DNA of 61,790 nt, counting the filler, from Diploschistes diacapsis (lineage: Eukaryota), in assembly GCA_023645945.1 (NCBI GenBank). It is 7 parts of 7 records of this genome, joined end to end, with 100 filler letters (N's around TTAATTAATTAA, not from the genome) between each part and the next. Parts side by side here need not be neighbours in the genome. Positions count along the whole stretch, not along the records: positions 1 to 28,081 come from JALAIB010000153.1; 6 more parts are not named here. One strand, given 5' to 3'. The notes beneath the pieces were generated by a model that was given only the letters and a program-made list of their open reading frames with translations, ran no database searches and was not told where the DNA came from. A program made the translations under genes and the position numbers. Below, one piece after another: positions 1-61,790 of the stretch. Each line of letters starts with the position of its first letter. The first letter of the stretch is position 1.

Positions 1-2149
1 GGGGGAAGAAGGTTAAGGGGAAACCGAGGGTTGCAAATAGTGCGAGGGGGAGGGAGTTGAGGGCGAATGCGGCGTTGGTCAGGTTGGGGGCTCAGAAGGT
101 TGAGCAAGAGATGGAGCAACAGAAGAAGGAAGAGGAGGGGAAGGAGAGCATTTCAGGTAGTGATTACGAGGAAGACATGAAAGGTGAGGACGCTGTTGAT
201 CTGAATGGGTCGAGGCTACTAGATGGGAAAGGCCAGGGTATGGTAAGGGTCTGTGAAGATGAGGACTCGAACGACGTTCATGTCAAGCAAGAATTGGACG
301 AGTTAAGGAGCTCTACTTGTTCTGTCTCGAGGACATAAAGTATATCTCAGCATCCTCGCTTACTAAAGTAGCACACACATGGCCGAGTACTCTTTCGACA
401 ATGTTGATTGGACCTCTTTATCATTTTTTACGCAGTGGGAATTCTCTAGCATCGACTGGTCTTTCGTACACTCATCCGACCAAGTTCAACCCTCCAGATC
501 GGACGAGTTTCTCGAGGAAGAAGAGGCATATTCATCGGAGAAGAAGGCCCACCTTGCGGCTCTGATTGCATATGACGACGAGAATTAAACAGTGACCACG
601 TTGCGGGACAGGATCAGACGACTGGGCCTCGCTTTGGGCATTACCTTCACTGCTGGTGACAGCACCTGGAACTCCTTTCGCCATTATAGGTTGTACGTGC
701 TGGCGGACGGTAGCAGAAGAGAATGCTTGTGGCATGTTTATAGTAAATATCATTGGGCAACCTACCACCTGGGCCAAACCCGAGAACAGCTGGTGTACGT
801 CTGCCAGCTGCTGTCTGACACGTGCTTTCTCCAAAGGGCTCGAATGCTGGTATTGTGTCGGCCTCCACACGCCATGGGACAGCTGAGATGCCTGAGAAGT
901 CCTTCAGTAGTCTCTATGACCACAATGAATCCGCCAAACCAAAGTGGTTGACTGTCCATCTACTCCTGGCCAAGCTTTCACTCGCTAAGTGGGAAGCAAC
1001 GTACTGGTTTGTGGGCTCTCTAGTAGCGATACTGGCCAGTAGTCCTCTCTGGTGCGAAGCCCCCGCTACGTTCTACTTCCTTACTCGCGAGAATATCAGC
1101 TTCGCACTATTGCTATGAGTGCAGGTAAAGTCCTAAACAACAACCTCATAACGCATTGCAATTTGGTCATGGTGGAGCTCAACCTTGACTCGTCTCATAT
1201 ATCAGAATACACGACCGTGCTCCGATTGCTTGAAACTCATTGGGCCTCTTGCGAGTATCTACCTTCCGAACCAAAATGGACCAGTCAGATGTTCAAGAAT
1301 CTATCAAGCCATGCCACGGGTCTACTAGACAAATTATGAGTTCCAAAAGCAGATGCCGATTGTTGTCCCACGATACCGTAGGGTGTCAGCCTTCAGGCCT
1401 GGCTTTCGAAAGCTGAACGTCTTGCTAGCTCACGCACCCCATCAAGATACGAAATACATCTTATATGCGAGCCAACATGATCGCGCTTCGCAGAATAACC
1501 GAGCAAGACCAAGTTGAAGCCAGATATTTAGAAAGCAAGTCGAGACGTCGCAGATGAATGCCCAAATTAGGTGCTCGAGTCGCCCAGCTCACGACCATGT
1601 TCTTGCCTCCAGCATCCACTGCGGTAAGATCCGGGTTTTATTTCAAGTTTGGCCCTCCCAACTTTCGAGTTATTCTGCCGAACGGAATCTCTTCAGCATT
1701 CTTTCCTCCAGCTGGACGATCACCTCGAATTCAAGGCGGTCGGTAAGCTCCAGATCTGGCTCGTCGTCACCGTATTAATGCCTCTCTATACGTTCCTGCT
1801 GTTCGTTGCTTGGAACGGATTTAGGTCTCGCCGTTAATCTGCGAACGATGGGGCGCCCCACAAGAACGACAACCAGGCACAAGAAAGGACCGGGAGGACC
1901 CAGATGCCCACTTACTGGAACCGATCCCTTTTGTCCAGACAAGTGCAGCAGAACTGGTGTCGTAAGTTGTGGACATCCGTAAGCGAAGAAAAGGGGATTG
2001 AGCAACTGACCGCAGCAGCAACGTAGATATTCTGTTCTCAGAGTGGATTGAACACCTGAGGAAAAGCTCCGAATACGGTGATTGAAGATGGGTACAGTTA
2101 TATGGACAGTTTTTATACTGAAACCTAACTGCTTAAGATACATCATACT

Positions 2150-3753
2150 CTTGCTATCCCCAACCCTTGCCGTACTCCATTCGTATAAGAAGGTGACGAT
2201 GAAATCCCACGCTTCCTTACTGTCCAACCTCTCGCAGACAGCATCCGGGCTGCTCTCCACCAACTGCTAGGGTGAATACGCCCCGGTACCGACAGCCAAC
2301 ATGCGGCAGCCGGCATGCTTCGCACTCTCCATGTCAAGCGGAGTGTCGCCGATGAGAAGCACATCGGAAGAATGAACCATGTCCACACTAGTATCCCTGC
2401 CAGCTTTCTATCTCTCAGCTGCTCTCGCAGTGTTGAGAGCTTCGCGGACCAAGCCGTAACGATCGCTGGCGCCGTCGCCGAAGGACGAGATGCTGCTGTC
2501 GAATTGGTTCATGTCAATGCCTGCGTCGCGCAGTTTGAACTCCGCGCCGGCTCGGTAGTTGCCCGTCAACAGACCGACCTCCGCTAGCGTGCCCGAGAGA
2601 CTGAGATTGGCGAGCCATTTCAGTGTGCCCCGCCGCGTCTGGGATAGGCTCAGTTCGGAAGCCTCTTTCACTGACTTGGTCAAGGACTAGGGATATACAT
2701 TGTAGAATAGGGTTGAAGGGACTTCAACCTTCTCTCCAAGTGCTTGATGGTGCGTCAAGATAGCTCCAAGCAGAGACCCGCCGGCGCCGCCATGGAGATT
2801 GGTGGGAGTATTCTCGTGGGTAATTGAACGACCGAGGAATGATCAGATATAGCTATAGTAAGCATCTACCGATAGCGCCGAAGCGGAGCAAAGCGTCCCA
2901 TCGATATCGAAGAGAACGAGTCTCGACGTCTTAGGTGGGCGAGGTTCCACGAGCACTCTGCAGAGTGAATCGCTCTCCTGTGAAGGAAGTTCGAGCGTGC
3001 AAGAACAGGTAGTTGTCGATTAAGTAGCACTGTCCTGGCTTCAGCGAAAGAGCGAAATTGTGTACGTTGATAATAGATTTGATGTCAGAGAAGCGGTCGA
3101 TGAGCGATGTGGACAGCTGGATTCCGTCGTCGAAGCGAAAGCGGAGTCGTTCCTTTCCAGGGTCGAAAATTGGCATCGGCTCGCACGCGCCAGAGTCTGC
3201 ACGGAACGAGGAGTATTCGGGGCCTGTTATCAACCTGTACAGCTCTGAGTCTTTCGAGCGCATGTGGCTGAGCACGGCTTGACCGTCTACGAGAACCGAT
3301 TCACCGCCGGTCTTAGACTTTATATGGAGGTTGGTGATCAATACTTGTGGTAGGTTTTCCCACCCAACGGCAGTTGGTGTGGTAGGAAAGCTCTGTCAAC
3401 ATCAGCTTCGATCTTCAAAGATGTTCAGGCTTCCATGCTTACCCTCCGAACTATATCGCTTTCTTATAGGCCCGACGCTGTTCGGATGTTGCTGACGCCA
3501 GGAATGCCCCCTGCTGGCTCGTTTCGAGGCTTCACGACTCGGGCCGAAGTATGAGCCTAGTTTTACCAAGGACTGTGCGTTGCAGCCATCGATAAAGGCT
3601 AGACCATCCCTGCAGAAAGGTTGGATATCTTGGGTAGGTCATTGATACTGTAGAATTTGGGCTCTGTCGGCAATAGTTTTTGGATGAAGTCCGGCCTTGG
3701 ATAGAAGAGGGACGCTTGCTACTGCGCCCTAAACCGCAGTTATTGGCGTGCAT
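2150..3753 (-). pseudogene. Disrupted TauD/TfdA-type Fe(II)/2OG dioxygenase + HAD-family phosphatase fusion gene (ends approximate)
   Basis: Dioxygenase part: ELSYHTN (HxD position), GGESVLVDG, LKPGQCYLIDNYLFLHARTSFTGER. After a 1-nt frameshift near 2965 it continues SLCRVLVEPRPPKTSRLVLFDIDGTL (HAD motif I), then LLTGN and IGDTPLDMESAKHAG. In-frame stops at 2843-2845, 2687-2689, 2408-2410 and 2267-2269, plus frameshifts in the 5' part. Confidence 0.8.
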
Positions 3754-6708
3754 TGTGCGGATAAGAAAGTTGTTAGAATGCCCCAGAAAGAGTACAACTA
3801 AGATAGAAAGATGGTGATGAATCCATGATGAATTGGAAGAAATGACGAGGACTTTATACAACAATTAATATACGGATATTTGTGCGCGTAAAGCATCTTG
3901 ATAAGTTAAAAAAATGTATGACTTGCCACCCTTTATATATTCTTGGGATACGATTAAAGCCCTGCTGATATACAACGGTCCTCTAAGATCGGTGGAGCTA
4001 AAAACTTCTCAACATGCTGAGAGATCGACCCTCCAGACTTCTTCCATGATGCCGGTCATTGCTCTTCTGGCGCTCGAGAAGTACTAGGATTCCAGGTCAC
4101 ATACTACATCCCAGTCGGAAAGTCTCAGAGACGGAGCCTCTGATGCAGGCCGACCACAGATCAGGCCAATTGATATAGGGAGATCATTTCAATGACACAC
4201 ATCTTGCATTCAAAACGAAACTCGAGACAAGCCAAGAATTTGCGGACATATTGTAACGAAAAGAAACCGAGTAAGGGATCTGAGCAAGTTACTAAAGCAT
4301 GTCTCCTCTCTTCCCATCATGCATCTAATCCATTATTTCAGGTGAGGGATGAAGGCTTCGCGTGCCAAGTTATCGCACATCAGTGGGCGCCAAGCTCCAT
4401 TCAACATATAGTATTGTTTGAAACCCAAAGGCAAATTTTGAAGGAATAGTTGCGTGACTAAGTGCCTTTCGAGACAAGCTCAATCCCAATGAATTTCCCT
4501 GCGGGTTTGGCAGTCGGATGCAACACACCAAGCAATATCCAAGGTTGAGTATCACATACGAGCTCTCAAAGCTCGTGTAGTTCAAAAAGACATAATAATC
4601 GTTTGCAAAAAAAGGAAGATATGCCAAGTTCGCTATGACAGGTCGGTAAGCACGACCCTAGATTGACGGTCACATACCAAAACCACTAAGGATCTACTAA
4701 GCATTCTTGACTCCTTTGGCGATAGGTGAATGTAGCTTACTTTGCAATACGCGTGAACTTCCAGGATGCTTGCTAGATGCTTTGGAAGCTACAAAGTCCG
4801 ATTTGAATACAACCTACTTCCCGTGTTTTAAATGTTAACTCGCTCGATTTCCTTTCTTGGGAGAATGGAGGCAAAAGAGTGGGGTGAGCTACCAGTTGAA
4901 CGGCAATAGAAGCTGTGGTACTGCTTATAACTAAGTCTAGGACGATGCGCCGTGCCCTAATTGCCCTAAATAAGCGCGAAGTGGACAAGTGATATTGCCT
5001 TAATAGGTCCTTTACCCAGAGAGGCAACAGTCCCCAAAATCACTACCCCTATATCCTCGGACTCCTCGAGGTCCGCTCCTTAACAGCCTTCAGATGTAAG
5101 ATCACAGAGCCATAAAAACTAAGCCTGTCAAACGGACGTTTCATCCCGCACCGACCAAGTGGCCAGACTAAGTGAAGGTTTCTTCGAAAAACGAAGTATT
5201 ACAAGACCCTATCCTCGAGATTCCTTCTTTGTATAGTAGTGTACACGCATCAGCCTTTATCGGCGTTCAAACGTTAACACGCCCCACTTCCTTCTTGTAA
5301 GTACAAAAGCAAAAACCAAGGGTTGATGCACTGGAGAGAAGTAGGGTGAGCTTGCAGTTGGAACGGTGAAAGAGGCTGTACTCCGTACAAAGTAGTAAGT
5401 ACCTCCAAAGCAACCATCAATGGCTGGATGCTGGGACTCTGCATAAGCTGACCGTACTAACGAGAACCGTCGTTAGTACCAGAAGCGGAATACAGAACTC
5501 GATTCTACTTTGCCTTCTCAAAGTCAGAGTTCCTAATCAACCATCATGGCGAAATACCACACGGTAGCAAAGCATTATCAACTCTCAATCACTGACTACG
5601 AGCTGGGGATGCGGTTCGCTTTCCTGCAAATGCGTTCCAGACACAGAGCCACTTCGGTGTCAAGGGTGTGCTTCAAGCATGGTGAATAAAAACGAACAAA
5701 GCGCGGCGAGGCTTCGTGTATAAGACTCTAGTCGCACGCCGATCTCAAAGATGAATAGGCGGCGAAGGGAAACGTCACCGCCTCACCGCAAACAAATACA
5801 TGCGAATCATACTACTTCGCGTCCACTTATTAAAATTAGCATCGAGAGCTGGGAAAAGTCCAGGTATCCGGGTTTGTATAGCGTATTATTGAGGTTGGAA
5901 CACGCTCAAGCTCGAAAGCTCTACACCAATTTTGATAATTCCTAAATCTTGCTAAAGCTGACACCGTGGGGGCCTGGCGGGATGGCGTCTGCTTTGATTC
6001 AGCAGACAGATGATGATCCGTCCTTTGATGAATTGGTCTGCAGGAATAAAGTACATTACACGTTGCTCGGGATGAGGATGGGATAGAAAATGGGGGATGA
6101 GGATGGAAGATGAAGATGAAGATGTCCGTTGCTAGTGCTTGCGGCCAGGTTACGAGGCTCCTGCCTTTCCGTGCAGATCGACTAACTCTACAATCACCTA
6201 CAAGGAAGAATACACTAAGGATCATCTCTTCTTTATTGCAATCCCAGACACTAAGGATTCATGGCTTCACATCGTTGTATTTAGCGCTTCGACACATCCT
6301 TTGCATGCTGCTGGAGATGGGAAATCGATATCACATGCGTCATAGCTGATGTTATCATAGGTCAAATCATACAATGAAGTAACTGTCTTCTCTACCGCCA
6401 GCTGAATCTAATACTCTGCGTCGATTGTTCTGGCACTCTACAGACGTGCACGAGAAAGCCAAGAGTTGTATTGTATACTGCAGGCTGCTCTTGTTTCAGG
6501 CCTTCATCGAAAAGAACGTGAAGCAAGGCAGTCTCTACCCATTGCCTGTTCTGCTGCATCGACCCCGGTTTGGAGATAATTGACCAAAGTGATATCGTCT
6601 TTTCCTAGGTTTGCTTGCAATGACTGTTGTCGGTCCTCATACTAGCTATCTCTCTTCTGTTCCCTCGCTCTCGAAGGCTGTAAATTGTTCTTTCTCGTCT
6701 GTCTTGCA

Positions 6709-8300
6709 ATGTCTCCAAGGACGAGTGTGTTAGCCATAGGCGGCCATGTCGTCCTGGCCAGAACTACTGTGTGGCTTGGAGAGAGGTTTGATCGTGCCTT
6801 TCGAAGTGTTGCCGCAACTGACCTCTGTTGCTAGGCACTATTGGACCTGTGACTGAAATGCCAGAATTCACCAACTCCATTGGAGAGCTTACATTCACGC
6901 AGCAAGGCATCTTCGTAGCTTGCATCCTTCTTCGATATCGCTCTCATCTCTTGCTAGTGGTTATTTCTGAGACAAGATTTCACGCAGATATGGCATCCTC
7001 ACAGCTGGATTGATCACTATGGCTAGTGCTGTACTTTCTGCCGCAGGTGTATACCTTGTGGAGATCCCACCAGTCGAAACACGAGGCATTACAGCTTGCC
7101 GACTACAGCTCTATGTCGTTGTTGGCATCTTAATGGGCTACTTCATTTATGTTTGGGACATGGACCCTCAATGGAAGCCTGGCTTGGAGGACCTCACTCA
7201 TCATCCAGGCCATGTTCGCTCTCATGCTGAGCATCGGCATATTCTTTCAACCTTCATCACCACGCTGGCTGATCTACAATGGTCGTAAGGATGAAGCAAG
7301 ATCTGTCCTCTAGAGCCTTAGGAGCACTCCGGAACGGGCTGAGTTGGAGATCCAGGAAATTGGGGCAAGCGTTGTGCAGGATACGAATAACACCCAATCC
7401 CGCTTCAAAGAAATGATCTCTACTCGGTACTACCAGTGTACTCTCCTCAGGGTCTTCCTAATGGGCTTCCAGCTGCTCACCGGCGTAAGATTCCCTCCCC
7501 ATCCGCCCTTGCATCCGGTACTGACTTAAAACCCCAAAGATAGACGCCATCTTCTACTTCGCCTCCATTCTCTTCAATCAAGCCGGCCTCACAGGCACCA
7601 GTGCTTCGTTACTCCCTCCGGCGTGACTGGCATCTTCATGCTAGCGAGCGCCATCCCCGCGCGGATCTGGATCGACAAGTAGGGCTCTGTACGCCACCTT
7701 TGGCATCGTCTCCGCCAATGGCGTGCATCTTGTGTCGACTAAAGCGCAGTGGATCGTGATCGTGATGATCTACAATTTCGTCGCCAATTTCTTGTGGTCG
7801 TGGGCTGTTGTGAGCTTCCATTCGTTTGCGATTCCCCTTCCCACATTCTACCTTACGCTTTTCCCCCACCTTCCCTCATCCGGAATGCCAATCTCGTCCC
7901 ATACTTTCCCGCCCTGCCCTCCAACTCCGCTAACCTCCCTTACCCCCAAAAGGGTCGGCAAAATCTACACCTGCGAGATAATCCCCACCCGCCTACGCGC
8001 CTCCGTATGCGCGGTCGAACAACTTGCGAACTGGGCCGTCAATTTCTGCGTCGCGCTGACGGCGCCCCTCTTCCTGCATGGGTCGCCCTCCGGACCGTAC
8101 TTTTTGTATGGGTTCGCCACGCTGCCTGCGGTTGTAGTGTGCTAGCTCATGCGTGAGATAAAGGGGAGGAGCTTGGAGGAGATCGAGCGGCTTTTCGAGG
8201 GGGTGGATGTTCGGCAGGCAAGGGAGGAGGAAAGGGAGCGAGAAAAGGGAAGGGGGAGAAAGGAGGAGAGGGGCTACAACGGGGGGCTGCGAATGTAGGA
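6709..8300 (+). pseudogene. MFS sugar porter family transporter pseudogene (ends approximate)
   Basis: Fragments spread over different frames: GTIGPVTEMP, VYLVEIPPVETRG...QLYVVVGI, PSSPRWL, FQLLTG/IDAIFYFA, CEIIPTRLRA, NWAVNF, REIKGRSLEEIE. Stops at 7311-7313 and 8143-8145 and several frameshifts. Confidence 0.8.
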
Positions 8301-9214
8301 ACTACTACGTTGTAGATGGGTTAAGAGAAAAGGAGGGAAGAGAGGAGGGGAATCGGGTCACTTTAGGCTATAAGTCTTGGAAACTTTGGTTTCCGCAAGA
8401 GCTTAAAGCACAAATAGTGACTGCCCTTTCGATGGTACACATTGTAACCACAAATCACTTCTCTGCACATATCCCATGTCCGATATCTACAAGTCTTATA
8501 TTGTGCATCCCCACGCTTCATTCCGCTCCTCACTGCAGCCTCCGCTCGATCCTCGCCAGCGCCTCCCTCGCCTGTAAACTCCCGCTTAAACCCAACTTCG
8601 CCTTCAACTCGCGAACAAGTATCTTCGCACCCGCTCTATTCTTGCGGGCCACAATACTCCTCAACATCCTCGCCGTGCTCGCCCCTCGCAGGCCCCGCCA
8701 GGATCAAGCCCTGCGCCGGCAACACCGCGACGCTGCAGCTCCGGGAGTAGTAGGTGCTGCTCAAGATCAGCAACCGGCTCGAAACTGCCATGTGCGGTTG
8801 GAGTAGAGGCCTGCGTTGGTGTAGCATGGGAGCTTCGCCGGTAAAAACGGTGAGTGATGTCGAGGGTACCCCATCTCGTAGCTGTGAACTTTTTCCATCT
8901 CGCTCTTTGGCCGTGTTAGACGTCCTTATTTGTTACATCTTCCCTAGCATTCCCTACTTTAGTCACTGATACTAGTCTCGTAGTCTAATGTATTCCATTC
9001 CAAGAAGTTGAGCATCAATTGAATGTACCCCAGGCGACGTATGCAGTAACACACTTCACCAATCCTGTTTTCCATCTTAGGACTTGTGAGGACAGTATTG
9101 TAGACTTCTTAATTCCGAGATTTTCTGAACCAGAACTCTACGGGCAGAGGTGCTAAGCCTCGTTGAATTGGCTACCAAACTCAACGATGGACTCCATGGA
9201 CTCCAAATACTTTC

Positions 9215-9227
9215 AACGTGGTTAGGG
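9215..9227 (+). promoter_or_regulatory. Putative ribosomal-protein promoter element (ACGTG followed by TTAGGG)
   Basis: AACGTGGTTAGGG lies about 200 nt upstream of the RPL19 start and resembles the element upstream of RPL18. Confidence 0.35.
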
Positions 9228-9420
9228 TTCGAGTAAAGTCATAATGCGGCTACGGAACAATGTTAATCCCTTAAAAGGTCAAGAGTCATCGCGCACGCCA
9301 AGACTTTTCTCGCTTAAGTGATTCTAGCGCCGTTTTCTATTCCCACGACCATTTACAAGTTCAAGCCAACGTCGAGCGTCTTCGCATGCTGGCATCCCAA
9401 GGGACCATCATCAAAGCAAT

Positions 9421-10429
9421 ATGTGAGTTCAGGCCCAAACCAGGATACATACTTCTTTTCACCTCTGTGGGAGCCACCGAGCACGCCGTGAAGATGGATT
9501 GCGAGCACACGAATGTGAACCCCTCACGTATTCGATAATATTGACCGCAGCCACTATCAATATAACACCTGTACTGACCATGCTCATCAACTTGCAGGAC
9601 CAATTTACGTATCCAGAAGCGGCTGGCGGCCTCGGTGTCGGGCTGTGGGAAGCGCAAGATCTGGCTTGACCCCAATGAAGTCAACGAAATCTCTACCGCC
9701 AACTCCCGCCAGGTAAGCCATCGCCCCGCTGAACTGATCTAGACATACTGAACCCATTCTGCAGACCATCCGCAAGTTGCTCGCCGATGGGTTAATAATT
9801 AAAAAGCCCGTTACGATGCATTCACGATCCCGCGCTCGAGAACTCAATCTCGCGCGCCGCATCGGAAGGCATCGCGGCTTCGGTAAGAGAAAGGGTACAG
9901 CGGATGCTAGAATGCCAAGGTAGGTTGTGATGTTGTTCCGGGCTTGAAAGAAAATTAGAGAGCGAGGAATAGCATTTCTAAATACTGAGTGTTCAATCGC
10001 TGACTATCGGTCCAGTCAAGTATTGTGGATGAGAAGGTAAAAGACACCGCGGGATATATGCTATACAATCTAACATATCAAGGCTCCGAGTCCTACGCCG
10101 CCTTCTTGTCAAATACAGAGCAGCAGGCAAAATAGACAAACATCTGTACCATGAACTGTATCACCTCAGCAAGGGTAACACCTTCAAGCATAAGCGTGCC
10201 CTTGTCGAACACGTAAGTCAAATGATCAGAGACTGCTGAGGTCAGACTGTGCTTGATGCTGACCTCTGTTTTTGTATAGATCCACAAGGCCAAGGCCGAG
10301 AAGAACCGTGAGCGCATTATCAAGGAAGAGATGGACGAAAGGCGTGCCAAGGTCAAGGCCGCCCGTGAAAGGAAGCGGGAGCGCCAGGAGACGAAGAGGA
10401 ACCAAATACTGGGGGATGATGCTGAGTAG
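9421..10429 (+). CDS. RPL19: 60S ribosomal protein L19 (eL19), 5 introns
   Basis: Spliced protein reads [28 protein letters not shown]...[34 protein letters not shown]...[14 protein letters not shown]. Introns 9423-9597 (splits the ATG as AT|G), 9713-9764, 9920-10015, 10037-10082, 10213-10279. TAG at 10427-10429. Confidence 0.97.
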
Positions 10430-10750
10430 GGTTGACGAGCTTTCTGTACTGATCTATGGGTCTGGGCCGAGTGCAAACCGGAGCTTTATTGATCCTTCAT
10501 TCTACGAAAGGAATGTTTGCGGATGCAATGGGAAGCTTCGTCCATCGTTCTGTCTGAGTACAATCATGAAATGCCCGTAATTGGTCCGTTGCCCATTTAG
10601 ATATGACGCTTAAAACACTTTCACCTGCAATCTCAATTGATGCACAGCTGTCATATCAAAGCTATTTACGTCAGGCTATATAATATGTACAAGAAACAAG
10701 CTCCAGATACAGCACCACTCATGCCGCAAGTGCGTCGTCGTCAACCTTCT

Positions 10751-13306
10751 TCACATCTGACTTCTAACCTTGGGCATCTTCTTCCTCCCCTCTCCCAAAT
10801 CCTCTTTCTTGTGAAAATGCGGCGCCACCTCCACCAGCCACTCCGGCTTAATCGGCATGGCGCTGCGCATGTACTCCTTGGACGTCAACACGAGCTCGTG
10901 GTACAGGATGAACCTCGGGGGCGGATTCTGCGCCATCAGCGTGCTGCTCGGGTGTATGTAGGCGCTGACGTTCGACTTCTCCGTCGTGTACCCCTGCCCG
11001 TCCCTCCGCAGGCGGGCCACGTGCGGGAAGAAGCCCGCTGTGATGGCTTTCTGGACGGGCACCAGGTCGTTGGCGCCTACGGACGACAGAGAGACCTCGA
11101 CGCGCTGGCACAGGTTCTCGAGCTGGTCGCGCACGTCGCGGGCCCGTTTGAGGGAGCGGTACTGGATGAAGTTCTCTTTGGCCCAGATCATGCTGAAGTC
11201 GTTGTCGAGCCACTCGTTCCAGACGTTCAGCAGCGTGAAGTGGTCGCCGCCGTCCCTGTTCGTGAAGCGGGCCCGCGCGCTGTCCGCATGAATTTTCTTG
11301 TCGGCTGGTCGGAAGAAGAGGGCGGAGGCTTCGCCGAGCATGCTGACGATAGAGAGGACCTCGTCGACGCATTTGTACTTGTCCGCGGCGAGGATGGCTT
11401 TGGCGAGCATAGGGTCTGTTGGGAATTCGGCCATTTGCCTGCCGATTTTCGTAAGCTCGCCCTTATCGTTGAGGGCACCGAGGGCGTAAAGAGATTCGAG
11501 GGAGCGGATGAGGGTTTCGGCAGGGGGAGGATCCATGAATTCGAAGTCAATGAGCTCATTGATACCGAGGGATTTAAGAAGGAGGACAACACTATCGAGA
11601 TTCGTTCGTTGAATCTCGGGGGTAGTACTTTCCTCGAGCTCATTGAGAAAGGCCCATTTCGTATATAGCCTGAACACAGAACCTGGCCCAACCCGACCCG
11701 CTCGGCCTTTTCGTTGGTTGGCTGCTGCTCGAGAGATGGGTGTGGTGACTAGTGATTCCATGCCTGTTTTGGGGTTATAGACGTTTTCTTTAACGAACCC
11801 AGGGTCTATCACGAAAACTATGCCGTCGATAGTAAGACTGGTTTCGGCAATATTCGTAGCGAGAACGATCTTGCGGGCCCCTGGCGGTGTTGGCTCGAAT
11901 ATTTTGGTCTGAAGTTCTGATGGTAAGTTCGCATAGATGGGACAAATGACAATTTCTGCCATCATCTTCCCAGCCGTTCGAGCAGTGTTGGATAACATCT
12001 CTTCCATGGCTTCGATCTCATCTTGGCCCGTAAGGAACACCAGAATATCTCCTGCGTTCTGAGTCATGTGAATTTGGAAAACGGTGGTGACGGCGGCGTT
12101 TAGATAATTTGCTTCAGGCTGAGGAGTGTAGTGAACAGTCACGTCAAACATTCGACCAGGTACGTTTAGAATCGGAGCATCGTCGAAGAATTTAGAAAAC
12201 TTCTGGGCATCTAGCGTAGCCGAGGAGATAAGCAATTTCAAGTCAGGCCGGAACTTAGTGATATCTTTGACCAACCCGAAGAGTATATCAGTATGTAAAG
12301 TCCTCTCGTGGGCTTCATCAATCATCAAAGCTGAGTAGGCCCCCAGATCCGGTTCCGTTAAGAATTCCCTTAACAGCATTCCATCAGTCAAGTATTTCAC
12401 TACTGTCTTCTCTGAAGTGTTGTCTTCGAATCGGATTGAGTAGCCGACTTCGTTGCCAACTTTCACACCCATCTCATCCGCTACACGGCTAGCTACACTC
12501 ATAGCAGCTACACGTCGTGGCTGCGTACAGCCTACCTTCATTCCATTCTTCGTGTAGCCCGCTTCATGTAGGTACTGCGGTATCTGGGTAGTTTTGCCGC
12601 TCCCTGTTTCCGCAACAACGATGATAATCTGGTACACCTTCAGCGCATCTAGTAGCTGCTCCTTATATTGGTACATTGGAAGACTCTTTCTTTGCTCTTC
12701 AATAGTCTTGGCCTTCTTCACTACTTCATCGAGCCTCTTTGTGAGCGCCACCTGCTCTTTCGACATGGTCTGACCACTAGCAATCCTGTCCATGACGAAC
12801 TTTATTCTTTGGTTATCATCGAAAACATAGTCCCAATCATCTAAGGCAACTGGATCCTTAAGTGCCTGCGCTTTTGCCCGCGCGGTCTGCTCGTTCTCCC
12901 ACATCTGGTGCTCACTGACATACTTCTCCTGGCCATATTCGTCTTTTTCAACATGTCGACGATTTAGAGCCTCCTCCTTAGCCTTCATGTCCAACTTCCC
13001 CTTCTCCGTGATGTAGTCGTCAGGCAATGCATAGCCATCCGTGGAGTCATTTACGAGGTGCCGCTCATCGGTGAGCCTAAGAATTTCCCGATTTTTGATA
13101 AATTCGGCGCGCTCTCTCGCAGTGAGGTTCGTGGTCGATCTTTCTTCTTCAGCTTCCTCCGCGACCTGTTTGCGGAGGAGAGCAAGCTGCTCTGCTTCTC
13201 TCTTTTTCAAATACTCTTGCCTTGCCCGTTGCCTGATCTCGGGCAGAGCTTTGCTTCTCGCTTCCGGATCATTCGCGAGCGCTCTGCGGTCTCTTCCTCG
13301 ATCCAT
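10751..13306 (-). CDS. PRP2: Pre-mRNA splicing DEAH-box helicase of the Prp2/Cdc28/DHX16 family
   Basis: 851-aa intronless ORF with [23 protein letters not shown] and QRKGRAGR, followed by an HA2/OB-like C-terminus. The N-terminal RQEYLKKRE...[15 protein letters not shown] segment is typical of Cdc28/DHX16. Confidence 0.92.
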
Positions 13307-13405
13307 GGTGGTTATTGAATATATGTTTCAAACCTGCAAGGTCGCAAGAGAGAGTTCTGGGTGGTTGAACTCATGCAGGCTGGGGTACAAGAGATGTCGC
13401 GCGGC

Positions 13406-13452
13406 CACGTGATTTGATAGGGCTAAGGCTGTAAATTACACAACTCGCCTAA
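13406..13452 (+). promoter_or_regulatory. E-box plus inverted TAGGGCTA/GCCTAA sites in the PRP2-RPL18 bidirectional promoter
   Basis: CACGTG at 13406-13411, TAGGGCTA at 13418-13425 and GCCTAA at 13447-13452. These resemble Cbf1/Tbf1-type ribosomal protein promoter elements of ascomycetes. Confidence 0.5.
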
Positions 13453-13558
13453 ATAGATTACATCACCCACATTGTCCTTAACAGTTGCGGTGCCTTTAGA
13501 TTTCCCAATATCAGCAGGCGACTACTGATACTGCAAGTCAATCAGCACCGTTGGAGTT

Positions 13559-14438
13559 ATGGGTAAGTCACAACAATGGGAAGCAGTCTCTTCTTCATGT
13601 ATCCCGTATTTCCTACTAGGTCTTTCATTGCCCATCGGATATGATTGGTCCTGCATTTGGCTGGCAACCTTGTTCAAGGTTACAGTCTTCAAAGCGCGCT
13701 ACAAAAGAGCTTTTACTAATACTTATGCGCGATAGGTATTGACATCAAGAAGCAGCATGTGCGGGGATCGCATCGAAAGGCCCCAAAGTCTGAAAATGGT
13801 AAAGCTCTATCTCCAAGGTCCAGCAGCAGAAGATAAGAGACTGATTACGATGGTTTCTAGTGTATCTTAAGCTGCTCGTGAAGCTCTACAAATTCCTTTC
13901 CCGACGTACAGATGCCTCCTTCAATAAAGTCGTCCTGAAGCGCCTTTTCATGTCCCGCATCAACCGTCCCGCCATGTCCCTCTCTCGCCTCTCAGCCAAC
14001 ATGTCGCCTCCGAAGGACCCTGAAGTGAACAAGGGCAAGACAGCGGTGGTTATTGGTACTATCACGGACGACAATCGCCTTCTCAAAGTTCCCAAGCTAT
14101 CTGTTGCGGCGTTGCGCTTCACGCGGACTGCCCGCGCAAGGATCGAGAATGCGGGGGGAGAGTGTTTGACCCTGGATCAATTGGCACTCAGGGCGCCAAC
14201 AGGGGCACAGACGGTTTTGCTGAGGGGACCAAAGAATGCAAGAGAGGCCGTTAAGCACTTTGGATTTGGACCGCACAGTGGAAAGGTTGGTCAGGCCCTA
14301 TGCAAGAGTATCCAATTACCAGGAAATGAATATTGGTTACTAACAATTTGGCAATCACAGAAACCATACGTTCAAAGCAAAGGCCGCAAATTCGAGAAAG
14401 CTCGTGGTCGCAGGCGGTCGAGAGGTTTCAAGGTCTAG
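13559..14438 (+). CDS. RPL18: 60S ribosomal protein L18 (eL18), 3 introns
   Basis: Spliced protein reads [32 protein letters not shown]...[13 protein letters not shown]...[18 protein letters not shown]. First intron 13563-13735. Confidence 0.97.
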
Positions 14439-14784
14439 ATATCCCCGCATCTTGCTCTTTGCGTTTCCCAAATGGTTCATTTGATCTCGGTCACATGGAG
14501 AGTGCAGAGGAAATTATGGGGGGCGGGCATGTATGGCATCTTATGGCAGTGTACCTGGGCTTGCATGGTAGTTGAATGCTCAAACATACAACATTTCAAT
14601 ATAACAGTCGAGATGCAGGTGAAGTGATATGCAACCAACTTTAACCAGCTTATCTCTGCCCAGTTAAATCATCTAACAACTATTCAAGTAGGCCATAAAC
14701 GCATGCACGATCATACTTCGCTCTTGGTCTAGTGCGTTCAATTTTGCTCTTACATCTCAAAAAGTCTCCTGCTTTTACTGGTGC

Positions 14785-15713
14785 TTACACTTGCAGATAC
14801 TCGTCGAACCACTGCACCGCCTGATTGAAGGCCTGCTCCTTAGCAAATTTTACAGCCTTGATGCTAATATCCGCGCGGACGGCAAAGCCGTGATCGACAT
14901 GCGAATACAGGTTTATCTGGTACGGCACGCCAATCTTCTGGAGGATCTCTTCCGACTTGTAACGCTTCTCGGGAGAGAAGATCTCGTCAGGGTCTAGATG
15001 CGACCATTCAGCAAGTCTATCGCAAGTGTCCGAACGGACTAGGTGCTTACAAGCAGCAGATATGCTCAACGGTCCCTTAATGCATTCCAGTTCCGACTCT
15101 TCCACGAAACTAGGGTGCGCGACGTATCCGACATCGATGTTCCCGTGCATGCCCATGTGCCGGATCACGTACTTTGCGCCGAAGCAGTATCCCACACCAC
15201 CAATTTTCTTGATGCCCTGGTCACGCATGTGCCTGACAAGCGCCTGAGTGACCGGCTCAACCTGCTCCGGGCCATGCTTTTTGCCCGAATTCTTGCCAGC
15301 GAACCAGTCCTGGATGTTGAAGTCCGGCGGCCGGTTCAGCGGGATGGGATCGCCCTGAAATACATCGGGCATGTATGTTACATAACCGTTTGCCTAAGGA
15401 ACACCCATTTAGTCTTATTTAGTCCCCCAACAAAGAAAAACTCACCGCAAACTGGTCGGCGATGAGCTGAGCGTTGTTGAATTTGTGGCCAATGACATCA
15501 GTTATGAGTAGGATGCCCAGATCTTTGTGAGCTTGCTCGGAGGGAGGGGTGGCGATGTAGGTCTCGTCTGTCGCCGACGTTTAGTAGGGCTTCATGTATG
15601 TTCATAAAATGAATGCAACGCTTACGCCCTTCTATCTTTTCCAATTTCCCTGTTGGTGAGCCCTCATGCTTAACACCAATGGTGCAGCATTGAGCCGGGG
15701 GTTTGGAAGCCAT
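14785..15713 (-). CDS. Dienelactone hydrolase family protein, 3 introns
   Basis: MASKPPAQCCTIGVKHEG start, GYCFGAKY nucleophile motif, HGFAVR. GT-AG introns restore one continuous frame. Confidence 0.92.
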
Positions 15714-16240
15714 GTTAGGTTTTTCTTTTACTGTCGTGTACGTAACCGACTGGAAGGGAAATGAAATAGTAAAACCTAAGCCAATTTCTCTTGCTGAAGC
15801 GAGAAAGGTTCGATGAATATTTATTCCTTGATGGTACTTACTCCTAAACCAGTTGCATCATCGAGCGCACCACCCCACACTCCCGCCATTATGAGTTGGC
15901 TAGATAACTCCATGAACCCGGATACAACGGAATCTTTCTGCTTTGATTGGACTTTAGACACTGTACGTCTCAAAGCGAAGACTGTTAGTACATTGTGAAA
16001 TAGCCTGCTCGACGTCTCTAGCCTAGATCCTTTTGGAGCTTCAACTTGATCCTTCTTTGAGAAACCAATGCATAGAGACATGGCACTAGATGAGAGTCAG
16101 AGTTAAAGGGGTGGAGCCCAAAGAACAAAGTATAATATTTATGCAAACCTCTCCTAGCATACTGACGCTGGAAAGCCGATCAACGTTCTGTAGAGGAATT
16201 GGTACTTTCGGATTTGAGTCGGAGTACTTTCGGATTTGAG

Positions 16241-17445
16241 TTACGACGTCCTGGGCCGCTCAAATGCAAAGCGAAGCCCTTCAGCGGCTTCATTTTCGCC
16301 ATCTGGAGCTCCAAAGTCTTCACGGACGACAACTGTGGAGCTCGTAGGCTGCTTCTCCAATTCGCCATCATCAGCATCAGCTTCTTCTCCTTCAATCATG
16401 AAGTCGCGGAACAGGCCTCCTCCGGTAGACGAGGTTTTGCTCTTGCCTTTAGGTTGACCCCTTCGCCGTCCTTTCGTTGAGGATAAGGGAGCTTGAAAAA
16501 GCGTTTGCGGTTGTCGAGACGCTTCACCTCCATCGTTGTCTTCCTCTTCCGCCTCCCCTGGCTCTCCCGAAGAGTTTCTAATTTTCAATCGTCGGCCATT
16601 CCTAGGCTCAGCTTCACCTTCTAGCTTATATTGTTTTCCTTTCCCTATGTATACCTCATCTTTCTCGCCACGAGCAGCTTTAATTGCCATCAACGTCTCC
16701 AAGAAAGATGCCTGCTTTTTCTTGGATACCGTCGTATCGTCATCTAGTACAATGGAATAGGGATTCGCTCTCTTTCGAGAAACGTGTGTCGCGGCCTCTG
16801 CACCTTGAACATGCGGGTCGGATGAAGCGTCGTTGACTGCAGCGGAACCTTGGATTACATGCTCATTAACAAATCCTTCCTGTTCATCTTTCTCGCTAAG
16901 CTCAATGGCATGCCCAACGAGCTTGATGTTTGTTGTGGCAAGTAAATTAAATTTGGGGTCCTTAATCAATGGCTCAACGTCTTCGGGCGTATCTCCAGGT
17001 GCTGCAAAAATCATGTCCGTTCCCAGCGTAGTGTGCCAGGAACAGCGGAATACCTGCCCTTCAAAATTGACAATAGGCTCGGCACTATCAATCCCAAGAA
17101 TCTGAATATGAGATTCAGGGTTTCTCTTCTGAGAGGAGCTTCCTTGAGACGTGCCGGCGACGGTTATTTCCTCACCCTCGACGCCGTCCGCATTCTCAGG
17201 CTTTTTCTGCAGAATGGGGCGGTTCGCCCGAGAGTGAAAAACGTAGCTTGAATCATTCTTTGACGACTCATCGGAAGCAAAAGGAAGATCTAGCGTCACG
17301 TAAAATACCTGCAAAACTTAGTACGATTATCTACAAATTGGTGTTCTGGGAAATGTTCCTCCTTCTCAGTGGGATGGTACTCATACTCCCATTCGTCTGT
17401 GTTATCTATTAACGTCCTACTGCTTCCCACGCTTGGTTCCGCCAT
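16241..17445 (-). CDS. TFIIIC triple-barrel domain subunit (Sfc7/GTF3C6-like)
   Basis: DEWEYEY...FYVTLDL, IQILGIDSAEPIVNFEGQVFRCSWHTTLGTDMIF and QASFLETLMAIKAARGEKDEV. Joining the first two motifs needs a 50-nt intron at 17309-17358 with a GA donor. Confidence 0.8.
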
Positions 17446-18166
17446 TCTGAATGTATTACTGGCTTGAAAAGTAACGGGAAATGCATCAACTTCAGATATT
17501 CCTGATTTTCCTAGCACAAGGACGAGATAGGAGACATAAATCGGTACCTCAGAGGATTTTGAACATTGTTTATCGCTCTTATCGAATTTGAACGTTGAGA
17601 ATATCGTGGAGTTGCAAGTGGAGTGAAATCTGTCGTATGGTTTTTCCTGTAGAGGTGCTGTGCGCAAAGTCAAATGTACAATGTTCTCCTAGTGTAAACA
17701 AGGTGATACAGCCATATTACTAGCCACAGTGCGTATATGGTTTTGAAATTCTTACGCAGATGCCTAGGGCCCCTTTAATCCATCCTTTATGCCTCCCATG
17801 AGAACAGGGTACTCTTGAACGCATTATGCAAGCCATTATCTCCAGCTGCTACGGTTTGTTGTTTATAGTGGATTTCTGATGCCCCCTTTAATTCGTCGTT
17901 TTGCTTCCTCTAAATAGACTATATCCCGGTTCTACCACAAACTTGGATGCTTGCTCTTGAAATATGCCATGAATGGTCAACAGTGGAGCATAGTCATGGC
18001 CAGCACAGCTTAGATATCACTATTTGAATCCAAGTAAACATACAAATGAACGATAAAGACCACGTCTACATTCGCTCCAGTCTCCCAACCAAAAACTTAG
18101 AATGAGAGGCGATTAATAGATCCGAATCAGGGGTTGTCGCACGGCAAAGATAATTCCACCTTCTAC

Positions 18167-19194
18167 TTAGATGCTCATGGCAGCCTTGGGCAGATCTTCT
18201 ATTCTGTGCTTCTGGAAAAATTGCCTGACAGATGTTGGCTGAATGTCGGGGAACCGACTGTTGGCTACGTTTCGTAATGACGTAGAGCCATTCAGCATTA
18301 CCAGATTGTAATTTCTGCGTGCAGTCAACGTACGTAGCAGTGGCGTAGCAGCAAGGGAACTTACAGGCTCATCCAAGCAAACGGATTGTGTGGTTGTGCC
18401 TTGCGTGTTTCAATCAGCTTGTTGTATAAGTCTTCCAAGGAACCCAGGCGCTGAACTTTGGCCTCTGTGCCATAAATCTCTTTAAATGTAGCCGCAATAT
18501 CTTGGACACTGATCGAGTCACCCAGCACTAGCCACATCATCAGACAACCCAGAGAGGCGAGAAAGGAACGCAACTGACCTTCGATGAAACCGTTTGCATG
18601 AGAGTCAAGCGCGACCTCGGCAGTATACTTAGCTGCATCGTCGTACGTAGTGAGGTCTAATTTCTCATTGCCGGACCCCCAGTGGTTGAAAGTGTTACTT
18701 TCCACATCGTACAATGCAGAGAAGGAGAAGAGAGTCTCCATAAACTCCCCGTTCAGGACATGCACACCTTTGATCTGGTCCTGCTTCTCTTCAAGATATT
18801 CCGTCACTTGCTTCATCGGGTCTTTCATTGGCGCTTCCCCGTACTTGATATTACGGTAATCAATACACCAGTCTCCAGCAATGTAACGTGGTATCCCTTC
18901 TGCGATTGCGGCATCAATCAATTTCTTTTGGCCCTCCCTCATCAGATTGTGATCTCCAAGATAACAGCAAATAGCGACTGAAGATCCCTTCAGGGCTTTC
19001 CTGATTGTCGTCACATTGTCGGCATCAGCCTGAAATACCTCAACTCGTGGGTTCGAGGAAAGCTCCGAGGGAAGCTTTGAGGGCGAGCGCGCCGTTCCAG
19101 TGATCCGTACGTTCGGCTTTGCAAGAAGATGGCCGGCAAGTAGGCGAGCAAATTTGCCGGTCAATCCAGCAATGAAAACAGTAGTTGCAGACAT
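18167..19194 (-). CDS. NmrA-like NAD(P)-binding oxidoreductase, 2 introns
   Basis: MSATTVFIAGLTGKFA Rossmann start, LIDAAIAEGIPRYIAGDW, TTYDDAAKYTAEV. Introns near 18529-18578 and 18316-18364. Confidence 0.88.
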
Positions 19195-19954
19195 GTTCGA
19201 AAAAAGAAAGCGACTAAGCAAGGTATGAAAGAAGTCTTTCTACTTGAGGATCAATTTCCTAGAGATTTTGGGTACTTTCAAGTGATCGTTGCCAATTGAA
19301 ATAGAAATATAACAGGAGAACTCGGAGTCCTTTATATCCTACCATGTAGACCACTTCCCATCTTGCGTGGTTGTACGTTAATTGTATGCACTTCTAATGT
19401 TGTAATGGCTCGGACGATCCGAGTAGGAGGGGCCGAGACTATCCACCTTTTACCTTTTCTGAATCCAACTAGAGATGGACAAGAGAGCTCGATATGAAGA
19501 TAGACGGACGAACACCTTCGTCCGAGACATTAACTTAGCGCTGAGTCATGGTATTACCGGAAAAAAGCAACACTGTACGCTAAAATGGTTTTCAAAAACT
19601 TCTACGTCTCCTTCACCCAAATTTGAATGCGCATTTGCCTGTAGTAGTAAAGGAAAGCTATAACCAAGGAACTAGTAGAATAAATAATGATGCTGAATTC
19701 ATTGCTTTGCTCGCTTTTATAAATGGTGGATATTGAAGAGTAATACAATAATAACAGTAAACGGCCCACAAAAAGGGAGCGAAATGTATTGAAAAATAAT
19801 TATAAATAACGGTCTGAATAATCGCTGCCGATGAATTTGGGGGGTTTCGACGCCGCTCAAAAAATACCGAGTATCAATATTGAAAATCCGGGCAAAACAT
19901 AGTAGTAGTAGTCGCGAAGAACTACTGAGTAAAGCTACACAAGGAACGTCGAGG

Positions 19955-22900
19955 ATGGAGGATGCGGATGGTATCGAGCGGCGGCTTACGCTTTCCTTAA
20001 AGTCAAGTTCCACGGCTTTTCGGATCTCTGAACTAAAGGCACTTCATGAGAGGGTAAGCACCTCGCGTGAGTTGAAGGATAGTGGAACAGCAGTGTCTCG
20101 TGCTAACGATCTTCTAGAGCTTTCAGACGCACGCCTACGTACTATCAACACCCTTCTATGGAGCACATATCCTGCCTATAGCGACCGAGCTTCTAGACAA
20201 GGGGTGCAGAGCTGCCTTCGAGCGATCTGGAGGCAGTCGCTAGTGTCATTTGCCGACTTCGTCACACTTTTCCAGGCGGAGGCTCTTAAGGCCGGACTCG
20301 CTTCCTCAAATGTGCTTGTCCTAATAGAATGGGGCGCCTTGGCCCTTCAAGAATGCAGAAAGAGCCCAGAACAATGGGAGCAATACGGTATCTCCTTGGT
20401 GACCGCGCACTCTCAACTTTTAGAGCTTCTAACCTCGATTCGACCAAAAGCGGGTACTAAGAAGTCGGGCCTTGTGGTAACTCGTCAGGCTCTCCGTAAT
20501 CTTTTTAGACATGAGTCTGCAAGAGCCGGCATCATCGAAACGATCGTGCTACAACTTTCCGCAAAGAGTCCCTTGGGGTATAAGAATGCAGTTATGCTGG
20601 GAGTAGTAGCTGGCGTATGCGCGCATATGCAGCAACCTGCAAAAGCTCAGACCCAACAAAATGGCGTCGTCTCTTCACCGCGAGCCGTGTTAGAGGGTTT
20701 GAAAAACCATTACTACTCTTTTTGGGTTCGAGAGGTCGTTGGATGCAAAACGCTCGTTTCAGGGCACATTGCCAACGCTTTTCATGACTTCTTCGCAGAC
20801 TTTACCACGCTTGAAGATTTGGAGAAAGAGGTTGTTCCTGCTCTTGAAAAAGCATTGCTTCGAGCTCCAGAGGTCGTATTGAACGACCTTATTAGCCCTT
20901 TAATCAATCCACTGCCTCTGCATCTGGATCTCTCTGATATCCTTGCTAATCGCCTCCTGAAACCATTGCTTTCAAATCTGAAATCTGCAAATGCCGCTAT
21001 AAGAGATGGTGCCCTCAGAGCCTTTGGTACATTGCTAAAGCGATGCAAGAATGACAATTCTCTCGAAATGATCATGAACGAGATTCTAAAACCTTTGACG
21101 ACGTCCAAAGTGCCTTCTGCAGAGCAGCGTATTGTTTCAGCCAAGGTTCTTGAGATGTTACCGAGCTCCATCTCAAGGTCGACTCAGATATGCAGCGGCC
21201 TTGCTGGAATGGTACTAAAAGAGCCTAACGAAGCTGCGGTTTCGGTCGAGGCTAGTGCGATGACGGTTCATCTTGTTATGCTGATGCCCCTTGACCAAGC
21301 GACAACCGAGCTTATATTAGCAACTATTTCTAAGGGACTTGGAGACAAAAAGCCCACGCTTCAAAGAATTTGGGCTCTTAACGTAGGTAAGCTGTTATGG
21401 GCGCTTAGAAATGGGTCAAACGCTGCATCATCTGCCAAGGTTGTCGATACCGTTTTGCCAAAGATGATTGATCTATATAACGAGGTCGTGATGAACCCCG
21501 TGTCAGCTGGGCAATCGGGATCAATTGTCATAGCTTATATCTTGACCAGCCTGCACAGCTTTCTAAAGAACGTCGGTAATGCGAGTTGCAAAGCTTTGTT
21601 ATCGAAGGCGGCAGTCATTCAGCAGGCTTTGATGTTCGATCCAAAACCCTCTTTTCTATTAAATTACAGAGTTTACACAAAGCTGGTGACCGAGGTCGAT
21701 CTTACCTGGTTTGTTCGAGCACTGGCGGAGTGCTTCACACAAGCTCTTTCCCAAGGCCAAGCGCCAAATGTTTGTACCGCCCTAGTTCAAGCATGGCTAT
21801 ACACAATAGCATCATCTGCTGTTCACTATGAGGTACGGCGTCAAGCAACAGGAGCGTTATCGCGGCAATACCAGCAGTTACCAGCTGAAACCTCTCATGT
21901 GGTCGTGGAGGGATTGTGGGTTTGGCTGAGAAACTTTAAAACAGAGATCAAAGATTCCGCTGCGTACCTTTCTCAGATCACACCAACCAAACTACTACCT
22001 GCCCTACACGCAATATGCCCTCCCGCAGTATTTCAGGACAAGTCCTTGAGTATGCTTAACAGTAAAGTGCTTGAGGATCAGCTGATTGACCTGCTTGTAC
22101 TATGTCACCCTGCAATTCTTCCTGCGACTAGTTGGATAGACATTTGTCTTGAAATGGCTCAAGATCCTGGATCTTTGGTCAACAGACGGACTAGGGACTG
22201 TCTTGACAAAGTGTCATCTGTACTTCGTACTAATGACGCTTCTGATCGACCACTCGAGGCCATCAAGGTTGCTGCGTACAGTACGTATGCCGAGCTCGCT
22301 TTTGTCGCATCGTCATCAGTATTGCCCTTACTTGTGGACCAGATCAAGAGCGACTTAGATCTCGGAGAGTTTAGCCAATGCAGCCCAACAGACTTTGCAA
22401 TAGCACGAACACCAGAAGGGACGACATTTATTGACGTCTTGAACAAGAAAGGCCCAAACGAAGCATTAGACAAAGGAAGCAGTGACTACGAGCTTTTGAA
22501 ATGGGAGGCCGACGTTCGAGCGCAGCAAGCCGCCAGGTACGGTCAACAGAAAAAACTGACCGCGGATGACCAAGCAAAGATCAATACACAGCTGTCAAAA
22601 GAGGCCGATATTCGTAAACGAGTTCGGCACTTGGAGTGTCAGCTGCAGCGTGGATTTGGTACCATTCGAGCTCTCGCTTTAGGTCCTCCTACGAATGCTG
22701 AACTGTGGATGGGTTATAGTTTAAAAGTATTGATCGATATCATACAAGCAGGCGTCGGGTTGCTAGTTGACGAGAGCGCCGCTGAGGCATTTATTGCTTG
22801 CGCCAATCTTGTCACAATTCGGTTGGGTCCTCTACGTCAATTTATCGGCGTTGCTACTCTACGCTCACTTGGTTCAAGTCACCTTCCGGAGTATCTGCTT

Positions 22901-25900
22901 CAGGAATCGTTAGGAGGTGGGTTCATGAAACCTTGCACGACCAAGGCTAATTGTCCAAGATCTTGTGACGAGAGTTCTCTATCGTCTTCGGATCGCTGGA
23001 GAACAGCGACCCTTCGATGTTGTCTCATTAAGCTATATGCTGCCACTTGCACATATTGTACTTGCGAAGCACGGCATTGGGCATAATGATGCGGATCAAG
23101 CTGACGAGCAGATAACCCTTGCTCTTGAGTTCCTCTCATTTCATTCAGATCTATGTTTGTATCATCACTACCTGTCCATCCCTGCGCTAACGCAAACACA
23201 GGCTCCAATCAGAGCCTGCCCAGGGCAGATATGATAAGTGTATTGATTCGCTCAATGCAGGATTTCAACCAGCACTATCGTCTCATCAAAGACTGTATGC
23301 TTGACATGAGCAGGTCAATGGCTCCAAATATCAATTCTGTGGAAATCAAAAGCTTGCTAAAAGGCTCTATCGTTCCCGAAGTTTCCGTGCGGGCTGCGGT
23401 TCTACAGGGGATCCGTGATTTCATTGACTTAACGGACCTTGATTTTAGTGAAGAAATCTGGCTAGCTAGTCACGATGATGACGAGGAGAACGCTGACATT
23501 GGCAAAGCAATATGGGAGGAAAATGCCTTAGAAGCCGATGGCAAAGACGCTCTGAAGCTCTTGCCTTATCTTAGAAGCAAAGACAAGCAGCTACGTAGAG
23601 CAGCCGCTCGTTCCATTGCGGGGTGCGTGTCTATTGACAAGACTGTTTTTGATGATGTTCTCGACAAACTCCAAGGAGAGTACCGAGAGAAAGCGAAGCC
23701 GAAAGTTCAAGAGCGCGATGCATATGGTGTGATTAAGAAGAGTGACTTGGGTGATCCATGGGAAGCCCGTAGCGGCGTTGCTCTCGCTTTCAATGAACTC
23801 GCCCCTGCCTGGCATTCGGAAGCGCTCCTTCCGGGGATACAATTTATGGTCAAAGATAAAGCTCTAGGAGACCAGAATAGCTCCGTGCGTGATGAAATGA
23901 TCGAAGCTGCCGTTAAGATCATATCGATCCGCGGGGGTGAAAAGCTAGAACAGTTAATGAGCATGTTTGAAGGTGCTCTTGCGGAAGCTGAGACGAGCAG
24001 TGCTGGATCAGACCTCGTCAATGAGGCTGTGGTAATTCTCTATGGTGCGTTAGCGAGACATCTGAAGAGCGGCGACCAGAGAGTACACAAAGTCGTAACC
24101 AAGCTATTACAGACTTTAAGCACACCCTCTGAAACGGTTCAGTATGCCGTAGCAGGGTGCTTACCCCCTCTGATCAAAACGTCACTCGATAAAGTTCCTC
24201 AATATATTCAGCAAACTCTGGACGAGTTATTGCAATCGAAGAAATACGCAAGTCGACGAGGTGCTGCATATGGTCTTGCCGGCGTTGTCAGTGGGAAAGG
24301 AATTTCGGCCCTACGTGAGCACAGAATCATGTCGACACTAAAAACCGCTATAGAGAACAAGAAGGACCAAAACGGCCGACAAGGAGCCCTGTTTGCTTAC
24401 GAGCTTTTCTCACTAATTCTTGGGAGAGGCTTCGAACCGTACATCATCCAACTGGTGCCCCAGCTAATAGCAAGTTTTGGCGACACAAGCACAGATGTTC
24501 GTGAAGCGTGCCTTGACGCTTCTAAAGCATGCTTTTCCAGCTTGAGCTCATATGGCGTCAAAGTCATTCTACCAATACTTTTAGAGGGCCTCGATGAGTC
24601 CCAATGGCGTAGCAAGAAGGGTGCGTGCGAGCTGCTGGGTGCTATGGCATATCTTGATCCCCAGCAACTTGCTTCCAGTCTCCCGGACATCATCCCTCCT
24701 TTGACGAATGTCCTCAACGATAGTCACAAGGAAGTCAGAGCCGCAGCCAATCGCAGCCTACAACGTTTTGGTGAGGTCATTAGCAACCCGGAAGTCAAGT
24801 CGCTTGTGAACATCCTTCTGAAGGCTCTGAGTGATCCTACAAAATACACGGACGACGCACTCGATGCACTGATCAAGGTCTCGTTTATGCACTACTTGGA
24901 TGCTCCGTCTCTCGCTCTAGTCGCAAGGATTCTGGAAAGGGGGCTAGGCGACAGATCAGCAACTAAGAGGAAATCCGCCCAAATCATTGGCAGCCTTGCA
25001 CACCTTACAGAAAGAAAAGACCTGACCTCCCATCTTCCGATTCTGGTTAGCGGCTTACGGACTGCAATCGTGGACCCTGTACCTACAACACGTGCAACAG
25101 CTTCCAAAGCGTTAGGGTCGCTTATCGAGAAGCTCGGGGAGGAAGCTCTTCCGGATCTCATTCCAAGCCTCATGGCCACCCTCAAATCCGACACGGGAGC
25201 AGGAGACAGGCTGGGTTCTGCGCAAGCTTTGAGTGAGGTTCTTGCTGGTCTAGGTACTGGCAGACTCGAAGAAACTCTTCCGACGATCCTACAGAACGTA
25301 TCGAGTTCTAGACCCACTGTCAGGGAAGGATTCATGTCGCTGTTCATCTTCTTGCCCGCTTGTTTTGGAAACAGCTTTGCAAACTTTCTCAGCAAGATCA
25401 TTCCTCCAATTCTGGCAGGTTTGGCGGACGAAGTAGAGTCGATTCGTGAGACTTCGCTCAGGGCAGGCAGACTTTTGGTAAAGAACTTTGCTACCAAGGC
25501 TATTGATCTGCTCTTGCCAGAGCTTGATCGCGGTCTTGGAGACGACAATTACCGTATTCGTTTGAGTTCTGTGGAGCTCGTTGGTGACTTGCTTTTCAAC
25601 CTCACTGGCATCAGTGGAAAGACCGAACAGGATGAGGAAGAAACCGGAGCCGCCGAAGCCGGCCAGTCGCTGCTCGAAGTGCTTGGAGAGGAGAAAAGAA
25701 ACAAGGTATTGTCTTCTTTGTACATCTGCAGATGTGATACGTCGGGGCTGGTTCGATCGGCAGCGATTGCTGTCTGGAAGGCACTGGTTGCTACCCCTAG
25801 GACTCTGAAGGAGCTCGTTCCAACATTAACGCAAGCCCTTATCCGAAGGCTAGCCAGCTCGAATATGGAACACAAAGTGATAGCGGGGAATGCTCTAGGT

Positions 25901-28081
25901 GAGCTGATAAGGAAAGCCGGAGAAGGTGTCCTTGCAACCTTGCTGCCTACTCTCGAGGAGGGTCTGCAGCTTTCCACCGATACCGATAACAAGCAGGGTA
26001 TCTGTATGGCTCTTCGAGAAATCATTTCTTCGTCATCTCCGGAGGCTCTAGAAGACTATGAACAAACTTTGATAACCGTCGTTCGCACTGCGCTGGTTGA
26101 CGGCGACGCCGAGGTTCGGGATACTGCTGCTGAAGCTTTCGATTCGCTCCAGCAGATCTTCGGAAAGAAAGCGGTTGATCAAGTCCTGCCGCATCTGCTC
26201 ACCCTTCTTCGCTCAGAAGATGGGGCAGACACGGCGCTAGCAGCATTGCTTACGCTCCTAACAGATAACACAAGATCGAACATTATTTTACCAAATCTCG
26301 TTCCGACGCTTTTAAAGCCACCTATCAGCGCTTTCAATGCCAAAGCTATCGCTTCTCTTGCAGAAGTCGCCGGACCAGCCATGAGCCGCAGACTGCCGGT
26401 TATTCTGAATGCACTTATGGATGCTATCATCAGTACCAAAGACGAAGAGCTGAGAAGCGAGCTGGAAGCTTCATTCAATTCCATTCTTCTTTCCGTGGAT
26501 GAGTTCGACGGCCTTAATACTATCATGAGCGTTATGTTTGCGCTTGTCAAGCACGACGATCATCGCAAGAGAGCCAGCTCTGGTTCGCGCCTGGGCGACT
26601 TCATTGCGAAGGCCGAAGTAGACTTTTCTAGATACTACCCTGACATTATCCGCATTCTACTCCTCTCTTTTGACGATGGCGACACAGAAGTTGTCAAGGC
26701 AGCCTGGGGTGCGCTATCCGAGCTCATGAAACGTTTACGCAAAGAAGAAATGGATTCGTTGGTAGTCTCAACAAGACAGGTTCTTCAGCAAGTTGGAGTT
26801 GCTGGCCACGATCTTCCAGGCTTCTGCTTACCGAAAGGAATTAACGCGATACTTCCTATCTTTCTGCAGGGCTTGATGAACGGTACCGCAGATCTGAGAA
26901 CACAGTCGGCGCTCGCCATCTCCGATATCATTGACCGGACGAGTCCAGATGCATTGAAGCCATTCGTGACCAATATAACCGGACCATTGATCCGAGTAGT
27001 GGCCGAACGATCAGTGGATCTCAAGTCTGCCATTTTACTTACCCTGAACAATCTACTGGAAAAGATTCCGCTGTCCCTCAAGCCTTTCCTGCCACAACTT
27101 CAGCGAACATTCGCCAAGGCTCTTGCGGATCCTGGTAGTGAACTTCTCCGGTCACGAGCCGCAAAAGCCTTGGGCACCCTCCTTACCCTCAAGCCTCGTG
27201 TGGATCCCCTAATAGCTGAGCTCGCTATAGGCACCAAGACCCCCGATCCTGGCGTTCGCAATGCTATGCTCAAAGCTCTCTTCGAAGTCGTCAGCAAAGC
27301 AGGCGAGAAGATGAGCGAAGCCTCCCGCGCTTCAATCCTCTCCCTCATCGACAGCGATCCCTCCACTTCCGAGTTCTCCGACTCGACAATAACAACAAAC
27401 GCCCGCCTCCTCGGTGCCCTCATCAAGAACCTCCCCGCATCCGATGCCTCCCCACTAATCAAGCACCGCGCCCTTACAACCCGTTTCACCTCCTCCTCCA
27501 TCCTTAATCTAAACGCCATCCTCCTCGACTCCCCAACTTCTTTACTATCATCCTTCCCAGCTGAAACAGCCACCACAATCGCCGCCGCCATCTCCTCAAA
27601 AACGTCGTTCATCGCCGACAACGGTGTGCTCGCCGCGGGCAAATATTTCCTCCAGCCCTCCCTCTCCTCTTCCGACAGTGAAAACAACAACCACGAAGCC
27701 ATAACCCCCCTCCTCGAGGCTCTCGCGGGCGCCATACCCCCCGGCCAACCGGCCGACACGCGGCGCCTCGCCCTCGTTGTGCTCCGCACCGTATCCCGGC
27801 ACAACAACGCCGTCCTGCGCCCGCACCTCTCGCTATTCGCCCCGCCTGTCTTCGCGTCCGTGCGCGAGATGGTGATCCCCGTCAAGCTTGCCGCCGAGGC
27901 CGCCTTCCTCGCGCTCTTCGACGTGGTCGACAGCGAGAGCGCGGTGTTCGATCGGTACATGGAGGACGGGCCGGCGGAGCTGAGCGCGCAGCAGAGGAGG
28001 AGCATGGCGGACTATTTCAAGCGCGTGGCGCTGAGGCTGGCGGGACAGGCGAGGGAGAGGATGGAGGCGGAGGGAGGGAGG
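19955..28081 (+). CDS. GCN1: HEAT-repeat translational activator Gcn1 (last codons lost at the contig end)
   Basis: More than 2600 aa after removing introns at 20067-20117, ~22917-22960 and ~23154-23201. Conserved segments include RRGAAYGLAG, WRSKKGACELLGAMAY, GAGDRLGSAQALSEV and ITGPLIRV. Confidence 0.96.
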
Positions 28082-28181
28082 NNNNNNNNNNNNNNNNNNN
28101 NNNNNNNNNNNNNNNNNNNNNNNNNTTAATTAATTAANNNNNNNNNNNNNNNNNNNNNNNNNNNNNNNNNNNNNNNNNNNN
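28082..28181. other. Artificial contig linker (N-TTAATTAATTAA-N). Identical linkers at 33711-33810, 39338-39437, 44962-45061, 50577-50676 and 56188-56287
   Basis: Exact 100-nt blocks carrying a six-frame stop cassette. The flanking contigs fall in descending length order. Confidence 0.98.
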
Positions 28182-28728
28182 GAGGAGGAGGAGGAGGAGG
28201 ATGAGCTGGAGATTGGAGACGGGAGGGGTGAGGACGCGGGGAAGAAACCAGAGAGGAAGGGAGGAAGGAATGAAAGAAAGGGTTGGGGCCGCCTTGATTC
28301 TACGGAATCCTCGCCCTGCTCCTCCGAGCTTTGTGCAGAGGGAGGGGGGTATTTCTCGAGAATGGCCCCCCCCTTTTTTTTTCAAACACGATGTAGGCGG
28401 CGCATGAGTTCGTGGAGAACTTGGGCCGAATGGATTGATATAGTCCAGAGCTTTTGGTATATGTATATATATACCTGCGTACCTAGCTTCGCTATTTGAG
28501 TCCTGGCTCTCTGCTCGCTTCGCACAACCCGGGCACATCTTTTTGTAAGAGAGGGAAGGGTTGAGCGGTGAGATGTTGTCCGCTGCTTTCGCTCTTGAAC
28601 TCTTGGCAGCAGGGCAAAAGTGAGACAGGTGCTTGCGCTTTGTTGTAAGCTGTAGCAGGTGGTTTTGTTAGCATGGCAAAGCTCAACATCTGCAAGATCA
28701 TTTCGTACATTGTTATAGTTCTATTGAC

Positions 28729-30153
28729 TGGCTAGGCCGGTTGGACGGACCACGTATATTGTCTCGTCGACCTGAGCGATTTCCTGCACCATGGACCTAG
28801 AGCCCAGAGGATGGACCAACCGCCGATGACAGCGCTGGCGCCTATGTACAGAATCATCGAGCCGTACTGGGTTCCATAGCCCAACTTGCTTGCACGTTGG
28901 ACCGCGCCGATGTCCAGCAACTCTAGCACGACAATGCCCACTGCAACATAACCAACTCCGCGTCCTCCGGTCATCAGCCCGTAGACGACACCAGTGCCAA
29001 CAGCCTCGTTATGAGCGGCCGCTTCCCTTGCTATTTCGTTAAGCGCACCGCCTCACGTAGACGAATATGCAGACGCGAAAAAGCCGTAAGTTACAGAAAG
29101 ATAGCGAGTCCCACTGCTCCCAAGGTTGCAGCAAGACACCAAAGCAGGAACGCAGATAGCGCAGATCCAATGGCTGACAGGAATGTCATCGTGAACGGCG
29201 TCATATTGCGTCCGCCGGGCACGGAAATGCCATCGCCGAGCATACCAAAGGCAATGCACGAAAAGATGCTCGGCAGGTTAAAGAGCGCGAGCATGAGGGA
29301 GCCCTCTGTTGACGAAAGATTCAAGACCTGCCTTGCATAGCTTGGCAGGTATGTCTGAGGCAGTCCGCACCCACTGCTGAAGAATACGTTAGCTATGAGA
29401 ATATGTAGAAAGTTGGATGAGTCAGGAACTTCCACGGCGTCCGCCTAGGACGAGGTCGTGGGCTCATGCTCCGTTCGATGCGAGATGCGAGATGCGGGAG
29501 TGGTATCACGAGTATGCTCGTGGCCGAGATCGCACCCCAGATGCGGAAAGTGTTTTTATTCCCATACTGTTGACTAAAGCCTGAGTGACGAACGGCGTGC
29601 CAGTGCCCACAATGTTCTTCACGGTCAGAAGCACGTTGTGGCTCTTCCGCCGAATGAACCATTCGTCAAGATACAGTGTCGTTGGGCTGTAGGCGAGAGC
29701 ACTCCCGAGCCCGCAGAGAACACCTTCGGTGACGAGTAGATGCTAGCCAGCTGTGCTAGAAGCTGAAGAGACGAGGCGGCTGCTGGAAACCAAGAGTGCG
29801 ATCACGGTTGCTGTGCATCTCCATCGATACAGGCGGTTGGCGAACAGTATTGATAGGGTGGGCAGGGAGATGTAGAGGACGCCGTTGAGTGGTGTTCCGA
29901 TAACTCCTGTGAGTGAGCTGTTCCCCTGTGGCTGCAAATGTGTTCCATACCCCTCCTGGAGTACGCCAAAGGACATGAGTTTCTAGATATTGGGCCGCAG
30001 CACCTGGCATCATGGCTTACCTAGATCGGGAGCTGAAGAATCGAGCAGCTAAGCAGAACCATGTTAGCTACCCTGCCGCCCTCAAGCTAGGGCAATGTGT
30101 TCCTTGGCTGCTCATTCTGGTCCGGAGTACTCAGTTGTTGTTGCGTTAGCCAT
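28729..30153 (-). pseudogene. MFS monocarboxylate (MCT/Mch-like) transporter pseudogene
   Basis: SFGVLQE, GVIGT.LNGVLY, LLVTEGVLCGLGS, FFSSGCGLPQTYLPSYA and GRGVGYV...GYGTQYG lie in different frames. Stops include TAG at 30021-30023 (expected Trp) and at 29743-29745. Confidence 0.8.
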
Positions 30154-30388
30154 GTTATGTAAGGTCTACACAACCATGAAGTCAGGCTACATCCAATTGA
30201 GCCAATGCTGAAAATAAAACCATCACTAATAATATTAACACAGCCAATGCTTAATTATGCTTTAGTTGAAGAGAAGCTGAAGTTTGTTGTTGAGTACCTC
30301 AGACTCTACTTAGCGCGCGTCAGCTTTTGCTGGCGCTTTGCCCTAAGCCCCTTTAGGTTAGCCTCGCTGACTCAGCTGTCAGCTGCTA

Positions 30389-30574
30389 ACGTATTCCACT
30401 AGTCAGTGACTAACACAAGTCAGTGACTCACTTTGTACCTCTCATACAAAAATACATGTGATGGTACGTGATAATCACGTGGAGAGCGACAATTAAGTAC
30501 CTTCACATGTATTTTTGTATGAGAGATACAAGTGAGTCACTGACTTGTGTTAGTCACTGACTAGTGGAATACGT
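30389..30574. mobile_element. 186-bp MITE, Tc1/mariner (Fot1/pogo-like) type
   Basis: TA|ACGTATTCCACTAGTCAGTGAC...GTCACTGACTAGTGGAATACGT|TA. Near-perfect TIRs of about 73 bp (30389-30461 and 30503-30574) with a TA target duplication. Confidence 0.9.
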
Positions 30575-30619
30575 TATACAATTTAACCTTCGCCTACTTT
30601 AGCGCCTTCATCGCTGAAG

Positions 30620-30800
30620 CATCTTTCGAAGTCGAACCATCATTTCGAGCACTTCAGAGCGCCTTTCGAAGCTCCTTTCGAATCGTTTTTCGAAGCATCT
30701 TTTCGAGCACTTCGGAGCTCCTTTCGAAGCGCCTTTCGAAGCCTTTCGAAGCGCCTTTCGAAGCACCTTTTCGAAGCACCTTTTCGAAGCCTTTGAAGCA
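30620..30800 (+). repeat. Degenerate ~12-bp minisatellite (TTTCGAAGCRCC)
   Basis: Many imperfect tandem TTCGAAG-containing units. Confidence 0.85.
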
Positions 30801-33800
30801 GCGGATTCGGCAGCGCATTTAGAGCTTTCGATTATAATCATGGTCTGAACCACTATGCCACCACCTTCAGCATCTCCAACAGCCCCAGCACCCCCAGCAC
30901 TCCCAGCGCCGCTACCGTCGCCGCCGCCACACCTGCTACTCAGCCCCAGCACCATCTACGCCAGCACTTTCACCACCTCCATCCAGCACCCCCAGCACCC
31001 AAGCAACGTTACTTCTTTTTTTTCTTTTAGCTTTTAAAAGCTTCAACTTCGTCAACAGCACACCGACTTGTATAGACTTAAGCTGAGTACAGTACTCCAG
31101 CCAAGCTGCGACTAGCCCTTGCACGGGAATTGCCTCACGTTCCGATCGAAGCAAGCTCCAACAGCAAGTCCGTTGTCCAGATCGGTGCCGTATCGACAAG
31201 TCTGGCTAGTAGTCCAAACAGTGAGCGGTACAGCGGCTATTTGCATGGCCATGTGCAACAGCACGATGCTATGCCTCATTCCTACTTTAGTACTGCATTT
31301 GGTGGCAGGTTGTTGAATCCACAAATCCCCCATAGCTAAGTCTTGTTTCTTGTCCTTGCGATGTTTCAAAACGAAATCTTGTTGTTAACTATTTCACCAC
31401 TCGTTCAAGTACCTTAATACCTGCTAAGCGCACGACTCCCATTAAGCATATCTTGATAAAATCGTCTGTGGCGTTATGTACCGGTTTTGGAATGATCTCT
31501 GCCCCTTGTTACCAATTACGGATACCAGAAACCAGTATGTCAAGGAAAAGACCCGGACGCTCTCTTCGCTTTGATATACTACCCGCTACGTCCTATACAG
31601 CTCCAGCGCTAATGAATCTCTCAATATTGTTCTCGACATCTTGCAAAGCTTCCACCTGCTCGAGCACAACCCAGCCGGTTGCGCAAAAGCCGGAAGCAAA
31701 AGGTGAGGGTAAGATGGATACTCCACGCCAATTACCTCACGCCAACTGCCTCTGAGCGAAAGGGGCAGCATTCTGGAAGGCTCTATACATATGCTGCCCT
31801 AACAACGGTCGAAGCACGACTAGAGCCTCATGATCAACAACATGCACCAGCCCAGCCAGTCAACTAGCCAGCTTCTGCAGCTACAGTACAGTTTGAACGC
31901 CACTGAGACGCACTGCAACATCAAGTCACTCTTTTTCCAATACATGTTCTAGGTGCCTACTTACGCAATCGCAAAACCCATAAAAAACCAACGCGCGTAT
32001 GCCAACTACTCACCCGAAGGGGAACCAACTAGTAGCGTAACCCCATACCAAGCCTCTCTCGCCGCAACTCCACGTTGAACAATAAGCCTGCTTACTCCAG
32101 AATCTCTGAGCTCTCCGTTACGCTTGGTCATGCAGGCTCCCGCGCCTGCATATTGCTTATATATTTTGTAACAGGACACAGCCTCGCAAGCTTGGTCCAC
32201 TACGGAGATATATGCAGTACAGGTCCGTACCAGGAGCGTGTGAAAGTCATGCCGGGTATACTCGGTAGTGAGCAACTCTGACAGAATTCTAGATCAGCTT
32301 CTTCTGGAACTCATAATAGCGAGACCACACTTCTTAATGGAGAAACCTGTCGTTCGATATAAAGGGAGCTCCACTCGAAGCGAGCTAATTATGTATGTCA
32401 AAACATCTCTGTGTCGCACCGTCCGACGGGCTGTACCCTCGACGCCTGAAGCGAGACCAATAAGGGTATCATACATACCGTCACACACACTCACGCAGAG
32501 GTATGTAGTACGTGGTCTCCACTTTCCATATCACAACGAAATCTTTTTCGTATCCTCTAGCATACTTCTTTTGCTTAGCAATATCTTTAACGCCAACAAC
32601 CACGCTTATACATCGACCGTCATCCTACATCGGAATACAATGACGATGGCCTTCATCGCCGCCGCCACCAACCAGCGCGCAGCATGTCGAGCCAAATTCT
32701 ACCATACCTAGCACCTATTCATTCTTCCTGCTTCATACCACTTTAAACCCCAATCCCAACATCACCGCCTAATCTGTCAATCCCGCCAGAGCCGCTGCAG
32801 ATACTATCGGCCACCCAGACACCTAGAGGAGAGAGTTGGGCGGGTTGTTGAGAGTCTGCCGTCTGCAACAGGGCTCACGAGAACTTCACGGACGCTACAC
32901 AGACCTTTCCAGTAGCAGCCCCGACTCTGTGCCCAAGCAGCGACCAGCGACAGCAGGACGCTTTTTGTCTCTCTCACGTAGGGGGGCAGGGGGATTATTG
33001 GGCGGCGGCGGCAGCGAGAACGCGGAAGGAAAGAGCTTACTTAATACGGTGGTGGGCGGCTGGTGTGTTCAACGTTCATGGTGCGTATCCGAGTAGGTGG
33101 GTAGGTAGGTAGGTAGGCTGGTAGGATGTAGCTCTGGCGGCATCCAGCATTCAGCATATAGTATTCAGCATCCAGCATCCAGCGCTATACTCTGTAAAAA
33201 CAAACCGACCACACAAACAAACAAGGCTCCAAACAAAAGTTGCCAAGCGACAAAGACGTATGGCCAGCAAGCTTAGAAACAGGTTGTTCCAAAGAAAAGC
33301 TTTGAAAAGTTTGGGGGAGGAGGAGGGAACTCTTAATCTGTTTCTTTTGCCGTTTCGACTCAGGAGCACCAAGCTGCTCCGCACACCCCTCTCCATACAA
33401 AACTTTTTTTTTTTGATAGGGGGGGCCTCACATCCATCCCCCGTACACAAAAAAATTCAACCCCGTATTTGGCCTTTCCTCAAAGCAATGCCCCGAAAGT
33501 CGATTGGGGAAAAAGTCATGTGTGTGAGGGCAGGTACGGGTATATATTTCTATGTCCAGAGGCGGTGCGGAGCAGGGAGTTCCTCCCCAGCTAAATCCGA
33601 CCGTTTGGGGCAAACTCAATGTATCGAAGGGAAAAAGTTTCAAACAAACTTCACGCGCGCGCACACGCACGACACACATGCCCTATACACGTTTTCTTGA
33701 GGTTAAAAGGNNNNNNNNNNNNNNNNNNNNNNNNNNNNNNNNNNNNNNNNNNNNTTAATTAATTAANNNNNNNNNNNNNNNNNNNNNNNNNNNNNNNNNN

Positions 33801-33865
33801 NNNNNNNNNNGGTAAGGTAAGGTTGAGAGATACAGGAAAAGGTAGTATCAAGATGATAGACGTAC

Positions 33866-35753
33866 CACATTGCTGATATCAGCACACTTGATCAGCAACC
33901 CACACGCCAGCGTCTTGTAGTCTTCCAGATCTTTGACGGCCCAGCCATCGGTCCCGCCGTTGTGCGCCAGCTTCTGCTGCAAATTATCCAGATCGGTCAT
34001 GTATTTGAAGTGCAGCTGCATGTCCGTCGCTAATATCGATTTGATAAGCAGAGACCGGATCCGGGTGCTGTTGTACGCGGCCGGCCAGTACCGGCGTAGA
34101 ATTTGTGAGTATGCAGCGCAGTGGAAGGCTTCGAGCACGGAGTTGTCGTTGTAGAGCTGTGCGAGAGGCGCCTTGAGCGCGACGAGGAAAGCGTTGTTGA
34201 CGCCGGGGTGGCCGACGTCATGGCCGATTGCGGTCACCAGCAACACAAAGGCTTCAAAGGGGGTCAGGAGGAGCTCGATCGACGAGAGATTGCTGTGGGA
34301 TTTGGCAGGCCGTGAGTTTGCGGGGTATGGTGGGAGCGTGCCAATCTGTACGAGGAAGTGGAATATGGCTTGCAGGACGTCGATCACATGCCGGAAGTTG
34401 TGGTAGAGGACGAAGCTGTTGTAGGCGGATTTGCAAGCTGTGAGGTAGTGTTTGAGGTCGTCTGAATTGGTCAGTCAGCAATGAACGAATATCGCAGATA
34501 CGAGCTAGCCCAGGGTCTGGGACTGACCAGAGGGGAGCCGCCACTCTGCCAACTCCGGCATGGCCAAGGCGTGTTGCAGCATCAGGTAGCCGGCATGCAC
34601 CAGCTCGTCGTCGGCGAGGTCATGCGCAGGGAAAGCCCAGGTTCCAATGGCATCCTCGACGAACCGCGCTCGCTGCCAGGAGATTCTGTACAATTCACTA
34701 AACATCGTCAATTAAGCCTTCATCAACAACAACAACAACAACAACAGGTGCCAACTTACTTCGACGCAGGCTTCGAGACTGCAATCTCCGGCTTGCAGAT
34801 ACCGCTCATCAACGTCGATACCCTGGCGCTCGTTAGCCGAAGGCAACGCGCAATACGTTTGCAGGATAAAACAAGCCAGACTTACATGACTTCGCGAAGG
34901 TATGCGTACGGCCTCTCCTCATCAACCCCTACCCACGAAAGCTTCCTCGATTTCTTGAGCTCCAAAAAGGCCGGCCGGGCTTTGGTGCCCTCAATGTGTG
35001 CGCGATACGCGAGCGTGGACATGGCGCGCAAGTGATCCGGGTCCAGTGGACTCGACACCACATCCACCGCGCCCATCTCGATGCACCGGATGGCGTGCGC
35101 TGGACTTACACGGTTGAGCGGAGGCCCCGAATAGTGGTCTTCTACCCTTTCCACTTGGCTCGAGTCGACCACCGCAATCGGCACGATCAACTTCGAGAAA
35201 TGTCTTTCCGATATCTCAAGTACTATGTGCTTCAGGAGCGCCAGGCCGTGGATTTCCTCGTCGCCGGATGCTTGTGAGAGCTTCTTGGGGTTGGTCTGTG
35301 ATATGGCTGTGGACGGATAACCGTAGATCTGTGAATTCCGAGCGGAGCCGGGGTTTCTGCCTGGTTGTAGATCGCCTGTTACGGGCAGAAACACGAAGAC
35401 GGGATTGCAGTCGGTGGTGACGGAATCGAGCAGTGCGGTTCTTGTGAGACAGGAGGATCCTGTGCGGAGAACGTGGACTAGAGCGAGGGCAGTCTTAGCG
35501 AGGTCGACTCATTAGGGGAAGACAGTAAAGAACGAGACGGGAATTCCATAATTAAAAAAAAAAGATTCAGATAGTTAGAGAGTAAGAGACTGCGATTCAG
35601 TTACTTACCGCCGTTGAAAACGCTGAGGAGGCACCGGACATCGTCCAGCAACTCTTTGGGTTCCGAGGATGGAGCGCACGCTCCCGACTCGAAGCGGTCT
35701 GTGTGGGCTCGGTCGTCAAGCAGGATCACGTTAATTGCCGCATAGTCCATCAT
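33866..35753 (-). CDS. PDE2: Class I (high-affinity) cAMP phosphodiesterase, PdeH/Pde2-like, 3' truncated by the contig end
   Basis: YHNFRHVIDV, HDVGHPGVNN, SVLEAFH, ILATDM and KCADISN. N-terminal receiver-like segment (RCIEMGAVDVVSSP, WVGVDEERPYAYLREVMVS). Four complete GT-AG introns and the start of a fifth. Confidence 0.93.
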
Positions 35754-37920
35754 CCTGCGGTGAAACCCTGGGGTGCTGCGCTGCGCTGCTCCAGAGCGTA
35801 ACTGCTTTCTGCGCTCAATGGAGGAAATGGGTACGGTAAAGCTCGAGGGTCACAACACTACACTGAAAGAACCGTAAAGACAGTTGTATGTGATCGTAAA
35901 CGGCAAACCAGCTCTTGGTAGACCATGCAACAGCGTCCAGAGCGCGGTAGAGAGTCAGACGCCTTTTTGCCGTGGCGGCGGCACCGAGTAAAAGCCACAG
36001 CAGTCGGTTGTGTTCGAGTACTGTTGAGCTGCAATGCTACTTACTGTGCGCAATGCGCAGCCGATCCAACCGAGACGAACGCCACCTTCGACTGCTTGAC
36101 CGGTGTGCAGGTCCTTCTCGAGCCAACTGAAATGCCTCAATGGCTGTACTCCGCAATCCCAGCTGCGTTGTCGGATAAGCCTCCCAGAATCGACCGTTCG
36201 AGTATCCTGCTGCGAGCGCCCACTGGCTTTTGAAATGTTGTCGCTTGTATGTACTCGAGAGTCGATACCAAGAAGATGTGCTAGAGCTTCGAGCACAAGG
36301 CCGGAACAGTTTTGCAATGCGCGATGGAGGTGGCGAAGAGTGCTGCCTTAATGGTGGTATCGCTTTCGTCCGTCAAGGTCGCTGTGTCAGGAACCCCTCA
36401 CGAACCGCCAGCGTCGCGGATGCCAAGCTGGATATTGCGTGTGCATATGGAAAGAATTGAAGATTTGTTATGTTATGTAGAAGAAATTCGGGTCGGGAGT
36501 TGGGTCGAGTTGCCGAGTCGAGATGTGCGCGCAGTCAATGGGGGTAGAGGCCAGAGAGTGCGCAAACGGTGTCGCGAAGATGGAGTCGGTGATGTTAGTG
36601 TTAAGACGGAAGGAACAATGGTAGAGAGCGAGATGTTTGGCAGGAGGAAGGAGCAGGTAGATGGAAGGAGAGTTTGGTGGTTAGAAAGCTTGAAAAAGTT
36701 ATTGGATTGGTGGGAGATGGACGATGGTAAGTCAATTAAGGTAGGAAGCTACTGTGACGGGTGGGTGGTGGTGGTGGTTGTGGATAGTGGCAAATGGCAG
36801 TGGCAGTGGCAGTTTTGAACGGGTAAGTGGTGGTAGGTAAGTAAGTAAGTAGGTAGGAGAGCCACCCGAGTCTTGTCTCTCTTCCATGGCGCCTTCTCTG
36901 TCAGCCCTACGCTTCTTCTTCTTCTCCTTCCAGAAAGAACTTTGTTAGTGGAAACCAACAATGGGGGAACAGTTGGCCCGGGAAAAAGTACCACCGACTG
37001 ACTACCGGGACTTGCCGGGACTGAATTATTAAGCACTCTTCAGCCCTACAGTCCGACATTCCCACAATCGAAAAATATCCTATCCTTTACTTGTGAGCAA
37101 CATATCGCTATGTCTGGAAGCAGGTCTCCATGTCTTCGAAAAGGGCTACTGTCTTCTAAAATTAGCAAGCAACGTGTTAAGCTAACATCAGGCACTGGAG
37201 CTAGCACAAAGCTACAAGATTCAGAGCATGGGATGAGCCACTTTGAGCCCCCCGCGCCATCTGGCACACAAGAACTCTGATTTGCTTGCTGCCTACGAGA
37301 CTATTACGGCGATGCTCCCCATCAAGTGCAAGATCCATGAACTCTGCCCACTATGAAGGCTATTATTCCTCTACGGCTATTAATGACGGGGCACCAGCAG
37401 GCAGATCAAGAGCAGCTACAGATACCTTGGCCAGTGGTTCGTGGATATCATCAACCTGGCTTTCTCGGCCTTTGTCGAGTTGCCCCGAGAAATCGCCGAT
37501 GCCGAGGCTGAGACAGGCTAATAATGCCTGGGTCTTCCCTAGTTGCCGGGCCACGGCAGGGGACCGTACCTGATTCATGGGTGTTGCCAGTCAAGTGATT
37601 GTTGTTAAATCACAGACATCAAATTCTTGATTATGCACTCTACTCTATTAGAAACGTCCCATGTGGACCTTGCAGATCCTAGAGATCTCCACATACTGCT
37701 GCGCAGTCACTCAATCTGCAAAGTAGCCATGAAATCGGCCAACCCATACGAACAACCACCGCAATGCAATGCGCGTGTGCCGCGCTGACCTGCCCACATT
37801 AATTGTTCAGCAAAGGCGCATACACCTTTCTGAAATTGAGCGCCAGGAATAAGAGATTAAGACTGCCAGAAAGGCGACTAATCAGAGGCAGCGACGAAGA
37901 TGTAACAACGGCCGCGGCAG

Positions 37921-37950
37921 GGATAAGCATGGATAAGCATGGATAAGCAG
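37921..37950 (+). repeat. 3 x 10-bp tandem repeat GGATAAGCAK containing GATAAG motifs
   Basis: GGATAAGCAT GGATAAGCAT GGATAAGCAG. Confidence 0.8.
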
Positions 37951-39437
37951 GACAGACACGGTGACCAACTCCGCTCTATCCACCTAGGCAGATGACTGAA
38001 TCCAACACTAAACACACGCTAGAAGGTCAATGTGCTTCTAGTGCATTTCTAGCCCCCTTCTAGCGGCCTTTTAGAAGGCTTGGCAGAGCATCCAGCGGCG
38101 TACTTTGGCAGCCTGCAGATGGGCTAGCTCGATCCTCTTTCGACGTTGCATCGGCCGTTCGCAAATCAAGATTCAAGGAAATTTGCAAAAAGCCTAAGGT
38201 GCAAGAACTCCACATCCTCTTGCTATTGGTGTCGAAAATGAGCTCGTCGCTTAATTTGCCGATTGCGGTGCGGTAGATATCGTTGCATTCGGGAGTTTTC
38301 CCGCTCTCTCGGTGTCGCTGGCCGGGAAGTGTGGCTTTCCAAACTCCTGTGAAAGGGAGCCCCGCTTAGCGCTGATGGCATCGATAATCCTTGGAACGAA
38401 TCATCGGCCGAGCAAACGATTTCCTCAATTCTGATCAGAAGACAGAAAGGAGCTCGACGGAGGGAACGCTTCGCGGGATTTGTTATTGTTCAGCCCGCAA
38501 CGGCCGGACGACTGCCACCGACCTTCGCTGCTTCGTTAGACCGGCTCTACGGCCCTCATTAGTGTTGAAGTGTTAGCTTGCCTTCGTCCCCACAAAAGAC
38601 AGTGATCAATGCACTAAAGAGAATGGGCCGAGCTAACAGTTGAACACCAATAAAAAGACTGTATGGGCTCCTCTCATTTACGGCGCTCATTGAAAGCGAT
38701 CAGCCTTATGAATACGTGCAACGTTCCTCGGACATTTTCTCATCTCGCCTTGTCCATTCAGCGTCCTCACCAGCCAACACCAGCAAACCAAGGAATTCGC
38801 CACCCAAGAACTTCTCATCCGACAAGCTCCTGGAATCCCAGCGTGACCCCCTTCATATACGAAGGTAGTATTTACTATTATCCAGCTGCTGCAGTCCAAA
38901 CTCCAAGGGAAGAGCACCCGGGAGCGAAAAACCACACAGGTGCATCGGCACCGGCTCGTATCCCGCCGAACCATCGCCGCTCTCTCATCTCCGTCAAGGG
39001 CTACATGTGTACCGACTCGTCCTCATCCAACCCTCAGCCTCAGCCTATCCTGTAGCTTCCGCCAGAAACCACCGAATGGTCCTGCAGCAGAGGGCCGAAC
39101 CTCTGGATGTTTACAGCGATCGAGGTTCGTTGCCGATCCCTCCGCTGGCTGCCGCGACGATAGTCTCCGCTCTCCCAACGCTTTTGTTCTGTTCTTCCCG
39201 GCAGTCGATATGATCCTGAACTACAGTGCGCTGGTGATGTACGATGAATATACACAATATACACAACCCGGCTCTTGGATTCGAGGTTCATCCGTAACGA
39301 GGGCCGTGAGTAGACGCCGTAGCGTACTATGTATGTGNNNNNNNNNNNNNNNNNNNNNNNNNNNNNNNNNNNNNNNNNNNNTTAATTAATTAANNNNNNN
39401 NNNNNNNNNNNNNNNNNNNNNNNNNNNNNNNNNNNNN

Positions 39438-40610
39438 ATTCTATTATAACGTTTATGGGCGCCGTTTTTATTTATATTTTGTTGAACTAAACCGCTAGAC
39501 CAAAAGATGCGTGTCCACTTAGTTAGCAGCAGTTCGTGTTTATATTCCAACATATTTATATCGAACCATTATCTTTACTAACTTATACGTTATAAGTTTA
39601 AAACTGAATTGTATCTATTTAACGATTAAATTCTTTAATAAAAAATTAATCTTCGTCGTCGACGGCCTTTGTTTATCGGATATTATTATTAACGGTTATA
39701 TCATCCCCTATCATCTACAATAATCGAGAGAAAGTCTCTTATATTAAATTCAGGACGAGGTTCAAATTCAAAACGAGATTCAGATTTAAGTCGAGGTTCA
39801 GGTTTAGGTTCAAGTTTAGGTTCAGGTTTAGATTTGAATTCAAGTGTATATTAAGACGGAGTAGGATTCATTCGTGTTGGCAAAAATACGCGTTGCGAGG
39901 ATGACGGGGTCGGCTGCGAAGGAATCTTACACTTTTGTTTTTATCGTAAACGCCTTCTCTGGACTCGAAGTTTAATATTATTATAACGTTTAAACTGGTT
40001 TTAAAATTAATTATATCTTAAAGACGATAATACCTTAATACGGATATTATTAAACGCGTTATCGCTATTATTAAAAACTCCTTAACTTAAAAATTAATAT
40101 TAATTTTTTTTAAAAACCGTCGCTTTCGACGTTTTAATTTTAAATTAATCGTAATACCGGAGTTATTAATTTTAATAATTTTATAACGTCGACGAATTAT
40201 TATTTAAACGATATCACACCACTATATAATAATATAAAAAAATACGTTATTTCGAGATTCGCGATATAAGTTTTCGTAAATCGATTATTAACGAATATTT
40301 AAAATTAATTTAAATGGTTTAGATACCGTATAATAACCACAACCATAAATATTAGAAGATATATTAAAAATAATAGATAAAAAAACTACGGGCGAGAAAC
40401 GTAAACACGACGGACGAGAAAATGTAAACACGACAAGATATTTAGTTCAATTCAATTCAGCTTAGTTTAATTCAGTTTAAATTAATTATAATTCAATTCG
40501 ACCAATTAATATCCTTAATCACGACTTTTGGAGTTAATCTCTTATCTATGGTTTTTTCTGTGCCCATAAACACACTAATATGCCAATATAGTCCTGCGCT
40601 TCGCTTAGGA
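39438..40610 (-). mobile_element. AT-rich, RIP-like decayed non-autonomous Helitron2/FoHeli-like element (far end at the contig break)
   Basis: The minus-strand terminus TCCTAAGCGAAGCGCAGGAC forms a hairpin. A 12-bp subterminal repeat sits 39 nt inside (40560-40571) and recurs inverted at 39451-39462. The interior has 5-, 6- and ~21-bp tandem repeats. The terminus is shared with the element at 44191. Confidence 0.6.
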
Positions 40611-41323
40611 ATAATATTTTAATATTAAACGTTCGATATTCATCGTTTACGGCGTATTTATTAAATTAATAGTAGCACGTTTATTATTTATCACAATTAA
40701 TGCGAACGTCGCGCGAGTTACGTGACTCGGTTGATCACCTGTAAGCATAATTAAATACAGCGAATGGTTGGGACGTATTAAGGTAGGAATCTTGGATCGT
40801 AATACTGAATAGGTCGAGTTCAAGCATACGCTCGCGGGGTTAAACTGGGTCAGGATCCAAAAAGGAAGCAAGAACATTTTAGACGCGTCAAGTAAGATCA
40901 ATCTATGGAATGTAGCAATGTTCGAGAGTCCCGTGGCATTCAGAAGCTCAGTCCCTTGATACTTCAACGCAAAGACAGGATGACAAATAGCCTCACATTT
41001 CATAGATGAGTGAAGTAAGGACAGTCCTTTTAACAGTATATTGTAAGTTTCAGATTATTGTCAAGGAGTCGCCGGTTAAGGTGTTCTGCGCCAGGTAACC
41101 ATAGCCTACACGCGTTACTCTCTTTCCTTGAGATGCAGTTCCCAGAGCCAGAAATATAACATATATTTTTCATATACAAAGCGTGAACCGACAATGGTCA
41201 CTTGACCATAGGATTGCTGCCCGACCCAAAATTTTAATAGCCATTCGTCTAGGAACCTGCCATGAACGCCCACCGCGCAAATATAGCGCTTTCCTCTCCT
41301 GCTGTTTGAGTACTTAAGCAGAC

Positions 41324-43311
41324 TTATATCTCTCGATAATCCGTGGGTCGAGGAATATTGCGCCTGTTTTGATATCTGTGGGGGTTGACTGGAGATCTGA
41401 AATAAGCGTTTTCCTCTGGGTTTGGCCTCGAGGCATTAAAAGTCCGAAAGGGTTGGGTTGGATTCCCTCGTAGATTCTGACGGTTCCCTCTTCTTCCTCC
41501 ACCAAATGACTGGCTCTGGAAATCCGGCACATTGATTCCCTGTGAAGTCAAACCTGGATGAGAAAGAGGACTGTACATCGCATTCATTGCCCCAAAGGGG
41601 TTGAAGATGGCCATGGAATCCCACATCATAGGCATCATATTCATCATTGGACCAATAGAAGTAGAAATCCCTGCAGGGAGTCCAGGACTTGGGTTATTAG
41701 ATGAAGCTTGAATAGCAATTCCCTTATCAACAAGGGCTCTTGGCCCTCGAGGAGGCTCTCTATCTCGCAATTTAGCCGAAGCTAGGTCTTCACCTGGTCC
41801 CGTAATATCATTGACAGTAGACACAGACATGACTGCAGGGGATTTTCGGTTGTTTTCTGGTTGTGCATCTGCTTTGCGCTTTCTAGAGGCTAATTCTGGT
41901 GGTGAACTTAACGAAGCGGCCTGCCCAATATCAGGTGTAAAGTGATCCTGGGGAGCGTCTGTGGCTTGTAATACCGGATTTGGGATTGTGAGGGATGGTT
42001 GCTCTATGCTACTTTGAGAAGAGTCCGCTGGAGCTATGGCTTCAGTAGAAGCTCTGTAAGACTGCCGTTGGGCTGCATAGTCTCTTCTGTTCTTAAAATT
42101 TTGGACTTCCACCGCCTTTTCATCAGCTGGCATAAGGTTATCAATAATGATTCCCTCGCGTCCGCAGTTTGGACATCTCAGATCTTCGTCCAGAAGAGCG
42201 TTCGTGATGCATTCTTTGCAATATATAGACTGGCAGCATGGTGTCTTCGTAGGCTCTACAAACAGACGTTTGTCAATAGGGCATTCCAAGCCCATGTATT
42301 GAAGCTCTCTGCTTCCCCGGGCTTCTTCTTCCTGCGCAGCTGCAGACTTATTCGCTTTTTCTTGATACTTGTTCCAGGTCGCCTGATCCGGCTTTACAAT
42401 GACATAATTTCCATCCCCATCGATCATTGCACCCACCGGTAATTTGGAGCTATCGACATTGCCGTCTATTCCGAGAAGTGTCTTCTTGTCAATAATCTCC
42501 AGTCTCGACCGAGGAATGCCAATGCTCTTTTTGATACGTCGGTTGTCATCGAAATCTGGGTTACCATTCTGTGGACAGTCTTTGATCCAGTGTCCTACAG
42601 AATTCTTAGAAAAGGTTCCTTTTTTAACACGTTAAGTGGCCAACTTACCCTTGACGCTGCAACGATTACAAACATACCATTCGGGAGGCGCGTTATCTGC
42701 GCTGGTAGGCTTTGGCCTATAGTTCGTACGTACAGGAGCAACACTATGCAAAGTCAGGAGGTCGTCTTGCCCAGCTTATTTGGAGCTCTTACGAAGCCAT
42801 TTCCTTCTGTTGGTTCTTCCACATGTCCGCACCCAACTTCAGCACAGCTTCTTCCCTTTGCTTTTCAGATGGTAACTCAAAAATAGCCGAAGCAGCTGCA
42901 GAGGTATTAATCCCGTTCTGCTGGTCATGTCTGGCACTGGCGGTTTCCGCCCTCTGTGTATTTTTTGAGCTAGCTGGAGGCTTTCCGGATACGTATCTTG
43001 CAGCACCTCCACGCCCAGGCCGTAACGCTGGTTGTCGCTTGGCTATTACGATAGTAGATCGTGGAATTATCTCAGTATCGTCATCATAGACTAGTTCTAG
43101 GTAAGTAGCCGTATTCATATCAGCGCTTGACCAGCTCACCATCCGGCCCGTCAGAAGAATTCAGGGTCAGTTCGAAGTCGCTTCCATCACCCAAATTACT
43201 CTTCTCGATAATGGCTCGCTTGAGCTCAAAGACAGATATACCCATTCCATCGAAAGTAATACGAGATGGCTCCTTCTGTGACTTGAAACGATAGAATACT
43301 GAAGAGGCCAT
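41324..43311 (-). CDS. MPE1: mRNA cleavage/polyadenylation factor Mpe1 (RBBP6-like; DWNN + zinc knuckle + RING), 3 introns
   Basis: MASSVFYRFKSQKEPSRITFDG (DWNN), YDDDTEIIPRST, CNRCSVKGHWIKDCP, RIKKSIGIPRS, CPIDKRLFVEPTKTPCC...CPNC and terminal RPTDYREI. Confidence 0.93.
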
Positions 43312-44212
43312 GTTGCAGGCTGTTCACAAACCCGAGACTGCGTTGCTTGGATTATCAAATATCGCCCTAGACTGGCTAACAGCGCAGAGAGAGAAGGGCG
43401 ACTTGGCGATAAGGCTTAAGTCGTAAGGAAGACTATAGGCTTGGATAAGGATTAAGGTTTAGCACCTAATGAATCGTTGAGTCCGAATGAGCTCTTTGTT
43501 CGAGAAGATAATGGCGAACAACAGGACGACTGAGGTGGGAGAAACTAGCCTCCCCGGAATGGGAACACCCTTGCATTCAAATTCCAGGCAGACCATTTAA
43601 ATCAATAGTAGAAACGTCTTCCAATTACTCAGGCCAAACCTTGAACCTCTAGATAACATGTGCTGTAGTCACCAAGACATTACGAGCCAGACTCGTAGGA
43701 TTTTTGTCGCTAAAACAATATCGATCTGTTTTCCAGCTTCACATCCAATATCATATGCCTGAATACCTGGACATTGCGCAGTAAAAGTCCAAGGGTGCAA
43801 ACAAAGACGTCGAAGGTGACTTCGAAAACCTGGTGTAGTATGCAGGTTTGGTAAATTTTGAAGTGAAGACGATAGTCAAAAAAAGAAGATCTCAAGCAAG
43901 ATGGTGATAAAAGATGATTGCAAATATGAATAAATGGAACAAGGTATTGGAAAATGTAAAAAGGTCATCGACTCAGCCCGATTCAACCTTAGTAATAATG
44001 TGTTTAATGGTGATTCCGGCCACCGCCAGATTCTAGGCACTGAATATTGTGGTTTTTATTATTCTTTCGATTTTACTCGAATATCGGCGTCGTCTAAAAA
44101 TAGTTCTATATTGTTAAACTTTATTAATCACGCCTATTTATTAATAATTCCTATTATCAGTTAAAAGTAAAATTACCCTAATGACTTTGTTCCTAAGCGA
44201 AGCGCAGGACTA

Positions 44213-44425
44213 ACGTGTTTCACCACGAAACGGATCATCACCCCACGAAGCGGATCATTACATTATAATGTAATTGCGCTAGATCGAGCGCTTCCATATT
44301 TGTACGAAGCTAAATCTATTTTCAACCACATTACCCCGTTCTTCGGCCTTTAAGAAATATACTTTACGAAGGTGCAGGAATTGTGTTCCGCTTCGTGGGA
44401 TGATCCGTTTCGTGGTGAAACACGT
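44213..44425. mobile_element. 213-bp MITE, Tc1/mariner (Fot1/pogo-like) type
   Basis: TA|ACGTGTTTCACCACGAAACGGATCATC...GATGATCCGTTTCGTGGTGAAACACGT|TA. Perfect 27-bp TIR core. The empty site is visible in the paralogous terminus near 40587-40590. Confidence 0.92.
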
Positions 44426-44552
44426 TATATTTGCATATTAGTATGTTTATGGGCGCAGAAAAAACCGTAGATAAGAAATTAACTCCGAAAGTATCGTGTC
44501 AAGGGTTTGATTGGCTGAACTAAATTAAACTATTACGTGGCATCTTTTTAGA

Positions 44553-44780
44553 TTTACTACTTTCGCATTTATTACTTTTAAACTTACTACTTTCGCACCT
44601 ACTGCTTTCAAACTTACTACTTTCGCATCTACTGCTTTCGAATCTACTGCTTTCGAACCTACTGCTTTCGCACCTACTGCTTTTGCACCTACTTTCAAAT
44701 CTACTGCTTTCGCATCTACTGCTTTCGCATCTATTACTTTCGCACCTACTGCTTTCGAATCTACTGCTTTTGAACCTACT
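44553..44780 (+). repeat. 15-bp minisatellite (CTACTGCTTTCGMAY), about 15 copies
   Basis: Direct tandem units that differ mostly by transitions. Confidence 0.9.
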
Positions 44781-45517
44781 AATTTCACTTTTATTTCCGT
44801 GTTTGACGGGGAAGTGGGCCACCCCTAGAATTGAGCCACTTTTGCCAAGAAATATTTTTAATCTTTAATAATTCTTCGAAATTAGCCGTTAAATTTTTTT
44901 TTGAAATACTCTTTTTCGATCATTTTTTTATTATATTTGAAAAGTGCACATTGATTATGTCNNNNNNNNNNNNNNNNNNNNNNNNNNNNNNNNNNNNNNN
45001 NNNNNTTAATTAATTAANNNNNNNNNNNNNNNNNNNNNNNNNNNNNNNNNNNNNNNNNNNNGTTAATAACAGAAACCCCCGATACAGGGCAGCTTCAGGT
45101 ACACACCACGTTTAGAGCCACTGTCGCATGAATGAAAGTGATTTGCCCCGGCCGGGAGAGGTGTGAGACTTTTGGGCATGTGCGTTCACAACTGTTTTTT
45201 GCTTTCCTCGAGATAATACACGTACGTACGGGCTTTGTAGCGGTGCTCCCCTTGGGGTTTCATGCTCTGCGAGCAAAAAGCAAAAAACAAAAAGCAAAGG
45301 GTATGTATTGATTGTCCCCTCTCCATCTTTTTTGTCTAGAATATATAGTACAGGTACACGCGCCCGCCCATCTATCCGCAGCATGTGGCTCGCAGCTCGT
45401 CACGCAGGGCTTTTGGGTCTCGTCCAGCGCTTTCTCGGGCTCTCGGGTAGTAGGGTAATTACATAGTTGCTTGTTGCGCCATACGTGGTTTGGTTTGAGT
45501 GAAGGTCGCAGGCTGAT

Positions 45518-47133
45518 CTATAGCCGGCTGATGATGGCTTCCGAGTAGTCCTTGGTGCCGGCCTTGCCGCCTAGGTCGCGGGTGATCGTCTGCGCGGGAG
45601 CAGGTTAGCAGCGCTTCTGAGTTCCGAGATACGGGTTGTAGAAATTAAAGCTTAGATGATAGAGAGGTCGCTTCCATTGCCACGTCTTGCCATATCCACA
45701 AGTAGCTTTCAGGAGTCTTGGATCCTCACACAAGAAAAAGGGATATGAACACCAAACAGACGTACCTTTCCCTCGGCCAGTGTGTCGAAAATGGCCTTTT
45801 CTATTCTCGCTGCATGATCTGAGAGACCCATGTGCCGTAGCATCATGATACTACTCAGCAGCAGCGCGGTGGGGTTGGCGAGACCCTTGCCTGCAATGTC
45901 GGGCGCGGAGCCGTGGACTGCTTCCATTATAGCAACCGACTCGCCGATCTGACGTTACAATGTCAGCGAGACTCCAAAGGGCGACGGGTATAAGGAAAGG
46001 GAGATATAGTAGGAAAGGTTTAGCGGAAGCGAGAGTGATAGCTTACGTTAGCGGAGGGTGTCAGTCCAAGGCCTCCGATGAGGCCGGCGCACATATCTGT
46101 TATACTTGTCAGAAAACATTGAACAGCCATAGCCCTGCTCTAGAGCGCACCAGACAGAATATCCCCGTAGAGATTCGGCATAACAAGCACCTTGTCCGCA
46201 TACGGCGCCGGATCCGTGGTGATCTTCAGGCACGCATTATCCAGCAGCTCCGCATCAAACTCCACTTTGGGAAACCCCTTGGCCACATCCCTTGCCGTCC
46301 GCAAAAACAGGCCGTCGCTCATCTTCATGATCGTCGCCTTGTGGACCACCCTGACCTTGAGCTTGCCCACCTCCTCCGCGTACTGGAATGCGTACCGCAG
46401 CACCCGCTCGGACGCCGCGCGCGTGATGAGCTTTATGCTCTGCACCACCCCGTCGACCACCACGTGCTCGATGCCACTGTATTCGCCCTCCGTATTTTCT
46501 CGGATGAGCACCGTGTCGACGTTGTCGTAGGGGGTCTTGTAGCCTGCTATGCTCTTGCACGGTCGCACGTTGGCGAATAGGTTGAACGTTCTTCGCAGGG
46601 TCAGGTTCAACGATACATGGCCCTTGCCAATCGGCGTTGCGAGCGGGCCCTTGAGCGCAACGAGATTGCGCTTGACGCTGTTGATGGCCTCCTCGGGTAT
46701 CACTGTACGCCCGTCTTGGAGCTGGGGGGTCACGTCTACCGGTTCCCATTCTACCGGAGCTTTGGCGGCGCGGAATATATCTTTGACCGATTGCGAGATT
46801 TCGGGACCGATGCCGTCGCCTTCTATTAGGGTAACGGTGTAATTGCCCTAGAGAACGCGAGGATAAGCATTTTGGGTATCAAGGATAAAGTGCGAGTGGT
46901 TGCAAGTTGAGGCATCGTAGCGGGACGTACATTTGGGTTCTTCTGGCCCTTGAATTTGGCGACCTTGTCTTTGTCTGATATATACCGTTTAGACTGAATC
47001 TAGACCATATCAGCCACCGCTAAGCTATCGAGGGAGCTTCCTCGCGAACCTGGGAGATTGTCGCCCACCGTTGCGCGGAGCCTTTACGGACGCATTGCCT
47101 CGAGCACGATGCTAACGAGCGACTTGCGAGCAT
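45518..47133 (-). CDS. IDH2: Mitochondrial NAD-dependent isocitrate dehydrogenase catalytic subunit, 5 introns
   Basis: Presequence [13 protein letters not shown], then [60 protein letters not shown] and [18 protein letters not shown]. Confidence 0.95.
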
Positions 47134-47461
47134 CTCGAGGACTGTAGTTAGGTCTCAGAAGCTTGCTGTATAGGTAACTGGCCAAGTTAAAGAAATAGCG
47201 GGATGTCGTCGAAACAAGGCGCAAAAGAAACCAGGCTTTGCATGTGGTCTGTTTCTGTTTCTGTTGCATAAAGTTATGTTACAGCCTTACAGGGGAAGCT
47301 GTTGCTGCCCGTTGGGAATCGGCGGCGGAAGAAGATGTCACCGACTTTCTAATACCGGACGCTTCGTCTTGTCTGATGCTGTTAATATGTGGAATAACAG
47401 ATGAAAAGTAGCATGAGAAAGCCATCTGACGAGAGAATCCGGCATCTCTGCATTCTTATGA

Positions 47462-50400
47462 ATGCTTAGCATGGGAGACAAAAGTGAAATCTTAGCCCAC
47501 TATGGCGTATCCAATGCTTTTCCGACCTCGTGGCCTACTGGAAAAGACGACAGTGATGGCTCCGAGGTTGAGAGTGAGCCGAATTCAAAACCTACCACAA
47601 GAAAAGGCGGAAATGTTCGGCGGTCAAAATCGAGGTATACCGTTCTAGAAAAGAATTGGGCAGATCGGAAAAGTTTGGTACCAGGCGCACAGAAGACTCG
47701 AGAGGGAGCCGACAACCTCGTGCAGAGGGACGAGCCCGATGCGCTGGGGTTTTCAGATAGCGTAGTAGGGGAACTAAGGCTGAAAGGGCTTTCAGTAGAA
47801 GAGGACCAAGGGCTTCGAAATCGGTTTCTGTTATCATCCACTACGTTCGCCCCGGCCATGTATCTATCCCTGGTTCACTCGGATGCGTCTACAAAGGAAT
47901 TAGTGCAAGGCTTGGAGTTTCTATCGAGATCGATTGACCAGAAATCCGCTTCCCTCAAAGTCTTGGTCGAAAATAATTTTGAGCGCTTCGTGAGAGCGAA
48001 AAGTGTGATTGACAACGTCTACACCGAAATGCGCAATCAAGGTAACGAAGTGGACCTCGACAGAGCTCGCCCTGTTTCGAAGCATCAGAGCAGAAGTAGC
48101 TTGCACTATCGGAACGTAAGTGGCCAGAGCATAGGAGGAAGACAAAGCGTGAAGCCACCGCAAACCGAGCGGAGAAAGCATGCTCTGACGAAGGAATCCG
48201 AGTATGGCGTCTATGGAATCAAGGCCCCACTGATAGACATAGTCGCCAAAGCCGAAGATGTCTGGGGTCCTGCCCTTGGTGGCAGAGAGCGCGAGAACAA
48301 TCTCAAAGCGGTCCTCGAGTCGATAGACCGATCCGAGGGCGTCATGGAGGTTGGTCTGGAGATTGCCGATTATATCAAGCGCAAAGACTACGAAGCACTC
48401 GTCAGGCAGTACGCAAAAGCTCGAGACTGCGTCAACTCTGCCCGGGCGTCTGCAGAGACCGCCACGAGGAGCGAGGTTCAGCTTACAGACTCCCAAATTC
48501 ACCAGATTGTCATGACCGCTCGAATGTGGCTCGACGTTGAAACACAGATCGATAACTTTAAGCGAGTGGTTTGGCGAGACTTGACCAGCGTACAGGCCAA
48601 CATGGCAATGTCTACCGACAGAAGCCACCAAGACGACTATGTTGCCTTGATTAGTGTGCTTCTACAGCTCGGCGTCGAGGATAACCCCATCTGGATATGG
48701 CTACTGAGTCGCTACGAATACCTCAAGAATAAGATCAATTCTACCTTTGAGCGGTTGAGGGTTGAGATCGAGGTTTGCCGAAGACGTCTGGCGAGTGCAG
48801 AGAAGCCAAGTCTTTACTCTTTAGCCATTCATTTCAGAAGTCCTACTCAGACTAGTGCAGAAGAGAAACTCAAGCATCTTGATACTGCTCCGATACTCGA
48901 ATTCTGGGAACTCATAGTGCATGCAATGGGTAATCTGTTATCTCTGCAGGGAGGTGTCCTGAGTGAAATTATTGATTTCTGGGATAAAGCGCAGTCTTTT
49001 ATCGATGGAAAAGCCCAGCGGACATTGCCTACTGGTATCGATGGTAGCAGTCGCCGATTTCATAAGCTATCTCCAGATGATGTACATGCTCTTCAGAGGG
49101 GCGCCGTTGAATTGATTGACGCGCTGCGAGAGAATATCTTTTCTTTCTTCGCCGACCCACCCATCGACGATATCTCTATGCTCTTCTCGCCAGTCCCTAC
49201 AGAATCCCCAAACACCCCGAGAACTCCGCGGTCTGCTACATTATCGCCCTTCTCAAAGCCCGACCAGCGCTTTAACATCGACTTGCTGAGCCCACCTCCT
49301 CCGTCACCGAGGACAAGCGAACCATGGGCGGCCTTCGCATTCTGGCCGCCATACGCCAACTCACTAAGCGGTGTGCATTACTTGGGAAGGCTTCTCCTGC
49401 TTCTTGCAACGGCCGCGAGCGAGATGGCAGCCCTTCCACCGATAGCTTCTGGCTCGTCAGGTCCGAAGAAGTTGAAATTATTGCTGAATGCGGGCCGAGA
49501 AAGAGCAGCCAAAGCGATCTGCGCAGCCTGGAGCAACGACGCACAATCCTGCAAGGTCCTCGAAGATTGGACTCGAGGGTCAGATAACAAGGACGTGACT
49601 CGGATGCCTTCCGACTTTGCTGCTTTTGAGGGCTTCGTCCTGTCAGGATTGCAGAAGATCCTGTACATTCCGGAAGCTGCGATGACGAGGAGGATGTCTA
49701 TGGATATCATCGCGCCTCCACCGAATACCCTACTGCAGATGGCTAGGGACCAATTCATGACTACTCTGTACAGGACACTCGAGGGAATGCGCGAAAACGC
49801 CGAGCGGCCTGTCAATACCGGACAAAATGTTTGGGCGAAGAACAGCGAGACCCAACTCAGAGGCCGGGCGGATGGCGCCGACTCCCTAGCCGAGAGAGGC
49901 ATGAGTGATGCGATCGACGCCAGCAGCAAGGTAAGCAGCCATTGTCCCTTTCTTTTCCCAATATTTTTTGCGGCTGCAACTCCCATGAAATCATAGCAAA
50001 AAAAAATAATTCTGCTAACAACCGACCGCAGTCAATCCGCCTCCTCCTAACCCTCTCCAACCTCACCCTCCTCCGCTCAACCATCATCCCCTCCCTAATC
50101 ACCCAGTTCGAAAACTCCTTCACCATCGCCCTGACCGACGCCCGCAAGACCATCGCCGAAGCCTCCTCCCGCTTCGACTCGGGCCTCTTCCAAGCCTATA
50201 TCCAGCCCCACGCCGACAACCTGCACGCCCTCATCACCGCCGCCATCGCCTCCCCCAGCTGGCCCCCGGCCGCAAACACAAAACCCGACACCGTCCGCCC
50301 CTACGTGTACGAAGTCCTCCTCGAGCTCGTCCGCCTGCACACCGAGCTCAGCACGACCGCCGAGCCCCTCGCCGTCCCCGTCCTGACCTCGCTCTTCGAA

Positions 50401-50464
50401 ACCATCTGCAAGGCCCTCCTCGACGCCTTCCGCGCCCGCGCAACCGCCTCCTCCGCCCTCTCCG

Positions 50465-50505
<41 letters not shown>

Positions 50506-50576
50506 CCAAACACCTCATCCCAGAAAACCCACGCCCACACCCACGCCCACACCCACGCCCACGCCCACGCCCACAG
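47462..50576 (+). CDS. SEC5: Exocyst complex component Sec5 (3' truncated), intron ~49931-50030
   Basis: FLLSSTTFAP, SIDQKSASLKVLVENNFERFVRAK, LGVEDNPIWIWL, CKVLEDW, RLLLTLSNL and VRPYVYEVLL. Confidence 0.93.
50469..50574 (+). repeat. (CAG/CAA)n and (CACRCC)n microsatellites in frame with SEC5
   Basis: These encode a polyQ run and a (HA/HT)n run immediately before the contig end. Confidence 0.9.
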
Positions 50577-50676
50577 NNNNNNNNNNNNNNNNNNNNNNNN
50601 NNNNNNNNNNNNNNNNNNNNTTAATTAATTAANNNNNNNNNNNNNNNNNNNNNNNNNNNNNNNNNNNNNNNNNNNN

Positions 50677-51978
50677 AACACAAACTCGCTCATCACCTTC
50701 CCCGTCCCCGGCCCATTCTGGATCCCCCAACACGTATGCCCGGCCGCCAACCACAACCCTGCCGTCCGCGTCGGCCCGACAAGCGGCCCGCTCGCCGCGC
50801 CCTGCACATTCGGCAGATAGCACGCCTGCCTCACCAGCACCTCCCCGTCCCTCAGCTCGTCCGAGATGCTGGAAACATGGTCGATGATATCCTGGCACCG
50901 CTGCAGGTCCGTCTCCACGTCTTCCGACGTTTTCGGCAGCGGCACCAGCGTGTCGCCCTCGCCGCATGCATACGCCTCGTCGTTGGGCCGCGCGTAGATC
51001 TCGGGCGTGACGTGCTTCCGATTCTGCTTCTGCGTGCGGTCGGAGGTCGACGGAACGGGCAGCGCGATGTCCGTGAACACGGCGAAGGCGGAGATGGGTT
51101 TTGCGGGGCGGATGGTTACGCTGTGGGCGCGCAGGCCGGAGATCGGAGCCGACGGCAGGAGATTCTGGGTCCAGGGCCCGGCGGCGAGGACGATGTCGGT
51201 TGCGGCGAGCGTGGTCGGCTGGGAGGTGGAGGGGTCGATGTAGGTGACCGATTCGACGGCGGAGTTGGAAGGGGAGGAGGAGTAGTTGATGGAGGAGACG
51301 GGCGCGCGGGTGAGGATCCTGGCGCCCTTTTCGGCGGCGAGCGAGGCCATGGACGTGGTGAAGTGGTAGGGGTGCACTTGCGCCGTCGTGGACGGGTCGC
51401 CCATTTCGCTGTAGTCGAGTGCGCAGTCGGCGGAGATCCAGTCGAGGTCGGCGGGGATGCCGGCGGCGCGGAGACGGCCGAGGGCCTCGGGGGTGCGCTT
51501 TTGGAGGGAGACGGCTTGGCTGTTTTTGGTGCCGTTGGGGGTGGGTTTGGAGTTGTTGGCGTTAAGAGAGCGGCCTTTGGCGCTGAGTTGCCCGCAGTGT
51601 ACGCGCCGGTAGCCCCATCGGTTGGCGCCGTCGTGCTCAGCGGCCAGCTCGGCGTGCAGGCGGTAACTCAGGGGGACGATGTTGCTGGGGTAGGCTGTGT
51701 TGCGTCAGTTCTTTCGATTGGAGGATCGTAGGCTTGGAACAAGGGGTACCCCACAGTGCCAGGAGGCCTCCTGCCTTTCCTGATGCGCCACCCGCTATCA
51801 TCGAAGCTTCAAGCAAGGTAATGCTGTGCTTGGATGGATCATACGATGAGTGTCGGGTTAGGAAGTATGCTGTCATGCACCCTATTATTCCCCCGCCTGA
51901 AGGCTGTTAGCATGCCATAAGAAGAACCTCGAGTAGCAAACCTATTATAACGATGTCCTTCTTTCCCGATTCGGCCAT
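50677..51978 (-). CDS. DAO-family FAD-dependent oxidoreductase (Tda3-like), 3' truncated, 2 introns
   Basis: DIVIIGGGIIG, AGGASGKAGGLLA, TTAQVHP, PEIYARP, QACYLP and GHTCWGIQNGPGTG. Confidence 0.9.
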
Positions 51979-52383
51979 GTTGAGTAAGGGACTATGGCGA
52001 TGAACAACCCTGGTGGACAATGCGAGCATAGACTACTCCAAGTGGAAGAGAAACGGATGTGAGGGATGATATGAGAGAGCCACGAACAATAGCAGGGTTC
52101 CTCAATCTTCGAGAAGAGTTCCAGCACATACCAGGAATGGTGGCAAATGGGTCCCCCTTTAATCGGCTCGGCATCTGGAGGGGCAATCGATCCCGCTTCC
52201 TGATAAGATTAGGGCAGTTTTGCCCCAGACACATCGTTTCGTACCATCTTGTACCTACAGAATCTCACCGAACCAGATGAGGAGCATTTGCTGCATTGAA
52301 CACTTTGGCTTTGAATACTAGTTGTCATTGGCGGCGCCCTTGGGAGGAGGTGCAAACCGCTTGACACCCACCTGGCTCTCAAC

Positions 52384-54937
52384 ATGGCTCAGGGAGGGAG
52401 GGGTTTCCAGGAGGTGGATATTGCCATATGCTCGGCGCAGTGCAGCAAATCGAGAGTGAGTGTATATTAAAGTGTGAGTAGAAGCTGCTGACTGAAAGTG
52501 CAGTACCCCCCGTGAGCACCCGACGAACAACGGTATTGGACGTCTAACTGATATTGTAGGGAGCTGCGCCCTCGGATCATGGATGGGAGGAATAATCTGG
52601 TACTTTCTTCCGTGCTTCTCCGTCATATCAAGCCAACGGTCTTGTGCCCAGACAGCTCTTTCACACGTTAGAAATCTTTACTTCCTTGCATCAAGCGCAT
52701 CAATTCATGTACACCTCCCAAGTTTTCCAAGTCAGCGTTTGGGTGACCGAGTTCTGAAATGGCGGCTCCCAGAAAGCCAGTCAGGACTACGCGGCTACAT
52801 TAATTGGCATCAGCCCCATGCGGTGAATTCAATGCTCATAGGTAAACTCGGTCATCAGGAAGTGCTACTCTGCGCCTGCGATGATGGTGACGTGGTGGCT
52901 TATTATACCTCCGTGATCCAAGCAGCGGTCGACGGCCTCGAGACTGGGCTCAATGAAGAGGAAGCAGTCAAGCGATACATGAGACCTCTTTTGCTTAGGA
53001 ATATTGGTAAGAGTGCATGGGGACTGGCAATACACAGCAATGCACGCTTAATAGCTGCCAGCTGCAACACGCATGACATCACTGTATTTTCTTTCGCTTT
53101 GACGAACAACCATGTTCTTCGCGGCGAGTCGCCTAATTTAACTGATGCTAGCAGCACGGCTGTCAACTACCGGCGCCGTGATACTGAGTTCACCCTCAAC
53201 GGCCATGGCTTCAACATTCCGAATATTTCCTTTCTCAATGCAGATTCGGACAAGGAAGGCAGGTACCTAGTCAGCACGGATTTGACAGGGCTCGTGCTCA
53301 TCTGGGATCTGCGGGAGCGTCGAGGCGTCAAGCGCATCGATCTTGCTGGCGGCCACCATTCCCTCTACTCGAAAACTGGATGGAGCATCATCTGTGTCGA
53401 TCTGCAGTCTGCTCGTCAAGTAAGCTCTGTCCCGGAACTACTTGGATGCATGTCGCAACACCAAGTGGGTGGCTCGGTGGATATTTCAACTAGTCGAATG
53501 TTTCTGGGTGACTCCGCACTCTCCTCACCACTGAATCGTAGCCGTCAGCATAGGGACGAGGAGGTCTCTAATGATCCCCGAGTTCAACGGATACACGAAG
53601 CCATCAATTCATCAGACACACCTGATCATGCCATCATGGAAGAGGTTGAAGATCTGCTCGATGAGGATGACGGCGGCTTCTCCGATGAAGCCGAGGGGAT
53701 GGAGTACGACACGGAAGGAGATGAGGTGGATTATGAAGCTACGGATGATGAAATGAGCTTCGGTTACGAGATCAGGCAAGCTGTGAACGAGCCTTTGGGT
53801 ACAGGTTTTGAACCTGGAAACGCCGCGAGTGCCCAATTTTCGCCTTTCATACAACGTCTATTGCAATGGAGGGAATCAGGTGCTGGCTCGACAGGAAGGC
53901 AAATTACACCTCTCCAAACCGAAGGCCATGAGCGGATGCCGACTCGACGGAGAGCTAATTCTTTGCTCGAGGGAGCTCCTGACCAACCGGCTCCAGAGCC
54001 TTACGGAGTCAGCGCTGCTGGCCAAAACACCCTGGGGCTCTCCGATGCCCCCCACCGTGGCGAGATACGCGCCGCTGATTTTCTCGGTCCCGCACCTGCT
54101 GAGGACATCCCCCCCGAGAGCGTCCCTGACGAAGGATTTCGCCGTGCAGCGGAGCACCCCGAGCTGCGTAGCATCACCCAGTCTATGAGGACTAGGCAGT
54201 CACAGGAGGAGCCTTCAAGTCTGCGTACCCTTATTGAGACTGTTGAGAATAGGCTGTCTCAGCGCCATTACAGCCGTCGATCGGTTCAACAGCAAGTGGG
54301 AGCCGGAACCGTTCCAAGAAACGAAGAAGCACCCTTCGATCTCCCTTTCGCTATTTTTCACACAGGCATGGACTTCGCTAATCTCTACCGTCCTCCCTTT
54401 GATAAACCATCCATCGTGACATGCCGTGATCCGTGCCACCAACATCTCCCCTCCTCTTTCGCCTGGCTCAATGACTTTGACAGGCTACACCTCACGCATT
54501 ACGTCCCCGACCTCGGCATCATCGTCACCGCCACAGCCGCAGGGCGCGCAGCCATCTTCTCTCTAACTCGGAAGAGCGTCGGCCTGGGTTCTCATCACGA
54601 GAACTCCGGTAGGAGCAGGTACATGCGCAAAGAAGAATTGGCCATGCGGCTCGACTGGGTCGTACCCTTTGCGTCTCAGGAGGCAAGGGATGAAAGGCCG
54701 CAGTGCGTGCTTATCGGCATCGCTACTGCTCCGCTGCAGGGTCTCGACCAGCCGCGGCAGAACGGCGAGGACGTTGGTGGCGGACTCGTCGTCACCAAGC
54801 CCAAAGCACGGTGGCGGCTGCTGTTGACGTACGAGGATGGAACTGTGCTCAGCTATGAGCTCTGGCGCGAGGGGAGGCGCAGGGGTGCTGGGAACCCTTT
54901 GGAGCCCTTTGGAGTGTACCTTGCTGCTTCAGCGTGA
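52384..54937 (+). CDS. CRT10: CRT10-like WD-repeat protein, 3 introns with an 8-nt microexon
   Basis: Spliced protein reads MAQGG...KSR|YPP|ELRPRIMDGRNNL|TALSHVRNLYFL, followed by PHAVN, EVLLCACDDGDV, SAWGLAIH and HGFNIPNISF. Introns 52456-52503, 52512-52559 and 52600-52651. Confidence 0.82.
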
Positions 54938-56571
54938 TGGCCTATGGTACATGCATCATGCGCGGAGTTGTGGATTTGGCCTGCCTGGGTTGGTGGATGA
55001 GGCATAGCTGGGGTGCTGGACTTTGCGATTTGATTGCTGGCTACATACGGTACAGAAATGGGGGCATATGGTAGCTTTCTGGGCTTGTGGATGTGGATGG
55101 CTTTTCGAGATACCCCCCTTGCTTGGACCGGAGCTTCTACGTGGTATGCAGGCATGGTATACAGTCCGGTAGCATGGGCAATTTATTGACATATTGTGGG
55201 TATGAATGAGTTTCGCATTAGTTATCACATAAGAGCTTCGGGAGTCCTCCTTAAGGCCATAATTTAATCGAGGAACCCTCTGGCTGTTCTACCATTGCCA
55301 AGGGAAAAGCGGGAGGGATAAATTTTCCCGACCTAATTTTCGCTTTAACAGAAACAGAAACGAAAGGAGATGCTCCAACTCTGGCAAGTCCCGCTTTGAT
55401 CAATAGTTGGTTGCCAGATACTCAAAAATACTTCAGAACACTCTCCCATAGCACATCAAGAAGCCCACCAACAACCATATATAACTGATGCGCTAAACTT
55501 TATATTGAGCTTGTGCCAGCGCGCCTCTGCATGTCTTCCGCGCCATCAAGCTCCTCTCGCCAGATTCCGTAGGCTGAAGATTGCGGAAGTCTCCGAAGGC
55601 GATCGTGCTTCTTGCCGCGTAAATTTGAGGGCTGGATGTATGAGAGATCTACTTTCTCGTGGCGCCTACTTGGCTCTTTCACGGCCAGATTTTATCTTAT
55701 CTCGGCCCTGGTAGCAACGGTGGTGGGGCAGTTCTTATAGGGGGAGGTAAAGTATGTGTTGTTTGAGTAGCCCAGTGGTGAGATCCATTCTGCGAGTGGT
55801 GAGTTGTGTCGGATGATCTTTGAAAGCTGTAATGCACGAGGATTTGTTCTGAGATACAAGTCGCTATGGTGTAGGTGGCGCGGCGAATAAAGCAGGAATC
55901 GGGCTGATTATCCCAATTGCATCTAGAAGATCAGAGCGGGATAAAGCGTTCGCTTTGCATCCCCACTTATCGCAATATCATGCCCCAACTCCCCAATCTA
56001 TGACCTTATCTTTCGCATGCCTTCACCGTCTGTCTTCTCTGTACCGCTCGTCTTCCCCTTCCCTTCCTCATGCTCCTCCTTCGCCATCTCAATCGCGACC
56101 CTCTTCTCTTCCGCCTTCTTCTCTTCACCTGTCTTCTCCTCCCCCTCTCCCTTCCCCTCTCCCTTTCCCTTGCCGTCCGCCCCACTCNNNNNNNNNNNNN
56201 NNNNNNNNNNNNNNNNNNNNNNNNNNNNNNNTTAATTAATTAANNNNNNNNNNNNNNNNNNNNNNNNNNNNNNNNNNNNNNNNNNNNGGCAGGGGGCTGG
56301 GGGGCCCTGGTCGGGCGTTGGGCCGTATATAGTGTGCATGGATGGAGCGTGGTTGAGTATTACAAGTTTAGAAAGCTCATGCCATTATTCATAGAGATGT
56401 GTATCTCATCCCGGTCCTGTGAAGGGCAACTGGGGTATAAAGTACAAGCTGTCTGTGGATACCGAATCCCAGAGTCCAAGCCCTCTATTTCTATGCGTCT
56501 TCATTGGAGAAAGAGCGTCATGACTCGTAGATTAACTCAATGTCGAGCCCGTGAAACTTCATCAGTGGGCC

Positions 56572-58124
56572 TTACTTCGCATCTCCACTTACCCCGGTCT
56601 CCCCCCTGCACTTATTCTCCGCCTTGACCACGCTCAACGGGAGCCGGCTCCCCGCACCAAAGAACACGAAGGGTATCCACTTCCACCTGAAAGGGTTGAC
56701 CGCGCAGACGAAGACGAACCAGTACACCAGCTCGCTATACGTGAAGAAGTCAAAGGCACCGCTTGGACTCTTGTCCTTAACCCACCTCGTCATGTCGATC
56801 CACCGCTTCGCCCACCACGGCCTCGGCCTCGCGAGCGGATCCACCAGGAAAGCGAGCAGAAGGCGCGTGTAAATGCCGATGTGCCACGAGCCAACGGTGC
56901 CGATGGCACTGGTGTAAGTACAGTTGTTCGCGCAGATGGAGGGCTCGTCGGGCGGGAAGACCTGGAGGTACCAAGACGGAGGCTGGTAGGGCGGCTGGAA
57001 GACGGACTCGGGTAGGAAGTCAAGGCTCGGGCGGTGGTAGCCTGTGGCCATGATGATCATGTCGGCAGGTACTTCGACGCGACGGCCTGGTCCACCCTTC
57101 GGCGTGCCGCGAGAGCGCAAGTTGAAAAGCACGCCATTTTCGGTTACTCGAATGATGTCGCCGCGCAGCCACTCCGCTTTGCCTTCACGGACAAGATTCA
57201 CAACATCGGTGTTCACCATGGGCGTGTCCGTGAACAAGCCTTTGGAGGTGGGGGGAGCGAGATCCTCGAGGTCGCGGTAGAAAAACCGCCGAAGTAGCTT
57301 TTCGGGGATCCAAGAAAAGACGGTCTCTTCCCCGAAGATGTTCAGAGAAAGAATCACGTCGACTATGGCGTTTCGCGGGATGATCCACTTGTCGGACCGC
57401 GCTAGGATAGAGCTCTTTTTTGCGTGCGTGTGCACGACGAATTCGAGGCCCTCAACTGCGCTCGCGCCGCCACCAATGATGACAACATTCTTGTCCTTGG
57501 CAGTCTTGCCGTCGAGCATAGAGGAATGGTGGATCTCTCCTTTGAAGATCTCTTGGCCATCTAGGTGTGGCATCTTAGGGTCGCCACAGGTGCCGACACA
57601 AGGCATGACGCCATCAAAGCGACCAAGGGAGGGGTCATCGTTGATAATCCAGCGGCCGCTGCTATTCTTGCGCACGCTCTTGACTGGGGTTCGGAAGTGA
57701 GTCTTGCTTTCCAATCCGTAGCGATGCCATAGTGCAGTAATCTGTGAGACGATTTGCTTGCGATTTGGGTAGCCGCCAGAGAATTTAACAGAAGGGTGAA
57801 ACCGGTACATGATCGAGTGAATCTGGAGACCGCTGGTGTTATTAACTCTCTTAATGCATCGTTAGCGCGGTTCAATGGATAGCACGAGCTTCTTACGCTC
57901 CAGATGCCTCCAAGCTTGTCACGACCATTGGCTTCGAACAATTGGACGTCGAATCCATGGCCGATTATGTGAGAGGCAGCAGAAACACCAGTGAGGCCAG
58001 CTCCAACGACGGCGATCTTGGGTCTAGACAACGAAGCATTTGGAGAAGGGGGATCTGGCGAAAACAGGTGATCAAGGAACCATTGAACCAGCACATAAGC
58101 CCAAACAAGAGGATTAAGCTCCAT
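56572..58124 (-). CDS. Flavin-containing monooxygenase-like protein, 1 intron (~57851-57897)
   Basis: VVGAGLTG FAD motif, LGGIWS|RVNNTSGLQ, FKGEIHHS, IIGGGASA and MATGY. Confidence 0.9.
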
Positions 58125-58574
58125 GTTAAGGACTCAGTAATGGGGAAGGAAAGACGACGGGGGAATAGAGAGAGAATAGAGGACATAAAAAAAGTTCGAG
58201 GTTGACTGATGACGAAAGTGGAAGCCAAAGGTTTGCATGTGAAATACAAGGGGGCATAGAACAACACACGGATGTTCATTACGACACATTTCCCGCAATT
58301 GCTTTGCACGGTGTTATCAAGAAGCAATTCAGTTCTACAAATGTCTCCACAATACAATGCGCATCAAAATGAGGTCGAGGTAGCCAAGGTATTCAGATGC
58401 CCTCAGGATTGAGCTATGCCTATCTGATCCTTATTTCTGTAGTAAAAGTAAGAGACTGAGAAAACTCCTTCTTAACCACCGACGCATGTCCCGGTCATCC
58501 TGCACGCACAAATTTCAGATGCGGATGCGGGAGCTCTGAAATAGGTACAGTGCTTTGCTCCCAGTGGCAGTAAG

Positions 58575-59686
58575 CTACCAAATGGTATAGGAAACAAGCC
58601 ACAACAGCCCTGCAGCATGGATAGCAGTAGCCCAACGAGCTAGCTTGAAGGCGCCTGCATCATTAGCCGCTGAACTTACTACAGCGCTGCCGGAAGCTGT
58701 AGGGCTAGATGTAGCCGTTGTTGTAGCATGTGTAGAAGTCATACCTACTATGGTCGAAGCGGTCTTGAACTGAACTGAAGCTATGGTGGTTTCCGCGGTC
58801 ATCATCCAAGTCACCGTGCCAGAGGTCATTACGGTACCAGAGCTCATGTCCATACCAGTGGTTATGGGCATATCTGGAGGCATTGGCATACCAGAAGTCA
58901 TTGCCACACCGGCTGGAGGGGCAGCTGCAGATGAAGTCGTTTGCCCCCCAACTACATAGGCGGTGAGCGTGCTTGCATGGGGCGTATAGTGAGCATCATC
59001 AGTAGTCCCTTCGATGGCCGTACTGGGGTATGTCAAAGCTCCTTCCAAAGCCGTCATGGCGATCGCGGACCCGATACCTTTGGAGGTGTAAGGTGTAGGA
59101 ATCGGGAGGCTCGCGGTGTTCGGAGGCGCAGAAGCACCATAGATGTTGCCAGAGGCGGAGCCGGAGGTGTAGCTGCCATTCAAGAAATTTGCAACAGCGC
59201 CATCTGAAGCCCGGTAGTTACCGTTGTAAAGCGTGCCGTATGAGCCGTCGAGCAGCATGAAATTGGTCGTGAAGTTATCCTTCAGCCCCATTGTCAGTCA
59301 TAAATGCACAGTGAGGGGAGAAGTATCCTACATAACAGAACGGTATGTCAAAGCCCTGAAGATTGAGACAAACGGTACCTTGAGCACCTGCGGCAGTCGT
59401 CAGTAGCATATGAAAGGTTTCCAGCAGATAACATACAGCAGATTGGTTTGCCGTTGTGAGGAGGTCCTTTGTCTTTGGGTGGGTCATTGTTTGCAGTTGG
59501 ATCTTTCCTCACAGAAGCAAGAAGGTCCTGGTACATGCAAGCGAGAGATGGCCCAGTAGCCGGGACTGTTGTCCCTGTTGCTGCGACCAGCTCACAAGCT
59601 GTGAAGCTAGGAACGCACGCCTCGCCAGTCATGGCAACAGCGCTTGTTTCGAGTATGAAGGAGACTGAGATCCAACGAGAAAGCAT
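58575..59686 (-). CDS. Putative secreted GPI-anchored Cys-domain + Ser/Thr-rich cell-surface protein, 2 introns
   Basis: Signal-like N-terminus, a Cys-containing domain (ICC|AQGTVCL...PFCY|DNFTTNF), an S/T-rich stalk and a hydrophobic C-terminal tail. Confidence 0.72.
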
Positions 59687-60359
59687 TTTGTTGGATGTAG
59701 ATATCGTTGGTAAGAGCAATTGGACGGGTCCAGATCAGAGATCTTTCAAGAAACAAGATATATTTCATTTCGAAACAAACAAATGAGACCATACTCACGC
59801 GCATGAAAGTTAGATTGAGTTCATCTTGAGTGAAATGGAAAACTAAAAGACAAAGCTTTACATGATCACTTCACTTCAACAATCTTAATCGCCTATAGGA
59901 GCACTCTGAGCGACTTTCAAAGGGGAACGAACATCTTCTTCCACAAGACCCAGAGCATCGACAACTAGCCATCGCGTACGATGCGATCAATCCCACAGGT
60001 TATTCAATCCTCTTTCTGGCCTCTCTTCTAGCTTCGTCCCTCGATGGAAGAGGAACTCGCTAAGCTTACTTCCCTTTTTCTGATAGATAGCAAGGTCTCG
60101 TTCTAATTCTAAGGTACGAGGTTGATTATACTTGAGAGAGTTTTCACATGTTCAGCTTCCTAACTTACCAATGATGTCATTCTGCCATTACCGGCAAAAG
60201 CTCTGTTGACGGACAATTATTCTTCAATAAAGCTCTGGTTGACTTGGCTCTGGGTTATCTGACAGTCTCTAAGTAGATATATATAAGAAGGTAATCTATC
60301 CGTCCCTGGCTTTACTATTGGGTTCTCCAGAAAGCGCCAGCTCATGAACCTCGATTGCC

Positions 60360-61175
60360 ATGGAAGATCCACCATCTGAGATTGTACCACTCATTCATTT
60401 GCTCACGCAATCGCCTCCAAGTTTGCAGCAGACGACAATTGACCGATACTTTGCCCCTGATGCTTCCTTTACTCATCCCTTCTGTCGAACAGGTTCGTTC
60501 GCTTGGGATCCTTCGGTCAATCTGGGGCCATTAGGCCTGGCAAGCAAATACACGAATTCGAGGTGGTTGATCAAGTGTATATATCGGTGGTACAAAATCT
60601 TGAGCCCCAAGATCCAGCTTGAAGTTGACAGCGTCGGTAAGTAGCATTCATCGTGATAAAGCAGCTTTTTAACCCGACTGTCTCCGCCCCGAGATCTGCA
60701 TCGGCAATTTTGCTTTCTCCGATAGACCACGCTGACAGGCTTCCTTCATCCAGCATACGACCGTGATGCTTTGACATTATACGTCTCGGTCCACCAGATC
60801 TTCCAGATCTTCATCCTCCCTAGCATACTCGCCGCACACGTTCGCTTTGTTGCGGTCATTCATCTTGCGCCCATGACCGCCCATTCTCCATCATCACATA
60901 CAGAATCGCAACATACAAAGTACATCATACAGTCACAAAACGATCTTTATCAGGTAAACGAGTTTTTCAAATTCTTTAGCCTGCTCAGGGTACTATGGGC
61001 CGGAGTCTGGATATGGCAATTCGCGGCAACAGCAGCATGCGTGGTTGGCCAATGGCTATTCTGGCCGATCAGCTACTGGGAAGAAGGGAGACCCGGGAGA
61101 AATCTGGAATCTCGAAGCCAAATTGAAGCAAGTAACGAAGGGTACAACAAAAGTGAAGTAAACAAGCTAGATTGA
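60360..61175 (+). CDS. Conserved fungal NTF2-like fold hypothetical protein, 1 intron (~60637-60753)
   Basis: MEDPPSEI...YFAPDASFTHPFC, IYRWYKILSP, YIIQSQNDLYQ and a C-terminal hydrophobic helix. Confidence 0.75.
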
Positions 61176-61790
61176 GGAGCGGACCATCTATACAAGCTCC
61201 TGAAGCCGTAGATATTCGAATGTAAAAGTGCTACGTCTTCGCTCGAATCGCAGGCATTAACGAGTACGTAGTTCTTCCCAATGGAACAGAACCAGTTCAT
61301 CGTGAAGTTCAATTCTCGTGAAACAATTCCTGCGCCCAAGTTTCGACACTTTGCTCATGCCGATGACGCCGGATATTGACTTTTGTGCCCGAAATCATTT
61401 TTCTCGCAGGGCAAAAAGCAGCTCACAGTTAATACCAGAAGTACAATAAGCCCCCACGTATCTCTCTCTCTCTTCCTCTCTCGTGTTATTTCCACGAGAA
61501 CAAAAAGCCTATGAGTAGTCCATCCCCCGTAAACCACGCCGCACCCTCCCCCTCCGCCCTCGCGCCACGAACGAACTCCTCTGCCAAAACAACTTCCCTC
61601 GCGCCCTCCGGCCCCTGCAACATGCGGCCTTCTTCGCACGCCGCGCGCGCAAGCTGGCCTGGCCTGGCTCCCACGACACGGGGCGCCGAGGGCGCGGGCT
61701 GGCTGGCGACGATGCACCCGGCCAGCTGCGCGCGCGACGCGGGCGAGGTGCGGCCGAGGGTCGGTGCGCTGTAGCCGGGCGGGGGGGGAT

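What the first reader, a model, noticed from the sequence alone, without database searches (positions are those of the whole stretch)
27300..28081. Recurrent GC-rich islands with an abrupt C-rich to G-rich strand-skew flip, overriding codon usage
Seen: inside the single GCN1 frame, 27481-27540 has 29 C and 3 G, while 28021-28080 has 9 C and 36 G. The preceding ~7 kb of the gene looks unskewed by eye. The same polarity occurs inside the minus-strand FAD oxidoreductase (50701-50760: 31 C, 10 G; 51241-51300: 6 C, 29 G). By eye it also occurs at 7850-8350, 8500-8870, 10780-11560, 32640-33120, 33890-34450, 46180-46900, 54420-55000, 56570-57050 and 61520-61790. The pattern is strand-symmetric, about 0.5-1 kb wide, often near gene 3' ends, also present in a pseudogene and in non-coding DNA, and frequently at contig breaks. 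Inference: these mark fixed sites of a strand-asymmetric process. Candidates are meiotic DSB hotspots with GC-biased conversion, replication origins, or termination-linked R-loops. This is the most pervasive unexplained structure in the window.
Basis: partly seen in the sequence, partly recalled or inferred. Interest (0 to 1): 0.7.

Follow-up and report, generated by a model that had tools for sequence, protein, structure and literature searches.

The report
Skew islands at convergent gene ends
In this lichen fungus the last kilobase of many genes, mostly those that point toward a neighbouring gene, is GC-rich and switches from C-rich to G-rich; this is a sharp form of a known but unexplained fungal pattern and may be a footprint of where meiotic recombination acts.

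Summary
Real, not an assembly artefact. The counts are exact, the flip holds at four-fold sites, and a contig from another study spans it. In 0.92 Mb of this ostropalean lichen fungus, 56 of 78 peaks picked on GC alone flip C-to-G and 3 flip G-to-C. They centre mostly 200-400 bp upstream of stop codons. New here: strong islands occur at 17 of 53 convergent but 2 of 58 tandem gene ends (p=7e-5; 10 of 26 vs 1 of 26 with Pfam-confirmed neighbours). Arms fade by about 750 bp, show no clear flanking-base signature and are not true inverted repeats. Averaged 3'-end skew (PMC3315797) and GC-rich 'inverted repeats' in a lichen (PMC7186782) are published, and this scan has logged similar islands in other fungi. 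Best mechanism, inferred (0.4): GC-biased, strand-directed heteroduplex repair at convergent 3' ends, where budding yeast places axis proteins and resolves crossovers. Rivals are overlapping-transcription mutagenesis, selection and origins. The polarity is opposite to human break-hotspot mutagenesis. No recombination map or outgroup DNA was available.

The parts
19835..28081 (+). GCN1 gene (two long ORFs, introns between); the last ~33 codons are cut off by the contig end
   Evidence: Pfam Gcn1_N and HEAT_GCN1 families; homologues run about 33-36 aa further; the missing end was not found elsewhere in G000
27100..27850 (+). C-rich upstream arm of the GCN1 island
   Evidence: Four-fold C:G 17:4, 25:1, 20:3, 29:7; two-fold C:T 12:2, 14:1, 10:2 while A:G stays about even (4:4, 3:1, 4:2)
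27850..28081 (+). Flip zone (about 27850-27920) and G-rich downstream arm, about 260-330 bp before the inferred stop; ends at the contig break
   Evidence: cumulative minimum 27919; a contig of run X3 spans 27604-28081 with 6 differences
28082..28181 (.). Artificial spacer between unrelated contigs
   Evidence: N runs around TTAATTAATTAA; 1-28081 is G000:C591
10751..11560 (-). Island in the 3' end of a DEAH helicase gene that converges on RPL19 (ends 10429, +)
   Evidence: GC peak 340 bp before the stop; spanned by contigs of X2 and X3
7850..8350 (+). Island at the 3' end of a broken sugar-transporter gene
   Evidence: Pfam Sugar_tr, sequence, C:G 75:24 then 16:80
8500..8870 (-). Island over a short minus-strand ORF (8530-8703) facing the transporter pseudogene; gene status not shown
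32640..33120 (.). Weaker island (GC 0.57) with no gene call in the final model
33848..34474 (-). Island at the 3' end of a cyclic-nucleotide phosphodiesterase gene, next to a contig start
46140..46900 (-). Island in an isocitrate/isopropylmalate dehydrogenase-family exon
50029..50576 (+). C-rich arm at the 3' end of SEC5, cut by a contig end
   Evidence: Four-fold C:G 21:1, 20:3, 23:4, 17:1, 10:0; Pfam Sec5
50677..51704 (-). Island in the 3' part of an FAD-dependent oxidoreductase (DAO family), cut by a contig start
54420..55000 (+). Island at the 3' end of a CRT10-family gene
56570..57050 (-). Island at the 3' end of a flavin monooxygenase gene
61520..61790 (.). Island cut by the end of the window; no Pfam family on the overlapping ORF

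Best explanation
SHOWN: the islands are ~1 kb compositional footprints in the terminal part of genes, mostly convergently transcribed ones. On each side of a centre about 300 bp before the stop, the strand whose 3' end points to the centre has gained C at silent sites, in no clear sequence context, and the effect fades by about 750 bp. INFERRED: they are the long-term footprint of meiotic heteroduplex repair concentrated at convergent 3' ends, the sites where budding yeast gathers cohesin/axis proteins and resolves crossovers. Step 1: recombination intermediates form at, or are pushed by transcription to, these sites. Step 2: mismatch repair there favours G/C alleles, which raises GC. Step 3: repair excises mainly the strand facing the centre and handles G:G and G:T better than C:C and A:C, adding T-to-C, G-to-C and G-to-A on that strand. 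With step 2 this cancels the A/G shift and leaves C up, as seen. The arms pair loosely only as a by-product of composition, which probably helps break short-read contigs.
For: Position: 36 of 78 GC peaks lie within 600 bp upstream of a stop (11 expected, maximum 21 in 200 draws; among coding centres 35 of 59 vs 16 expected). Convergent 17 of 53 vs tandem 2 of 58; 10 of 26 vs 1 of 26 with Pfam-confirmed neighbours; within-stretch permutation p=0.028. The peak lies further upstream when the facing gene is closer (rho 0.66, p=0.014, 13 pairs under 1 kb). Yeast Red1 peaks sit in 3' ends of convergent genes (PMC4530585); Top3 and crossovers accumulate there (bioRxiv 10.64898/2026.03.13.711646); yeast gBGC is crossover-specific and attributed to mismatch repair (PMC3649680 abstract); C/C is repaired worst and G/T best (PMC3218862). 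Arm length resembles conversion tracts of 284-950 bp in filamentous ascomycetes (PMC10294615). Two-fold sites upstream: C:T odds ratio 2.0 (1.8-2.3), G:A 0.95 (0.82-1.10); downstream G:A 5.1, C:T 1.4. No clear 5'/3' neighbour effect. Strain divergence is not raised in islands: 10 of 1053 vs 30 of 2753 bases, p=0.052 against a 1.8-fold rise. SPO11, MAT1-1-1 and six MutS-domain matches are present.
Against: No recombination, conversion or break data exist for this organism, and no outgroup DNA was obtained (one search gave one unrelated locus), so substitutions are not polarised. Step 3 is fitted after the fact. Polarity is opposite to mutational asymmetry at human break hotspots (PMC7615360). 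Zymoseptoria shows no GC-recombination correlation in intergenic windows (PMC5844332) and only a weak conversion bias; that paper cites tetrad work finding no GC bias in some fungi. Introns respond far less than four-fold sites (GC 0.56 where flanking four-fold GC exceeds 0.8, 14 introns; one in SEC5 is 0.35). The convergent-tandem contrast loses significance when each gene's upstream GC is subtracted (p=0.09-0.18) or when the flip size is tested (p=0.08-0.20). The sliding of the peak is weaker over all 18 pairs (p=0.057 for the peak, 0.78 for the flip). 36 of 53 convergent ends have no strong island, and tandem ends also show a small 3' GC rise (p=0.022).
Confidence: 0.4

Rival explanations
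1. Transcription-coupled mutation or repair where convergent transcription overlaps. Each polymerase exposes its non-template strand (pausing, R-loops) after passing the centre, and A-to-G and C-to-G changes make that strand G-rich on both sides.
For: Gene-anchored and enriched at convergent ends; the peak slides with neighbour distance; a mutational transcription link is McLean and Tirosh's main hypothesis (PMC3315797); terminal GC skew and R-loops occur in human genes (PMC3787257).
Against: The C-rich arm would need read-through roughly 0.7-1.3 kb past the neighbour's stop. No clear deaminase, CpG or polymerase-eta context. Four-fold GC up to 0.97 needs a large rise in AT-to-GC mutation, yet strain divergence is not raised (weak). 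Human terminal skew favours tandem over convergent genes. No RNA holder was available to test overlap.
Confidence: 0.28
2. Selection on sequence for termination, pausing or chromatin at crowded convergent 3' ends (G-rich RNA near the end, C-rich before it, or a long hairpin).
For: Exons respond more than introns; divergence is not raised, as any fixation bias predicts; 24 of 76 canonical G4 motifs lie within 700 bp of a centre.
Against: No folding beyond local composition (z -1.1 to +1.1 against 50-base local shuffles, 10 of 10 islands); only short imperfect inverted repeats; the bias is spread over hundreds of silent sites, reaches introns (skew correlation 0.39, p=0.012) and persists in a broken gene.
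Confidence: 0.15
3. Replication origins: licensed helicases are pushed by transcription to convergent ends, and initiation leaves a local strand bias.
For: C-then-G is the polarity expected if the lagging-strand template loses C (established knowledge, recalled); spacing is one per ~12 kb in the sample.
Against: Skew is absent beyond about 750 bp at four-fold and non-coding sites, whereas fork asymmetry should persist; origins do not explain the GC rise.
Confidence: 0.1
4. Assembly or sequencing artefact, or an amino-acid composition effect.
For: Contig ends are enriched for strong skew: 24 of 65 starts and 26 of 63 ends exceed 0.3 in size against 6% of interior windows.
Against: Reading frames and homology run through the flip; contigs of two other studies span two islands with about 1% differences; the signal is strongest at silent sites; the protein's composition matches its homologues.
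Confidence: 0.02

Closest known systems
Opposite GC skews at the 5' and 3' ends of fungal genes (McLean and Tirosh 2011, PMC3315797; abstract and parts 1-2 of 4 of the main text read)
   Same: Sense strand C-biased, turning G-biased near the stop; affects four-fold sites and runs into the 3' UTR; cause unresolved. The stop-aligned mean of 166 genes here (skew -0.09 at -800, +0.19 at -100) fits their fourth species group.
   Different: In the parts read they describe averages and a gradient. Here it is a discrete ~1 kb GC peak with a mirrored flip, confined to a subset of genes and dependent on the orientation of the downstream neighbour.
GC-rich inverted repeats of Umbilicaria pustulata (PMC7186782; passages read)
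   Same: Lichen fungus, about 800 bp, high GC, loose self-complementarity around a gene, Illumina coverage drops.
   Different: Described as inverted repeats and as a technical problem, without strand skew or gene-end analysis in the passages seen. Here there is no true repeat. That they are the same thing is my inference.
Yeast cohesin/Red1 axis sites and Top3/crossover accumulation at convergent 3' ends (PMC4530585, passages; bioRxiv 10.64898/2026.03.13.711646, parts 1-3 of 7)
   Same: Location inside 3' ends of convergent genes; position depends on the facing transcript.
   Different: Mapped as protein and crossover positions in budding yeast; no GC peak or skew flip is reported in the parts read. 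Yeast peaks lie within 250 bp of the stop, slightly closer than here.
Strand-asymmetric mutagenesis at human meiotic break hotspots (Hinch et al. 2023, PMC7615360; passages read)
   Same: Mirror-symmetric strand bias over 1-2 kb around a fixed centre.
   Different: There the forward strand left of the break loses C and A, with trinucleotide context; here it gains C with no clear context.

Membership tests
Fungal gene-end GC skew (McLean and Tirosh) | Sense strand turns from C-biased to G-biased toward the stop codon, on average | tested here: met
   Stop-aligned profile of 166 genes
Fungal gene-end GC skew (McLean and Tirosh) | Holds at four-fold sites and extends into the 3' UTR | tested here: met
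   skew +0.13 in the 100 bp after the stop
Fungal gene-end GC skew (McLean and Tirosh) | C bias around the start codon | tested here: met
   Skew -0.17 in the 100 bp before ATG, 209 genes, with no GC peak
gBGC footprint of recombination sites | Local GC peak at silent sites on the scale of conversion tracts | tested here: met
   tract lengths
gBGC footprint of recombination sites | Excess of polarised AT-to-GC substitutions and shifted allele frequencies | not testable with these tools
   No outgroup DNA; only 40 of 452 variant rows were shown; the amino-acid proxy was uninformative
gBGC footprint of recombination sites | Coincides with mapped crossovers, conversions or Spo11 breaks | not testable with these tools
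   No map for this lineage was available
gBGC footprint of recombination sites | Introns and intergenic DNA affected like silent sites | tested here: inconclusive
   Same direction, much weaker
Break hotspot with single-strand mutagenesis (human type) | Forward strand loses C and A left of the centre | tested here: not met
   Opposite polarity
Replication-origin skew | Skew persists along the forks away from the centre | tested here: not met
   Gone beyond about 750 bp, measured out to 1500 bp
Inverted repeat or selected hairpin | Base-specific complementarity beyond composition | tested here: not met
Terminal R-loop skew (human, Ginno et al. 2013) | R-loops form over the skewed 3' region | not testable with these tools
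   No RNA or DRIP data; human cases favour tandem genes, unlike here

The most novel reading that the evidence does not exclude
The islands are a sequence-encoded map of where crossover intermediates are resolved in filamentous ascomycetes: transcription herds Holliday junctions to cohesin sites inside convergent 3' ends, and strand-directed, mismatch-type-dependent repair there has written a GC peak with a mirrored C/G flip. This would explain the unexplained fungal 3'-end skew, give evolutionary evidence for a mechanism so far shown only in budding yeast, and let recombination sites be read from a single genome.
Probability: 0.27. Interest if true: 0.82.

Novelty: new variant of a known kind. 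Interest (0 to 1): 0.52.

Why it matters
The 3'-end GC skew of fungal genes has been unexplained since 2011. Its dependence on a facing neighbour narrows the cause to processes set by convergent transcription and makes it testable with existing crossover maps and population data of filamentous ascomycetes. If meiotic, it shows strong biased conversion inside coding sequence in a group where gBGC was thought weak. In practice the islands distort codon-usage statistics and coincide with many contig breaks, so gene ends such as that of GCN1 go missing from short-read lichen assemblies.

Tried and rejected
Relatives' DNA: the metagenome scan with the single GCN1 peptide returned 1 weak, unrelated locus, so no substitutions could be polarised; run X6 gave only 3 short chance pieces. 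No RNA holder listed. The missing GCN1 end was not found in G000, so the focal gene's downstream neighbour is unknown. Amino-acid proxy for direction of change in GCN1: toC 4, toG 3, toT 2 in the C arm, toG 2 in the G arm, too few. Correlation of island strength within convergent pairs: rho 0.40, p=0.16, 14 pairs. MAT locus: MAT1-1-1 has no island although it faces SLA2, but most convergent ends lack one too, so this is uninformative. Polymerase-eta, APOBEC or CpG contexts: not seen, apart from a possible mild 5'-C effect. Hairpins and repeats: rejected. No tRNA or Rfam family in the window. Gene length: no effect (rho -0.03). Literature searches for the combination found no paper: GC skew, ends of genes, fungi, meiotic recombination: 0; GC content, synonymous, convergent gene pairs, ascomycete, recombination: 0; nothing on this by listing; the library lacks most subscription papers, and no supplements were opened.

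Full report
Source. The window is seven contigs joined by N spacers; 1-28081 is contig C591 of a 29.1 Mb assembly in 4361 contigs. The best GCN1 homologues (77% identity) include a cluster with Thelotrema lepadinum, then Stictis (71%), and the best-holding run is a lichen metagenome. I infer an ostropalean lichen-forming ascomycete.

Observation. The four counts are exact. In GCN1 the four-fold C:G ratio is near even for most of the long ORF, becomes 25:1, 20:3 and 29:7 from 27269, is 17:17 at 27809 and 1:9 at 27989. Minus-strand genes show the same + strand polarity. All 11 of 11 listed islands are significant. A contig of run X3 spans 27604-28081 with 6 differences, and contigs of X2 and X3 span the helicase island; X1 may be the source and is not counted. 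Homologues continue about 33-36 residues beyond the contig end, which puts the flip about 260-330 bp before the stop.

Genome sample. I analysed 107 pieces, 0.92 Mb with the window, about 3% of the genome, drawn mostly from long contigs and whole 9-10 kb contigs and so not a random sample. Peaks were picked on GC alone (500 bp, GC at least 0.60, at least 500 bp from an end): 56 of 78 go C-to-G, 3 G-to-C, 19 neither. The profile returns to background by about 500-750 bp. Contig starts are G-rich (19 of 65 above +0.3, 5 below -0.3) and ends C-rich (19 of 63 below -0.3, 7 above +0.3), against 6% of interior windows in either direction; AT-rich pieces were left out of that count. Some of these ends are simple purine/pyrimidine tracts, not islands.

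Relation to genes. I wrote a small gene finder. It misses and splits some genes. As a check, 39 of 50 frames it called under peaks hit Pfam, against 0 of 19 alternative frames (the other 21 ORFs sent came from peaks without a call). Of 78 peaks, 36 lie within 600 bp upstream of a stop (11 expected), 25 of them at 200-400 bp; none cluster at starts. Of 254 gene models, 153 passed filters for a clean 3' end with enough four-fold sites. Four-fold GC in the last 700 bp exceeds 0.7 in 17 of 53 with a convergent neighbour and 2 of 58 with a tandem neighbour (p=7e-5); 42 had no neighbour in the data and were set aside. For the 90 with a neighbour within 2 kb, Pfam confirmed 52 neighbours; among these it is 10 of 26 against 1 of 26 (p=0.005), and a permutation within stretches gives p=0.028. 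Against this, the contrast is not significant once each gene's upstream GC is subtracted (p=0.09-0.18, fewer genes) or for flip size (p=0.08-0.20). Among 18 convergent genes with a peak, it lies further upstream when the neighbour is closer: p=0.057 overall, rho 0.66 and p=0.014 in the 13 under 1 kb, a subset chosen after seeing the data.

Anatomy of the bias. With GC-only centres, upstream two-fold sites show C:T odds 2.0 but G:A 0.95; downstream G:A 5.1 and C:T 1.4; four-fold C:G is 2.0 upstream and 0.40 downstream; A:T is near 1. With centres refined on other sites the two arms are near mirror images, C/(C+T) about 0.8 on the centre-facing strand on both sides. Odds ratios vary little with the neighbouring base (C:T upstream 2.4-3.8), and CpG is 0.99 against 0.88 of expectation. 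Introns follow in direction but weakly (236 introns). Folding does not exceed local shuffles in 10 of 10 islands and only short imperfect repeats exist in 5 regions searched. In the X3 pieces listed (a part of its table: two island pieces, four GCN1 background pieces) divergence is 10 of 1053 against 30 of 2753 bases; a pure rise in AT-to-GC mutation predicts about 21 (p=0.052) and a fixation bias about 8 (p=0.57). This is weak, and the genes differ in constraint.

Mechanism. Any explanation must give a GC peak, a mirrored C/G bias without A/T bias, a range under 1 kb, no clear context, and a preference for convergent 3' ends. Biased heteroduplex repair fits all five if recombination intermediates concentrate there. 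In budding yeast, Red1 and cohesin peak inside 3' ends of convergent genes, placed by the facing transcript (PMC4530585, passages), and Top3 activity and crossovers move to these sites (bioRxiv 10.64898/2026.03.13.711646, parts 1-3 of 7). Yeast gBGC is crossover-specific and ascribed to mismatch repair (PMC3649680, abstract only). C/C is the worst and G/T the best repaired mismatch (PMC3218862, passages). If the centre-facing strand is the one excised, these efficiencies give T-to-C, G-to-C and G-to-A on it, and a symmetric GC bias cancels the last; this matches the signs but is my own post hoc fit. SPO11, MAT1-1-1, six MutS-domain matches and two cytosine-methylase matches are present. Against it stand the opposite polarity at human break hotspots (PMC7615360, passages), weak or absent gBGC in Zymoseptoria (PMC5844332, passages; PMC10294615, passages and section 6), and the weak intron response. 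Overlapping-transcription mutagenesis explains the position equally well and the GC level less well. I give 0.40 to biased repair, 0.28 to transcription-coupled mutation, 0.15 to selection, 0.10 to origins and 0.02 to artefact.

What is known. McLean and Tirosh (PMC3315797; abstract and parts 1-2 of 4) report the averaged C-then-G pattern, and this genome meets its tested features. The Umbilicaria paper (PMC7186782, passages) reports 1464 inverted repeats of median 820 bp, 467 with mean GC 68% and Illumina dropout, probably the same structure seen as a technical problem. Human terminal skew (PMC3787257, passages) favours tandem genes. I did not test those notes on their DNA. I found no paper on the dependence on neighbour orientation, within the limits of the library; supplements were not opened and could bear on that.

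Verdict. Real, genome-wide, a sharp variant of a known unexplained pattern, with one added constraint (convergent 3' ends) that makes the cause testable. Mechanism unproven. Interest 0.52.

Noticed in passing
window 9360-10429: RPL19 (+) lies about 18 kb before the end of GCN1 and converges on the helicase, whereas several database GCN1 homologues are annotated fused to RPL19, suggesting tandem adjacency elsewhere. The adjacency appears broken in this species.
   Followed up: partly
window 30391-30572: Perfect 43-bp inverted arms, with a further 23-bp pair inside, followed by short TTTTCGAAGC-like tandem units at about 30620-30800; looks like a transposon end.
   Followed up: no
window 19530-19838: Short AT-rich element upstream of GCN1 that matches six other contigs of run X1 at under 90% identity; no tRNA or Rfam hit.
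   Followed up: partly
window 7019-8300: Sugar-transporter gene with in-frame stops and broken frames that keeps a strong 3' island; the 8082-8943 stretch differs from X2 at 29 of 849 bases, about twice the coding level.
   Followed up: partly
window 39438-40700: AT-rich block (GC 0.24-0.35), resembling RIP-decayed repeat DNA; small contigs sampled also have GC near 0.3. RIP was not tested.
   Followed up: no
L042 967-7900: Mating-type region: SLA2-like (+) facing MAT1-1-1 (-), then an unassigned gene facing a minus-strand gene; only the alpha-box family was searched, so heterothallism is not shown.
   Followed up: partly
window 36300-36900: G-rich stretch (skew up to +0.57) at ordinary GC with no C-rich partner arm and no gene call in the final model.
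   Followed up: no
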